Source: a virus (lineage: Duplodnaviria; Caudoviricetes). Taken from it: DNA of 41,199 nucleotides. The stretch lies in the IMG/VR virus record IMGVR_UViG_3300032257_000038, positions 1 through 41,199 of that record; one strand, given 5' to 3'. Positions 1 to 41,199 of the stretch are shown piece after piece. A model generated the notes under the pieces. The model made no database searches. It was not told where the DNA came from and saw only the letters and a list, made by a program, of their open reading frames with translations. The position numbers and the translations under genes are program-made. The stretch's first letter is position 1. Every line of letters begins with the position of its first letter.

Positions 1-126
1 GACCAGTCTAATTGGCAATCGTTATGTAAGCGACACCATGATGAGAAAACCAGGAGAGGGGAGTGATGATAAAACAATCGCAGGGGGAGGGGGGAGGAAA
101 TCCTTCTAATTATTGCCCCTAGCGAC
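1..126. repeat. Terminal direct repeat, left copy (assembly overlap of a circular or concatemeric genome)
   Basis: 1-126 is identical to 41073-41198; the next base differs (C127 vs A41199). Confidence 0.95.
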
Positions 127-139
127 CGAGTGGGTGGTC
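124..139. other. Putative cos (cohesive end) site
   Basis: GAC-CGAGTGGGTG-GTC dyad between HNH and terS, after a G-rich tract and before a T-run, the position of cos in HK97-like phages; the contig's right end stops exactly at the GAC. Confidence 0.6.
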
Positions 140-199
140 ATTTTTTTACGACCGCAACCTAATAGGTCAAAAAGTAACCAATAATATAAGGAATAAATT

Positions 200-574
200 A
201 TGCCTGGTAAATATCCAACAGCAGTTCAAGAGTTAAAAGGCGCTTACAAAAAAGACCCTCAACGTAAGCCAAAAAACGAGCCGCAGCCAACAGGTGGTCT
301 CGGCAACCCTCCGATTTTTTTCTCACCGACTCAGGCTAGATGCTGGCATGAGCTTGAAGAAATGACACCACCAGGCGTGGCTTTTAATTCAGATCGATTT
401 GTTTATGAGCAAATGGCTGTCTTGCTTGACAAGTCAAGGTCTGAGGGCTTAAACGGAGCGGAGTTAGGTATTTTTATGCGAATGATGTCATCGTGCGGAA
501 TGACTCCAGTTGATCGATCTCGAGTTACTGCTGTAGAAAAAAAGAAGGAGAACCCATTTAGTCAAGTAGGCTAA
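200..574 (+). CDS. terS: Terminase small subunit (P27-like)
   Basis: Precedes terL; PTAVQELKG N-terminus, GMTPVDRSRV and NPF C-terminal motifs. Confidence 0.85.
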   Translation: MPGKYPTAVQELKGAYKKDPQRKPKNEPQPTGGLGNPPIFFSPTQARCWHELEEMTPPGVAFNSDRFVYEQMAVLLDKSRSEGLNGAELGIFMRMMSSCGMTPVDRSRVTAVEKKKENPFSQVG

Positions 575-576
575 CT

Positions 577-2250
577 ATGCGTGACTATACTGAGATCGCA
601 GCCAACTTCGCAGAAAACGTAGTCGATGGCTCAATAATTTCTGGCAAATATGTCAGGCTTAGTTGCCAGAATTTCCTGAATCAAATGGAGAGTCAGCCAA
701 AAGAATTTTATTATGATGCGAAGAAGGCCCACAGTAAGTGCTATTTCATGGAACAGTTTCACCATGTAAAAGGAAGGTGGGCGGCAAAGAGAGAGAAAAT
801 TACTCTTGAGCCATGGCAATGTTATTGGAATGTTAATATATTTGGATGGATGCGAAATGACGATGACCTGCGCAGGTACAGCAGGGCAATGCTTATGGTC
901 GCCAGGAAGAATGGCAAAAGTTTGGTAGCGTCTGCTACTGGTCTTGCTATGCTTGCTGCTGACTGGGAGTACGGGGCAGAAGTCTACTGTGGAGCAACCA
1001 CCGAGAGGCAGGCGATGGAGGTTTTTAACCCCTCTAGGTTAATGGCGATGCAAAATGAAGAGTTCATGTCTCATTACGGGATCACGGTGCAGAAAAAAAG
1101 CATCACGGTGATCCGTAACGGATCAAAGTTTGAGCCTGTCGTTGGCGACCCGGGTGACGGCTCCAATCCTTCGCTCGCCATCATTGATGAGTATCACGAG
1201 CACAAGACAGATCGTGTGGTAGACACCATGCTTACGGGCATGGGAGCCAGAGAGCAGCCATTAATGCTAATAATTTCAACGGCAGGCGACAATATATCTG
1301 GCCCATGTTACCAAATGCAGAAAGAAGCTGAACGAGTGTTAGACGGGGTTCAGGATCAGAATGATTTATTCGCCCTTCTCTTTGTTCCCGATAAAGATGA
1401 TGAGTGGGACGCACATGAAACAATGCTTAAGGCAAACCCTAATTACGGGGTAAGTGTTGGCGATAAATTTTTGAAAGCTCGGCTGGCTGATGCCAAAGCG
1501 AACATAAGGAAAAAGGCAGCCTACCAAATCAAGCACTTAAATATGTGGGTAGGGTCCAGGAATGCTTATTATGATTTGACCAAATGGCAGGGATGTTCGG
1601 CAGATATAAAGCTTGAGGATTATTATAATCATAGAATAATAGTCGGTGTTGACCTTGCCAGTCGTGTTGATATCGCGGCAATATCTATACTTATTCCTTG
1701 TGCTGACGATGAAGGAAAGTATATGCAATTCAGCCGCTTCTTCCTTCCTGAAGAGACTGTCAATTTACCAGAAAATGAGCACTACAGGCAGTGGCGTGAC
1801 GAAGGATGGTTAATTGTCAACGAGGGCAAGACCACAGATATCAACGCGATCAAAGAATATATTGAGTTTCTTTCGGATAATTTTGAGTTATCATTTGTTG
1901 GTTATGATCCAGCCCAGGCCACAGTAATGGCAAAGCAGTTATCCGACGAGGGTATAAACTGCGTAGAGGTCAAGCCAACCGTGCTAAACTTTAGCCAACC
2001 TATGAAAGATTTGGATGCGCACATGAGAGATAAGTCAGTTATTAACGATGGCAACCCGGCAATGACCTGGATGGTTGGTAATGTGGTGGCCAAAGAAGAT
2101 GCTAAGGACAACGTTTACCCTCGCAAAGAGCTGCCAGAAAGCAAGATTGATGGTGTTATTGCACACTTAATGGCGGTTAACTTAATGGATGCTGAGAATG
2201 AAAGCATTCTTCCTGATGATTATAACCTGGCAGTAGCAAATGAAGCGTGA
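577..2250 (+). CDS. terL: Terminase large subunit
   Basis: LEPWQ, VARKNGKS Walker A, IIDEYHEH Walker B, GVDLAS and KIDG nuclease motifs. Confidence 0.97.
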   Translation: MRDYTEIAANFAENVVDGSIISGKYVRLSCQNFLNQMESQPKEFYYDAKKAHSKCYFMEQFHHVKGRWAAKREKITLEPWQCYWNVNIFGWMRNDDDLRRYSRAMLMVARKNGKSLVASATGLAMLAADWEYGAEVYCGATTERQAMEVFNPSRLMAMQNEEFMSHYGITVQKKSITVIRNGSKFEPVVGDPGDGSNPSLAIIDEYHEHKTDRVVDTMLTGMGAREQPLMLIISTAGDNISGPCYQMQKEAERVLDGVQDQNDLFALLFVPDKDDEWDAHETMLKANPNYGVSVGDKFLKARLADAKANIRKKAAYQIKHLNMWVGSRNAYYDLTKWQGCSADIKLEDYYNHRIIVGVDLASRVDIAAISILIPCADDEGKYMQFSRFFLPEETVNLPENEHYRQWRDEGWLIVNEGKTTDINAIKEYIEFLSDNFELSFVGYDPAQATVMAKQLSDEGINCVEVKPTVLNFSQPMKDLDAHMRDKSVINDGNPAMTWMVGNVVAKEDAKDNVYPRKELPESKIDGVIAHLMAVNLMDAENESILPDDYNLAVANEA

Positions 2251-2419
2251 ATTAGTGTATAATATCACTGTCTTAATAGGAATGGCTATGGTTTTTTATG
2301 GCTGCTTTCTCCAAAGTTTATCGCTAGCACTCATGGTAACCGGGGGGTTGATCTTACTAATGAATGTAATCATGCTAATTTTACCAGGATTACTGAATGT
2401 TCTTTATAAACGCAGCTAA
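2240..2419 (+). CDS. Small two-TM membrane protein between terL and portal (59 aa, not in ORF track)
   Basis: Hand translation MKRELVYNITVLIGMAMVFYGCFLQSLSLALMVTGGLILLMNVIMLILPGLLNVLYKRS; overlaps both neighbours; typical of this slot in HK97-like phages. Confidence 0.75.
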   Translation: MKRELVYNITVLIGMAMVFYGCFLQSLSLALMVTGGLILLMNVIMLILPGLLNVLYKRS

Positions 2420-3857
2420 GCCCGGACCTACCGATGACTTTTGGTACGAGCCAATATCTTCATTTGGGTCAGTCACCAAATGCATGTCGCCGACTTCTGC
2501 TATGTCGATCAGTGCTGTGTATGCATGCGTAAAGGTGCTAGCTGAAAGTATTGCCCAGCTACCGCGTGTAATTATAAAAAATACTGGCGTCAAAAAAGAC
2601 CGTGACTCGTCCCACCGGCTATACAATCTAATCCATTCTGCGCCTAATGAGTTCCAAACAGCTTACGAGTGGGCAGAAACATTAATGATGCACCTTGCCT
2701 TATATGGCAATAGTTATCATTTTATAATTTATAGTGACGATGGTTTTCCAGAGCAGCTTATTCCGATTAGCAATGAACGAGTGAAAGTAATTCGGTCGAA
2801 AGATTATTACGCTTATGAAATTGAAGGGTATGATAAGCCATTCGCCAGGTTCGAGATTCTTCATTTCAGAGGGATGTCACTTGATGGCGTAACCGGCATA
2901 AGCCCGATTAAAGAGCAAAGTGCTACACTCAATGGGGCCAAGGCAACCCTTGATTACTCTTCAAGATATTTCGAGACTGATGGCCAGGTTCCTGGATGGA
3001 TTGAATTTCCAGGACGGTTTAAGGATCAAGATCAGCGCACAAATTTTATCCAATCATGGAAGAAATCTCAGGCCGGCGTTAATCGGCGATCGGTAGCCGT
3101 TCTTGAATCAGGCATGAAGTACCATGATGTAGCAATAAGCAACGAAGATGCCCAGCTCATTGAGTCAAGAAAATATCAGGTTGAGGATATCGCTCGTATT
3201 TTCCGTGTTCCGCCCCATAAGATTGGCCACCTTGAGCGCTCAACAAATAATAATATCGAGCACCAGGCTATTGAGTTCGTTCAGGATACCGTGCTTTCTT
3301 GGGCGATAAGGGTTGAGCAAACTTTGCATCGGCAAATTCTGCTTGATTCGCCAACGCACTCGGTTTCATTGATCCTTGACGGCATGCTTCGAGGGGATAC
3401 GAAATCCAGGTATGAATCTTATTCTATCGGGATAAACACAGGATTCTTAACAAGAAATGAAGTACGGTCCATGGAAAACAGAAACCCGCTCCCCGGGCTT
3501 GATGAGCCGATACAGCCATTAAATATGGGCAATGCAGGCGGCAGGAATGATGGCAAGCAAGGTGGCCAGTCTAAGCAATCGCAAAAAGTAATCGAAAGTG
3601 CCATTGAAGCAGCAGCAAAAAAAGAAAGTGGTCTGCTGTCAAAAATAAGCACGGATAATGTTGAGCTACATCTTTCCCAGCTATACCCGAAGCACGCGAC
3701 TTACCTTTCAAAAATATTAGGGATGAGCGGTGTCGAGGCATTTGAATATTGCTCAAATAGGCATGATTCAGTTTTGGCATTAATAAATAAGGGCGACATA
3801 AAGTCAGCGCTATGCCAAGAAACAATAAAATCGGAGTTATCTAAATGCGTTTTCTAG
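2397..3857 (+). CDS. Portal protein, HK97 family
   Basis: AVYACVKVLAESIAQLP, GISPI, IARIFRVPPHKIG, NEVRSMENRNP motifs; C-terminal extension. Confidence 0.97.
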   Translation: MFFINAAKPGPTDDFWYEPISSFGSVTKCMSPTSAMSISAVYACVKVLAESIAQLPRVIIKNTGVKKDRDSSHRLYNLIHSAPNEFQTAYEWAETLMMHLALYGNSYHFIIYSDDGFPEQLIPISNERVKVIRSKDYYAYEIEGYDKPFARFEILHFRGMSLDGVTGISPIKEQSATLNGAKATLDYSSRYFETDGQVPGWIEFPGRFKDQDQRTNFIQSWKKSQAGVNRRSVAVLESGMKYHDVAISNEDAQLIESRKYQVEDIARIFRVPPHKIGHLERSTNNNIEHQAIEFVQDTVLSWAIRVEQTLHRQILLDSPTHSVSLILDGMLRGDTKSRYESYSIGINTGFLTRNEVRSMENRNPLPGLDEPIQPLNMGNAGGRNDGKQGGQSKQSQKVIESAIEAAAKKESGLLSKISTDNVELHLSQLYPKHATYLSKILGMSGVEAFEYCSNRHDSVLALINKGDIKSALCQETIKSELSKCVF

Positions 3858-4744
3858 ATCAAATGCGTGCTCATTCAGATGAGCCTTTAGCAGTAAGCCC
3901 TGACTTCTTCTCGTCGTTTGCCTTTATGGGTAATCATGAATCGGGGTTAGTCGATCAAGATGCCTGGTACGCTAAACTTGAAGCGCGAATGGATTCAGCA
4001 GGCTTTGAACGGACGAAGACCAGGGGTTTATTTACCATTGGGTCTATTGGCGTGATTCCGGTTTCAGGCGCAATCTCTCAGAAATACCATTGGCTTATGG
4101 ATTACTTCGGTGGCACAAGCACAGAAGTAATTGTTAATGCTCTAATTGCTGCAACTAATGACGAAAGCATATCGTCAACAGTGCTTGATATGTCTTCACC
4201 AGGCGGTTCCGTTAGCGGAGTTACTGAGGCAGCAGCGGCCATAAGAAAACTTCGGGACATAAAACAGATCCACGCCATAGCTAACCCATTAGCAGCGAGC
4301 GCAGCCTATGCCATCGCTAGCTCAGCTTCAAAAGTATACGCCACGGCAAGCGCCCAAGTTGGATCGGTGGGCGTTATTGCTACACACTTCAGTCACCAAA
4401 AACAGCTTGAGGATGAAGGCGTTGAGGTGACCATGATAACCGCTGGTAAGCATAAGTCAGAAGGCAACCCATACGAGCCACTAAGCGACGAGGCAAAAAA
4501 AGATATGCAGGCCAAAGTTGATAAATTTTATGATATATTTGTCAGTGATGTGTCGAAAGGCCGAGGGGTAGGTAAGGACGTAGTTAAAGCCTCTTATGGG
4601 CAAGGTCGGGTGCTGACATCCGATAAGGCAAAGAGCGCGGGAATGATTGACGGAGTTTTGACGATGGGTGAGCTAATCCAATCGTTGACTCCAAAAAAGA
4701 AAGCAAGCAATAACGCCAATAGAGTGCGGGTTGCTTCACTGTAA
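3845..4744 (+). CDS. Prohead protease, S49 (SppA-like) peptidase
   Basis: SSPGGSV, AASAAYAIAS, GSVGV, AGKHKS motifs; between portal and capsid. Confidence 0.93.
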   Translation: MRFLDQMRAHSDEPLAVSPDFFSSFAFMGNHESGLVDQDAWYAKLEARMDSAGFERTKTRGLFTIGSIGVIPVSGAISQKYHWLMDYFGGTSTEVIVNALIAATNDESISSTVLDMSSPGGSVSGVTEAAAAIRKLRDIKQIHAIANPLAASAAYAIASSASKVYATASAQVGSVGVIATHFSHQKQLEDEGVEVTMITAGKHKSEGNPYEPLSDEAKKDMQAKVDKFYDIFVSDVSKGRGVGKDVVKASYGQGRVLTSDKAKSAGMIDGVLTMGELIQSLTPKKKASNNANRVRVASL

Positions 4745-4816
4745 TTATCGCTAATCCATTGATTGAGCATAATAACGAAGACTGTAAAAACTAAAATCTG
4801 TAAGAAGGATTTAATT

Positions 4817-6097
4817 ATGAGTAAGAAAATTTTACAATTGAAGCAAAAGAAAGCTGATGTTGTGGCAAAAGCTCGCGGGTTTAGCGACAAAGAAGAGCTT
4901 ACCGCTGAAGAACAAACACAGTTCGATGCGTTAATTTCTGAAGCTGAAACAATAGAAGCTTCCATTGGTCGAGAAGAGAAACTTGCGGCTATGGGTGGCG
5001 ATCCAGATCCTGCTCCTGCTAATTCACATAAAGATGTGGTAATTTCTGGTGGTGAGCCACAAATTGCGCATGATCCGAATCGTGGATTCAAAAACTATGG
5101 CGATTTTTGCCAGGCCGTATATCAAGCCAAGTTATCACCTAACGGCTATGATGAGCGCCTTAAAATTGATGCTGCGTTACCAGGTAATTACAGCAATGAA
5201 AGCGTCGGCGCTGACGGTGGGTTCTTAATCCCGGAAGGTTTTTCTAGTGAGATCGACCGGATCGCCTTCGGACAGGAATCACTTCTCCCTCGGACTCGGA
5301 ATATAAATATTAACGGCAACAGCATGACTTTTAATGCTGATGAGACAACCCCTTGGGGTACGGGCGGAGTTAAAGCTTACTGGGAAGATGAAGCTGCCCA
5401 GGCAACATCAAGTAAGCCAAGCCTGGTGCCTGGCACACAGCGCCTTAACAAGTTGATTGCACTCGTTCCCGTTACTGAGGAACAATTAGCCGACTCTGGC
5501 GCGATGACAGATATGTTAACCATGGCTACTGCTGAATCCATTCAGTGGAAAACCAACGATTCGTTCATTAATGGAACAGGCGCAGGCAAGCCGCTTGGAA
5601 TACTGAATTCTGCTGCGCTAGTTGTTCAAGCTAAAGAGACTGGGCAAACTGCGGCAACCGTCGTGACAAATAACGTGCTTAAGATGTTAAGTCGTCTGCC
5701 TGCGTCGTCTGTTGGCCGGTCAATTTGGCTTATAAATAACGAGGTTTTCCCACAGCTAGCTGGCTTAACAATCGGCAACAATGCAGCCTGGACGTTTGAC
5801 TTATCACAAGCTCCTGGCGGCATGTTGCTTGGCCGACCTGTAATTATCACCCAGTCTTGCAAGCAGCTTGGCACCCAAGGCGATATTGTTCTTGCTGATT
5901 TTCGGTCTTATCGAACGATCACTAAGAGTTCAGGTATAAAACGGGCAGTGAGCATGCATCTTTATTTTGATTATGATGCAGTGGCATTCAAAGCAGTGTT
6001 CCGAGTTGATGGCACGCCTTCTGTGAGCAAGGCTATTCAGCCCAACAATGGATCAACAACGTTGTCGCCGTTCGTCACGCTGGCTGTTCGTGCTTAA
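4817..6097 (+). CDS. Major capsid protein, HK97 fold
   Basis: N-terminal coiled scaffold, DGGFLIPE, GTGAGKPLGIL, LLGRPV; start moved to ATG 4817 behind AAGGA RBS. Confidence 0.96.
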   Translation: MSKKILQLKQKKADVVAKARGFSDKEELTAEEQTQFDALISEAETIEASIGREEKLAAMGGDPDPAPANSHKDVVISGGEPQIAHDPNRGFKNYGDFCQAVYQAKLSPNGYDERLKIDAALPGNYSNESVGADGGFLIPEGFSSEIDRIAFGQESLLPRTRNININGNSMTFNADETTPWGTGGVKAYWEDEAAQATSSKPSLVPGTQRLNKLIALVPVTEEQLADSGAMTDMLTMATAESIQWKTNDSFINGTGAGKPLGILNSAALVVQAKETGQTAATVVTNNVLKMLSRLPASSVGRSIWLINNEVFPQLAGLTIGNNAAWTFDLSQAPGGMLLGRPVIITQSCKQLGTQGDIVLADFRSYRTITKSSGIKRAVSMHLYFDYDAVAFKAVFRVDGTPSVSKAIQPNNGSTTLSPFVTLAVRA

Positions 6098-6118
6098 TAA
6101 TTATCGCGCATAAATAGT

Positions 6119-6142
6119 GGTAGGTCGGGAATTCGGCCTACC
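6119..6142 (+). other. Intergenic RNA hairpin after the capsid gene (stabiliser or weak terminator)
   Basis: GGTAGGTCGG-GAAT-TCGGCCTACC; no U tract. Confidence 0.55.
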
Positions 6143-6160
6143 CATAATAGAGGAAATTTT

Positions 6161-6610
6161 ATGTTAAATTCATTACCTTCAGAAAAGGTGGCGGTTAGCG
6201 GTGTTATTGATCCAGACGCAAATACCGCTGCTACACTAACAACAGAATATGTAAACATGGGCACATTTCAGCGTGCCATGGGAATTATTTTGGCCGGAAC
6301 GCTTGGGTCAAGTGCAACCCTTGACGCTAAATTAGTTCAGGCAACTGATGCTGCTGGCACCGGTAAGAAAGACATTACTGGGAAGGCGATGGTTCAGTTG
6401 ACCCAAGCTGGCTCCGATAGCGACAAGCAAGTGGTGCTGAATGTTCGAGCTTCCGAGCTTGACGCACAGAATGACTTTGCTTTTGTCGCCATTGAAATGA
6501 CGACTGCCGTTGCAACAAGCGATAGCGCTGCTATTTTGCTTGGCATGGACCCTCGCATTGGCGTTGCATCTGATTCAGACCTTGCTTCAGTTGACGAAAT
6601 CGTAGAGTAA
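6161..6610 (+). CDS. Putative capsid decoration/cement protein (beta sandwich)
   Basis: Directly after MCP, strong RBS, beta-rich, followed by a terminator. Confidence 0.65.
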   Translation: MLNSLPSEKVAVSGVIDPDANTAATLTTEYVNMGTFQRAMGIILAGTLGSSATLDAKLVQATDAAGTGKKDITGKAMVQLTQAGSDSDKQVVLNVRASELDAQNDFAFVAIEMTTAVATSDSAAILLGMDPRIGVASDSDLASVDEIVE

Positions 6611-6619
6611 TAAAAACTT

Positions 6620-6642
6620 GAAGGGGTTCGCCCCTTCTCTTT
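6620..6642 (+). terminator. Intrinsic terminator
   Basis: GAAGGGG-TTCG-CCCCTTC followed by TCTTT. Confidence 0.75.
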
Positions 6643-6660
6643 ACCGGAATCGTGTGCTTT

Positions 6661-7209
6661 ATGTCAAAAGTGATCGTTACGCCGCCAGCAAGCTACCCAG
6701 TCTCCTTAGCGGAGGCCAAGGCACAGTTGCGTGAGACTTCCACTGATAACGACACTTACATTACGGCGCTGATCGCTGCGGCAACAGACGAGGCAGAAAA
6801 TTACGTATGGCGCAGGTTCGTTACGCAGACATGGCGGTTGTATTGCCAATTTTTTGGTGAAATAAAAATACCATACGGTTCCTTGCAGTCGGTAACCTCC
6901 GTTAAATATTATGATTCTGACGACGTTCAGCAGACGTTGGCAGCTACCACTTACCAGGTTGACATAAACCGAGAGCCACCAATAATAAGGCTCGCATACG
7001 GTAAGTCGTGGCCTTCAATATATTCCCGTGACGACGCTATTGAGGTCGAGTTTGTTTGTGGGTATACGACAGTGCCAGAATCAATAAAGTATGCCATTTT
7101 AATGAAAATTGAGCTTCTTTACGGAAACTTGGAGGCTGGCGAATACCGCCACTATCAGCGTGCATATGCCGACCTATTACAGCCATATACATTAATGGAT
7201 TTCATATGA
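6661..7209 (+). CDS. Head-tail connector/adaptor protein
   Basis: PVSLAEAKAQLR, LIAAA..AE, VPESIKYAIL, LLQPY motifs. Confidence 0.9.
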   Translation: MSKVIVTPPASYPVSLAEAKAQLRETSTDNDTYITALIAAATDEAENYVWRRFVTQTWRLYCQFFGEIKIPYGSLQSVTSVKYYDSDDVQQTLAATTYQVDINREPPIIRLAYGKSWPSIYSRDDAIEVEFVCGYTTVPESIKYAILMKIELLYGNLEAGEYRHYQRAYADLLQPYTLMDFI

Positions 7210-7541
7210 GGGCAGGTAGAAGAACCAGGTACGTTGAAATCCAAACGCCTACTGAGTCGATAAATGATTATGGGGGAGTCTCTGAGTCATGGGCGACCCA
7301 CGCTTACGCTTATGCCAATATTGACGACGTAAATTCTCCACCAAGCGAAAAGAAGGATGAGGAATTCAAAGAAGGGTACGTCACAACAATAAAAAGAATA
7401 ACCTTTACGGTAAATTATATTGGTGGTGTGACAACAAAAATGCGTGTCGTATATAATGGAAATAACTACTCAATTGAGGCGGTTTATGATCGCGGTGATC
7501 GACGCAGAGAGCTTCAATTGCTGACAAAGGCTGAAAAATGA
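7206..7541 (+). CDS. Head closure (head-tail joining) protein
   Basis: MRAGR start, NDYGG..ESW, MRVVY..YSIEAV motifs; synteny. Confidence 0.88.
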   Translation: MRAGRRTRYVEIQTPTESINDYGGVSESWATHAYAYANIDDVNSPPSEKKDEEFKEGYVTTIKRITFTVNYIGGVTTKMRVVYNGNNYSIEAVYDRGDRRRELQLLTKAEK

Positions 7542-8005
7542 TAGTAACTAGCCAAGGTTTTGAGGAGATAGATCGAAGATTTCGTCGCCTTGGACATAGG
7601 AAGGCCACGTCAATAATGAAGCGCTCGCTGAGAGCTGGCGGAAAACTAATTGTAAAGTCAGCAAAGTCTAAAATAAATAGGCGGTCTGGCACACTAGCAA
7701 GAAGCATTGGGCAGGTCACCAGGAAGGGGAAGTTAGGACAAGTCAGGGTGACAATCGCTGCAAGGAAAGGGAAATCAAAAAGAAATGATGGTTGGTATGC
7801 GCATTTTGTCGAGTTTGGGACTGAGCCGCATGGTATCTCAAGGCGTGATGACTTATCAAGCGGCAGGCCATCAGTGAGAATGCATCCAGGTGCCAGGGCT
7901 ACCCCTTTTATGCGTCCTGCGCTTGACGAGACTGAAAACGACGCACTAAGGGCGATTGAGCAGACGGCCATAGACCTAATTACAGCATCACTGGCGGGAA
8001 GATAA
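7538..8005 (+). CDS. HK97 gp10-like tail completion protein
   Basis: SGTLARSI, WYAHFVEFGT, PFMRPALD motifs. Confidence 0.9.
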   Translation: MIVTSQGFEEIDRRFRRLGHRKATSIMKRSLRAGGKLIVKSAKSKINRRSGTLARSIGQVTRKGKLGQVRVTIAARKGKSKRNDGWYAHFVEFGTEPHGISRRDDLSSGRPSVRMHPGARATPFMRPALDETENDALRAIEQTAIDLITASLAGR

Positions 8006-8006
8006 T

Positions 8007-8405
8007 TTGATCATTCTAAAAGCAGTCAAATCAATACTTAATGCCCATGCTGGGTTGACTGCGCTTGTGTCAACGAGAATTTATCATCAGATTATATCGC
8101 AAGATTCTGTTTTGCCTGCTGTGTCGTTCATGGTGGTGACAAATATTCCGGTCAGTGCAATGGGTGTGGATACCGGTCTTGAGCAGGCTAGAATTCAAAT
8201 CGACTGCCATGGTGATACTGACCAGTCAGCTTTACTTGTGGCGGACCAGGTAAGCTTGGCATTAACCCGGTACAGCGGGGTGGTTGCCACAATAACAATA
8301 CAAGATAGTTTCCGAATTAGCGAGACAGAAGGGTATAATCATGACATTGACGATTTTGTGGTGTCTCATGATTACAAGATATCGTATTTACTGCCAGGGC
8401 TATAG
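8007..8405 (+). CDS. Tail terminator/completion protein (DUF3168-like)
   Basis: LTALVSTRIY, LPAVSF, RIQIDC motifs; synteny; TTG start uncertain. Confidence 0.8.
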   Translation: MIILKAVKSILNAHAGLTALVSTRIYHQIISQDSVLPAVSFMVVTNIPVSAMGVDTGLEQARIQIDCHGDTDQSALLVADQVSLALTRYSGVVATITIQDSFRISETEGYNHDIDDFVVSHDYKISYLLPGL

Positions 8406-8419
8406 CATAAGGTAAAAAA

Positions 8420-9139
8420 ATGGCAACACTGATAAATAACAGCAAAATCTGGTATGATAAATATGACTTCACTGCCAAAATGAATGCTTGCTCAATAGAT
8501 TATTCTGCTGATATGCAGGATGATACTGTTTTCGGCAATGATACCAAGTCAAACAAGCCAGGACTGAAAAACGTAAAAGCTTCGGCAGCAGGATTTTGGG
8601 AGTCTGGTGTGGGTTCGGTTGACGAGGCATTTTTCACGGAGATTGGGCTCTCTGGATCTGTTCTGTCGATATGTCCTTTAGCTGGATCTGTTGGCGACAA
8701 TGTATTCATGTTTAAAACTGCGCTCGGACAATATTCTCCTGGCGGAAGCGTTGGCGACTTGTTGAAATTTGACGTGACCGCAGAAGCCTTTAATTCTGCA
8801 CTGGTTAACGCTACGCTGCTTAATAATTCAATATTATCAGCCAGTGGTAACAGTACAGGATTTCAGTTAGGCGCGGTCCCTGCTGGAAGTAAGCTATATG
8901 CAGGGTTACATGTCATCGGGATAACGGGCACCGCACCATCGCTTGGCGTTACGATTGAAAGTGATGATAATGGAAGCTTTACCACACCAACGACAGTGCT
9001 CACATTTTCAGCTAGTACCGTGATAAACTCACAATGGTTAAGTTTGGACGGCCCCACGACTGACGATTATTTTAGAGCGTCTTTTACCGTGTCAACGGCA
9101 GACACATTTAATGTTATTTTATCTATCGGCATAGCGTAA
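8420..9139 (+). CDS. Tail tube protein paralog 1 with C-terminal beta-sandwich extension
   Basis: N-terminal ~125 aa align with the next gene (SIDYSADMQDDT..G.DTKSNKPGLK; GGSVGDL). Confidence 0.75.
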   Translation: MATLINNSKIWYDKYDFTAKMNACSIDYSADMQDDTVFGNDTKSNKPGLKNVKASAAGFWESGVGSVDEAFFTEIGLSGSVLSICPLAGSVGDNVFMFKTALGQYSPGGSVGDLLKFDVTAEAFNSALVNATLLNNSILSASGNSTGFQLGAVPAGSKLYAGLHVIGITGTAPSLGVTIESDDNGSFTTPTTVLTFSASTVINSQWLSLDGPTTDDYFRASFTVSTADTFNVILSIGIA

Positions 9140-9151
9140 AAAGGAAAACCA

Positions 9152-9574
9152 ATGGCAACTTTAATTTTTAGTGACGCATTCGTGTCAATAAATGCGGTAG
9201 ATCTCTCGGACCATGTTAAGTCTGTATCAATAGATTATAGCGCTGACATGCAAGATGATACCGCCATGGGCCTGGATACCAAATCAAATAAGCCAGGGCT
9301 GAAAGATTGGTCGATGAGCGTTGAGTTTCATCAAGATTTTGCCACGTCTAATGTGGATGCCACCCTTTTCGGCCTGGTTGGTTCAACATTTGCGGTTATC
9401 GTGAGGCCGGTAAAGTCTGTGGTCGTCGGCACTACAAATCCAAATTACACGGCTACCGGCGCGCTTGAAAGCTATAACCCTATTGGCGGGTCAGTTGGAG
9501 ATTTAGCCGGCGTATCTGCATCAATAAAGCCTGCCGGTCAAGCGAATGCAACCTTAGTTAGAGCAACGTCATAA
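9152..9574 (+). CDS. Major tail tube protein (paralog 2)
   Basis: VDLSDHVKSV, GLKDWS, TNPNYT, GGSVGDL; directly precedes the tail chaperone. Confidence 0.8.
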   Translation: MATLIFSDAFVSINAVDLSDHVKSVSIDYSADMQDDTAMGLDTKSNKPGLKDWSMSVEFHQDFATSNVDATLFGLVGSTFAVIVRPVKSVVVGTTNPNYTATGALESYNPIGGSVGDLAGVSASIKPAGQANATLVRATS

Positions 9575-9969
9575 TGTTATTAAATGCAGACAAAATATTA
9601 TCTCATGTCACCCTGAAAAGGGTTAAGCTTGATATTCCTGAATGGGGCGGCCATGTGTTTGTGTCAGAAATGAATGGCACGGCCAAAGACCAATATGAAA
9701 ACTCCTTAATGGAAAAGATCGGGGCCGAATATGTCGTATCACAGAAGAATCTAAGGGCAAAGCTTGTGGTTTACTCTGTTACCGACAGTAATGGCCTTAG
9801 ACTTTTTACTGATGATCAAATCCCTGACGTTGGGAAAATGTCTAGCTCAATCCTTGACCGCATCATTGAGAAGTCAAAAGAAGTCGGGAATATCAGCCAC
9901 CAGGAAGAGGAAGAGATTACCAAAAAAAACTCAGACACCAGCCAGGAAGATGGTTCTACTTTACCCTAG
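9574..9969 (+). CDS. Tail assembly chaperone (lambda gpG equivalent)
   Basis: IPEWGG.V.V, D.NG.RLF motifs; slippery site near 3' end. Confidence 0.88.
   Translation: MLLNADKILSHVTLKRVKLDIPEWGGHVFVSEMNGTAKDQYENSLMEKIGAEYVVSQKNLRAKLVVYSVTDSNGLRLFTDDQIPDVGKMSSSILDRIIEKSKEVGNISHQEEEEITKKNSDTSQEDGSTLP
9924..9930 (+). promoter_or_regulatory. -1 ribosomal frameshift slippery heptamer A AAA AAC
   Basis: In-frame X XXY YYZ heptamer; -1 frame stays open to TAG 10143-10145. Confidence 0.85.
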
Positions 9970-10145
9970 CTGAAAAATTAGGGATGACGGTGAGCATGCT
10001 TCTGGAAAACATATCATCGTCTGAGATTGAAGAATGGAAAGCATATTACGCAGTTCAGCGCGAAGATGAAAAAGAGGCCAGCCTAAAGCAGACGCTAGAA
10101 ACTAGCGTGACAAGCAATATGGCGATGTTAAAAGGCAAACGATAG
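9930..10145 (+). CDS. Frameshifted C-terminal part of tail chaperone (gpT equivalent; not in ORF track)
   Basis: -1 frame reads LRHQPGRWFYFTLAEKLGMTVSMLLENISSSEIEEWKAYYAVQRE...KGKR, a gpT-like motif, ending 1 nt before the tape-measure ATG. Confidence 0.85.
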   Translation, partial: LRHQPGRWFYFTLAEKLGMTVSMLLENISSSEIEEWKAYYAVQREDEKEASLKQTLETSVTSNMAMLKGKR

Positions 10146-10146
10146 C

Positions 10147-12000
10147 ATGTCAAGAATCGGCACAATCACCATTGATCTACTCGCCAACTCAACGAGATTC
10201 CTTCGTGATATGGGAAGATCTCGCCGTGCCGTTGACACAATGAACGGTGCTGTTCGTAGCTTAACTAGCGTAGCTGGTGGCCTTGGCTTGGCACTTAGCG
10301 GTGTCGGCATGTCTGCATTAATTAAGAATGCTATCGACGCTGGCGATGAGATTCAAAAGCTTTCCACGAGGCTAGGTGCGTCATCTGAAGCCCTTAGCCA
10401 GTACAAGTTTGTAGCTGAGCAAACAGGGGTTGAGTTCAAAGCGCTAACGATGGCCTGGCAGCGCCAAACGCGCAGGATATCAGAGGCAGCGGTAGGCACC
10501 GGCGAAGCTGTCAAAGCGCTTGACGAGCTTGGGCTTTCTGCAAAAAGATTAAATGATCTTAGTCCAGAAGCGCAGTTTGAAGTTCTTGCTGATGCACTTA
10601 ACGGTGTGGCGTCACAGCAGGATAAAGTAAGGCTTGCATTCAAGTTTTGGGATTCGGGCGGCGTCAAGTTGCTTCAGACTGTGAACGGCGGTGCTGACGC
10701 AATGAGAGCTATGCGCATGGAGGCAGATTCGTTAGGACTGACGTTAACATCCGAAGACACCATGGGGCTTGAGCGAGCTTCTGGCGCAATCACAAACATG
10801 AAGACGGCGGCAAGCGCACTTGGCAATACTCTTGCTGTATGGTTAGGCCCGTCGATAGTTGAGTTGTCTAAGTGGTTTGGTAATATGCTTCCCAGGTCAA
10901 TTCTGTCATCCAGAGGAGCTATCTCAAAAGTAAAGGCAGAAATATTCAGCTTTCTTTCAACCTTAAAAAAATTCGCATTCGATACAAATCAGGTATTCCG
11001 TAATTTACTTCCAAAAAGTGGCATTACTGACGCGATCTTTGGGTCAGAAGAAGAATTCAACAGAAGGCAGAAGTTAATTCTTCAGGACGTCATATTATTA
11101 AGCGAGAAAGCATCCGCTGAATTCTCCAAGCTAATCGACATAGGCGCACAGCTTCAAGAGGGATTCACGTTAGGAAAAGGAGCCATTGAGCCTAGATCTG
11201 AGTTGTCTTCGGTAGGTGGTCGAACACCAGGGGTCGGGAAAAAGAAAGCTGGTGATGCCGTAGATCAAAAAAATAAGCTTCAGGCTCAGCAAAATTCACT
11301 CCAATCTCTTCGTGAGTCACTAATGAGCGAAGAGGAATTAATCAGAGAGAGCTTCCGACGACGACAGCAGCAAATACTTAACGATACAGTTATAGGTGAA
11401 GGCGAAAGGACAGACCTAATGAAACGGGCAGTATTAGAAAGAGACAGGGCTATCTCTTCATCAGAGCGCGCCACGAACAATGCGCGCCTAACTGCTACTT
11501 CCGAATTTATGGGGAATATGGAGTCAGTGTTTGCCGATAAAAATGGGAAGATGGCCAAGTCTGGGCAGGCGTTTGCATTATTTGATATTGGGATCAAAAG
11601 TTATCAGGCGGCAATGTCTGCGTATTCCGCAATGGCCGGCATTCCGGTTGTTGGACCTGGTCTAGGTGTTGCCGCAGCAGCCGCAGCAGTGCTTGCAGGT
11701 CTAAAAAATGCAGCAATGGTTCGCAGCCAGAAAGTTCCTGCTTTTGAGGATGGTGGTGTAATCCCACGTGGGAGATTTGGTTTGGTCGGTGAAGCTGGAC
11801 CTGAATTAGTAAAAGGACCAGGCGAAGTTATAAGCGCCAAGCACACCAAGCAAATTATGAGCGAAAAGGGCGGACCAGGCGTGACGAACAATTTCAACTT
11901 CAACATAAAATCAGATTCAGGGAGAGTCACGCCGGAATCAATTGAGCAGTTAAAGTTCTCAGTATTCGAGGCATTATCAATGGCAGGGTCCAGAGGATAG
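10147..12000 (+). CDS. Tape measure protein (617 aa, short tail)
   Basis: Helical Ala/Leu-rich; IGTITIDL start, IPVVGP and FEDGG..VGEAGPEL C-terminal motifs. Confidence 0.92.
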   Translation: MSRIGTITIDLLANSTRFLRDMGRSRRAVDTMNGAVRSLTSVAGGLGLALSGVGMSALIKNAIDAGDEIQKLSTRLGASSEALSQYKFVAEQTGVEFKALTMAWQRQTRRISEAAVGTGEAVKALDELGLSAKRLNDLSPEAQFEVLADALNGVASQQDKVRLAFKFWDSGGVKLLQTVNGGADAMRAMRMEADSLGLTLTSEDTMGLERASGAITNMKTAASALGNTLAVWLGPSIVELSKWFGNMLPRSILSSRGAISKVKAEIFSFLSTLKKFAFDTNQVFRNLLPKSGITDAIFGSEEEFNRRQKLILQDVILLSEKASAEFSKLIDIGAQLQEGFTLGKGAIEPRSELSSVGGRTPGVGKKKAGDAVDQKNKLQAQQNSLQSLRESLMSEEELIRESFRRRQQQILNDTVIGEGERTDLMKRAVLERDRAISSSERATNNARLTATSEFMGNMESVFADKNGKMAKSGQAFALFDIGIKSYQAAMSAYSAMAGIPVVGPGLGVAAAAAAVLAGLKNAAMVRSQKVPAFEDGGVIPRGRFGLVGEAGPELVKGPGEVISAKHTKQIMSEKGGPGVTNNFNFNIKSDSGRVTPESIEQLKFSVFEALSMAGSRG

Positions 12001-12001
12001 T

Positions 12002-12625
12002 ATGTTCATAGAAACGCCAAGATTTCCAGAAGATATTTCGTATGGTGCGAGGGGCGGTCCAACCTATTCAACGTCTATTGTGAAGAGACTTTCTGGTCGA
12101 GAAATCAGAAATATAAACTGGGCTTACCCGCTTCATAAGTATAATGCCGCGATGGCAGTAAGGGCGATTTCAGATCTTGATACGATCATTGATTTCTTTC
12201 ATGTGACTTCTGGTGCAGCAGATGCTTTTCGGTATAAGGATTGGGCTGACTATAAAACGGTATCAGCGCTCAGCACGCCTACATCAACCGATCAATTGAT
12301 AGGCGTAGGCGATGGGGTAGAGGTTGATTTTCAGCTAACCAAGACTTATCAGGTTGGATCGTCAACTAAAGTCAGAAATATCACCAAGCCAGTCACAGGG
12401 ACAGTATTAATTTCGCTGAATGATGTGACGCAGGGCGCAGGGTGGACGGTTAACACGGTCACCGGCATAGTTACCTTCGCGGTTGCCCCTGGAGGCGGCG
12501 TTAATGTAAAGTGGGGCGGCGAATTTGACGTGCCTGTTCGATTTGAATCCGACGACCTGCAAACGTCTATCGTTGCTTATGACTCTGGTGTTGCCGATAT
12601 TAATATCGTCGAGGTCAGATTATAA
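12002..12625 (+). CDS. Distal tail protein (DUF2460, RcGTA-like)
   Basis: FP.DISYGARGGP, FRYKDWADY, GEFDVPVRF. Confidence 0.92.
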   Translation: MFIETPRFPEDISYGARGGPTYSTSIVKRLSGREIRNINWAYPLHKYNAAMAVRAISDLDTIIDFFHVTSGAADAFRYKDWADYKTVSALSTPTSTDQLIGVGDGVEVDFQLTKTYQVGSSTKVRNITKPVTGTVLISLNDVTQGAGWTVNTVTGIVTFAVAPGGGVNVKWGGEFDVPVRFESDDLQTSIVAYDSGVADINIVEVRL

Positions 12626-13479
12626 TGAAAGAGGTTGACTCATCATTAACATCACTTCTTACAGGAACAGTGACAACGTTTGCCTATTGCGTAAAAATAC
12701 AGAAGAGCGACGGAACCTATTTATATTTCACAGGGTACGATAAAAATTTGGCAGTTGACGGCCAAACTTACGTGGCTAGTGGCGGGATAGACCTTACCAA
12801 AATTAAGGTATCGACAGGAGGCACAGTTGATAACGTTGAAATACATGGGCTTATAGACGGAGGTTCGATTTCAAAGCAGGACATTGAAGATGGCGTTTTG
12901 GTAAATTCTATTGTCAATATTTTCTCGGTGGATTACACGAACCCTCCCGCAGTGATTGACGGCACAAATGTCATCCATGTTTTTGCAGGCCTGGTTTCAA
13001 ATGTTTACATTAAGGACGTGCAGTGGATCGTCGAGGTGCGAGGGCATAAGCAGCGATTAAAACAGCGTGTCGGGATATCCACGTCAAAGTCATGCCGTGC
13101 CGACCTTGGAGATTCAAAGTGTCAAGTGGTTATGACGAGCTACACAGAAACAGGGACGGTAACCTCCGTTTCTGGAAAAAAGATTGCCACAAATATAACC
13201 TTCACCAATGAAGAGCATTACAAAGAAGGCCGGGCCTCAATATCAACAAAAGGGTATCTTGGGGACGTATCATTTGTCAGCGGTGGTGTTGTGACCGTGA
13301 TGGAGAAGGTACGCCACTCTGCGCTTGTTGGAGAATCAATAACGGTAACAGCCGGTTGCGATAAATCTCTAAATACATGTAGAGTGCGCTATAATAACGT
13401 TGTCAATTTCCAAGGTGAACCACATGCTCCAGTTTCAGACGAATGGCTCTCTGGAGTCTATCAATCTTCGCGCCCATGA
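12625..13479 (+). CDS. Baseplate hub protein (DUF2163/BR0599-like)
   Basis: CRADLGDSKC and GCDKSLNTCRVRYNNVVNFQGEPH Cys motifs. Confidence 0.92.
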   Translation: MKEVDSSLTSLLTGTVTTFAYCVKIQKSDGTYLYFTGYDKNLAVDGQTYVASGGIDLTKIKVSTGGTVDNVEIHGLIDGGSISKQDIEDGVLVNSIVNIFSVDYTNPPAVIDGTNVIHVFAGLVSNVYIKDVQWIVEVRGHKQRLKQRVGISTSKSCRADLGDSKCQVVMTSYTETGTVTSVSGKKIATNITFTNEEHYKEGRASISTKGYLGDVSFVSGGVVTVMEKVRHSALVGESITVTAGCDKSLNTCRVRYNNVVNFQGEPHAPVSDEWLSGVYQSSRP

Positions 13480-13855
13480 TGCAGCGATATCAATGGTTGG
13501 CACACCATACCTCCACCAAGGCAGATTGCCAGGGGTAGCGCTGGACTGCATCGGCCTTGTTTCAGAAGCCTATCGGATGGCTGGCTATCCTCATCAAATA
13601 CCAGCAGATTACCGTAGAATCCCTGATGTTCGAGTATTATCTCAGTATGTCAATAAATATTGCATAAAAAAAGACAAGGCAGATATTGGTGACATTATCC
13701 TGATAAGATTCTCTATTGACCCGCAGCATTTCGCCATAATGTCCTACGGCAATAAAATAATTCATGCTTATAATCAGGCAAAAAAAGTGGTTATAGATAA
13801 TTACTCAGAAGAATGGATTAAGAAAACGGTCGGTATTTTTGGAGTTAAAGAATGA
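13400..13855 (+). CDS. NlpC/P60 tail-associated peptidase
   Basis: GTPYLHQGR, LDCIGL, PQHFAI, IIHA; start codon uncertain. Confidence 0.9.
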   Translation: MSISKVNHMLQFQTNGSLESINLRAHDAAISMVGTPYLHQGRLPGVALDCIGLVSEAYRMAGYPHQIPADYRRIPDVRVLSQYVNKYCIKKDKADIGDIILIRFSIDPQHFAIMSYGNKIIHAYNQAKKVVIDNYSEEWIKKTVGIFGVKE

Positions 13856-16800
13856 CTACGACATCACCATTTGGGGGTAGCAGCCATAGCCAGCAAGCGC
13901 AGGAAACAGGTCGCCAGGTACTAGTTGATTTCATTTCTGGAAGAGGCGCAGGACCGCCAAGCACTCCTGTAAATAAAGAGAATATCCCCTCCGTAGGTTA
14001 TGGAGCACCAATCCACGCAATCTATGGTAATGCAAGGGTCTCATGCACCCTCATGTGGGCAGCGCCAATTAATGAGACAAAAACCGTAGAAGAAGTAGAG
14101 TCAGGCGGGAAAGGTGGTAGCTCAACATCATATCAAAGAACGACAAGCCTTTATGATGCAACGTTTGCCCAACTTATCGGGCAAGAAGAAATCGTTGGGA
14201 TTTCAAGGATATGGCTTAACGGAAAAATCTTTTACGAAAATCGTCCGTATTTAACAGGCAAGCCGCTTGACGCTGCAAACAATGCAGAAAATTTCTTTAC
14301 TCTTTACCGTGGAACTAACGACCAAGTTGCCGACACGCTGATGGCCGCTGCAATTGGTGCCGACAACACCCCCGCTTATCGTGGACGATCATACATTGTT
14401 TTTAAAGAGCTACAATTAGCTGATTACGGAAACCGCATCCCGCAAGTTGATGTTGAGGTGGTTCAGTGGGGCACCGGGGCTTATAACGAGACAGTCGCCC
14501 CTATGCCAATATCATTACATTATATTATTGGCGACATAATGACTCGTTGCGGATTTGATAGCGCTGAATACGATGCCACCCAGTTAACCGATCTTGTTGA
14601 TGGATATATTGCCGATTTTAAAACTGACTCAGCGACAATCATTGATAACCTGTCAAAAATATTCAACTTCTATTATTACAATGACGGACAAAAGTTAATT
14701 TTTGCAAAACATCCTTCTCCGGTTCGTCGAGTCGAGCACAATACCTCATGCATGATCAATGAAGATTACTTAATTGGAAATGGCTTCCATGACCAGTTAG
14801 GTCGGCAAGGATACTTCCCTCATGAGGCGGGTACATCGGAAGGTCAGTTCCTAATGATCCGCGCAGCATGTCAGGCTTATCATGCTACTACTGATTCATA
14901 CTGGCTTACCCTGGCGACTTCAATGGGCGATGCTGCAACACTGATGTATAAGCAAGATCCACCATCATCAGGCTCAGGCATACTATATACCCCACATTGG
15001 CTATATGTAATGAAAAAGCCGGTCCAGGCTCAGTCCTTCATTCTGTGTACCAAAATTGTAATGACTTCGGTAGACGCTTTAAATATGCAGGGAACTATTC
15101 CTGCGGGACCAGGATATTACGGCGACCTTACCGTTAAAGTAACCAACCTCTATGATAACGAAAATACTTTCCTGACTTGGCCAAACCCGTATGCCGCCAC
15201 AATAGGCACAGAATATGGTGAACCAGTGTCAATTGTTGCGTCAGGATCAGGATGTTTGGTTACAGCAACAAAGGCCCAGCTTGGCACGCCTGCCGGTGAT
15301 TTAACGGTGAATGTTGCGTACATCGTCAATGCCGGTCCAATGCTGGCGACTTCTGAAATGATGGAAGCTTGGCCAAATTGGCGACAAATAGAATCGGGTG
15401 AGATTGATTGCGCTGTTGATACTCTGCCATGGGCATACGAGGCATTCGACTTACTCTATGCTTTGACCGCAGTGGCAAAATGGAACGATGCAAAAATAAT
15501 AACCGGCGAAACGGTTTCAACAATTTTTGATGTTGATGACGGTCGCACATGGATAAAGCAGGTTGTATCTTCACCTTTTGCATTGCCAGGCACTTACATT
15601 TCATCAACTCGGCCAGGATTTAACCAGTCATCTGTTTACACTGACGAGAATAAAAATATCAATATTTATGCCCCTCAAGGCAGTGGAGAAGTTCAGTTTG
15701 GTAGAGGGCTGACCGACCAAATATCTGCTGGGGATACTCATATCCGGGTAATACTTTCGAGCAATCCGAATAAAACGGTTGACTTTTTCCTGCAAGATGG
15801 CACGGATGTTGGCACTGCTGACCGGTATTACTACCAGCTATCATTGACATCAACCCTAACCACCACAGACATTCCCCTTGCATCGTTCAGCAAGCGACAG
15901 TTAACCGGGGCTGGTTGGACTGAAGTTGGGACAGGCTTACCAGCATTAACCACTATCGATGTTGTTGGGCTTATTTATGAGGGCACAGGATCGGGAACAA
16001 TTGTTTGGCAAGCAGCAAGGCCAATTCCAGAAGTTCAATTGCCGTACACTGTCGGCGTGGCTCCCTATACTGCAAATAGTGTTGACGGCCAACTGCTTGA
16101 TTGGAGGGGATATCCTGGCGTTGGATACCAAGATCCAATGATATGGGACTGGCTCTCACAGGCTGCATATCTGACGCTGATGGTCGATTTCATTGAGGAT
16201 TCCCAGAACGAATACAATACCCTTCATTCTGTCCTTGGGCCGTTCATACCGAGCTACGCATGGGATCGATACGATTCTTTGGATATCGGGGCGACTGCTG
16301 ACACATGGACATGGCTTTGGGCTGACCCGAACAGCGAATGGGTTGGCTATACGGCGAGGGTGGTTGCCGCGTGCGCAAGAACTGCCTGGAAAAATGGAGA
16401 TTCACGGTGCAATACTATAGCGCTTAATTTCCTGACTTGGCTGAATACTAATTGGACAACGCACACGCAATACCCGCCAACCAACTTCCCTGCTTCGATA
16501 GCAACGTGGGCTGCAACAACCGACTATGCCGTTGATGATATTGTTATTCCAACAACGCCAAACGGGAAGGTTTATAAATGTACTGTTGCAGGAACTTCGT
16601 CAGGGTCAGAGCCAACGTGGCCAACAACCATCAATCTTACGGTGGCAGACAATACAGTTACCTGGCAGTGCAGCGGGTATACCTATGGGGCATCCCCAGT
16701 TTACGGCAATTATGACGAGCCGCATGCCGTTGCACTTTGGATGAGGGCGGCTGGGTACTTGCATGCCAATGGTACGAGCACCGCGTTAATGGTTACAATA

Positions 16801-18483
16801 ATGACGCGGTGCTGGGATTATTTGGAAGCACGTTTTCAGCCGACTGACCCGATGGGCGGGACATGGAGCAGCAATCCAGCCGGTGGCGAGTGGTATGGCT
16901 TTTGGGGCGCAGAGATCATGTCAACGCTTTCATTACTGCTAATTACCCCTGATGCTACGGTAGATGACGGGTTAGACGCTCAGAGGACCGCAGCAAGCAT
17001 CAGTAGCGTGACGGTGGCATCAAGAATAGCATCTTACAAAACATGGCTGTCAAGCGTCACACGATCTGTCACCGTGGATAATATTACTGACGTTGCGTTA
17101 AGTGATGATTACACCTTGAAGAAGTCCAACGACAAGGAGTTGCCAAACGAGGTAACGCTTTCATATTTAAGTAAAGCTAGAAATGGCACCAATGATTATC
17201 GGTATTCCAGAAGTCTTGCCAAGGCATCAATTAATAAGGTCGAGGTGTCGGCCCTTGTCGTGATGGAAGGAAAGTCGGCGCAAAGCTTCACGCTGAGAAA
17301 ATTGCTAGAAATATGGTCCCAGGAAAACACCTACTCTTACTCGCAAATAAGTCGGCTATTTGATCCTGGTGACGTTATTGAATTGGTAATCGACGGCGAC
17401 ACCATCCAAATGCAGTTAAAGTCATTGGGGCTAAAAGGTGATGGCTCGGTTGATATTGAGGCCATATCATATGACCCTGAAGTTTATGTCGAGTCGTCTC
17501 AAGATGTATTCGATTCGGGCACAAGCATGGGGCTTTCGTCCATTGCCGATACGCTATTGCAATTGCTTGATATTGCGCTGATTGAAGATGCCCAGGATTA
17601 TTCAGGGTATTATTCAGGAGCCAAGCCAACGTCATCAAATTGGCAGGCCGGTGCAATGTACTCATCAAACAACGGTGGGGCCAGCTACCAGCTTGAAACA
17701 TCGTATACCGGAGGTATTTACTACGGCGTGACCGATGGTGTTCTTGCTTCAGCATCAGCAAACATAATGGATTTAACGTCAACGGTGCAAGTGACAATGG
17801 CCAACGGGACGTTATCGTCTGTAACCGAAGCCGATTTATTTTCAAGCCATAAAGTGAACCTCATCTTAATTGGAAACGAATTAGTTCAGTTCCAGACAGC
17901 AACCCTTGGGGCTCCAGGTGTGTATACGCTGTCAAACCTTTTGCGAGGTAGGAGAGGGACCGAGGGATTTATTTATGGTCACGTTCTCGGTGAAACAGTC
18001 GTTCTTATTAATGGATTTATTAAGGATACTGCGCTCGATACATCTTTAATCGGGGTGTCAAGGCTGCTGAAGGGCGTGACTGCCGGTCAAAACGTTGGCG
18101 ATGTAACAGCTTCATCAGCAACGATAAACAGTAGCAGACTTAAGCCTTACTCACCAGCGCATCTAGCATCTACCCGCGCCGCATCAGGACAGATTGATTT
18201 GACTTGGGAGCGAAGGGCGAGAACAAACGGCGGGTGGAATGATAACGTTGACGTGCCGCTTGATGAAATTTCAGAGCTATATCGTGTTAAGCTATATGAT
18301 GCATTGCCAAGCGCATCGGGGAATCTTTTAGCGACGTTCGATTCATCAGTGAAAAGTTACACGTTAAGCCCTGCAACCATTGATTTATATTACGCCACTG
18401 CGACCAGCACAGTATATTTAAGCGTCAATCAAGTAAGCGGTGTCGTCGGTGACGGATACATTACGGAGAAAACCATAACATGA
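13852..18483 (+). CDS. Large tail tip/host-specificity protein (RcGTA megatron-like) with inserted glycoside hydrolase-like and carbohydrate-binding domains
   Basis: YGAPIHAIYG, PAYRGRSYIVF, YGNRIP, GNELVQF, LLRGRRGTE, WERRAR motifs flank an insertion at ~14720-17070 with TSEGQ. Confidence 0.9.
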   Translation: MTTTSPFGGSSHSQQAQETGRQVLVDFISGRGAGPPSTPVNKENIPSVGYGAPIHAIYGNARVSCTLMWAAPINETKTVEEVESGGKGGSSTSYQRTTSLYDATFAQLIGQEEIVGISRIWLNGKIFYENRPYLTGKPLDAANNAENFFTLYRGTNDQVADTLMAAAIGADNTPAYRGRSYIVFKELQLADYGNRIPQVDVEVVQWGTGAYNETVAPMPISLHYIIGDIMTRCGFDSAEYDATQLTDLVDGYIADFKTDSATIIDNLSKIFNFYYYNDGQKLIFAKHPSPVRRVEHNTSCMINEDYLIGNGFHDQLGRQGYFPHEAGTSEGQFLMIRAACQAYHATTDSYWLTLATSMGDAATLMYKQDPPSSGSGILYTPHWLYVMKKPVQAQSFILCTKIVMTSVDALNMQGTIPAGPGYYGDLTVKVTNLYDNENTFLTWPNPYAATIGTEYGEPVSIVASGSGCLVTATKAQLGTPAGDLTVNVAYIVNAGPMLATSEMMEAWPNWRQIESGEIDCAVDTLPWAYEAFDLLYALTAVAKWNDAKIITGETVSTIFDVDDGRTWIKQVVSSPFALPGTYISSTRPGFNQSSVYTDENKNINIYAPQGSGEVQFGRGLTDQISAGDTHIRVILSSNPNKTVDFFLQDGTDVGTADRYYYQLSLTSTLTTTDIPLASFSKRQLTGAGWTEVGTGLPALTTIDVVGLIYEGTGSGTIVWQAARPIPEVQLPYTVGVAPYTANSVDGQLLDWRGYPGVGYQDPMIWDWLSQAAYLTLMVDFIEDSQNEYNTLHSVLGPFIPSYAWDRYDSLDIGATADTWTWLWADPNSEWVGYTARVVAACARTAWKNGDSRCNTIALNFLTWLNTNWTTHTQYPPTNFPASIATWAATTDYAVDDIVIPTTPNGKVYKCTVAGTSSGSEPTWPTTINLTVADNTVTWQCSGYTYGASPVYGNYDEPHAVALWMRAAGYLHANGTSTALMVTIMTRCWDYLEARFQPTDPMGGTWSSNPAGGEWYGFWGAEIMSTLSLLLITPDATVDDGLDAQRTAASISSVTVASRIASYKTWLSSVTRSVTVDNITDVALSDDYTLKKSNDKELPNEVTLSYLSKARNGTNDYRYSRSLAKASINKVEVSALVVMEGKSAQSFTLRKLLEIWSQENTYSYSQISRLFDPGDVIELVIDGDTIQMQLKSLGLKGDGSVDIEAISYDPEVYVESSQDVFDSGTSMGLSSIADTLLQLLDIALIEDAQDYSGYYSGAKPTSSNWQAGAMYSSNNGGASYQLETSYTGGIYYGVTDGVLASASANIMDLTSTVQVTMANGTLSSVTEADLFSSHKVNLILIGNELVQFQTATLGAPGVYTLSNLLRGRRGTEGFIYGHVLGETVVLINGFIKDTALDTSLIGVSRLLKGVTAGQNVGDVTASSATINSSRLKPYSPAHLASTRAASGQIDLTWERRARTNGGWNDNVDVPLDEISELYRVKLYDALPSASGNLLATFDSSVKSYTLSPATIDLYYATATSTVYLSVNQVSGVVGDGYITEKTIT

Positions 18484-19286
18484 CAACAGTACGATTAGTG
18501 ATGCCTGAGATCAGCGCATCGCAAGCCAGTAAAGAAATAACTCATAACGAAGCATTAAGGATGATTGACGCACTTATGCAGGGAGTCGTAAAGGACAGAA
18601 CGCTAACCGCCCCACCAGGATCTCCGGTAGAGGGAGACGTTCATATTCCGCTTGCCACGGCAACGGGCGCATGGGTAGGTCAGGAAAACACATTAGCCCA
18701 TTATTATAACGCCACCTGGTATTTTTACACGATGCCAACAAACTTCACAATTTGGAGTATTGAAGACGCGGCTGTCATCCAGTGGAGTGGATCAGCGTGG
18801 AATGTGGTCATCAATAAAAGCGGCAAACTATACAAAACAGTCACCGGCAACACCACGCTAACTGGTATCGAAGAAAGCAATAGTATTATCGAAGTGGCAG
18901 ATGGAGGAGGGCTGGCAGCCGATTTCAATCTGACCGTATCAACGATTGAAAAGGTATGGCATGCTTATAATGCAACCAACTATGTCATGACCGTAAAAAC
19001 AAGTGGTGGTTCGGGGCAGGCTGTTGACCCAGGCAGGCGTGCTGTAATTTATGGCGACGGTACTAATGTGGTGTCTGCCCACACGGCGGCAACAGACGGT
19101 ATGGTTTTCAGAAATACGATCGGCCTACCACAGTATTCAGTATCAAGCGCTCCGGCTGCTGCCGCTGCAAATAACGGACACTTAATATGGGTATCGGATG
19201 GCGATGCAGGGGCTAAATGTTTGGCTGCATCTGATGGCACGAATTGGAAGCGAATAGCGCTTGGCGCGACAATCTCAGCGACATAA
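18480..19286 (+). CDS. Tail fibre protein with N-terminal DUF2793-like domain
   Basis: SQASKEITHNEAL..ID, PPGSP.EGD, ATGAW.GQ; C-terminal SDGTNWKR. Confidence 0.85.
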   Translation: MTTVRLVMPEISASQASKEITHNEALRMIDALMQGVVKDRTLTAPPGSPVEGDVHIPLATATGAWVGQENTLAHYYNATWYFYTMPTNFTIWSIEDAAVIQWSGSAWNVVINKSGKLYKTVTGNTTLTGIEESNSIIEVADGGGLAADFNLTVSTIEKVWHAYNATNYVMTVKTSGGSGQAVDPGRRAVIYGDGTNVVSAHTAATDGMVFRNTIGLPQYSVSSAPAAAAANNGHLIWVSDGDAGAKCLAASDGTNWKRIALGATISAT

Positions 19287-19319
19287 AAAAAGCCATAGAC
19301 CTTTTGGGAGTATGGCTTT
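19285..19319 (-). terminator. Intrinsic terminator (minus strand, possibly bidirectional)
   Basis: AAAGCCATA...TATGGCTTT stem with A7 at 19285-19291 on the plus strand. Confidence 0.7.
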
Positions 19320-19354
19320 AGATGAACACACAGCTTGGAGAAACAATGTCTTTA
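19285..19354 (-). ncRNA. Candidate ~70-nt small RNA with anti-RBS sequence
   Basis: Bounded by a minus-strand TTGACA-16-TATACT promoter and a minus-strand hairpin plus U7; contains CAUUGUUUCUCCAA. Confidence 0.5.
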
Positions 19355-19360
19355 AATCAA

Positions 19361-19388
19361 AGTATACACGGAAGTTTCAAATTGTCAA
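19361..19388 (-). promoter_or_regulatory. Sigma70-type promoter, leftward
   Basis: TTGACA (19388-19383), 16-nt spacer, TATACT (19366-19361). Confidence 0.55.
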
Positions 19389-19408
19389 ATTAAAATAAAG
19401 GTACTTCC

Positions 19409-19684
19409 ATGGGCGAAGAGATTGATTACATTAAAATAGGTGTTGGTATATTTATGACAACTTTATTAGGCGGTCTAGGTGTGTTGCGATGGGTAGGCAA
19501 GCGTCAAGTTGAACGAATTGATAAGATAGAGGACAGTTACGCCAAAGCCGTTGATATCGTTGATTTACACAATAAAGTAGACAGACACTACGAATCGACG
19601 ATAAGAGATATTAATGAATCAAGAAAAGAAGTTTTAGCAAGACTTGATATGGTAATTGGGGCAAATCAAAATGGGCGATCTTAG
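19409..19684 (+). CDS. Single-TM lysis-cassette protein (holin/antiholin-like)
   Basis: N-terminal TM plus coiled tail, immediately upstream of the endolysin. Confidence 0.6.
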   Translation: MGEEIDYIKIGVGIFMTTLLGGLGVLRWVGKRQVERIDKIEDSYAKAVDIVDLHNKVDRHYESTIRDINESRKEVLARLDMVIGANQNGRS

Positions 19685-20051
19685 TAGGAATTTTAGCCGG
19701 AAAGAATTCGCATGTAAGTGTGGCTGCGGATTTGACACGGTTGATGCTGAATTAATTAACGTAATGCAGATGAATGTTAGAGATAGATTTGGGAAAATAT
19801 TGGTCCCCAGTGGATGCCGATGCTACACGCATAATATAAAGTCAGGTGGGTCGAAATCTTCTCAGCACTTAAAAGGCAAGGCATGTGATTTTATCGCCAC
19901 AGAGCACGACATGGAATATATTTACGATTACCTGTGCAATAAGTTCCCTGATAAGTTCGGAATAGGGGCGTATATCGACAAAGAAGAGAACACCGTCCGA
20001 ATTCATTTTGACGTTAGGTCGGCATGCGCAAGATGGACAAAGCCAATCTAA
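19671..20051 (+). CDS. Endolysin, peptidase M15 family
   Basis: NFSRKEFACKCGCG, SGCRC..HN, SQHLKGKACD, IHFDVR; start set at ATG 19671. Confidence 0.92.
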   Translation: MGDLSRNFSRKEFACKCGCGFDTVDAELINVMQMNVRDRFGKILVPSGCRCYTHNIKSGGSKSSQHLKGKACDFIATEHDMEYIYDYLCNKFPDKFGIGAYIDKEENTVRIHFDVRSACARWTKPI

Positions 20052-20062
20052 AGGAGAAAGAA

Positions 20063-20560
20063 ATGAGTATATTTTCATCGGTACTGACTAAAGTGGCAGA
20101 TATAGCAACGGGTGGCATAGCAGATAAAGCAATTGACGCGGTTAAAGAATACTTTCCTCCTGATCTATCTCCTGAGCAGAAAGCCAATATTGAATTAAAG
20201 ATGAAGAACATTGAGCTTGAGTACCAGCGCATGGTTGAAAATGCGCTGGTTGAAGCCAGTGAGTCACTGAACAAGCGAATAGCAATTAATGAGGGTACAG
20301 CTAAAGACTTATTAGCCTTACCAATAATTGGTCGGATACTTTTGTTTTGTCGTGGCGCACAAAGGCCAATATGGGGCTTCGGCGTTCTCTATATGGACTA
20401 CATGGTTTATTCAGGAGCGTGGTCGTTAAAGGAGGGGCAGGAAGCTAGCGCATTTTGGGTGATAAACTTGCTTGTCCTTGGTTTTTTGTTTGGTGAGCGA
20501 ACTGTTAAGAACCTCACCCCATTGATTCTTGGGTTCATGGGGCGAGTCGGGAAGACTTAA
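20063..20560 (+). CDS. Holin, GTA 3TM-like family
   Basis: RPIWGF, two C-terminal TMs, GFLFGERTVK; ATG 20063 behind AAGGAG. Confidence 0.75.
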   Translation: MSIFSSVLTKVADIATGGIADKAIDAVKEYFPPDLSPEQKANIELKMKNIELEYQRMVENALVEASESLNKRIAINEGTAKDLLALPIIGRILLFCRGAQRPIWGFGVLYMDYMVYSGAWSLKEGQEASAFWVINLLVLGFLFGERTVKNLTPLILGFMGRVGKT

Positions 20561-20577
20561 TATTAATCTACATTGTA

Positions 20578-20793
20578 TCAATTTAGTGGTTTTTTTATGG
20601 ACACTACAGCGGTATACGTAAATCCACCTGATCCAGTATCTCTCTGGGATATGTATACATTGACCTTGGTTACTTCGTCTACTTCCAATTCTTGACGACG
20701 TACCACATAGTCAAGAATAATTTCCTTTAATTCGACATCTTCTATCAGCGTACTAATTACCCTCTCGTGAATGATGCTGTCTTTAATATTCAT
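20578..20793 (-). CDS. Hypothetical protein
   Basis: AGGAG RBS; last gene of the leftward operon. Confidence 0.7.
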   Translation of the reverse strand: MNIKDSIIHERVISTLIEDVELKEIILDYVVRRQELEVDEVTKVNVYISQRDTGSGGFTYTAVVSIKKPLN

Positions 20794-20811
20794 TGAAATC
20801 TCCTAAATATA

Positions 20812-21111
20812 TTATTGTTTTGACGAGTAAAGATATCGTTCCCCGTCTATAACGCCAACCGAGCTAATGTATTTTTCTCCGGCTGCAACATACCCATCAA
20901 TGATATGCTTGTGTGTCAACGATGAGACTAAAAACCTATGGTCAAGATCTCCCGCACCATCTTCTAACTGTTCATGATACATAAGGATATCTCCGACTGA
21001 TACCCCAAGCCTTTTGCAAATAACATTGAACGCTTTGTCACCCGAAAGCTTTTCAATTAGGTCTTCCTTGCTTATTTCTATCTCGTGTAGCCTTCCTTCC
21101 TTTTTAGGCAA
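20812..21111 (-). CDS. Hypothetical protein
   Basis: AAGGAG RBS, TTG start, tight packing. Confidence 0.7.
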   Translation of the reverse strand: MPKKEGRLHEIEISKEDLIEKLSGDKAFNVICKRLGVSVGDILMYHEQLEDGAGDLDHRFLVSSLTHKHIIDGYVAAGEKYISSVGVIDGERYLYSSKQ

Positions 21112-21126
21112 TTTAATTTCTCCTTT

Positions 21127-21342
21127 CTATGGTCGGCATAAAGTAAAGGCGGTTACTATCACGATAGCCATTGCTGAAAATAACCCGGAAATATTGGCAC
21201 CGTCTCTCGTTACCCCTTCAATTCCAGAGCTTATTATTCCACTTGCGATCAATTTACTTCCGATGGTTACCATTGCATACCCAAACGCCATCAATGCGAC
21301 AAGCTTAAGGGATTCTTTAATGTAAAGTTTATTTTGTGTCAT
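21127..21342 (-). CDS. Small two-TM membrane protein
   Basis: GAGG RBS; two hydrophobic segments. Confidence 0.7.
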   Translation of the reverse strand: MTQNKLYIKESLKLVALMAFGYAMVTIGSKLIASGIISSGIEGVTRDGANISGLFSAMAIVIVTAFTLCRP

Positions 21343-21354
21343 TTAAGTTAGCCT

Positions 21355-21573
21355 CTAATATCTGGCAATTTGCCTTGGTTGATGACATAGGGACCATATA
21401 AGTGCAACGATCCATCCTATAACTGTGAACCCAAAGATAAGATTAAGAGCAAAGATAGCCTTGTCATGACGGTGCTTGAATCCCGCAGCCACCAGCGTTG
21501 GCAAAAAGTAAATACACATTACGAAAATTAAAGATAAAAATGATATTAGATCGTGCTGAGTGAATGATTCCAT
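21355..21573 (-). CDS. Superinfection immunity protein (T4 Imm-like family)
   Basis: IYFLPT.VA...H...AIF.LNL.FG.T.IGW.VAL.WS signature. Confidence 0.9.
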   Translation of the reverse strand: MESFTQHDLISFLSLIFVMCIYFLPTLVAAGFKHRHDKAIFALNLIFGFTVIGWIVALIWSLCHQPRQIARY

Positions 21574-21611
21574 TTTTGTTTCTCCGGTGGTTGTGTGTGA
21601 TCAATAACTAA

Positions 21612-21640
21612 ATATTAACAGAGGCACTGCCACCTGTCAA
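21612..21640 (-). promoter_or_regulatory. Sigma70-type promoter for the imm-like gene
   Basis: TTGACA-17-TAATAT with TGn extended -10; GGCACTGCC palindrome in the spacer. Confidence 0.75.
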
Positions 21641-21653
21641 GAAAATAATTCAA

Positions 21654-21914
21654 CTACATTCTATTTTCTGATGACATACGAATAAGCAGACATAGCCTTT
21701 TAGACCAGCTCTTTGCCATAGCTATATCTCCAAGCTCAAGCATTTCATTCACCTTTTTAGCGGCTTCATGAACTGATTCCTTGTGACGCAATAGCGCTGA
21801 GCCAACCTTCTTTGATTTTACCTCATTATCGGTAGGAGGTCGGCGCACGTCATTAATAAACGCATGTGATTTTACGTCATGAATCACATCAGCATAGCTT
21901 TTTAATTTATGCAT
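21654..21914 (-). CDS. Hypothetical protein
   Basis: ORF coupled to the sigma-factor stop; start could be 21926. Confidence 0.65.
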   Translation of the reverse strand: MHKLKSYADVIHDVKSHAFINDVRRPPTDNEVKSKKVGSALLRHKESVHEAAKKVNEMLELGDIAMAKSWSKRLCLLIRMSSENRM

Positions 21915-22431
21915 GCCGACCCCCATTAAGGAATTCTCGTGCTTTGCCGATAGCCCTTAACACCATTGATTGGGCTGTTGCTCTGTCGGTGTTACGCTTG
22001 GCCCCCATTTCTTCAAACGTCATGTCTTCAAAAAATCTTTCGTAAAGCGCATTCTGATGATTTTCCGACAGCGAGTTTAATATTTTTTCTATATCGCAAA
22101 TCATAATTACATGCTTCTCAAGGATTGGTTGCTGCCTAGTGTCATGGATTTCCTCAGAAAAGCTTAGCGTAAAAATAGCTGGGGTAATAGGGCTGCTTGG
22201 CCTATTTTTCCTTTTCTGGTCTATTCTACGGTGTCTTCTAAGCTCCTGAATGATTGCATTTTTAGCTACAACCATAGCGAAACGTTCGGGCATTTCGTCT
22301 CTGTCAGGATGAAAGAAGATGGCGATGCTTGCCACCTGAATAAAATCATCCTTATCAGATATCGGAGAAAAACATTTTTTGTAGTGGATGGCTGCGTTCG
22401 TTGCGATTTCGATAATTTCGTGGTTGTTCAT
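21907..22431 (-). CDS. Sigma-70-like (ECF-size) RNA polymerase sigma factor
   Basis: Region 2 (DDFIQ...FA...KNAIIQELRR) and region 4 HTH (LSE..QNAL..RFFEDMTFEEMG...RAIGKAR); ATG 22431 behind AGGTGG. Confidence 0.8.
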   Translation of the reverse strand: MNNHEIIEIATNAAIHYKKCFSPISDKDDFIQVASIAIFFHPDRDEMPERFAMVVAKNAIIQELRRHRRIDQKRKNRPSSPITPAIFTLSFSEEIHDTRQQPILEKHVIMICDIEKILNSLSENHQNALYERFFEDMTFEEMGAKRNTDRATAQSMVLRAIGKAREFLNGGRHA

Positions 22432-22438
22432 GAGCCAC

Positions 22439-22618
22439 CTATTTGTCAAGCAATAGATAAGATAAGCAAGCAATGAAAGATGATACGCCAGAGAAAATCA
22501 ATATGATGGCGAAGTCTTTCCATTTCCAGTTACTAAACTGACCGTTAGACAATAAAAGCAAAACGGTGGTTATAACGATTAAGCTAATCAGAAATACGTA
22601 GGCGATAAGGTTAGGCAT
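22439..22618 (-). CDS. Small two-TM membrane protein (59 aa, not in ORF track)
   Basis: Hand translation MPNLIAYVFLISLIVITTVLLLLSNGQFSNWKWKDFAIILIFSGVSSFIACLSYLLLDK; fills the operon gap exactly. Confidence 0.7.
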   Translation of the reverse strand: MPNLIAYVFLISLIVITTVLLLLSNGQFSNWKWKDFAIILIFSGVSSFIACLSYLLLDK

Positions 22619-23009
22619 TTGATTTCGCCCCCATTAGGAGCATGGCTACAAATCCCGCCGAAATTAAAGCTATCGAGCTTGGTTCGGGGATGCTTACCGC
22701 GCCAGTAGTTATATTGCCCCTCTTTTGAGGGGATGATCTTGACTCTGGCTCATCTTCCAGAATTTTATCAACCTTATCTATCAAATTTTCAGCTTTAGTT
22801 ATGATTGCGCTGAGACTTTCCTTAACCCCTGAGTCACAACAGCAGCATCCGCTCTTATTACTTATGGCGACAATTGCAACGATAGCAACGATGCCAAGGG
22901 TTGCAAATGCAATTGCTGCGATTGCCATCTGCATGAAACCTGACCGGCTTCGCACTCGGCGAATAACTCGCCTTGGCTGAGATTTAACTTCCTGACTTTG
23001 ATTTTCCAT
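22611..23009 (-). CDS. Membrane protein with C-terminal PEP-CTERM-like sorting signal
   Basis: Ends VSIPEPSSIALISAGFVAMLLMGAKSNA; basic N-terminus, TM, CCCC, short helical segment. Confidence 0.75.
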   Translation of the reverse strand: MENQSQEVKSQPRRVIRRVRSRSGFMQMAIAAIAFATLGIVAIVAIVAISNKSGCCCCDSGVKESLSAIITKAENLIDKVDKILEDEPESRSSPQKRGNITTGAVSIPEPSSIALISAGFVAMLLMGAKSNA

Positions 23010-23018
23010 GATAGACCC

Positions 23019-23483
23019 CTACTGACTTATTAAGCTGACAATTTCATCGTTATAATTCCTTAGCAACATTCTTGTTTCGTCGCTAAGCTTTAATATAATG
23101 ACGTGAGTGAACGATTCACCCTTATCCTTTATCTTAGTTTGTAGGTATTTATTATACAGTATGACCTTTGGTGAGTCATCCTGAATCAGACCGCAGCCTA
23201 ACTTATGGGTATCCGTCATCCCATCGATCAGAGGCTTGCAGCCTCCGACGAGGTTATCATAGTCAAGCAGCTTAGGGCTGAATCGATTGATGATTATGGC
23301 TACGTTGCCAATTTTGATGGGCGTTCCTTCGCCTATTTGTGATGCGGCCTGGAAAGAAAATGCTTTCACATAGTTACGGTATGCAAACCGACTAATCGCC
23401 TTTATCTCATTGTTGCTTGGCGTGATTGGCATGATAAGTTTAATTGCTTGTTCTGCGGTGTGGATTATTTGTAAACAATTCAT
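23019..23483 (-). CDS. RusA-like Holliday junction resolvase
   Basis: PSNN, DYDNL..CKPLIDGM, GLIQDDS motifs. Confidence 0.8.
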   Translation of the reverse strand: MNCLQIIHTAEQAIKLIMPITPSNNEIKAISRFAYRNYVKAFSFQAASQIGEGTPIKIGNVAIIINRFSPKLLDYDNLVGGCKPLIDGMTDTHKLGCGLIQDDSPKVILYNKYLQTKIKDKGESFTHVIILKLSDETRMLLRNYNDEIVSLISQ

Positions 23484-23515
23484 TTTTAATGGCCTCTGTT
23501 AATGTGTATGCTTAA

Positions 23516-23544
23516 ATAATATCAGCGGCAATGCGCCTTGTCAA
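23516..23544 (-). promoter_or_regulatory. Leftward early promoter
   Basis: TTGACA-17-TATTAT. Confidence 0.8.
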
Positions 23545-23568
23545 TATTAAAATAAATTATCTTTTCAC

Positions 23569-23597
23569 TTGACTCGCAAGACGCATGGCGCTAATAT
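23569..23597 (+). promoter_or_regulatory. Rightward early promoter
   Basis: TTGACT-17-TAATAT with an AT-rich shared upstream region. Confidence 0.75.
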
Positions 23598-23649
23598 TGT
23601 TTCCGTAGCAACAAGAAACACAATTTAATGACCACAATGGAGAAACGAA

Positions 23650-24126
23650 ATGAAACTTACAATTATTAGATATAAAGAGGAAAAGCGCCTAGGAACAGGC
23701 GACGTGGTAACGCCAGGGCTGCTTATCACCGATATTGATGGCGCTAACCCTATTGATTTAGTTACGCTTGAGGCCGCATGGCATAACAATGAACGTGGGA
23801 TTTCATGCTTGCCACCGGGGATATATGAGCTTCACGCTGGAAGGGAAATTAACGAAGATCATCTATTTGGGGCATACATCAACTTTACGATAGTCGGTGG
23901 ATCTGCATTTATGACTCAGAATGAAGCTACTGGTGATGGTAGATATGGCTTGTCACTGGTAGGTCGAGGTGAAAATTTAGCTGGCAATATAGGTGTCGGA
24001 ACAGCGATCCAAGAATATACCTTGGAGCTAGCCAATTCAATGACAGCGGTCAGATATTTATCCAGTTTGCTTATGAATGATTACCGGCGCGATATTCCTA
24101 ACACACTTGAGATTGAGGTGGCGTGA
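23650..24126 (+). CDS. DUF5675-like protein, divergent
   Basis: TPG.L, TLE..W..N..GISCLPPG.YEL; the family's usual His/Cys motif is not seen. Confidence 0.7.
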   Translation: MKLTIIRYKEEKRLGTGDVVTPGLLITDIDGANPIDLVTLEAAWHNNERGISCLPPGIYELHAGREINEDHLFGAYINFTIVGGSAFMTQNEATGDGRYGLSLVGRGENLAGNIGVGTAIQEYTLELANSMTAVRYLSSLLMNDYRRDIPNTLEIEVA

Positions 24127-24127
24127 T

Positions 24128-24520
24128 ATGTCAACCATCGGTGAAAAAATCAAGATTTTGAAAGCGCTGAACGCTGAGAAAAAACGACTGACAAGCGAAG
24201 AAAAAAAGCTAAAGGCGGAGATACTTAAAGACGCTGAGTTTGATAAAGACGGGGTTAATCCCCTTGTGTACTACTCTTTGATGGTCAGCCCTAAGAAGTC
24301 AATGTCTATCTCAAACTCAGGTTACATTTTACTGCATGGCATTCATCAAGAAAATTTCATTCATGAGCCATGGCCTTTTAAGGTAAAGTGTGAAGTTATC
24401 GCGCCGCTGCTGTCTGAGTGCAGCAAAGCATGGCGGTTTGAGATTAATAAGCAGGTAGCGGTCAAAGGGGCTGCGCCAGAGTTTAAATTTTTAAAAGGAA
24501 ACGGAGATGATGAAGAATGA
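24128..24520 (+). CDS. Hypothetical protein with N-terminal coiled coil
   Basis: ATG 24128 behind GAGGTG; precedes the Sak4-like ATPase. Confidence 0.7.
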   Translation: MSTIGEKIKILKALNAEKKRLTSEEKKLKAEILKDAEFDKDGVNPLVYYSLMVSPKKSMSISNSGYILLHGIHQENFIHEPWPFKVKCEVIAPLLSECSKAWRFEINKQVAVKGAAPEFKFLKGNGDDEE

Positions 24521-25314
24521 AAAAACCACATATCGGAATTAGAAAGCGACCATTGTTCTTTTTGATTTACGGGACGAGCGGCACACGTAAGAGTACATTT
24601 TGCGCTAACTTGCCTGACCCAGTATTTATTGATGTTGAGGGCGGATTAGACTCAATCGACGTTGCCAGCTATGATCACCATCGTGAAGATAACACTTACG
24701 ATAAGCTGGTTGAAACGCTTGATATGCTGCTGGCTGACAGCCAAGGGTATAAAACTGTTGTTATTGATAGCCTGGATTGGGTTCAGCATCTTGTCGAGAA
24801 AAAGATATGCGATGATAATAACGTTAGTGAGATAACCGAGCTGAAGTGGGGCAATGGTACAAAGATACTTAAGACGCTTTCCTTTGATATCTTGGACCGC
24901 TTACTATCAATGTTCCAACAAGGTCTAAACGTTGCGGTGATATGCCACTGTGACGAGAGAATGGCTAAGGCTCCAGATGGCAAAGCTTACCCTCAATATG
25001 ACTTGCTCGTGCATAAGAAAGTCTCAGATACTTATCGGCAGCGTGCAGACATGGTTCTATTTGCAGCGCGAAAGGTGATAGAAACCGAAGACAATGGGGT
25101 TAAGTCAAACGTGATGGGCAAGAGGCCAGTTCTCTTCACTGAATCATCAGCAGGATTCTTTGCAAAAAACAGATACGATTTGCCCTCCGAGATTCCAATG
25201 GATTACAGCGTGTTAATCGGGCATATCAGAAAATTCTACGAGTCAAAAGAAAAGCAGCCAGTAAAGCAAGTCGAGTCATCCGAATCAGTTAACCTAAAAA
25301 AGGACACTAAATAA
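24517..25314 (+). CDS. Sak4-like/AAA_24 ATPase (recombination)
   Basis: YGTSGTRKST, FIDVEGG, YKTVVIDSLDW, AKNRYDLP. Confidence 0.9.
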   Translation: MKKPHIGIRKRPLFFLIYGTSGTRKSTFCANLPDPVFIDVEGGLDSIDVASYDHHREDNTYDKLVETLDMLLADSQGYKTVVIDSLDWVQHLVEKKICDDNNVSEITELKWGNGTKILKTLSFDILDRLLSMFQQGLNVAVICHCDERMAKAPDGKAYPQYDLLVHKKVSDTYRQRADMVLFAARKVIETEDNGVKSNVMGKRPVLFTESSAGFFAKNRYDLPSEIPMDYSVLIGHIRKFYESKEKQPVKQVESSESVNLKKDTK

Positions 25315-25820
25315 TGTTGCCTGACATCCTAAATCAAAAGTTCAAAAAAGAAGAGCACAAATCTGAAGGATATACCATGCCAGAAGGTTCGTATTCAATT
25401 TGCTTAACAAAGTGGGTAGGCGTGGCAAAAAATGGTACGGTTAAGGTTGATCTTTCATTTTCAGTGACGCACGAGGGGAAATACGAAGGGCGAAAGTTAA
25501 AGCAGTTTTGGTTCGTCGAGCATCCTACAAAGAAGGCTGTTGAGATATCTTACCAAAAAATAGCATCGTTGGCTGAGTCGGCAGAGATACCTGATGATAG
25601 TCTATCGGTGATGCTCGACTCTTTGGTTGGAGTTGACTTGTTTGTCGAGCTGGGGATTCAGAAAGGCAATGGCGGGTATGCTGACTCGAATGTTATAAAG
25701 TTTGCGTACAAGCCAGGGATCATCCCTGATAAATTGGTCGGTGCCCCTGAGAAAGAAGCAAGGCCAACGCCAACGCCTTCATCTAGCGAGAGTGTTAAAG
25801 ATGATGACGTCCCTTTCTAA
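25314..25820 (+). CDS. Single-stranded DNA-binding protein (DUF669-like)
   Basis: MPEG.Y, G.YEGRK, acidic DDDVPF C-terminus; follows Sak4. Confidence 0.8.
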   Translation: MLPDILNQKFKKEEHKSEGYTMPEGSYSICLTKWVGVAKNGTVKVDLSFSVTHEGKYEGRKLKQFWFVEHPTKKAVEISYQKIASLAESAEIPDDSLSVMLDSLVGVDLFVELGIQKGNGGYADSNVIKFAYKPGIIPDKLVGAPEKEARPTPTPSSSESVKDDDVPF

Positions 25821-27474
25821 TGTAGAAAGCAGGGCGTATCAATCTGAAGCTGAGTCAGCAATTACCAATAGCTGGCTTAGCAAAGATTACCGACCTGGTG
25901 TGCTAAGCGTAGCGACTGGTGGAGGCAAGACAACGATCATTTCCAATGTGATAAAGTCAATGCTTAGCAATTACCCAGGTTTGAGATTCCTGCTAATGGC
26001 GCATAAGAGCGATTTGGTTACTCAGATATCTGACCGTATTGAATTGATATGCGGAGTTAAGCCCTCCGTGATGTGTTCAGACTTAGGGCGAAAGGAGGTA
26101 GGCCAAATCACAGTGGGGTCAAAAGGCACGATCATCAATAATCTTGAGGCGCTTGGGTCAGTTAACGTTTTAATTATTGATGAGTGCCACAAGGTTCACC
26201 ATGAAGAAGGTCAGTACATCAAACTGATAAACCATTTTTTGTCGGTTCGTGAGACGTGCAGAGTGCTTGGTGTTACTGCTACCCCTTTTAGATCATGCGG
26301 GTCAATCATCGGGCAAGATCGATTTTTCAAGGAATTGCTTTATGAGGTTTCATTTGAAGAACTGGTCAAGCTTGGCTTTTTGATTCCAATATTCACCACG
26401 CCTGTTAACGAGAACTCATTGATTGATACGTCCGGTGTTGCGATAAGTGGCGAAGACTTCAATAGAAAACAGTTGGCTGCGGCGACAGAGAAAGAACTGC
26501 TTGTCGATAATGCGATTGCCGATTGGCGAGAAAAATCATTGATTGCTGACCGCAAGGCAACTATGTTCTTTTCTTCATCGGTAAAGCACGGTGAAATGAT
26601 TTCCGCATCATTATCACAGCATGGCCTTTCAATTCCATTCCTTAGAGGTGGAGGCAATAAGCATTACAGAAAGTACAAGAAAGATGTAATAAAGATGTTA
26701 AACCAAGGCTTTCTTGATGGAGTTGTAAATTATGGGCTGTTCGTCGAAGGAACTGATGTCCCAAGGATTGATTGTGTTGCCCTGCTAACTGCCACCCAAT
26801 CACTGTCAAAATACATGCAAATAATCGGTCGTGGAGCAAGGCCGTTCACCAGGAAGGAAGGCGAATACTGTCTATTTTTAGACTATGGGCAAAATGTGAC
26901 ACGCTTTGGGCCGATTGAGGACATTGGTCCTCCGCCAAGGAAGCGTGAAGATAAGCGTGCGATGCCATGCCCTAAGTGTAACGTGTATATCAGCATATGG
27001 GCGTTCTCATGCTGCCATTGCAATCATCAGATAAAGGAGCCACCAGGCAAGACATGTAAAAGTTGTGGCGAACGTAACTTCCCAAGTTCGAGAGAATGCG
27101 TAGGGTGCGGGCAACCATTTTTTTCTCATGAGGATACGGCCAGCACTGAAAGCGTAATGAAAAGAGGTAAAACTAGGCACGACGTAAGATACGGAGGGGT
27201 TATCAAAAAGAAATCATCGAAAGGCCCAATGTACTTAGTAATGATGCTAGTTGATAACCATAACGAGGCTAAGTACTACCACAATATATTCTTGTGGCAT
27301 GAAGGGTTGTCGTCAACGATTGCTAGAGGTCAAATGAAAAAGTGGATGCCCGAGCTAAAGTTATTTCCTGGCGTTGACGATATGAAGGTTGCACTCGACA
27401 GATACATGATAGATAGGAGCATTCAATACATTGATTTGAACGGTAGTAAAATTTCAAGCATGAAAGTAATTTAA
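25801..27474 (+). CDS. SF2 DEAD/DEAH helicase (RadD/YejH-like) with zinc ribbons
   Basis: RAYQ, TGGGKT, DECH, TATP, QIIGRGAR, repeated CxxC. Confidence 0.93.
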   Translation: MMTSLSNVESRAYQSEAESAITNSWLSKDYRPGVLSVATGGGKTTIISNVIKSMLSNYPGLRFLLMAHKSDLVTQISDRIELICGVKPSVMCSDLGRKEVGQITVGSKGTIINNLEALGSVNVLIIDECHKVHHEEGQYIKLINHFLSVRETCRVLGVTATPFRSCGSIIGQDRFFKELLYEVSFEELVKLGFLIPIFTTPVNENSLIDTSGVAISGEDFNRKQLAAATEKELLVDNAIADWREKSLIADRKATMFFSSSVKHGEMISASLSQHGLSIPFLRGGGNKHYRKYKKDVIKMLNQGFLDGVVNYGLFVEGTDVPRIDCVALLTATQSLSKYMQIIGRGARPFTRKEGEYCLFLDYGQNVTRFGPIEDIGPPPRKREDKRAMPCPKCNVYISIWAFSCCHCNHQIKEPPGKTCKSCGERNFPSSRECVGCGQPFFSHEDTASTESVMKRGKTRHDVRYGGVIKKKSSKGPMYLVMMLVDNHNEAKYYHNIFLWHEGLSSTIARGQMKKWMPELKLFPGVDDMKVALDRYMIDRSIQYIDLNGSKISSMKVI

Positions 27475-27488
27475 TTGGAGAAAGTCAA

Positions 27489-27722
27489 ATGAAAATCACT
27501 AGCACACAGCAAGCAGCAATCAAAGCAATGGACGACATGTGTAAGGCGGGCCTTAAAGTTGTTACCTTGAATGCCGGGATGTATAAAGAAGTGGTCCGCA
27601 CTCGCAAGGATGGGTCGCTTGAGCTAGCCGACTTCGGTGTCCACCGAGCCAATAAAGGGTTCAAGTACAAAGAATTGAATATTGTATGCCGGAAGAGAAT
27701 TGAAGTTCAAGGTAATTATTAA
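27489..27722 (+). CDS. Hypothetical protein
   Basis: GGAG RBS, operon packing. Confidence 0.7.
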   Translation: MKITSTQQAAIKAMDDMCKAGLKVVTLNAGMYKEVVRTRKDGSLELADFGVHRANKGFKYKELNIVCRKRIEVQGNY

Positions 27723-27747
27723 AAAATAAATCAAATTGGAGAAACAA

Positions 27748-28803
27748 ATGGATATTAAATTAGCAATAAAGGCCGAAGTGTTAAGAGCGATCGACGAAGG
27801 TTCGGCGAGAGACGAAAGCCCAAGGAAGTATCTTGGGTTTAGTGAGATCGGGAAAGACGACCGCTATCTTTGGCTTAAATTTCGTCATTGCCTTAAAATG
27901 GTTGACGAGGATGATGACGGCATTCTTGATGAAAATTATTCAAGAATATCTCGTGTATTTGAGGTGGGCCATGAGTACGAAAAGAAAATCAATGGCTGGC
28001 TGGAAGATGGTGGGCTGCTCGTAGGAAATGATCAGGCTGAAATATCTCTTCTTGATGGCCACTTCAAAGGGCACACCGATGGCGACCTAATGGTTGATGG
28101 CGTTTTACCCATGACCGAGAAAAAGTCAGCGAACAGAGCTTCATCCAATCGGTTTATAAAATGCGACACAGTACGTGAATGGAATGAAGTATATTGGGTG
28201 CAAGCGCAGTCGTATGCTGGGCACTTTAAATATAGGCACATTGTATTCATCGTCATATGTAAGGACACTCAGCGAGTATCAGTCAAGGTAGAGGATGTCG
28301 ATCCATGGGTTTATGACTCTTCATGCTATAAGGCTGAGCAAATAATTTTCAACACCGATAAGCTTCCGTACTCAACATGGTCCGGTCCTGAATGGTATGA
28401 GTCAAAATTCATTGGAGATTATAACTCAAATATCTACTGGGGTAAGACGGTTCCAAAGCCAGGATGCCGGAATTGCAGGCATTCATGCCCAACAGTAGAT
28501 GGCGAATGGTGGTGTGGAGAATATGAGAGAACAGTTGACATTGCCAGGCAGTTGAAAAATGATTGCGGATTGCACCAGTTTTTACCCTGTTTACTTGAAA
28601 CTCCGTTAGCGGGAACAGTGGTTGAAAACGTCCAAAAAGATGATCAGGATATCGTAAACAAAAAGCTATCCAGTGTGACCATATATAACTCGCTTCAGGC
28701 TGCGGCGATTGAAAATGGGAATATGGAAGTTTTTGATAAAAATACAGTGATCAATAAGTCGATGGCCGAAGCTTTTGACCCTAAGCTTATTCCAGGAGAT
28801 TGA
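27748..28803 (+). CDS. PD-(D/E)XK exonuclease, Cas4-like
   Basis: LGFSEIG, GH, GHTDG..EKKS, Y.VQ.Q.Y, CRNCRHS cluster. Confidence 0.85.
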   Translation: MDIKLAIKAEVLRAIDEGSARDESPRKYLGFSEIGKDDRYLWLKFRHCLKMVDEDDDGILDENYSRISRVFEVGHEYEKKINGWLEDGGLLVGNDQAEISLLDGHFKGHTDGDLMVDGVLPMTEKKSANRASSNRFIKCDTVREWNEVYWVQAQSYAGHFKYRHIVFIVICKDTQRVSVKVEDVDPWVYDSSCYKAEQIIFNTDKLPYSTWSGPEWYESKFIGDYNSNIYWGKTVPKPGCRNCRHSCPTVDGEWWCGEYERTVDIARQLKNDCGLHQFLPCLLETPLAGTVVENVQKDDQDIVNKKLSSVTIYNSLQAAAIENGNMEVFDKNTVINKSMAEAFDPKLIPGD

Positions 28804-28806
28804 CCG

Positions 28807-29193
28807 ATGAGAATAATTAAGGATATAGATAGAGACGAGTATGGGCGTCGATACGTTCATGCGCAATGCACTCGTTGCTTTAAAGTTCATCGCATACATA
28901 AGCATTTAATAATAAGGGGAGTTATTGAAGATTGTTGTCGCTTTACTAAGAATGAGAAAATAAATGCGCTCCAAGCTTTGGAAGACCTTTCCGATAAAAG
29001 GAAATATGACTCTTCTTACGATTTTGTTATGACGGCGATTCCTTTTATATATGAAATGTCAGAGTATGACGCGAAATGGCTGCGCCGAGAAATAAATAAC
29101 ATAAGGGAGCTTCAGACTGCACCGAAGAAATACAAGCAAATTAATCTGATCAGGAAGCTATATAAGATTCAACGACCCGAAGATATTAGTTGA
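28807..29193 (+). CDS. Hypothetical protein with CxxC
   Basis: GGAG RBS; CTRC...CC. Confidence 0.65.
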   Translation: MRIIKDIDRDEYGRRYVHAQCTRCFKVHRIHKHLIIRGVIEDCCRFTKNEKINALQALEDLSDKRKYDSSYDFVMTAIPFIYEMSEYDAKWLRREINNIRELQTAPKKYKQINLIRKLYKIQRPEDIS

Positions 29194-29218
29194 CATAAAG
29201 CGGCATTGCGCTTATTAT
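29190..29218 (+). promoter_or_regulatory. Sigma70-type promoter upstream of the HTH gene
   Basis: TTGACA-17-TATTAT with GCGGCATTGCGC in the spacer. Confidence 0.75.
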
Positions 29219-29223
29219 TATCT

Positions 29224-29258
29224 TACCCTATAGGAATTATCTTATAGGGTATTTTTTT
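29224..29258 (+). terminator. Intrinsic terminator
   Basis: TACCCTATAGG-AATTAT-CTTATAGGGTA plus T7. Confidence 0.75.
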
Positions 29259-29268
29259 AGGAGGATAT

Positions 29269-29475
29269 ATGGATTACTCAGATATGAATGAGGTTATGGC
29301 TGAGCTTAAGTTGACGCGGAAGGATATGGCGACAGCAATGGGCGTTCCAGGAAGCACTTTGAAAGAGTGGTTAAGTTATCGCAGGAACCCAACGGCATCA
29401 GCGGTTCGATTGGCTGAGGTTTTGGTTGCGATCAACGGGACTAGGATTGGGTTTAAGGTAATTCGGAGGTTGTGA
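29269..29475 (+). CDS. Small XRE/Cro-like HTH regulator
   Basis: LTRKDMATAMGVPGSTLKEW...RRNP; AGGAGG RBS. Confidence 0.85.
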   Translation: MDYSDMNEVMAELKLTRKDMATAMGVPGSTLKEWLSYRRNPTASAVRLAEVLVAINGTRIGFKVIRRL

Positions 29476-29654
29476 TGGCAGAGGTTAATGATCGTAAATT
29501 TTTGAATGTTGTGTGCCCTGAATGCGGCCATAAAACTGTTTACTTTGATGGCCGAGTTTATGTTAGTGGTTGCTTGGACGATCAGGTAGAAGGAGAGATA
29601 GATTTAGAATGCGAAACATGTAATAAAACAATTGATCAATTTTCCATAACTTAA
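29475..29654 (+). CDS. Small zinc-ribbon protein
   Basis: CPECG and CETC pairs. Confidence 0.7.
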   Translation: MAEVNDRKFLNVVCPECGHKTVYFDGRVYVSGCLDDQVEGEIDLECETCNKTIDQFSIT

Positions 29655-29670
29655 AGCACACGGAGAAACA

Positions 29671-30426
29671 ATGATGCATTACGTGATAGCTAAAGACACT
29701 TTTTTTGATGAATTTGACGGCATGGATAGCGATTACATTTCAATTGAATGTAAAACCAAAGCTGAGTTAACCACTGTGCTGGCCAATGTTGACGACCACC
29801 GTTACTATCAGCTAACGGCAATCAACCGCGTGGACATCGTTACGATGAACGGGCGTGAGGTGACGAAATTCAGCTCACCTTCTGACACATGTTGGTTTCA
29901 TGAGAATCGACCGTTTAAATTGAAGGATAGCCCTGACACAGTTGAGTATACATCAGAAAGTCAACCTGAATTGTCGTATGCCTCAGAAGCAAGTGCCGGT
30001 GTTGATTTGCCTGCCAACCTTAATCAGTTTGAAGTTGTGTCGCTTGACCCAGGTGAAGGGATGATGATTTCAACAGGCATTTGTGTTGACATGCAAAGCA
30101 AGCTAATGATGGCAATGGTTTGCCCTAAGTCTGGGTTAGGGACACTTGGCTTACGTAAGGTTGAGGTAGGTGGTCATGGGATCAATCTATCAAACGGCGT
30201 TGGTATAATTGATTCTGATTACCATGGGGAAATAAAGGTCGGGTTGGTCAATAATACTGACAGTGTTTTTGTGATTCACCCTAATGACTACATTGCGCAG
30301 ATGGTTTTCCTACCAATTTTAAAGCCTAAGCTTTCTAAGGTTGCTTGGATTAAAGGTGAGACAGAGCGCGGGAGTAAAGGGTTTGGTGAAATGACCAGCA
30401 TTAGAAATACTGGTGGCTCGCTATGA
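29671..30426 (+). CDS. dut: Trimeric dUTPase with N-terminal extension
   Basis: AGVDL, PKSGL, GIIDSDYHGEI, IAQ, ERG.KGFG. Confidence 0.9.
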   Translation: MMHYVIAKDTFFDEFDGMDSDYISIECKTKAELTTVLANVDDHRYYQLTAINRVDIVTMNGREVTKFSSPSDTCWFHENRPFKLKDSPDTVEYTSESQPELSYASEASAGVDLPANLNQFEVVSLDPGEGMMISTGICVDMQSKLMMAMVCPKSGLGTLGLRKVEVGGHGINLSNGVGIIDSDYHGEIKVGLVNNTDSVFVIHPNDYIAQMVFLPILKPKLSKVAWIKGETERGSKGFGEMTSIRNTGGSL

Positions 30427-30905
30427 AACGAGTAACTTTTAACGGTTGTAATAAAAACCCACGATATGCGGCATGGTCTAGTATGATCGGTCGCTGCGAT
30501 GATCCTAACAATAAGCGTTATGTGGATTATGGAGCTAGGTGCATTAAAGTGTGCGACCAATGGTATGTATTTCAGCAATACCTGGACGACACAGCTCATC
30601 TAAACCTCACGGGCGGGCGAACGGTTGACCGTATCGATAACGACAAAGGATATTATCCTGAAAACGTGAGAGCGGCTACAAAATCAGAGCAGAACATTAA
30701 TCAACGGATGCGGAAAGACAATACATCAAAAGTGGTTGGCGTAAGTTTTTGCGCGGGTACTTCAAAGTGGAAATGTCAGACCCGAATTTATGGCAAGCGG
30801 GCCTACCTTGGATTATACGATAATCTCAAGGACGCTAAAGAAGCTCGGTCTGCATCGGAAGATTATCGGTCTATGTTAGGAGCCATACAGAATGATCACG
30901 CTTAA
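30423..30905 (+). CDS. HNH endonuclease with C-terminal AP2-like domain
   Basis: W..M..RC, YG.R.IKVC..W, DRIDN.KGY.PEN, NTS...GV...W......YLG.Y. Confidence 0.88.
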   Translation: MKRVTFNGCNKNPRYAAWSSMIGRCDDPNNKRYVDYGARCIKVCDQWYVFQQYLDDTAHLNLTGGRTVDRIDNDKGYYPENVRAATKSEQNINQRMRKDNTSKVVGVSFCAGTSKWKCQTRIYGKRAYLGLYDNLKDAKEARSASEDYRSMLGAIQNDHA

Positions 30906-31224
30906 TAATGTAATTGCAGCTTTTTCAAAGCCAGACATCAGTCTGATGCAAAAACCTGGTGGCAAACGATATACCTCACCATGGCATGACGGGTTAGGAG
31001 AGAAGGGTAGCAAATACCGTGAAAGCATCCGAAGTCATACGTTAAACGGAAAAGCAATGAGGGTTGAGGATATCGCCGGTGAACTTGGAATAAGTGTGGC
31101 AACCTTCTACCGCAGGATTGAATTGGTTGAGACTGCCGAAGAATGCTCGAATGATAACCCGATTTGGAAGATAATGGCCAATGCTAACAAAAGCATAGCG
31201 GCAAAAAATAGGGTAAGGAGGTGA
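30892..31224 (+). CDS. Hypothetical HTH-containing protein
   Basis: VEDIAGELGISVATFYRRI. Confidence 0.65.
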   Translation: MITLNNVIAAFSKPDISLMQKPGGKRYTSPWHDGLGEKGSKYRESIRSHTLNGKAMRVEDIAGELGISVATFYRRIELVETAEECSNDNPIWKIMANANKSIAAKNRVRR

Positions 31225-31227
31225 CTT

Positions 31228-31464
31228 ATGGAATACGAAGAATTTGTTACGCATTGCGAAGAATATGGGAAGACCGGGCATTATCGCATTGACCTGGATG
31301 GGACGATTGTTTTTGCTGTAAAGGAATCTTTATTCAGGACCAGGGATCATTGGCCTTGGTGGTCGAGAAATTCATGCAGGCTGGCGACTGTTTTTGAGAC
31401 TGGCGAGAGTGTGTATATTGAAGTTCCAGAATGGAAGAAGTGGAAATTTGAGATAGCAGATTGA
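31228..31464 (+). CDS. Hypothetical protein
   Basis: AAGGAGGT RBS. Confidence 0.7.
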   Translation: MEYEEFVTHCEEYGKTGHYRIDLDGTIVFAVKESLFRTRDHWPWWSRNSCRLATVFETGESVYIEVPEWKKWKFEIAD

Positions 31465-31478
31465 TAATAATTAATAAA

Positions 31479-31506
31479 GCCGATGCAGGATTTCTCTTGT
31501 ATCGGC
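31479..31506. terminator. Intergenic hairpin before the primase gene
   Basis: GCCGATGCAGGA-TTTC-TCTTGTATCGGC; A-rich on the 5' side. Confidence 0.55.
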
Positions 31507-31552
31507 ATTGGACATATTCAACCACGAAGTATAACCAAAAGGTATAGATAAC

Positions 31553-33679
31553 ATGAATAAAGAACAGTTCAATAAATTAGTCGAAGCCGCTGAAATTGCT
31601 AGCGGCTTTTTCCGTATTGTCCCAGGTAGGCAAAAAGTTCCATGCGTGAAATGGCGACAATGGATCACTGAAGAACAGGACATTGAGAATTTCGATGAGT
31701 TTATGCAGGGGGCTGATACCTTGCTGGCGCTTACCGGTATTGACTATGTTGTGGTCGATTGTGATACGTGGGAGGCAGGCAAAGACATTTCAAAGGTGCT
31801 TCCTGTTACCCCTTTAATAACGAAAACAGGCAGAGGAATGCACCTTTGGTACGCAGTGGACAAAGGCAGAGATGCGGTGCCCATTAAAAATTCAGCGGGT
31901 GGAAAGCATGTGGACGTGCGCGGAATTGGTGGTGTGGTTGTTATTCCACCAACTATTCATCCTAATGGGAAGCCTTACCAGTGGGTCTTCCCTTTGGATA
32001 CTTACAACACGGTAAAAACTCTTCCTGATGCAGAAATGCCTAGTGCCGATGTCTTTGATAACCTCCCGGTGCTCACTCAGGATCACGTTGATATTATCGC
32101 AGAATATAACGGGACATCGATAAGCAAGGAAAAAGTAGCCAGCAAAAAGGATGAGTTTTTCAAGGAAAATTCTCATAAAGGAGAGGACATCCTAAATGTT
32201 AAGTTTGAGAAAGACCTGTGGAAAAGTGATGGTCAGACGCTTGTTGAGCTGCTTGACAAGCAGATAGTTAACGGAAGGAATAACCATTTAACCGTGTTGA
32301 CAGGGGCGTTGATACGGGCAGGCTTTGGCCGTGCAGCCATTCTAAGTAGAATTCTTGAGTGGAATGCAAAGCAAGTTAACCCACTAGATGACGATGAGCT
32401 ATTCAAGGTTTTCACTTCCATCGTCACTAGCGAAACGAGAAGCAACCCCAACGCTTTTAAGGATATAGATAACCATTACGATCCGCTAGATGACCTTCGT
32501 GTCATTGATCGAAAAAAGCTTCAAGAAGAAGCAGACTCTACCATTGAAAGCGCGGCAACTGCTGAAGATGACGTGCCACCTTTTACTACGACATGGTTAT
32601 CCGAGCTAATGGTTCGGGATATTGAGAGTGATGATTTTTGGTGGGACCGCTGCCTTTTTACCGATAGCCTGATGATGATTGCTGGTGAGCCTAAGCTTGG
32701 GAAGTCATTTTTTGCCATGCAAATGATGATTGCTGCGGCAACCGGCGGACAATTTTTGGCAAAACCTTTCATGAAGCCAATGCGATGCATGTTTGTCCAA
32801 TTCGAGCTTTCTGACTATGACCTGAAGGCTCGGTTTGGCGATCTAATCAAAGGGTTGAGCAGTAAAGACCAGGTGCTCGCTAACAGTAATATCTGCATCA
32901 TGAGCAAGGTGTCGATTGATCTTGATGACCTGACGAGCCTTAAGAAACTTATCGCAACCTACGAAGCGGTAAGCCCCGATCTCGTCGTTATTGACCCTCT
33001 CGTTAACCTGCTTAATGGGGATGAGAACGATAATCGGAAAATGGCTGAAATGATGACCATTGTTAAGGCAATTAATGATCATACCCATGTTTCATCGTGC
33101 ATCGTAATTCATCATGCGAATAAGGGGAGTCGGGGTAAGGATATCTCTAACCCGTTTGATTTGATTCGCGGGGCAAGTGCATTAAGAGGGTTTTATGACA
33201 CCGGAATCGTGCTCAGGGACACAGCAGGGGGCATAATGGTGGACATTGAGAAGCGAAGTGGCATGAAGATTAACCCTTTTATCATTGCCCGTTCAAGCAG
33301 TAAGGGATTCATTCTTAGCAATGACCTACTCGACCATGAGAATAAGATCGTTGAGGAAGCAAAGCTTAGTTCTGATGAGGTGATTTCCCGGTATAAAGAG
33401 GTGCTAGGTGATCAGCTAGATGGTATGGTGAAGGACAGCATCAATAAGGTTGAAGGAGCAAGGCGTGATCTTGTTATCAAGGCGGTGGAGTTGCTTGGGA
33501 AATGCCGATGGATTGAGTTGATGGTCACCCTCCGCGATTTATTGGCCGAGAGGGACGAGGAGTATTCAGAGAGGTTTTTTAACGACAAGGCGAAAATAGC
33601 AAGGGCTGTCGCAGCAGAGAGTAAAACGGAAAAAACTACATGCTCAGAATTTGGCCGTGATTACATCGACTTCAAATAA
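31553..33679 (+). CDS. Bifunctional primase-polymerase / PriCT / RepA-like (AAA_25) helicase fusion
   Basis: VVDCD, KTGRGMHLWY, DVRG.GG.V.IPPT.H..G.PY, GRNN, GEPKLGKS, VVIDP, IHHANK, RGASAL. Confidence 0.93.
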   Translation: MNKEQFNKLVEAAEIASGFFRIVPGRQKVPCVKWRQWITEEQDIENFDEFMQGADTLLALTGIDYVVVDCDTWEAGKDISKVLPVTPLITKTGRGMHLWYAVDKGRDAVPIKNSAGGKHVDVRGIGGVVVIPPTIHPNGKPYQWVFPLDTYNTVKTLPDAEMPSADVFDNLPVLTQDHVDIIAEYNGTSISKEKVASKKDEFFKENSHKGEDILNVKFEKDLWKSDGQTLVELLDKQIVNGRNNHLTVLTGALIRAGFGRAAILSRILEWNAKQVNPLDDDELFKVFTSIVTSETRSNPNAFKDIDNHYDPLDDLRVIDRKKLQEEADSTIESAATAEDDVPPFTTTWLSELMVRDIESDDFWWDRCLFTDSLMMIAGEPKLGKSFFAMQMMIAAATGGQFLAKPFMKPMRCMFVQFELSDYDLKARFGDLIKGLSSKDQVLANSNICIMSKVSIDLDDLTSLKKLIATYEAVSPDLVVIDPLVNLLNGDENDNRKMAEMMTIVKAINDHTHVSSCIVIHHANKGSRGKDISNPFDLIRGASALRGFYDTGIVLRDTAGGIMVDIEKRSGMKINPFIIARSSSKGFILSNDLLDHENKIVEEAKLSSDEVISRYKEVLGDQLDGMVKDSINKVEGARRDLVIKAVELLGKCRWIELMVTLRDLLAERDEEYSERFFNDKAKIARAVAAESKTEKTTCSEFGRDYIDFK

Positions 33680-33700
33680 CACTGGCGGGAATTAGTCTTT

Positions 33701-33727
33701 AAGGTCGGTATTCCCGGCCTTTTTTTT
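33701..33727 (+). terminator. Intrinsic terminator
   Basis: AAGGTCGG-TATTC-CCGGCCTT with long T run. Confidence 0.85.
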
Positions 33728-33729
33728 GT

Positions 33730-34062
33730 CCAAAATATATCAAATAAATGATCTAGAAAACACTTCTGCCACAATGTTATCAATAACTTACGTGAATTCC
33801 GCGTATTATTTAAACGATTCTCGTGTTTTTTTAATAAAACTTCCTCCACGTTGATTTTAAAGGGAAAAATTAACCTTGGATTTTGAAGGTTATTATTTTA
33901 GTGTTTTTGGAATTTGTAAGTTGTTGTTTTTTCAGGGGGTTTCTGACTTCAGGGGTGATCACTAGGGTAGGGGTAGTAGGTTAATGTGTCAAAACTGTCT
34001 AAGCATCCCTTGAGGTTCGCTGACAAGTTTACACATTACCATACGACCCACCTAGTTGTCAA
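33730..34062. other. Candidate replication origin region
   Basis: Largest non-coding stretch, AT-rich, follows the primase-helicase; contains a 96-nt bulged inverted repeat at 33961-34056. Confidence 0.45.
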
Positions 34063-34097
34063 GAGATTTTGGGATATATTAAAAATAAATAACAATA

Positions 34098-34126
34098 TTG
34101 ACATAGTTGTATTTTAAATGTATAGT
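34098..34126 (+). promoter_or_regulatory. Sigma70-type promoter
   Basis: TTGACA-17-TATAGT with A-rich UP-like sequence. Confidence 0.8.
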
Positions 34127-34178
34127 TTAGTTGTTGCCATGAAGGTATACGTTAAATCAACCACATAAAGGTATATAA

Positions 34179-34871
34179 ATGAACGACTTACAAGGAAATA
34201 AAGATGTAGATGGTGTAACTTCTGTTCAATTGGCTGACCAGCTAAATGTTCGCCATGATGATGTGTTAAGGGTGATTCGCAGACTGATTGATAATGGACT
34301 AGATCAACGAACGCAGATTGCGTTGGTTGATTATATTGATGAAAAACAAGAGTCAAGGCCAATGTACATCATGGATTTATGGACCGCATTGATCATAAGT
34401 CCATACCTTGGCGGCCCTAAATCATTGAAGGTCCAGACAGATTTGGTATATCGATGTAAGGAATTAGAAGATCAAAAGCATATCCCCGTAAAAGAAAGTC
34501 ATATACCCATAAAAGAAAAGCGGAAAACAAAAGACTATATGGGATTCAGTGTGACTGATTTTGCCAGTCTTTATGGAAAGCGGGGTGTAGGGCTATTTAG
34601 CGCGATGGCTAGCCGGGGTATTCTTGCTCAGGAAGTGGTGACAATTAGCCATGAAGTTAATCGCTGTCGTGCGACTGATACCTCATCTGGGCATCTGGTC
34701 GAGATCACACCCAAGTACGACACAATGCGATTTGACGATGAGTTTGGTGAGATAGTGCATCAAGTGGCTATCGAATTAGGTTGGGCTGAACCCGGGTCTG
34801 AGCGTCCATCATTTGAAGAGGTATTTGATGCAGAGGCAATCGCTATGGATAATGTAAAAAGACTGACGTAG
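34179..34871 (+). CDS. Rha-family regulatory protein
   Basis: TS.QLA....RHDDVLR.IR.L and Y.D...E.RPMY.M. Confidence 0.85.
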   Translation: MNDLQGNKDVDGVTSVQLADQLNVRHDDVLRVIRRLIDNGLDQRTQIALVDYIDEKQESRPMYIMDLWTALIISPYLGGPKSLKVQTDLVYRCKELEDQKHIPVKESHIPIKEKRKTKDYMGFSVTDFASLYGKRGVGLFSAMASRGILAQEVVTISHEVNRCRATDTSSGHLVEITPKYDTMRFDDEFGEIVHQVAIELGWAEPGSERPSFEEVFDAEAIAMDNVKRLT

Positions 34872-34916
34872 TAGAAACGCTAGAAGATTAACCAATCACT
34901 TTTTTGGAGAAATGAA

Positions 34917-35501
34917 ATGAACTACGAAGCATTAAAAGAAGCAATGGATAAAAATGTGAATGGGTTTGTTAATGCCAATACACTTTGTGATGCTATGGTG
35001 GTAGGTCGTAATGCGATGGTACTGGCTATTGACGATCTTAAAAAGTCCAACCTAATTAAGTTTGTCGAGGGCAGGCTGACTGAAAGAGCATCAAACGTGG
35101 TTTTTATCCATAGGGATATCATTCCCCTACTAGTATTCCAGGCTAAGCAGCGAGGGGCAGGGATGGACGCTGACGATATGATCAATATGGCCGTAGCACT
35201 AGGCTGGGGTAAAGTCGAAAAGAAAGCATATAAAGGTAAGCTGTCATCATGGGCAAAAGATGGCAAAGGATGGTCCGGCCAGGACATGGCAACAAAGTTA
35301 GGAGGGGTAAGTAGTAGGGAGGTCAACAGAGCGCTTATGGCTATGGGAATGTTAGAAAAAATAGACGGGAAGCCTGTCCCAACATCCTTTGGCTCTGAAT
35401 TCGTTAAAAGCGTATCAGGTAGCTATAAAACAGTTCGATGGACAGATTCGGTCATCGAGAAGGTAAAAGAGCACCTGGCAAGTAAAGGAGGCAGTGCATA
35501 A
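34917..35501 (+). CDS. Antirepressor-like protein with KilAC-type C-terminus
   Basis: MATKLG.VSS.EVNR.L..MG.L....G...PT..G.....TVRWT. Confidence 0.7.
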   Translation: MNYEALKEAMDKNVNGFVNANTLCDAMVVGRNAMVLAIDDLKKSNLIKFVEGRLTERASNVVFIHRDIIPLLVFQAKQRGAGMDADDMINMAVALGWGKVEKKAYKGKLSSWAKDGKGWSGQDMATKLGGVSSREVNRALMAMGMLEKIDGKPVPTSFGSEFVKSVSGSYKTVRWTDSVIEKVKEHLASKGGSA

Positions 35502-35517
35502 ATAAAGATGGAGATAA

Positions 35518-35548
35518 TTGACAAATCCACTGTTAATTATTGTATACT
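35518..35548 (+). promoter_or_regulatory. Possible promoter for two secreted morons
   Basis: TTGACA and TATACT, but with a non-optimal 19-nt spacer. Confidence 0.4.
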
Positions 35549-35587
35549 TACTTTCGACGTTTAACTAAATATTTAGAGGAAATTTCA

Positions 35588-36004
35588 TTGAAGAATTTAA
35601 TCACACATAGCATTAATGGCGCAGCTTTAGCGTTAGCTTTATTTTCACTTGGCATGCTGGTTTCTCTTGACACTTTTGCCAAGCCATACGGATACGTCAA
35701 TTCTGCACAGACTTATGCTTACACCTTCTACGGCTCAACCCCCGGCAAATATGGATCTGTCTCGACTTATATTGACATTTACCCAGACGTGACTTACGTA
35801 TCGGTAGCAAATGCCGGAAGTTTACGTTTTTGGTGTAAATACTCTGGAGAAAGAAGCCAGTGGACCCTGAAAGAATTTAATGCTGCATTATCTAATTTTG
35901 GAAAAAATGGGTGGAGTTTATCCATCCAGAAAAACAAGATTGGAAGCAACAATGACTCGTGCCGCATAAACAGGTCTGGTCATGCGAGCCATCTGGCTCA
36001 GTAA
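35588..36004 (+). CDS. Secreted/periplasmic hypothetical protein
   Basis: TTG behind GAGGA; signal peptide ending TFA; two Cys in the mature part. Confidence 0.7.
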   Translation: MKNLITHSINGAALALALFSLGMLVSLDTFAKPYGYVNSAQTYAYTFYGSTPGKYGSVSTYIDIYPDVTYVSVANAGSLRFWCKYSGERSQWTLKEFNAALSNFGKNGWSLSIQKNKIGSNNDSCRINRSGHASHLAQ

Positions 36005-36066
36005 TTTAAAAAGCTAATTGCCAGCTCATGAATGTGGGTTGGTATTAAAATTTACGAGGAGTTATA

Positions 36067-36585
36067 ATGCTTAAAAGTCCATGGACCCCATCTTTGATAA
36101 TCTCTGGAGCTGTTTTAATCGCTGTTTTAGTGGTAATGTCGGCTACTGCTTCACCTGACATGCAGACCCAGCCTTCCCCGGCATACAGTAACAGCTACCT
36201 TGCAACCGAACTGGCTAGTGTTTCTGAGGACGTGAAGTTGCTTGCCAATGAAATAGCATCGGTAAAAAATAAGCTCTCAGATCTTGAGTTCTACGAGAAG
36301 CCTGATGAATTTCAAGCGAATACAGAAAGCTTAAATATCAAAAAGGAAGTGGCCGGCGATAATCCAATTCAGATTGCCGATGCATCACAGTCAAATGTGT
36401 ATGAGATTTACCAAAGTGGAGGTGACGACAACGTTGCTGCAATTTACCAGGATAATACTCAGCTAGAATCATCTCAGATGTATACGCCAGAAGGTGGGGA
36501 TTCCCCTGATAGCTTGATGAATGACCTGATGCGTGGAGTGATATCGAATGAAGAGTTCCAGCAAAGATATCAAGGGCTAAGATAA
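36067..36585 (+). CDS. Secreted acidic protein with a curlin-like repeat
   Basis: GAGGAG RBS, signal peptide ending ATA, coiled segment, SNVYEIYQSGGDDNVAAIYQ. Confidence 0.65.
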   Translation: MLKSPWTPSLIISGAVLIAVLVVMSATASPDMQTQPSPAYSNSYLATELASVSEDVKLLANEIASVKNKLSDLEFYEKPDEFQANTESLNIKKEVAGDNPIQIADASQSNVYEIYQSGGDDNVAAIYQDNTQLESSQMYTPEGGDSPDSLMNDLMRGVISNEEFQQRYQGLR

Positions 36586-36664
36586 GCAAATGAAAGTAGG
36601 CCAGGCTTATTCGTTGAGCTTGGGTCGCTTGCCCTCACTCTCCTAACCTAATCTTGATGACGCG

Positions 36665-38326
36665 ATGACAATTGAGACAGCAATAATTACCGGAACGACA
36701 GGCGTGAGCAGCGGTAATGTTGACTTCACTTCGACAGGCTTTGGTACGCCAACCGGAGCATTTCTAATTGTTGGCGGGACAGCGACAGAAAATGCGGCCT
36801 GCTATGGGTTCTATGACGGCACTAATCAGCGTGCAGCATCATTCAACCATGATTCTCGGCGCTGGTCAGCAACGCGTATTTACACTATGGTAAGTGGGGA
36901 TAATGCAACAGGTTCATTTATAACTGATGGATTGCGACTTAACTTTGCATCAGCTCCGACCGACAGACCTTTGCAGGTTATCCTATTTAAAGGGGCTCAG
37001 GTTGATGTAGGTACGGTGACCATGAGTGGTAGCTCTACGGTTACTACTGGGTTTAGTACCGGATTGGTATTAATGAGCAGCCTTAGTTTGACAGGTAATT
37101 ACGATACTGATCAGGGGTTAGGGTTATTATCTTTTGGTGCGGGGACATCAACCTCACAATTTGCTATCTCTCGTCGAAATGAGGCGACGGTTGGATATAG
37201 CACAATAAAAACTGGCAATATCTATCAGCATCAAGGGACGGGTAGCGTGTCTTTCGATGGGCAGATTAGCACCTTTACGTCAACGACTTTTGATGTTGAT
37301 AACGGTGTAGCAACAGGTTTTTACATGGCGATTGAGGCGACAGCAAGTATTGACGTTCAAACAATCACCATGCCAACAAGTGTCACCACTGATAGCTATA
37401 ATGTAGGATTTGAGGCGGACGCAGTAATTTCGTTGCTCTCAGCAGGTACAGTGTCAGGAGCCACCATTTCTGGCGACCTGAGTACAATAGGTGGAGTAGG
37501 GTTAAACAATAATTCGTTAAGCTATAGCCGTGATCTATCTCCGGCTGATGCTGAGACTTTCGTTACGTCTAAGTTTTTAGATGCAAGACTAACCGATGGG
37601 GTAGGCGGCTGGGACGATTATTCGATAGCAACCGTGGCAGGAACGGCTACTGGGTATGATATTACTTACACCGCGGCACCTCCTAGCGCGTTACTAAGTG
37701 GCGTAATATCAATAGAGAAGCTATCGGCTGGAGTATCTGTAGAGGTCGGGACTTCAGCGTTAACCTTATCTGGCCAGGGGGCGAGTGTTTCTACGCCGGT
37801 AGGTATCGACGTTTCGGCCTCACCTATGAACCTGACTTCTCAAACCGCAACCGTTGTAACACCAACAACCATCTCGGCCATAACATCAACCCTATCATTA
37901 ACTGGGCAAGGTGTTACGTTATTAGCCTCTGGTGGCGTGGAGATTCCAGCAGTAAGCCTAAATTTAGTTGGCCAGTCAGTTGGCTTATCCAACCCATTAG
38001 GCTTAACGATACCGGTTGCTGAACTAACCTTGTCTGGCTATACTGCGGCTATAATAACCCCGGTAAATACGATAATTCCTGTATCGTTATTAAATCTTAG
38101 TGGTCAGGCTGTCACTGTACAGCTGCCGACCGATGTGGTCGTCATGCCTGATGTTAATGCGTTAACGCTGAGCGGGTTATCTGTGGTAGTGATTGGCGAT
38201 CCAATACCGATACCACCTGACAGCAGGTTAATTTTAATTGGATCTAGTGATAGGCAAATCAATGTAGGGAGTTATGATAATACAATTACAATTGTGAGTT
38301 ATGATAACGTCATTACAATTAGCTGA
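36665..38326 (+). CDS. Putative virion fibre protein
   Basis: T/S/G-rich beta domains, seven ~22-aa LxLxG(Q) repeats, C-terminal 9-aa repeats. Confidence 0.65.
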   Translation: MTIETAIITGTTGVSSGNVDFTSTGFGTPTGAFLIVGGTATENAACYGFYDGTNQRAASFNHDSRRWSATRIYTMVSGDNATGSFITDGLRLNFASAPTDRPLQVILFKGAQVDVGTVTMSGSSTVTTGFSTGLVLMSSLSLTGNYDTDQGLGLLSFGAGTSTSQFAISRRNEATVGYSTIKTGNIYQHQGTGSVSFDGQISTFTSTTFDVDNGVATGFYMAIEATASIDVQTITMPTSVTTDSYNVGFEADAVISLLSAGTVSGATISGDLSTIGGVGLNNNSLSYSRDLSPADAETFVTSKFLDARLTDGVGGWDDYSIATVAGTATGYDITYTAAPPSALLSGVISIEKLSAGVSVEVGTSALTLSGQGASVSTPVGIDVSASPMNLTSQTATVVTPTTISAITSTLSLTGQGVTLLASGGVEIPAVSLNLVGQSVGLSNPLGLTIPVAELTLSGYTAAIITPVNTIIPVSLLNLSGQAVTVQLPTDVVVMPDVNALTLSGLSVVVIGDPIPIPPDSRLILIGSSDRQINVGSYDNTITIVSYDNVITIS

Positions 38327-38367
38327 GAGCTTAGTTAAAGTTTTTCAGCGATAACTTTTCAGGGGTT

Positions 38368-38592
38368 ATGATGAAACATAAAAAAGAGCGAATTTTGGCA
38401 AACATGGCACGCATTGAAGGTAAGATCAAATCTATGCCAAATGATCGGCGAGCAGATGCTTGGAAGGGTCGTATTATTGACTTTTCCAATCAGTTGATTG
38501 TGCTTGACTTAACTGAACGCCTAAGAGTGTCTAAAGGTGGCGTTGCAATCTCCCCACCATCAGCAGATTTATCATTAAAGGGAATGTCATAA
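38368..38592 (+). CDS. Hypothetical protein
   Basis: AGGGG RBS; coupled to the next gene. Confidence 0.65.
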   Translation: MMKHKKERILANMARIEGKIKSMPNDRRADAWKGRIIDFSNQLIVLDLTERLRVSKGGVAISPPSADLSLKGMS

Positions 38593-39044
38593 TGGCAGCC
38601 AATGCATGGGTATTCTATAACGAATTTACTGAGTATATTGCTGACGGAACAATGGACCTTGATGCTGATTCATTCAAGATTGCTTTGTTCTTATCAACCT
38701 CAAACGCTGCAACACCCACGTTAAGCGGATTGGCTTCTATAACCAACCAGCATGCCAATGCTAACGGGTATACGACGGGTGGCGTAGTGCTTGGGTCAGT
38801 GACCTGGACGCGTGCAGCGGGGGTTGCCACTTTTGACTGCGCTGATGCTGTTTGGACGGCAAGTGGTGGGTCATTAGTAGCTCGGTACGCTGTCATTTAT
38901 AACGACACTGTGACCACGCCGGTTGCCGATCCATTAATTTGCTATTCATTGCTTGATAACACTCCTGCTGACATTACCGTGACAGATACAAACACGCTAA
39001 CAATTCAGATGAGTGCATCTGGCATATTCACGCTGTCAACGTAA
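38592..39044 (+). CDS. Conserved phage structural protein (fibre module)
   Basis: DLDADSFKIAL, NGYTTGG, FD.AD..WT, ARYAVIY motifs recognised from a widespread phage family. Confidence 0.7.
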   Translation: MAANAWVFYNEFTEYIADGTMDLDADSFKIALFLSTSNAATPTLSGLASITNQHANANGYTTGGVVLGSVTWTRAAGVATFDCADAVWTASGGSLVARYAVIYNDTVTTPVADPLICYSLLDNTPADITVTDTNTLTIQMSASGIFTLST

Positions 39045-39055
39045 GGAGCTGCCCA

Positions 39056-39343
39056 ATGCCTGCATGGCGAGAAGGTGTTTCAGTAACAATTGATCCTGAT
39101 GAGGTGCTTGACTATGTTTGGCAATGGAGCAGTTGGTTGAACGGTGACACGATAACTGGGTCAACATTTAGTAATGAGATTGGCTCTTTAACGTTAACTT
39201 CTCCATCGTTCACCGATAGCACGGCGACAGTATTCATTAGTGGTGGTGTGGTTGGTGGAAGTTATAAGGTTGTCAATCAGATAACGACATCTGGAGGCAG
39301 GACTGCCGAACGTGGCATAATGGTAATTGTGGTTAGCAAATAA
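39056..39343 (+). CDS. Fibre adaptor-like Ig/beta-sandwich protein
   Basis: DPDEVLDY..W..WL..DTI, ATV..SGG..G..Y.V...ITT..GR..ER. Confidence 0.7.
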   Translation: MPAWREGVSVTIDPDEVLDYVWQWSSWLNGDTITGSTFSNEIGSLTLTSPSFTDSTATVFISGGVVGGSYKVVNQITTSGGRTAERGIMVIVVSK

Positions 39344-39407
39344 GAGGAAAAATTTTGGCAACTTACTTAGGATTGCGTAACGCAGTTAATAAACAGGTGG
39401 GTAATCT

Positions 39408-40502
39408 GTGATTGAAAGAGCCATGATAACGGGCAGCTTGCCATCAGCTAATGATTATTTCGGGATAGCTTCCTCAATCTCAAATAATGGTTTAGTTTTA
39501 GCTGTTGGCGCATATTTATGGTCAGGTGCCGTGTCAAACCAGGGCGCAGTTTACATTTTTGATTGGGATGGAGCCGCGTGGGTTGAAAGGGGTAAGGTTA
39601 CCGCAAGTGATGCTGGCAGTAACGACCGCTTTGGAACGGCTGTTGGTATATCCGGCGATGGATCTGTATTGGCTGTCGGAGCAACATTTTGGGACGGTAC
39701 GTTTACTGACCAGGGCGCAGTTTACATTTTTGATTGGAATGGCTCATCTTGGGTAGAGAGGTCAATCCTTACTGCAAGTGATGAGGCGGCTAGCGATAGA
39801 TTCGGTACTTCATGCTCCTTATCTGCTGACGGTAAAACGCTTGCTACTGGTGCGTTCTTATGGGATGGCATAGCGGCCAATCAAGGCGCAGTTTACATAC
39901 TTGACTGGAATGGGTCTGCGTGGGTTGAAAGGTCGATTATTACTGCCGCTGATTACGCTGCTAATGACTATTTTGGGTCAAGCTGCTCACTGTCATCGAA
40001 TGGCGGCGTGCTTTCTGTGGGCTCTTACCTTTGGGAAGGCCCAACATCCAACCAGGGCGTCGTCTATATCTATGACTGGTTTGAAGGTGCTTGGGTTGAA
40101 AGAGGGCAGGTAACTGCGAGCGACCCAGCTAGCGGTGACCGCTTTGGCATAGGAAGCAGCATATCCGGCGATGGATCTGTATTAGCTGTCGGAGCAACAT
40201 TTTGGGAGGGCACGTTTGCTGACCAGGGAGCCGTTTATATTTTCGACTGGAATGGCTCATCTTGGGTAGAGAGGGTGATCCTTACTGCAAGCGATGCTGG
40301 CGCGGGTGATAGTTTCGGCTCAGCATGTTCCTTATCTGACGATGGCCATGTTGTTATTATTGGGGCGTTCTTATGGGACGGAGCGGCGGCCAATCAAGGT
40401 GCAGTTTACATGTTTGATTCTAGCCTTCGCCAGCTTCCAAAAATTCGATTACATGAGATAGCCCTTAAAAACGTTTTACTTGAAAAGTCTTCAATTATAT
40501 AG
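39408..40502 (+). CDS. FG-GAP repeat (integrin alpha-like) beta-propeller protein
   Basis: Six 57-aa repeats D.FG....S.DG..L.VGA..W.....QGAVY. Confidence 0.88.
   Translation: MIERAMITGSLPSANDYFGIASSISNNGLVLAVGAYLWSGAVSNQGAVYIFDWDGAAWVERGKVTASDAGSNDRFGTAVGISGDGSVLAVGATFWDGTFTDQGAVYIFDWNGSSWVERSILTASDEAASDRFGTSCSLSADGKTLATGAFLWDGIAANQGAVYILDWNGSAWVERSIITAADYAANDYFGSSCSLSSNGGVLSVGSYLWEGPTSNQGVVYIYDWFEGAWVERGQVTASDPASGDRFGIGSSISGDGSVLAVGATFWEGTFADQGAVYIFDWNGSSWVERVILTASDAGAGDSFGSACSLSDDGHVVIIGAFLWDGAAANQGAVYMFDSSLRQLPKIRLHEIALKNVLLEKSSII
39448..40420 (+). repeat. Six 171-nt coding repeats in ABC-ABC arrangement
   Basis: Near-identical DNA at 39648 and 40161 (513-nt offset). Confidence 0.85.
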
Positions 40503-40512
40503 TGAGAACATT

Positions 40513-40800
40513 ATGCCGAACAAAGTAGTTTTAGATGCAATAACATCCATAGCAACATCCAACATAGAAGGCATGGGTAGCTATGGCTTTGAGCCAACAC
40601 TTCAGTTAGTGATTACGGGGACAGCCACCGCTCTCATAGAAGTATCTAATAACGGGGTTGACTTTGATACTATTTCAACACTGACAAGTAGCGGAATTCA
40701 TTACTTCAATAGATCGCCGGCATTTATGCGCATTGATGTGACGGTGCTATCATCAGGATCAGTGACAGCTATACTCGATGGGCACGCTAGTCATTTGTGA
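40513..40800 (+). CDS. Small beta-sandwich protein, probably structural
   Basis: TAT..IEVSNNG.DF...FMR..V; start set at ATG 40513. Confidence 0.6.
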   Translation: MPNKVVLDAITSIATSNIEGMGSYGFEPTLQLVITGTATALIEVSNNGVDFDTISTLTSSGIHYFNRSPAFMRIDVTVLSSGSVTAILDGHASHL

Positions 40801-41138
40801 TGCCTAGCTTCATTTGTAGAAAAGCAGGATGCAAGAAGATCATTACCTCCACAGGCTTCTGTAGTGATCATACTGATACATATGGTAAAGAGTATGACAG
40901 ACATAGAGGTAGCTCAAACGAACGTGGGTACGATTCAAAATGGAGGCGTGCCCGTTTGGTGTATCTTGCTGCTAATCCTTTATGTGTTCAGTGTAGGTGT
41001 GATGGTGTCGTCCACCCTGCCTCAGTCATAGATCATATCGTGCCTCATCGTGGAGATAGGGAGCTATTCAATGACCAGTCTAATTGGCAATCGTTATGTA
41101 AGCGACACCATGATGAGAAAACCAGGAGAGGGGAGTGA
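40797..41138 (+). CDS. Terminase-associated HNH endonuclease (HK97 gp74-like)
   Basis: RGYDSKW, PLCVQC, DHIVPHRGD, NWQSLC..HH..KT; directly before cos/terS. Confidence 0.93.
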   Translation: MMPSFICRKAGCKKIITSTGFCSDHTDTYGKEYDRHRGSSNERGYDSKWRRARLVYLAANPLCVQCRCDGVVHPASVIDHIVPHRGDRELFNDQSNWQSLCKRHHDEKTRRGE

Positions 41139-41198
41139 TGATAAAACAATCGCAGGGGGAGGGGGGAGGAAATCCTTCTAATTATTGCCCCTAGCGAC
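41073..41198. repeat. Terminal direct repeat, right copy
   Basis: Identical to 1-126. Confidence 0.95.
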
Positions 41199-41199
41199 A

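What the first reader, a model, noticed from the sequence alone, without database searches (positions are those of the whole stretch)
19285..19388. Candidate phage small RNA complementary to the ribosome-binding sites of several early genes
Seen: a self-contained minus-strand unit (TTGACA-16-TATACT, ~70 nt, hairpin plus U7) with no ORF, between the tail fibre and lysis genes. Its 5' half, GACAUUGUUUCUCCAAGCUGUGUGU, is complementary to the initiation regions of dut (GGAGAAACAATG 29662-29673, 12 nt, plus upstream CACAC), the Cas4-like nuclease (TTGGAGAAACAA 27736-27747, 12 nt), the imm-like gene (GGAGAAACAA plus ACACACA, 21576-21598 minus), and 9-nt matches at 23638, 27475 and 34904. These best matches are all non-structural genes. 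Inference: a trans-acting multi-target translational repressor for the early-to-late switch, or a host-mRNA silencer. Alternative: cis-antisense to a 15-codon plus-strand mini-ORF (19346-19393, MSLNQSIHGSFKLSN) ahead of the lysis cassette.
Basis: partly seen in the sequence, partly recalled or inferred. Interest (0 to 1): 0.72.

Follow-up and report, generated by a model that had tools for sequence, protein, structure and literature searches.

The report
Phage RNA mirroring early-gene ribosome sites
An uncultured phage carries a promoter-to-terminator unit predicted to make a 69-base RNA whose front half is complementary to the ribosome-landing sites of six of its own early genes, so one RNA likely turns their translation down, although no transcript has been seen and a leftover of a classic single-target antisense switch remains a serious alternative.

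Summary
Observation confirmed. A near-consensus sigma-70 promoter and a U7 terminator enclose about 69 nt on the minus strand; 1 of 200 shuffled genomes holds such a pair. The predicted RNA folds like P22 Sar, with CUCC in a loop, but fails Sar membership: no antirepressor gene, different start-codon offset, no Rfam hit, own model E=1.1. Its seed mirrors (T)GGAGAAA(C), found at 6 of 28 early and 0 of 31 late starts; GGAGAAAC-ATG occurs about 10 times per bacterial genome. A second CA-rich box accompanies it at 3 of 4 GGAGAAAC starts against 2 of 55 others. Against: plain duplex energies are no better than with unrelated phages, phage G002's starts pair as well, and a former ribosome site on the plus strand would give the same matches. 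No homologue was found, so no covariation test was possible. Best reading (0.45): trans-acting damper of early-gene translation, working beside an operator-binding repressor. Main rival (0.27): orphan Sar-type cis RNA damping lysis genes. The scan has reported this kind before on other DNA (21 notes, unchecked).

The parts
19285..19353 (-). predicted small RNA, about 69 nt, two hairpins (start site inferred 7 nt after the -10 box)
   Evidence: no transcript data
19361..19388 (-). sigma-70 promoter, perfect -35 (19388-19383), 16-nt spacer without the operator motif, -10 TATACT (19366-19361)
19389..19402 (-). AT-rich UP-element-like stretch resembling that of promoter 23544; overlaps the mini-ORF stop and the ribosome site of 19409 on the plus strand
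   Evidence: function inferred
19335..19348 (-). seed: anti-Shine-Dalgarno CUCC (19337-19340) in the predicted loop, flanked by anti-spacer and anti-AUG
19326..19332 (-). second box, UGUGUGU, complementary to CA-rich elements upstream of the imm, dut and 23650 ribosome sites
19285..19320 (-). intrinsic terminator hairpin plus U7, overlapping the tail-fibre stop codon; also the likely end of read-through from the leftward early operon
19346..19393 (+). 15-codon mini-ORF under the promoter; 5-nt spacer after GGAG; in frame with the 19409 ORF, one TAA between; possible cis target or by-product of the anti-RBS seed
   Evidence: no NCBIfam hit for the 23-aa extended form
18480..19286 (+). tail fibre-like gene (DUF2793), upstream neighbour
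19409..19684 (+). putative holin-like membrane protein, first gene of the lysis cassette (endolysin M15 follows); holin role inferred from position and one hydrophobic segment
   Evidence: no named family
21576..21598 (-). candidate target: leader of imm (superinfection immunity family), first gene behind operator-bearing promoter 21640; binding -17.2 kcal/mol, rank 1 of 59
23638..23646 (+). candidate target: ribosome site of 23650, first gene of the replication operon; -16.1, rank 2
29662..29673 (+). candidate target: ribosome site of dUTPase; -15.4, rank 4
27736..27747 (+). candidate target: ribosome site of the Cas4-like nuclease (ATG 27748); -12.4, rank 5
34904..34912 (+). candidate target: ribosome site of 34917 (antirepressor KilA-C-like, lead only); -11.5, rank 7
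27475..27483 (+). weak candidate target: ribosome site of 27489; -8.4, rank 11
21623..21631 (.). operator-like palindrome in the spacer of promoter 21640 (the motif also sits in promoters 23544 at 23527-23535 and 29190 at 29202-29210, and nowhere else in the genome)
   Evidence: binding protein inferred (HTH gene 29269)

Best explanation
The unit is a promoter-terminator pair predicted to make a 69-nt RNA that likely pairs in trans with the shared ribosome-binding motif of several of the phage's own early genes and would lower their translation. Shown by sequence: the promoter, the terminator, the complementarity, and an operator-like motif in three early promoters but not in this one. Inferred: host sigma-70 polymerase makes the RNA from the start of infection. 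It accumulates, its CUCC loop seeds on GGAG, and pairing extends over the spacer/AUG and a CA-rich enhancer box, which blocks 30S loading, best on imm, 23650 and dut. Because its promoter lacks the operator, the RNA stays on when a Cro-like repressor (probably 29269) closes the early promoters, a second, translational lock on early genes. The late transcript that runs into the lysis genes is perfectly complementary to it, so late in infection the two probably neutralise each other.
For: Unit is not chance: 1 of 200 shuffles. Motif (T)GGAGAAA(C) at 6 of 28 early and 0 of 31 late starts, p=0.008. GGAGAAAC-N1-4-ATG: 4 of 59 phage starts against 609 matches in 61 bacterial genomes, 0-25 each. Starts with a match of 9 nt or more: 7 of 53 here, at most 1 in each of 30 other phage locus sets. 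The RNA's mirror is closer to the target set (sum of six best exact matches 61) than any of the 59 real starts (best 59); 0 of 300 shuffles that keep UUCUCC reach it, 4 of 300 by energy. Second box at 3 of 4 vs 2 of 55 starts, p=0.0012. Binding after opening costs -15 to -17 kcal/mol for three targets. The cis ORF is weak: 15 codons, shortest spacer class (5 nt), no antirepressor remnant, ATG 15 nt from the -10 box against 6 nt in 9 of 9 Sar cassettes. An unrelated-sequence unit of the same build (promoter, C-rich anti-SD, terminator, 23-codon mirror ORF) sits in phage G002. In mycobacteriophage Angelica the single reverse copy of the start-associated motif lies in the loop of a strong hairpin.
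Against: No homologue was found, so no conservation or covariation. Given a GGAG at all, the early bias is not significant (6 of 15 vs 0 of 5, p=0.26). Plain duplex energies: early vs late p=0.44; 9 of 59 pseudo-RNAs made from real starts score as well; P22 and G002 starts pair as well (4 of 58 own vs 4 of 101 G002 at -14 or better). P22 Sar itself, a known cis RNA, matches three of the same starts over 9 nt. G002 has TGGAGAAA at 6 of 101 starts with no matching RNA found, so the style exists without this RNA; 2 of those 6 lie in DNA shared with the window. The G002 RNA prefers its own starts only weakly (27 of 101 vs 9 of 58 vs 10 of 52 at -10 or better). ACA elements are generic enhancers (PMC3879156, abstract). 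The 5' hairpin alone is not significant. Every match is also what a real or former plus-strand ribosome site in the phage's early style would give (the Cas4 start reaches 59 vs 61).
Confidence: 0.45

Rival explanations
1. Orphan Sar-type cis-antisense cassette. The unit once guarded an antirepressor-like moron next to the tail fibre gene; the gene body is gone, and the RNA is now kept because it pairs with the late mRNA just ahead of the lysis genes (blocks the mini-ORF, invites RNase III cutting, opposes transcription) and so delays or damps lysis.
For: Same order and spacing as P22: upstream stop, AAGCC..GGCTT hairpin, 18 nt (P22 19), CTTGGAGAAA, ATG, -10 box read in frame as Ser-Ile; RNA 69 vs 70 nt with the same two-hairpin fold. 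A model built from 9 enteric Sar cassettes ranks this unit first in the window, end to end. Perfect 69-bp duplex, -123.6 kcal/mol. Degraded ant morons beside tail genes, and an effect of the moron on late transcription, are described (PMC2629481 section 15). An antisense RNA at an endolysin gene is proposed to delay lysis in PAK_P4 (PMC12197685). Mini-ORF bases pair weakly with the 19409 ribosome site (unpaired 0.35 vs 0.65 without them).
Against: Model hit E=1.1, 13.1 bits; control DNA gave a 15.6-bit chance hit. No Rfam sar hit at E up to 10. ATG offset 15 vs 6 nt in 9 of 9. No ant remnant: only 20 nt lie between the -35 box and the next ATG. The RNA ends 44 nt short of the lysis ribosome site. 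Any short anti-RBS RNA gene must have this layout. Neither Rha/ant-like gene of this phage has such a cassette.
Confidence: 0.27
2. Vestige: a decayed Sar-like cassette or early-gene start that may still be transcribed but does nothing that is selected.
For: No homologue was found and so no sign of selection; 5' hairpin not significant; degraded ant morons exist (PMC2629481).
Against: The promoter is 11 of 12 with an intact AT-rich upstream element, and the unit fills the 122-bp gap with no leftover DNA.
Confidence: 0.1
3. No dedicated RNA gene: the hairpin is the terminator of the leftward early operon, which reads through the lysis cassette on its antisense strand; the promoter match and anti-RBS are incidental.
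For: No other strong minus-strand terminator lies between 23544 and 19291; shuffled genomes hold 0.9 promoters of 11/12 on average.
Against: A promoter placed 69 nt before a strong terminator arose in 1 of 200 shuffles; 8 of 120 viral and 7 of 120 bacterial promoter-plus-anti-SD pattern hits had even a loose terminator.
Confidence: 0.1
4. The RNA is aimed outward: at host mRNAs or at early genes of a competing phage that uses the same ribosome-site style.
For: G002, which shares 23513-23820 at 94-97% and so probably the host, has 4 starts that bind at -14 or better, as many as the phage itself.
Against: The motif is rare in the 61 bacterial genomes sampled; the longest exact matches (12, 12, 10 nt) are in the phage's own genome; self-targets would be hit too.
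Confidence: 0.08

Closest known systems
Sar RNA of Salmonella phage P22 (Rfam sar; immI arc-sar-ant; record NC_002371)
   Same: About 70 nt, promoter on the opposite strand inside the first codons of an ORF, two hairpins with CUCC in the 5' loop, AAGCC..GGCUU terminator at the end of the upstream gene, next to a tail gene in the late operon. Sar blocks the ant ribosome site (PMC7968456 passage).
   Different: No antirepressor follows; the RNA also covers the AUG (offset 15 vs 6); no significant sequence or model match. Its seed has 9-12 nt matches at six own early starts, whereas Sar has at most 7 nt at 52 other P22 starts.
c4 RNA of P1/P7 and CI RNA of P4 (recalled; named as closest in earlier scan notes)
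   Same: Phage RNA with two short boxes that act in trans on repeated sites near translation starts.
   Different: Those are processed from a longer transcript and act on one antirepressor operon (recalled); this unit has its own promoter and terminator and scattered targets; no Rfam hit at gathering score.
Start-associated sequences (SAS) of Cluster K mycobacteriophages (PMC3203893, passages)
   Same: A phage-specific extended ribosome site on non-structural genes plus one copy in the opposite orientation; the paper leaves open whether an RNA or protein reads it. In Angelica the reverse copy sits in a hairpin loop (one record, 14.6 of 59.6 kb examined).
   Different: SAS is 13 bp with 11-19 copies per genome; here the shared core is 8-9 nt at six starts. 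No sequence relationship.
Multi-target anti-SD/anti-enhancer bacterial sRNAs (GcvB, PMC3879156 abstract; CyaR-type anti-SD loop, recalled)
   Same: Own promoter, U-tailed terminator, G/U-rich box against ACA enhancers, anti-SD in a loop.
   Different: Phage-encoded, predicted targets are the phage's own genes; Hfq dependence untested.
Phage trans-acting sRNAs VpdS, PreS, 24B_1 and antisense RNA PAK_P4as15 (review PMC12197685, parts 1-2 of 6)
   Same: Phage-encoded short RNAs that change phage or host mRNA use; PAK_P4as15 lies at an endolysin gene.
   Different: None in the parts read is described as mirroring a ribosome-site motif shared by several own early genes.

Membership tests
P22 Sar family | Antisense sigma-70 promoter inside the first codons of an opposite-strand ORF, -10 box in frame | tested here: met
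   Frame 0, read as Ser-Ile, as in P22; 1 in 3 by chance
P22 Sar family | About 70-nt RNA, anti-SD in 5' loop, 3' terminator hairpin at the end of the upstream gene | tested here: met
   Predicted folds; transcript not shown
P22 Sar family | Cis target is an antirepressor gene | tested here: not met
   ORF stops after 15 codons; next gene is holin-like
P22 Sar family | Start codon 6 nt before the -10 box | tested here: not met
   15 nt here, 6 nt in 9 of 9 enteric cassettes
P22 Sar family | Sequence/structure match to the family model | tested here: not met
   No Rfam sar hit at E up to 10; own model top hit in the window but E=1.1, control 15.6 bits
c4 / CI immunity RNAs | Match to the Rfam models | tested here: not met
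   0 hits at gathering score in the window; none in 19150-19500 at E up to 10
c4 / CI immunity RNAs | Processed from a precursor shared with its target operon (recalled) | not testable with these tools
   The unit has its own promoter and terminator, which argues against; processing needs RNA data
Trans-encoded multi-target sRNA | Free-standing promoter and intrinsic terminator, no ORF on the RNA strand | tested here: met
Trans-encoded multi-target sRNA | Seed pairs with several distant translation starts better than controls | tested here: inconclusive
   Yes by exact match and second box; no by duplex energy against P22, G002 and pseudo-RNAs
Trans-encoded multi-target sRNA | Seed conserved and covarying with targets in relatives | not testable with these tools
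   No relative with the unit was found; nearest capsid 52%, Sak4 36-39%
Trans-encoded multi-target sRNA | Expressed; represses targets; chaperone dependence | not testable with these tools
   Needs experiments
Type I toxin-antitoxin antitoxin | Cis target encodes a small hydrophobic toxin | tested here: not met
   The 15-aa product is short and polar by inspection

The most novel reading that the evidence does not exclude
Phages tag a set of early genes with a private extended ribosome site and encode a free-standing mirror RNA, perhaps derived from Sar-type cassettes, that switches the whole set down at once: an RNA-based regulon working beside the operator-repressor circuit. The same logic may explain the unread start-associated sequences of Cluster K mycobacteriophages, whose lone reverse copy lies in a hairpin loop in Angelica.
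Probability: 0.4. Interest if true: 0.72.

Novelty: new variant of a known kind. Interest (0 to 1): 0.5.

Why it matters
Known phage antisense RNAs of this build (Sar, OOP) act on one overlapping gene. A 69-nt RNA that co-represses scattered early genes through a shared ribosome-site motif would add a translational timer to lytic development. It would also give a testable answer to what reads start-associated motifs, a question left open in PMC3203893. This instance is weak on its own because it has no relatives; the Angelica loop offers a cultured phage in which to test the idea. If the rival holds, it is an ordinary orphan Sar cassette with a possible role in lysis timing.

Tried and rejected
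Relatives: blastn of 18500-20500 and 19280-19400 against phages gave no real match; endolysin, terminase and 34917 found no related viral contigs; the exact seed found none; tail-fibre relatives are distant, and the two annotated ones lack the arrangement; promoter-plus-seed patterns gave 15 viral hits, none homologous, 120 viral and 120 bacterial hits mostly chance, and 9 vs 8 control hits in 401 genomes. Rha and P22_AR_N searches in 401 genomes gave 4 and 1 hits over cut-off; the four leaders looked at showed no such cassette. Sequencing runs: no RNA holder listed; run X1 may be the source and shows no variants; run X2 laid nothing on 18400-20600. Rejected ideas: (1) that the motif is just the general bacterial ribosome site, dropped, though the true host is unknown; (2) that G002 has no such unit, an error of my filter, corrected; (3) Sar homology, not shown; (4) read-through fusion of the mini-ORF with the holin-like gene: in frame, but 1 in 3 by chance and no data; (5) a late promoter inside 19287-19408: no motif shared with other late leaders. 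Literature searches listed no paper on a phage RNA mirroring the ribosome sites of several own early genes; the library lacks most subscription papers, and the primary Sar structure paper was not held. No supplements were opened.

Full report
Setting. The window is a complete circular siphophage genome: the first 126 nt repeat at the end. PHROGs place packaging, head and tail genes at 200-19286, an M15 endolysin at 19656, a leftward early operon (23483 to 20578: RusA-like, an ECF-like sigma factor, imm) and rightward replication genes (Sak4, SSB, helicase, Cas4-like nuclease, HTH, dUTPase, primase, Rha). No integrase and no clear CI repressor were found among the 59 ORFs scanned. It has no close relative in the collections searched: capsid 52% at best, Sak4 36-39%, terminase 47%. 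The host is unknown.

The observation. The promoter scores 11 of 12 with a perfect -35; the terminator has U7 on the minus strand and three U on the plus strand. A promoter of this quality with a strong terminator within 130 nt appeared in 1 of 200 shuffled genomes. The whole RNA folds at z -3.8, but this is carried by the terminator; the 5' hairpin with CUCC in its loop is within the shuffle range (25 of 200). The terminator has a second possible job: it is the only strong minus-strand terminator below the leftward early operon.

Regulatory context. A palindrome GGCA-N-TGC(C/G) occurs at three places in the genome, all in spacers of early promoters (21640, 23544, 29190). The RNA's promoter lacks it. 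The two best predicted targets are first genes behind early promoters: imm behind 21640, and 23650 behind 23569, which has a weaker look-alike of the motif. That a Cro-like protein (29269) binds the motif is inference.

Tests of trans action, for. GGAGAAA is the commonest 7-mer at the phage's starts (9 of 59). The longer forms GGAGAAAC or TGGAGAAA occur at 6 of 28 early and 0 of 31 late starts (p=0.008). GGAGAAAC-N1-4-ATG occurs 609 times in 61 bacterial genomes of the class of G003, 0-25 per genome, against 4 of 59 starts here. Of 30 other phage locus sets (some duplicates, 15 of them picked by a seed-containing pattern) none has more than one start with a 9-nt match; the window has 7 of 53. 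The mirror of the RNA is nearer to the set of starts than any real start (61 vs at most 59), and 0 of 300 shuffles that keep the anti-SD core reach it. A CA-rich box accompanies 3 of 4 GGAGAAAC starts and 2 of 55 others (p=0.0012), and the RNA has its complement. With opening costs, the six named starts rank 1, 2, 4, 5, 7 and 11 of 59; they were chosen by their match, so this is not independent.

Tests of trans action, against. Plain duplex energies do not separate early from late (p=0.44). 9 of 59 pseudo-RNAs made from real starts do as well. The RNA pairs with P22 starts at -25.4 to -20.8, and G002 offers 4 of 101 starts at -14 or better against 4 of 58 own. P22 Sar matches three of the same starts over 9 nt. 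Conditional on having GGAG, the early bias is p=0.26. G002 has TGGAGAAA at 6 of 101 starts without a matching RNA that I could find. ACA motifs are general translation enhancers (PMC3879156, abstract). Above all, a real or former plus-strand ribosome site in the phage's early style predicts the same matches.

The Sar comparison. In the P22 record sar is a 70-nt antisense RNA whose promoter lies in the first codons of ant. Side by side, the window shows the same order, nearly the same spacing, the same CTTGGAGAAA site, the -10 box read as Ser-Ile, and the same predicted fold. Eight more enteric cassettes were fetched. A model from these nine ranks the unit first in the window, end to end, but at E=1.1, and control DNA gave a higher chance score. 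Rfam finds no sar match. The ATG lies 15 nt from the -10 box against 6 in all nine, and the ORF ends after 15 codons with no room for a remnant. So it is built like Sar but is not shown to be a member. Degraded ant morons beside tail genes are described (PMC2629481, section 15), so a relic origin stays plausible, and pairing with any late mRNA that crosses the region is unavoidable (-123.6 kcal/mol).

Analogues. G002, an otherwise unrelated 61-kb phage sharing 23513-23820 at 94-97%, has no blastn match to the RNA but carries its own unit of this build at 1319-1404: promoter, unstructured C-rich anti-SD stretch, terminator, and a 23-codon mirror ORF (no significant Rfam hit). Its box CCUCUC mirrors GAGAGG, found at 5 of 101 G002 starts, 0 of 58 window starts and 2 of 52 P22 starts: suggestive and weak. 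PMC3203893 (passages) describes start-associated sequences on non-structural genes of Cluster K mycobacteriophages, with one reverse copy and no known reader. In 14.6 kb of Angelica I found 8 forward copies and 1 reverse; the reverse copy forms the 10-nt loop of a long hairpin (z -4.9 for the 201 nt folded), inside annotated gene 92. This is one record and was not followed across the cluster.

Earlier scan notes. A words look-up returned 21 notes on units of this kind in other genomes, 8 shown, some claiming covariation, and notes on Sar-like units including one over a decayed antirepressor. They are unchecked and not counted as evidence; one search prompted the tests, whose results moved my reading from the cis relic towards trans action. 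None was listed for this genome or look-alike stretches.

Verdict. A real transcription unit is likely (about 0.85). Function: trans damper of own early genes 0.45; Sar-type cis action on the lysis leader 0.27; vestige 0.10; no dedicated RNA 0.10; host or competitor target 0.08. The first two can both hold. New variant of a known kind; interest 0.5, limited by the lack of relatives and of RNA data.

Papers seen: PMC12197685 parts 1-2 of 6; PMC2629481 passages and section 15; PMC7968456, PMC13397905 and PMC3203893 passages; PMC3879156 abstract; 10.1101/2024.10.31.621285 search listing only. Statements on c4/CI and CyaR are recalled.

Noticed in passing
L399:13560-13760 (HM152764, phage Angelica): The single reverse-orientation start-associated sequence forms the 10-nt apical loop of a long hairpin, preceded by a 17-bp hairpin, inside annotated hypothetical gene 92: a candidate anti-SAS RNA in a cultured phage.
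   Followed up: partly
L106:1319-1404 (G002): Stand-alone promoter, C-rich anti-SD stretch and terminator; candidate analogous RNA with weak preference for its own phage's starts.
   Followed up: partly
window 21623-21631, 23527-23535, 29202-29210: Operator-like palindrome found only in the spacers of three early promoters.
   Followed up: partly
window 29190-29258: Strong promoter followed at once by a perfect 12-bp terminator with U7 just before the ribosome site of the HTH gene 29269; implies a very short RNA or antitermination.
   Followed up: no
window 19285-20578: No strong terminator ends the leftward early operon before 19291, so early transcripts may run antisense across the whole lysis cassette.
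   Followed up: partly
window 21907-22473 (-): ECF-like sigma factor (TIGR02937 above cut-off) with no homologue returned from the 5.8-billion-protein search.
   Followed up: partly
window 31468-31546 (-): Hairpin plus U-rich tail on the strand opposite the primase leader, second-best hit of the Sar model (E=2.6); no good -35 box seen.
   Followed up: no
window 23513-23820 and G002 33752-34883: The divergent early promoter region and the start of gene 23650 are shared at 94-97% with unrelated phage G002, where an extra gene of about 270 codons sits between the two pieces.
   Followed up: partly
L106:1-900 and L109 (G002 ends): Tandem repeats of about 129 bp across the genome ends.
   Followed up: no
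L089:10001-10090: Promoter, about 55 nt with two TGTTTCTCC copies, then a terminator, in an unrelated low-GC phage contig: another candidate anti-SD RNA.
   Followed up: no
window 22611-23009 (-) and 39408-40502 (+): A small PEP-CTERM-like protein at cut-off level and an FG-GAP repeat protein in a phage genome.
   Followed up: no
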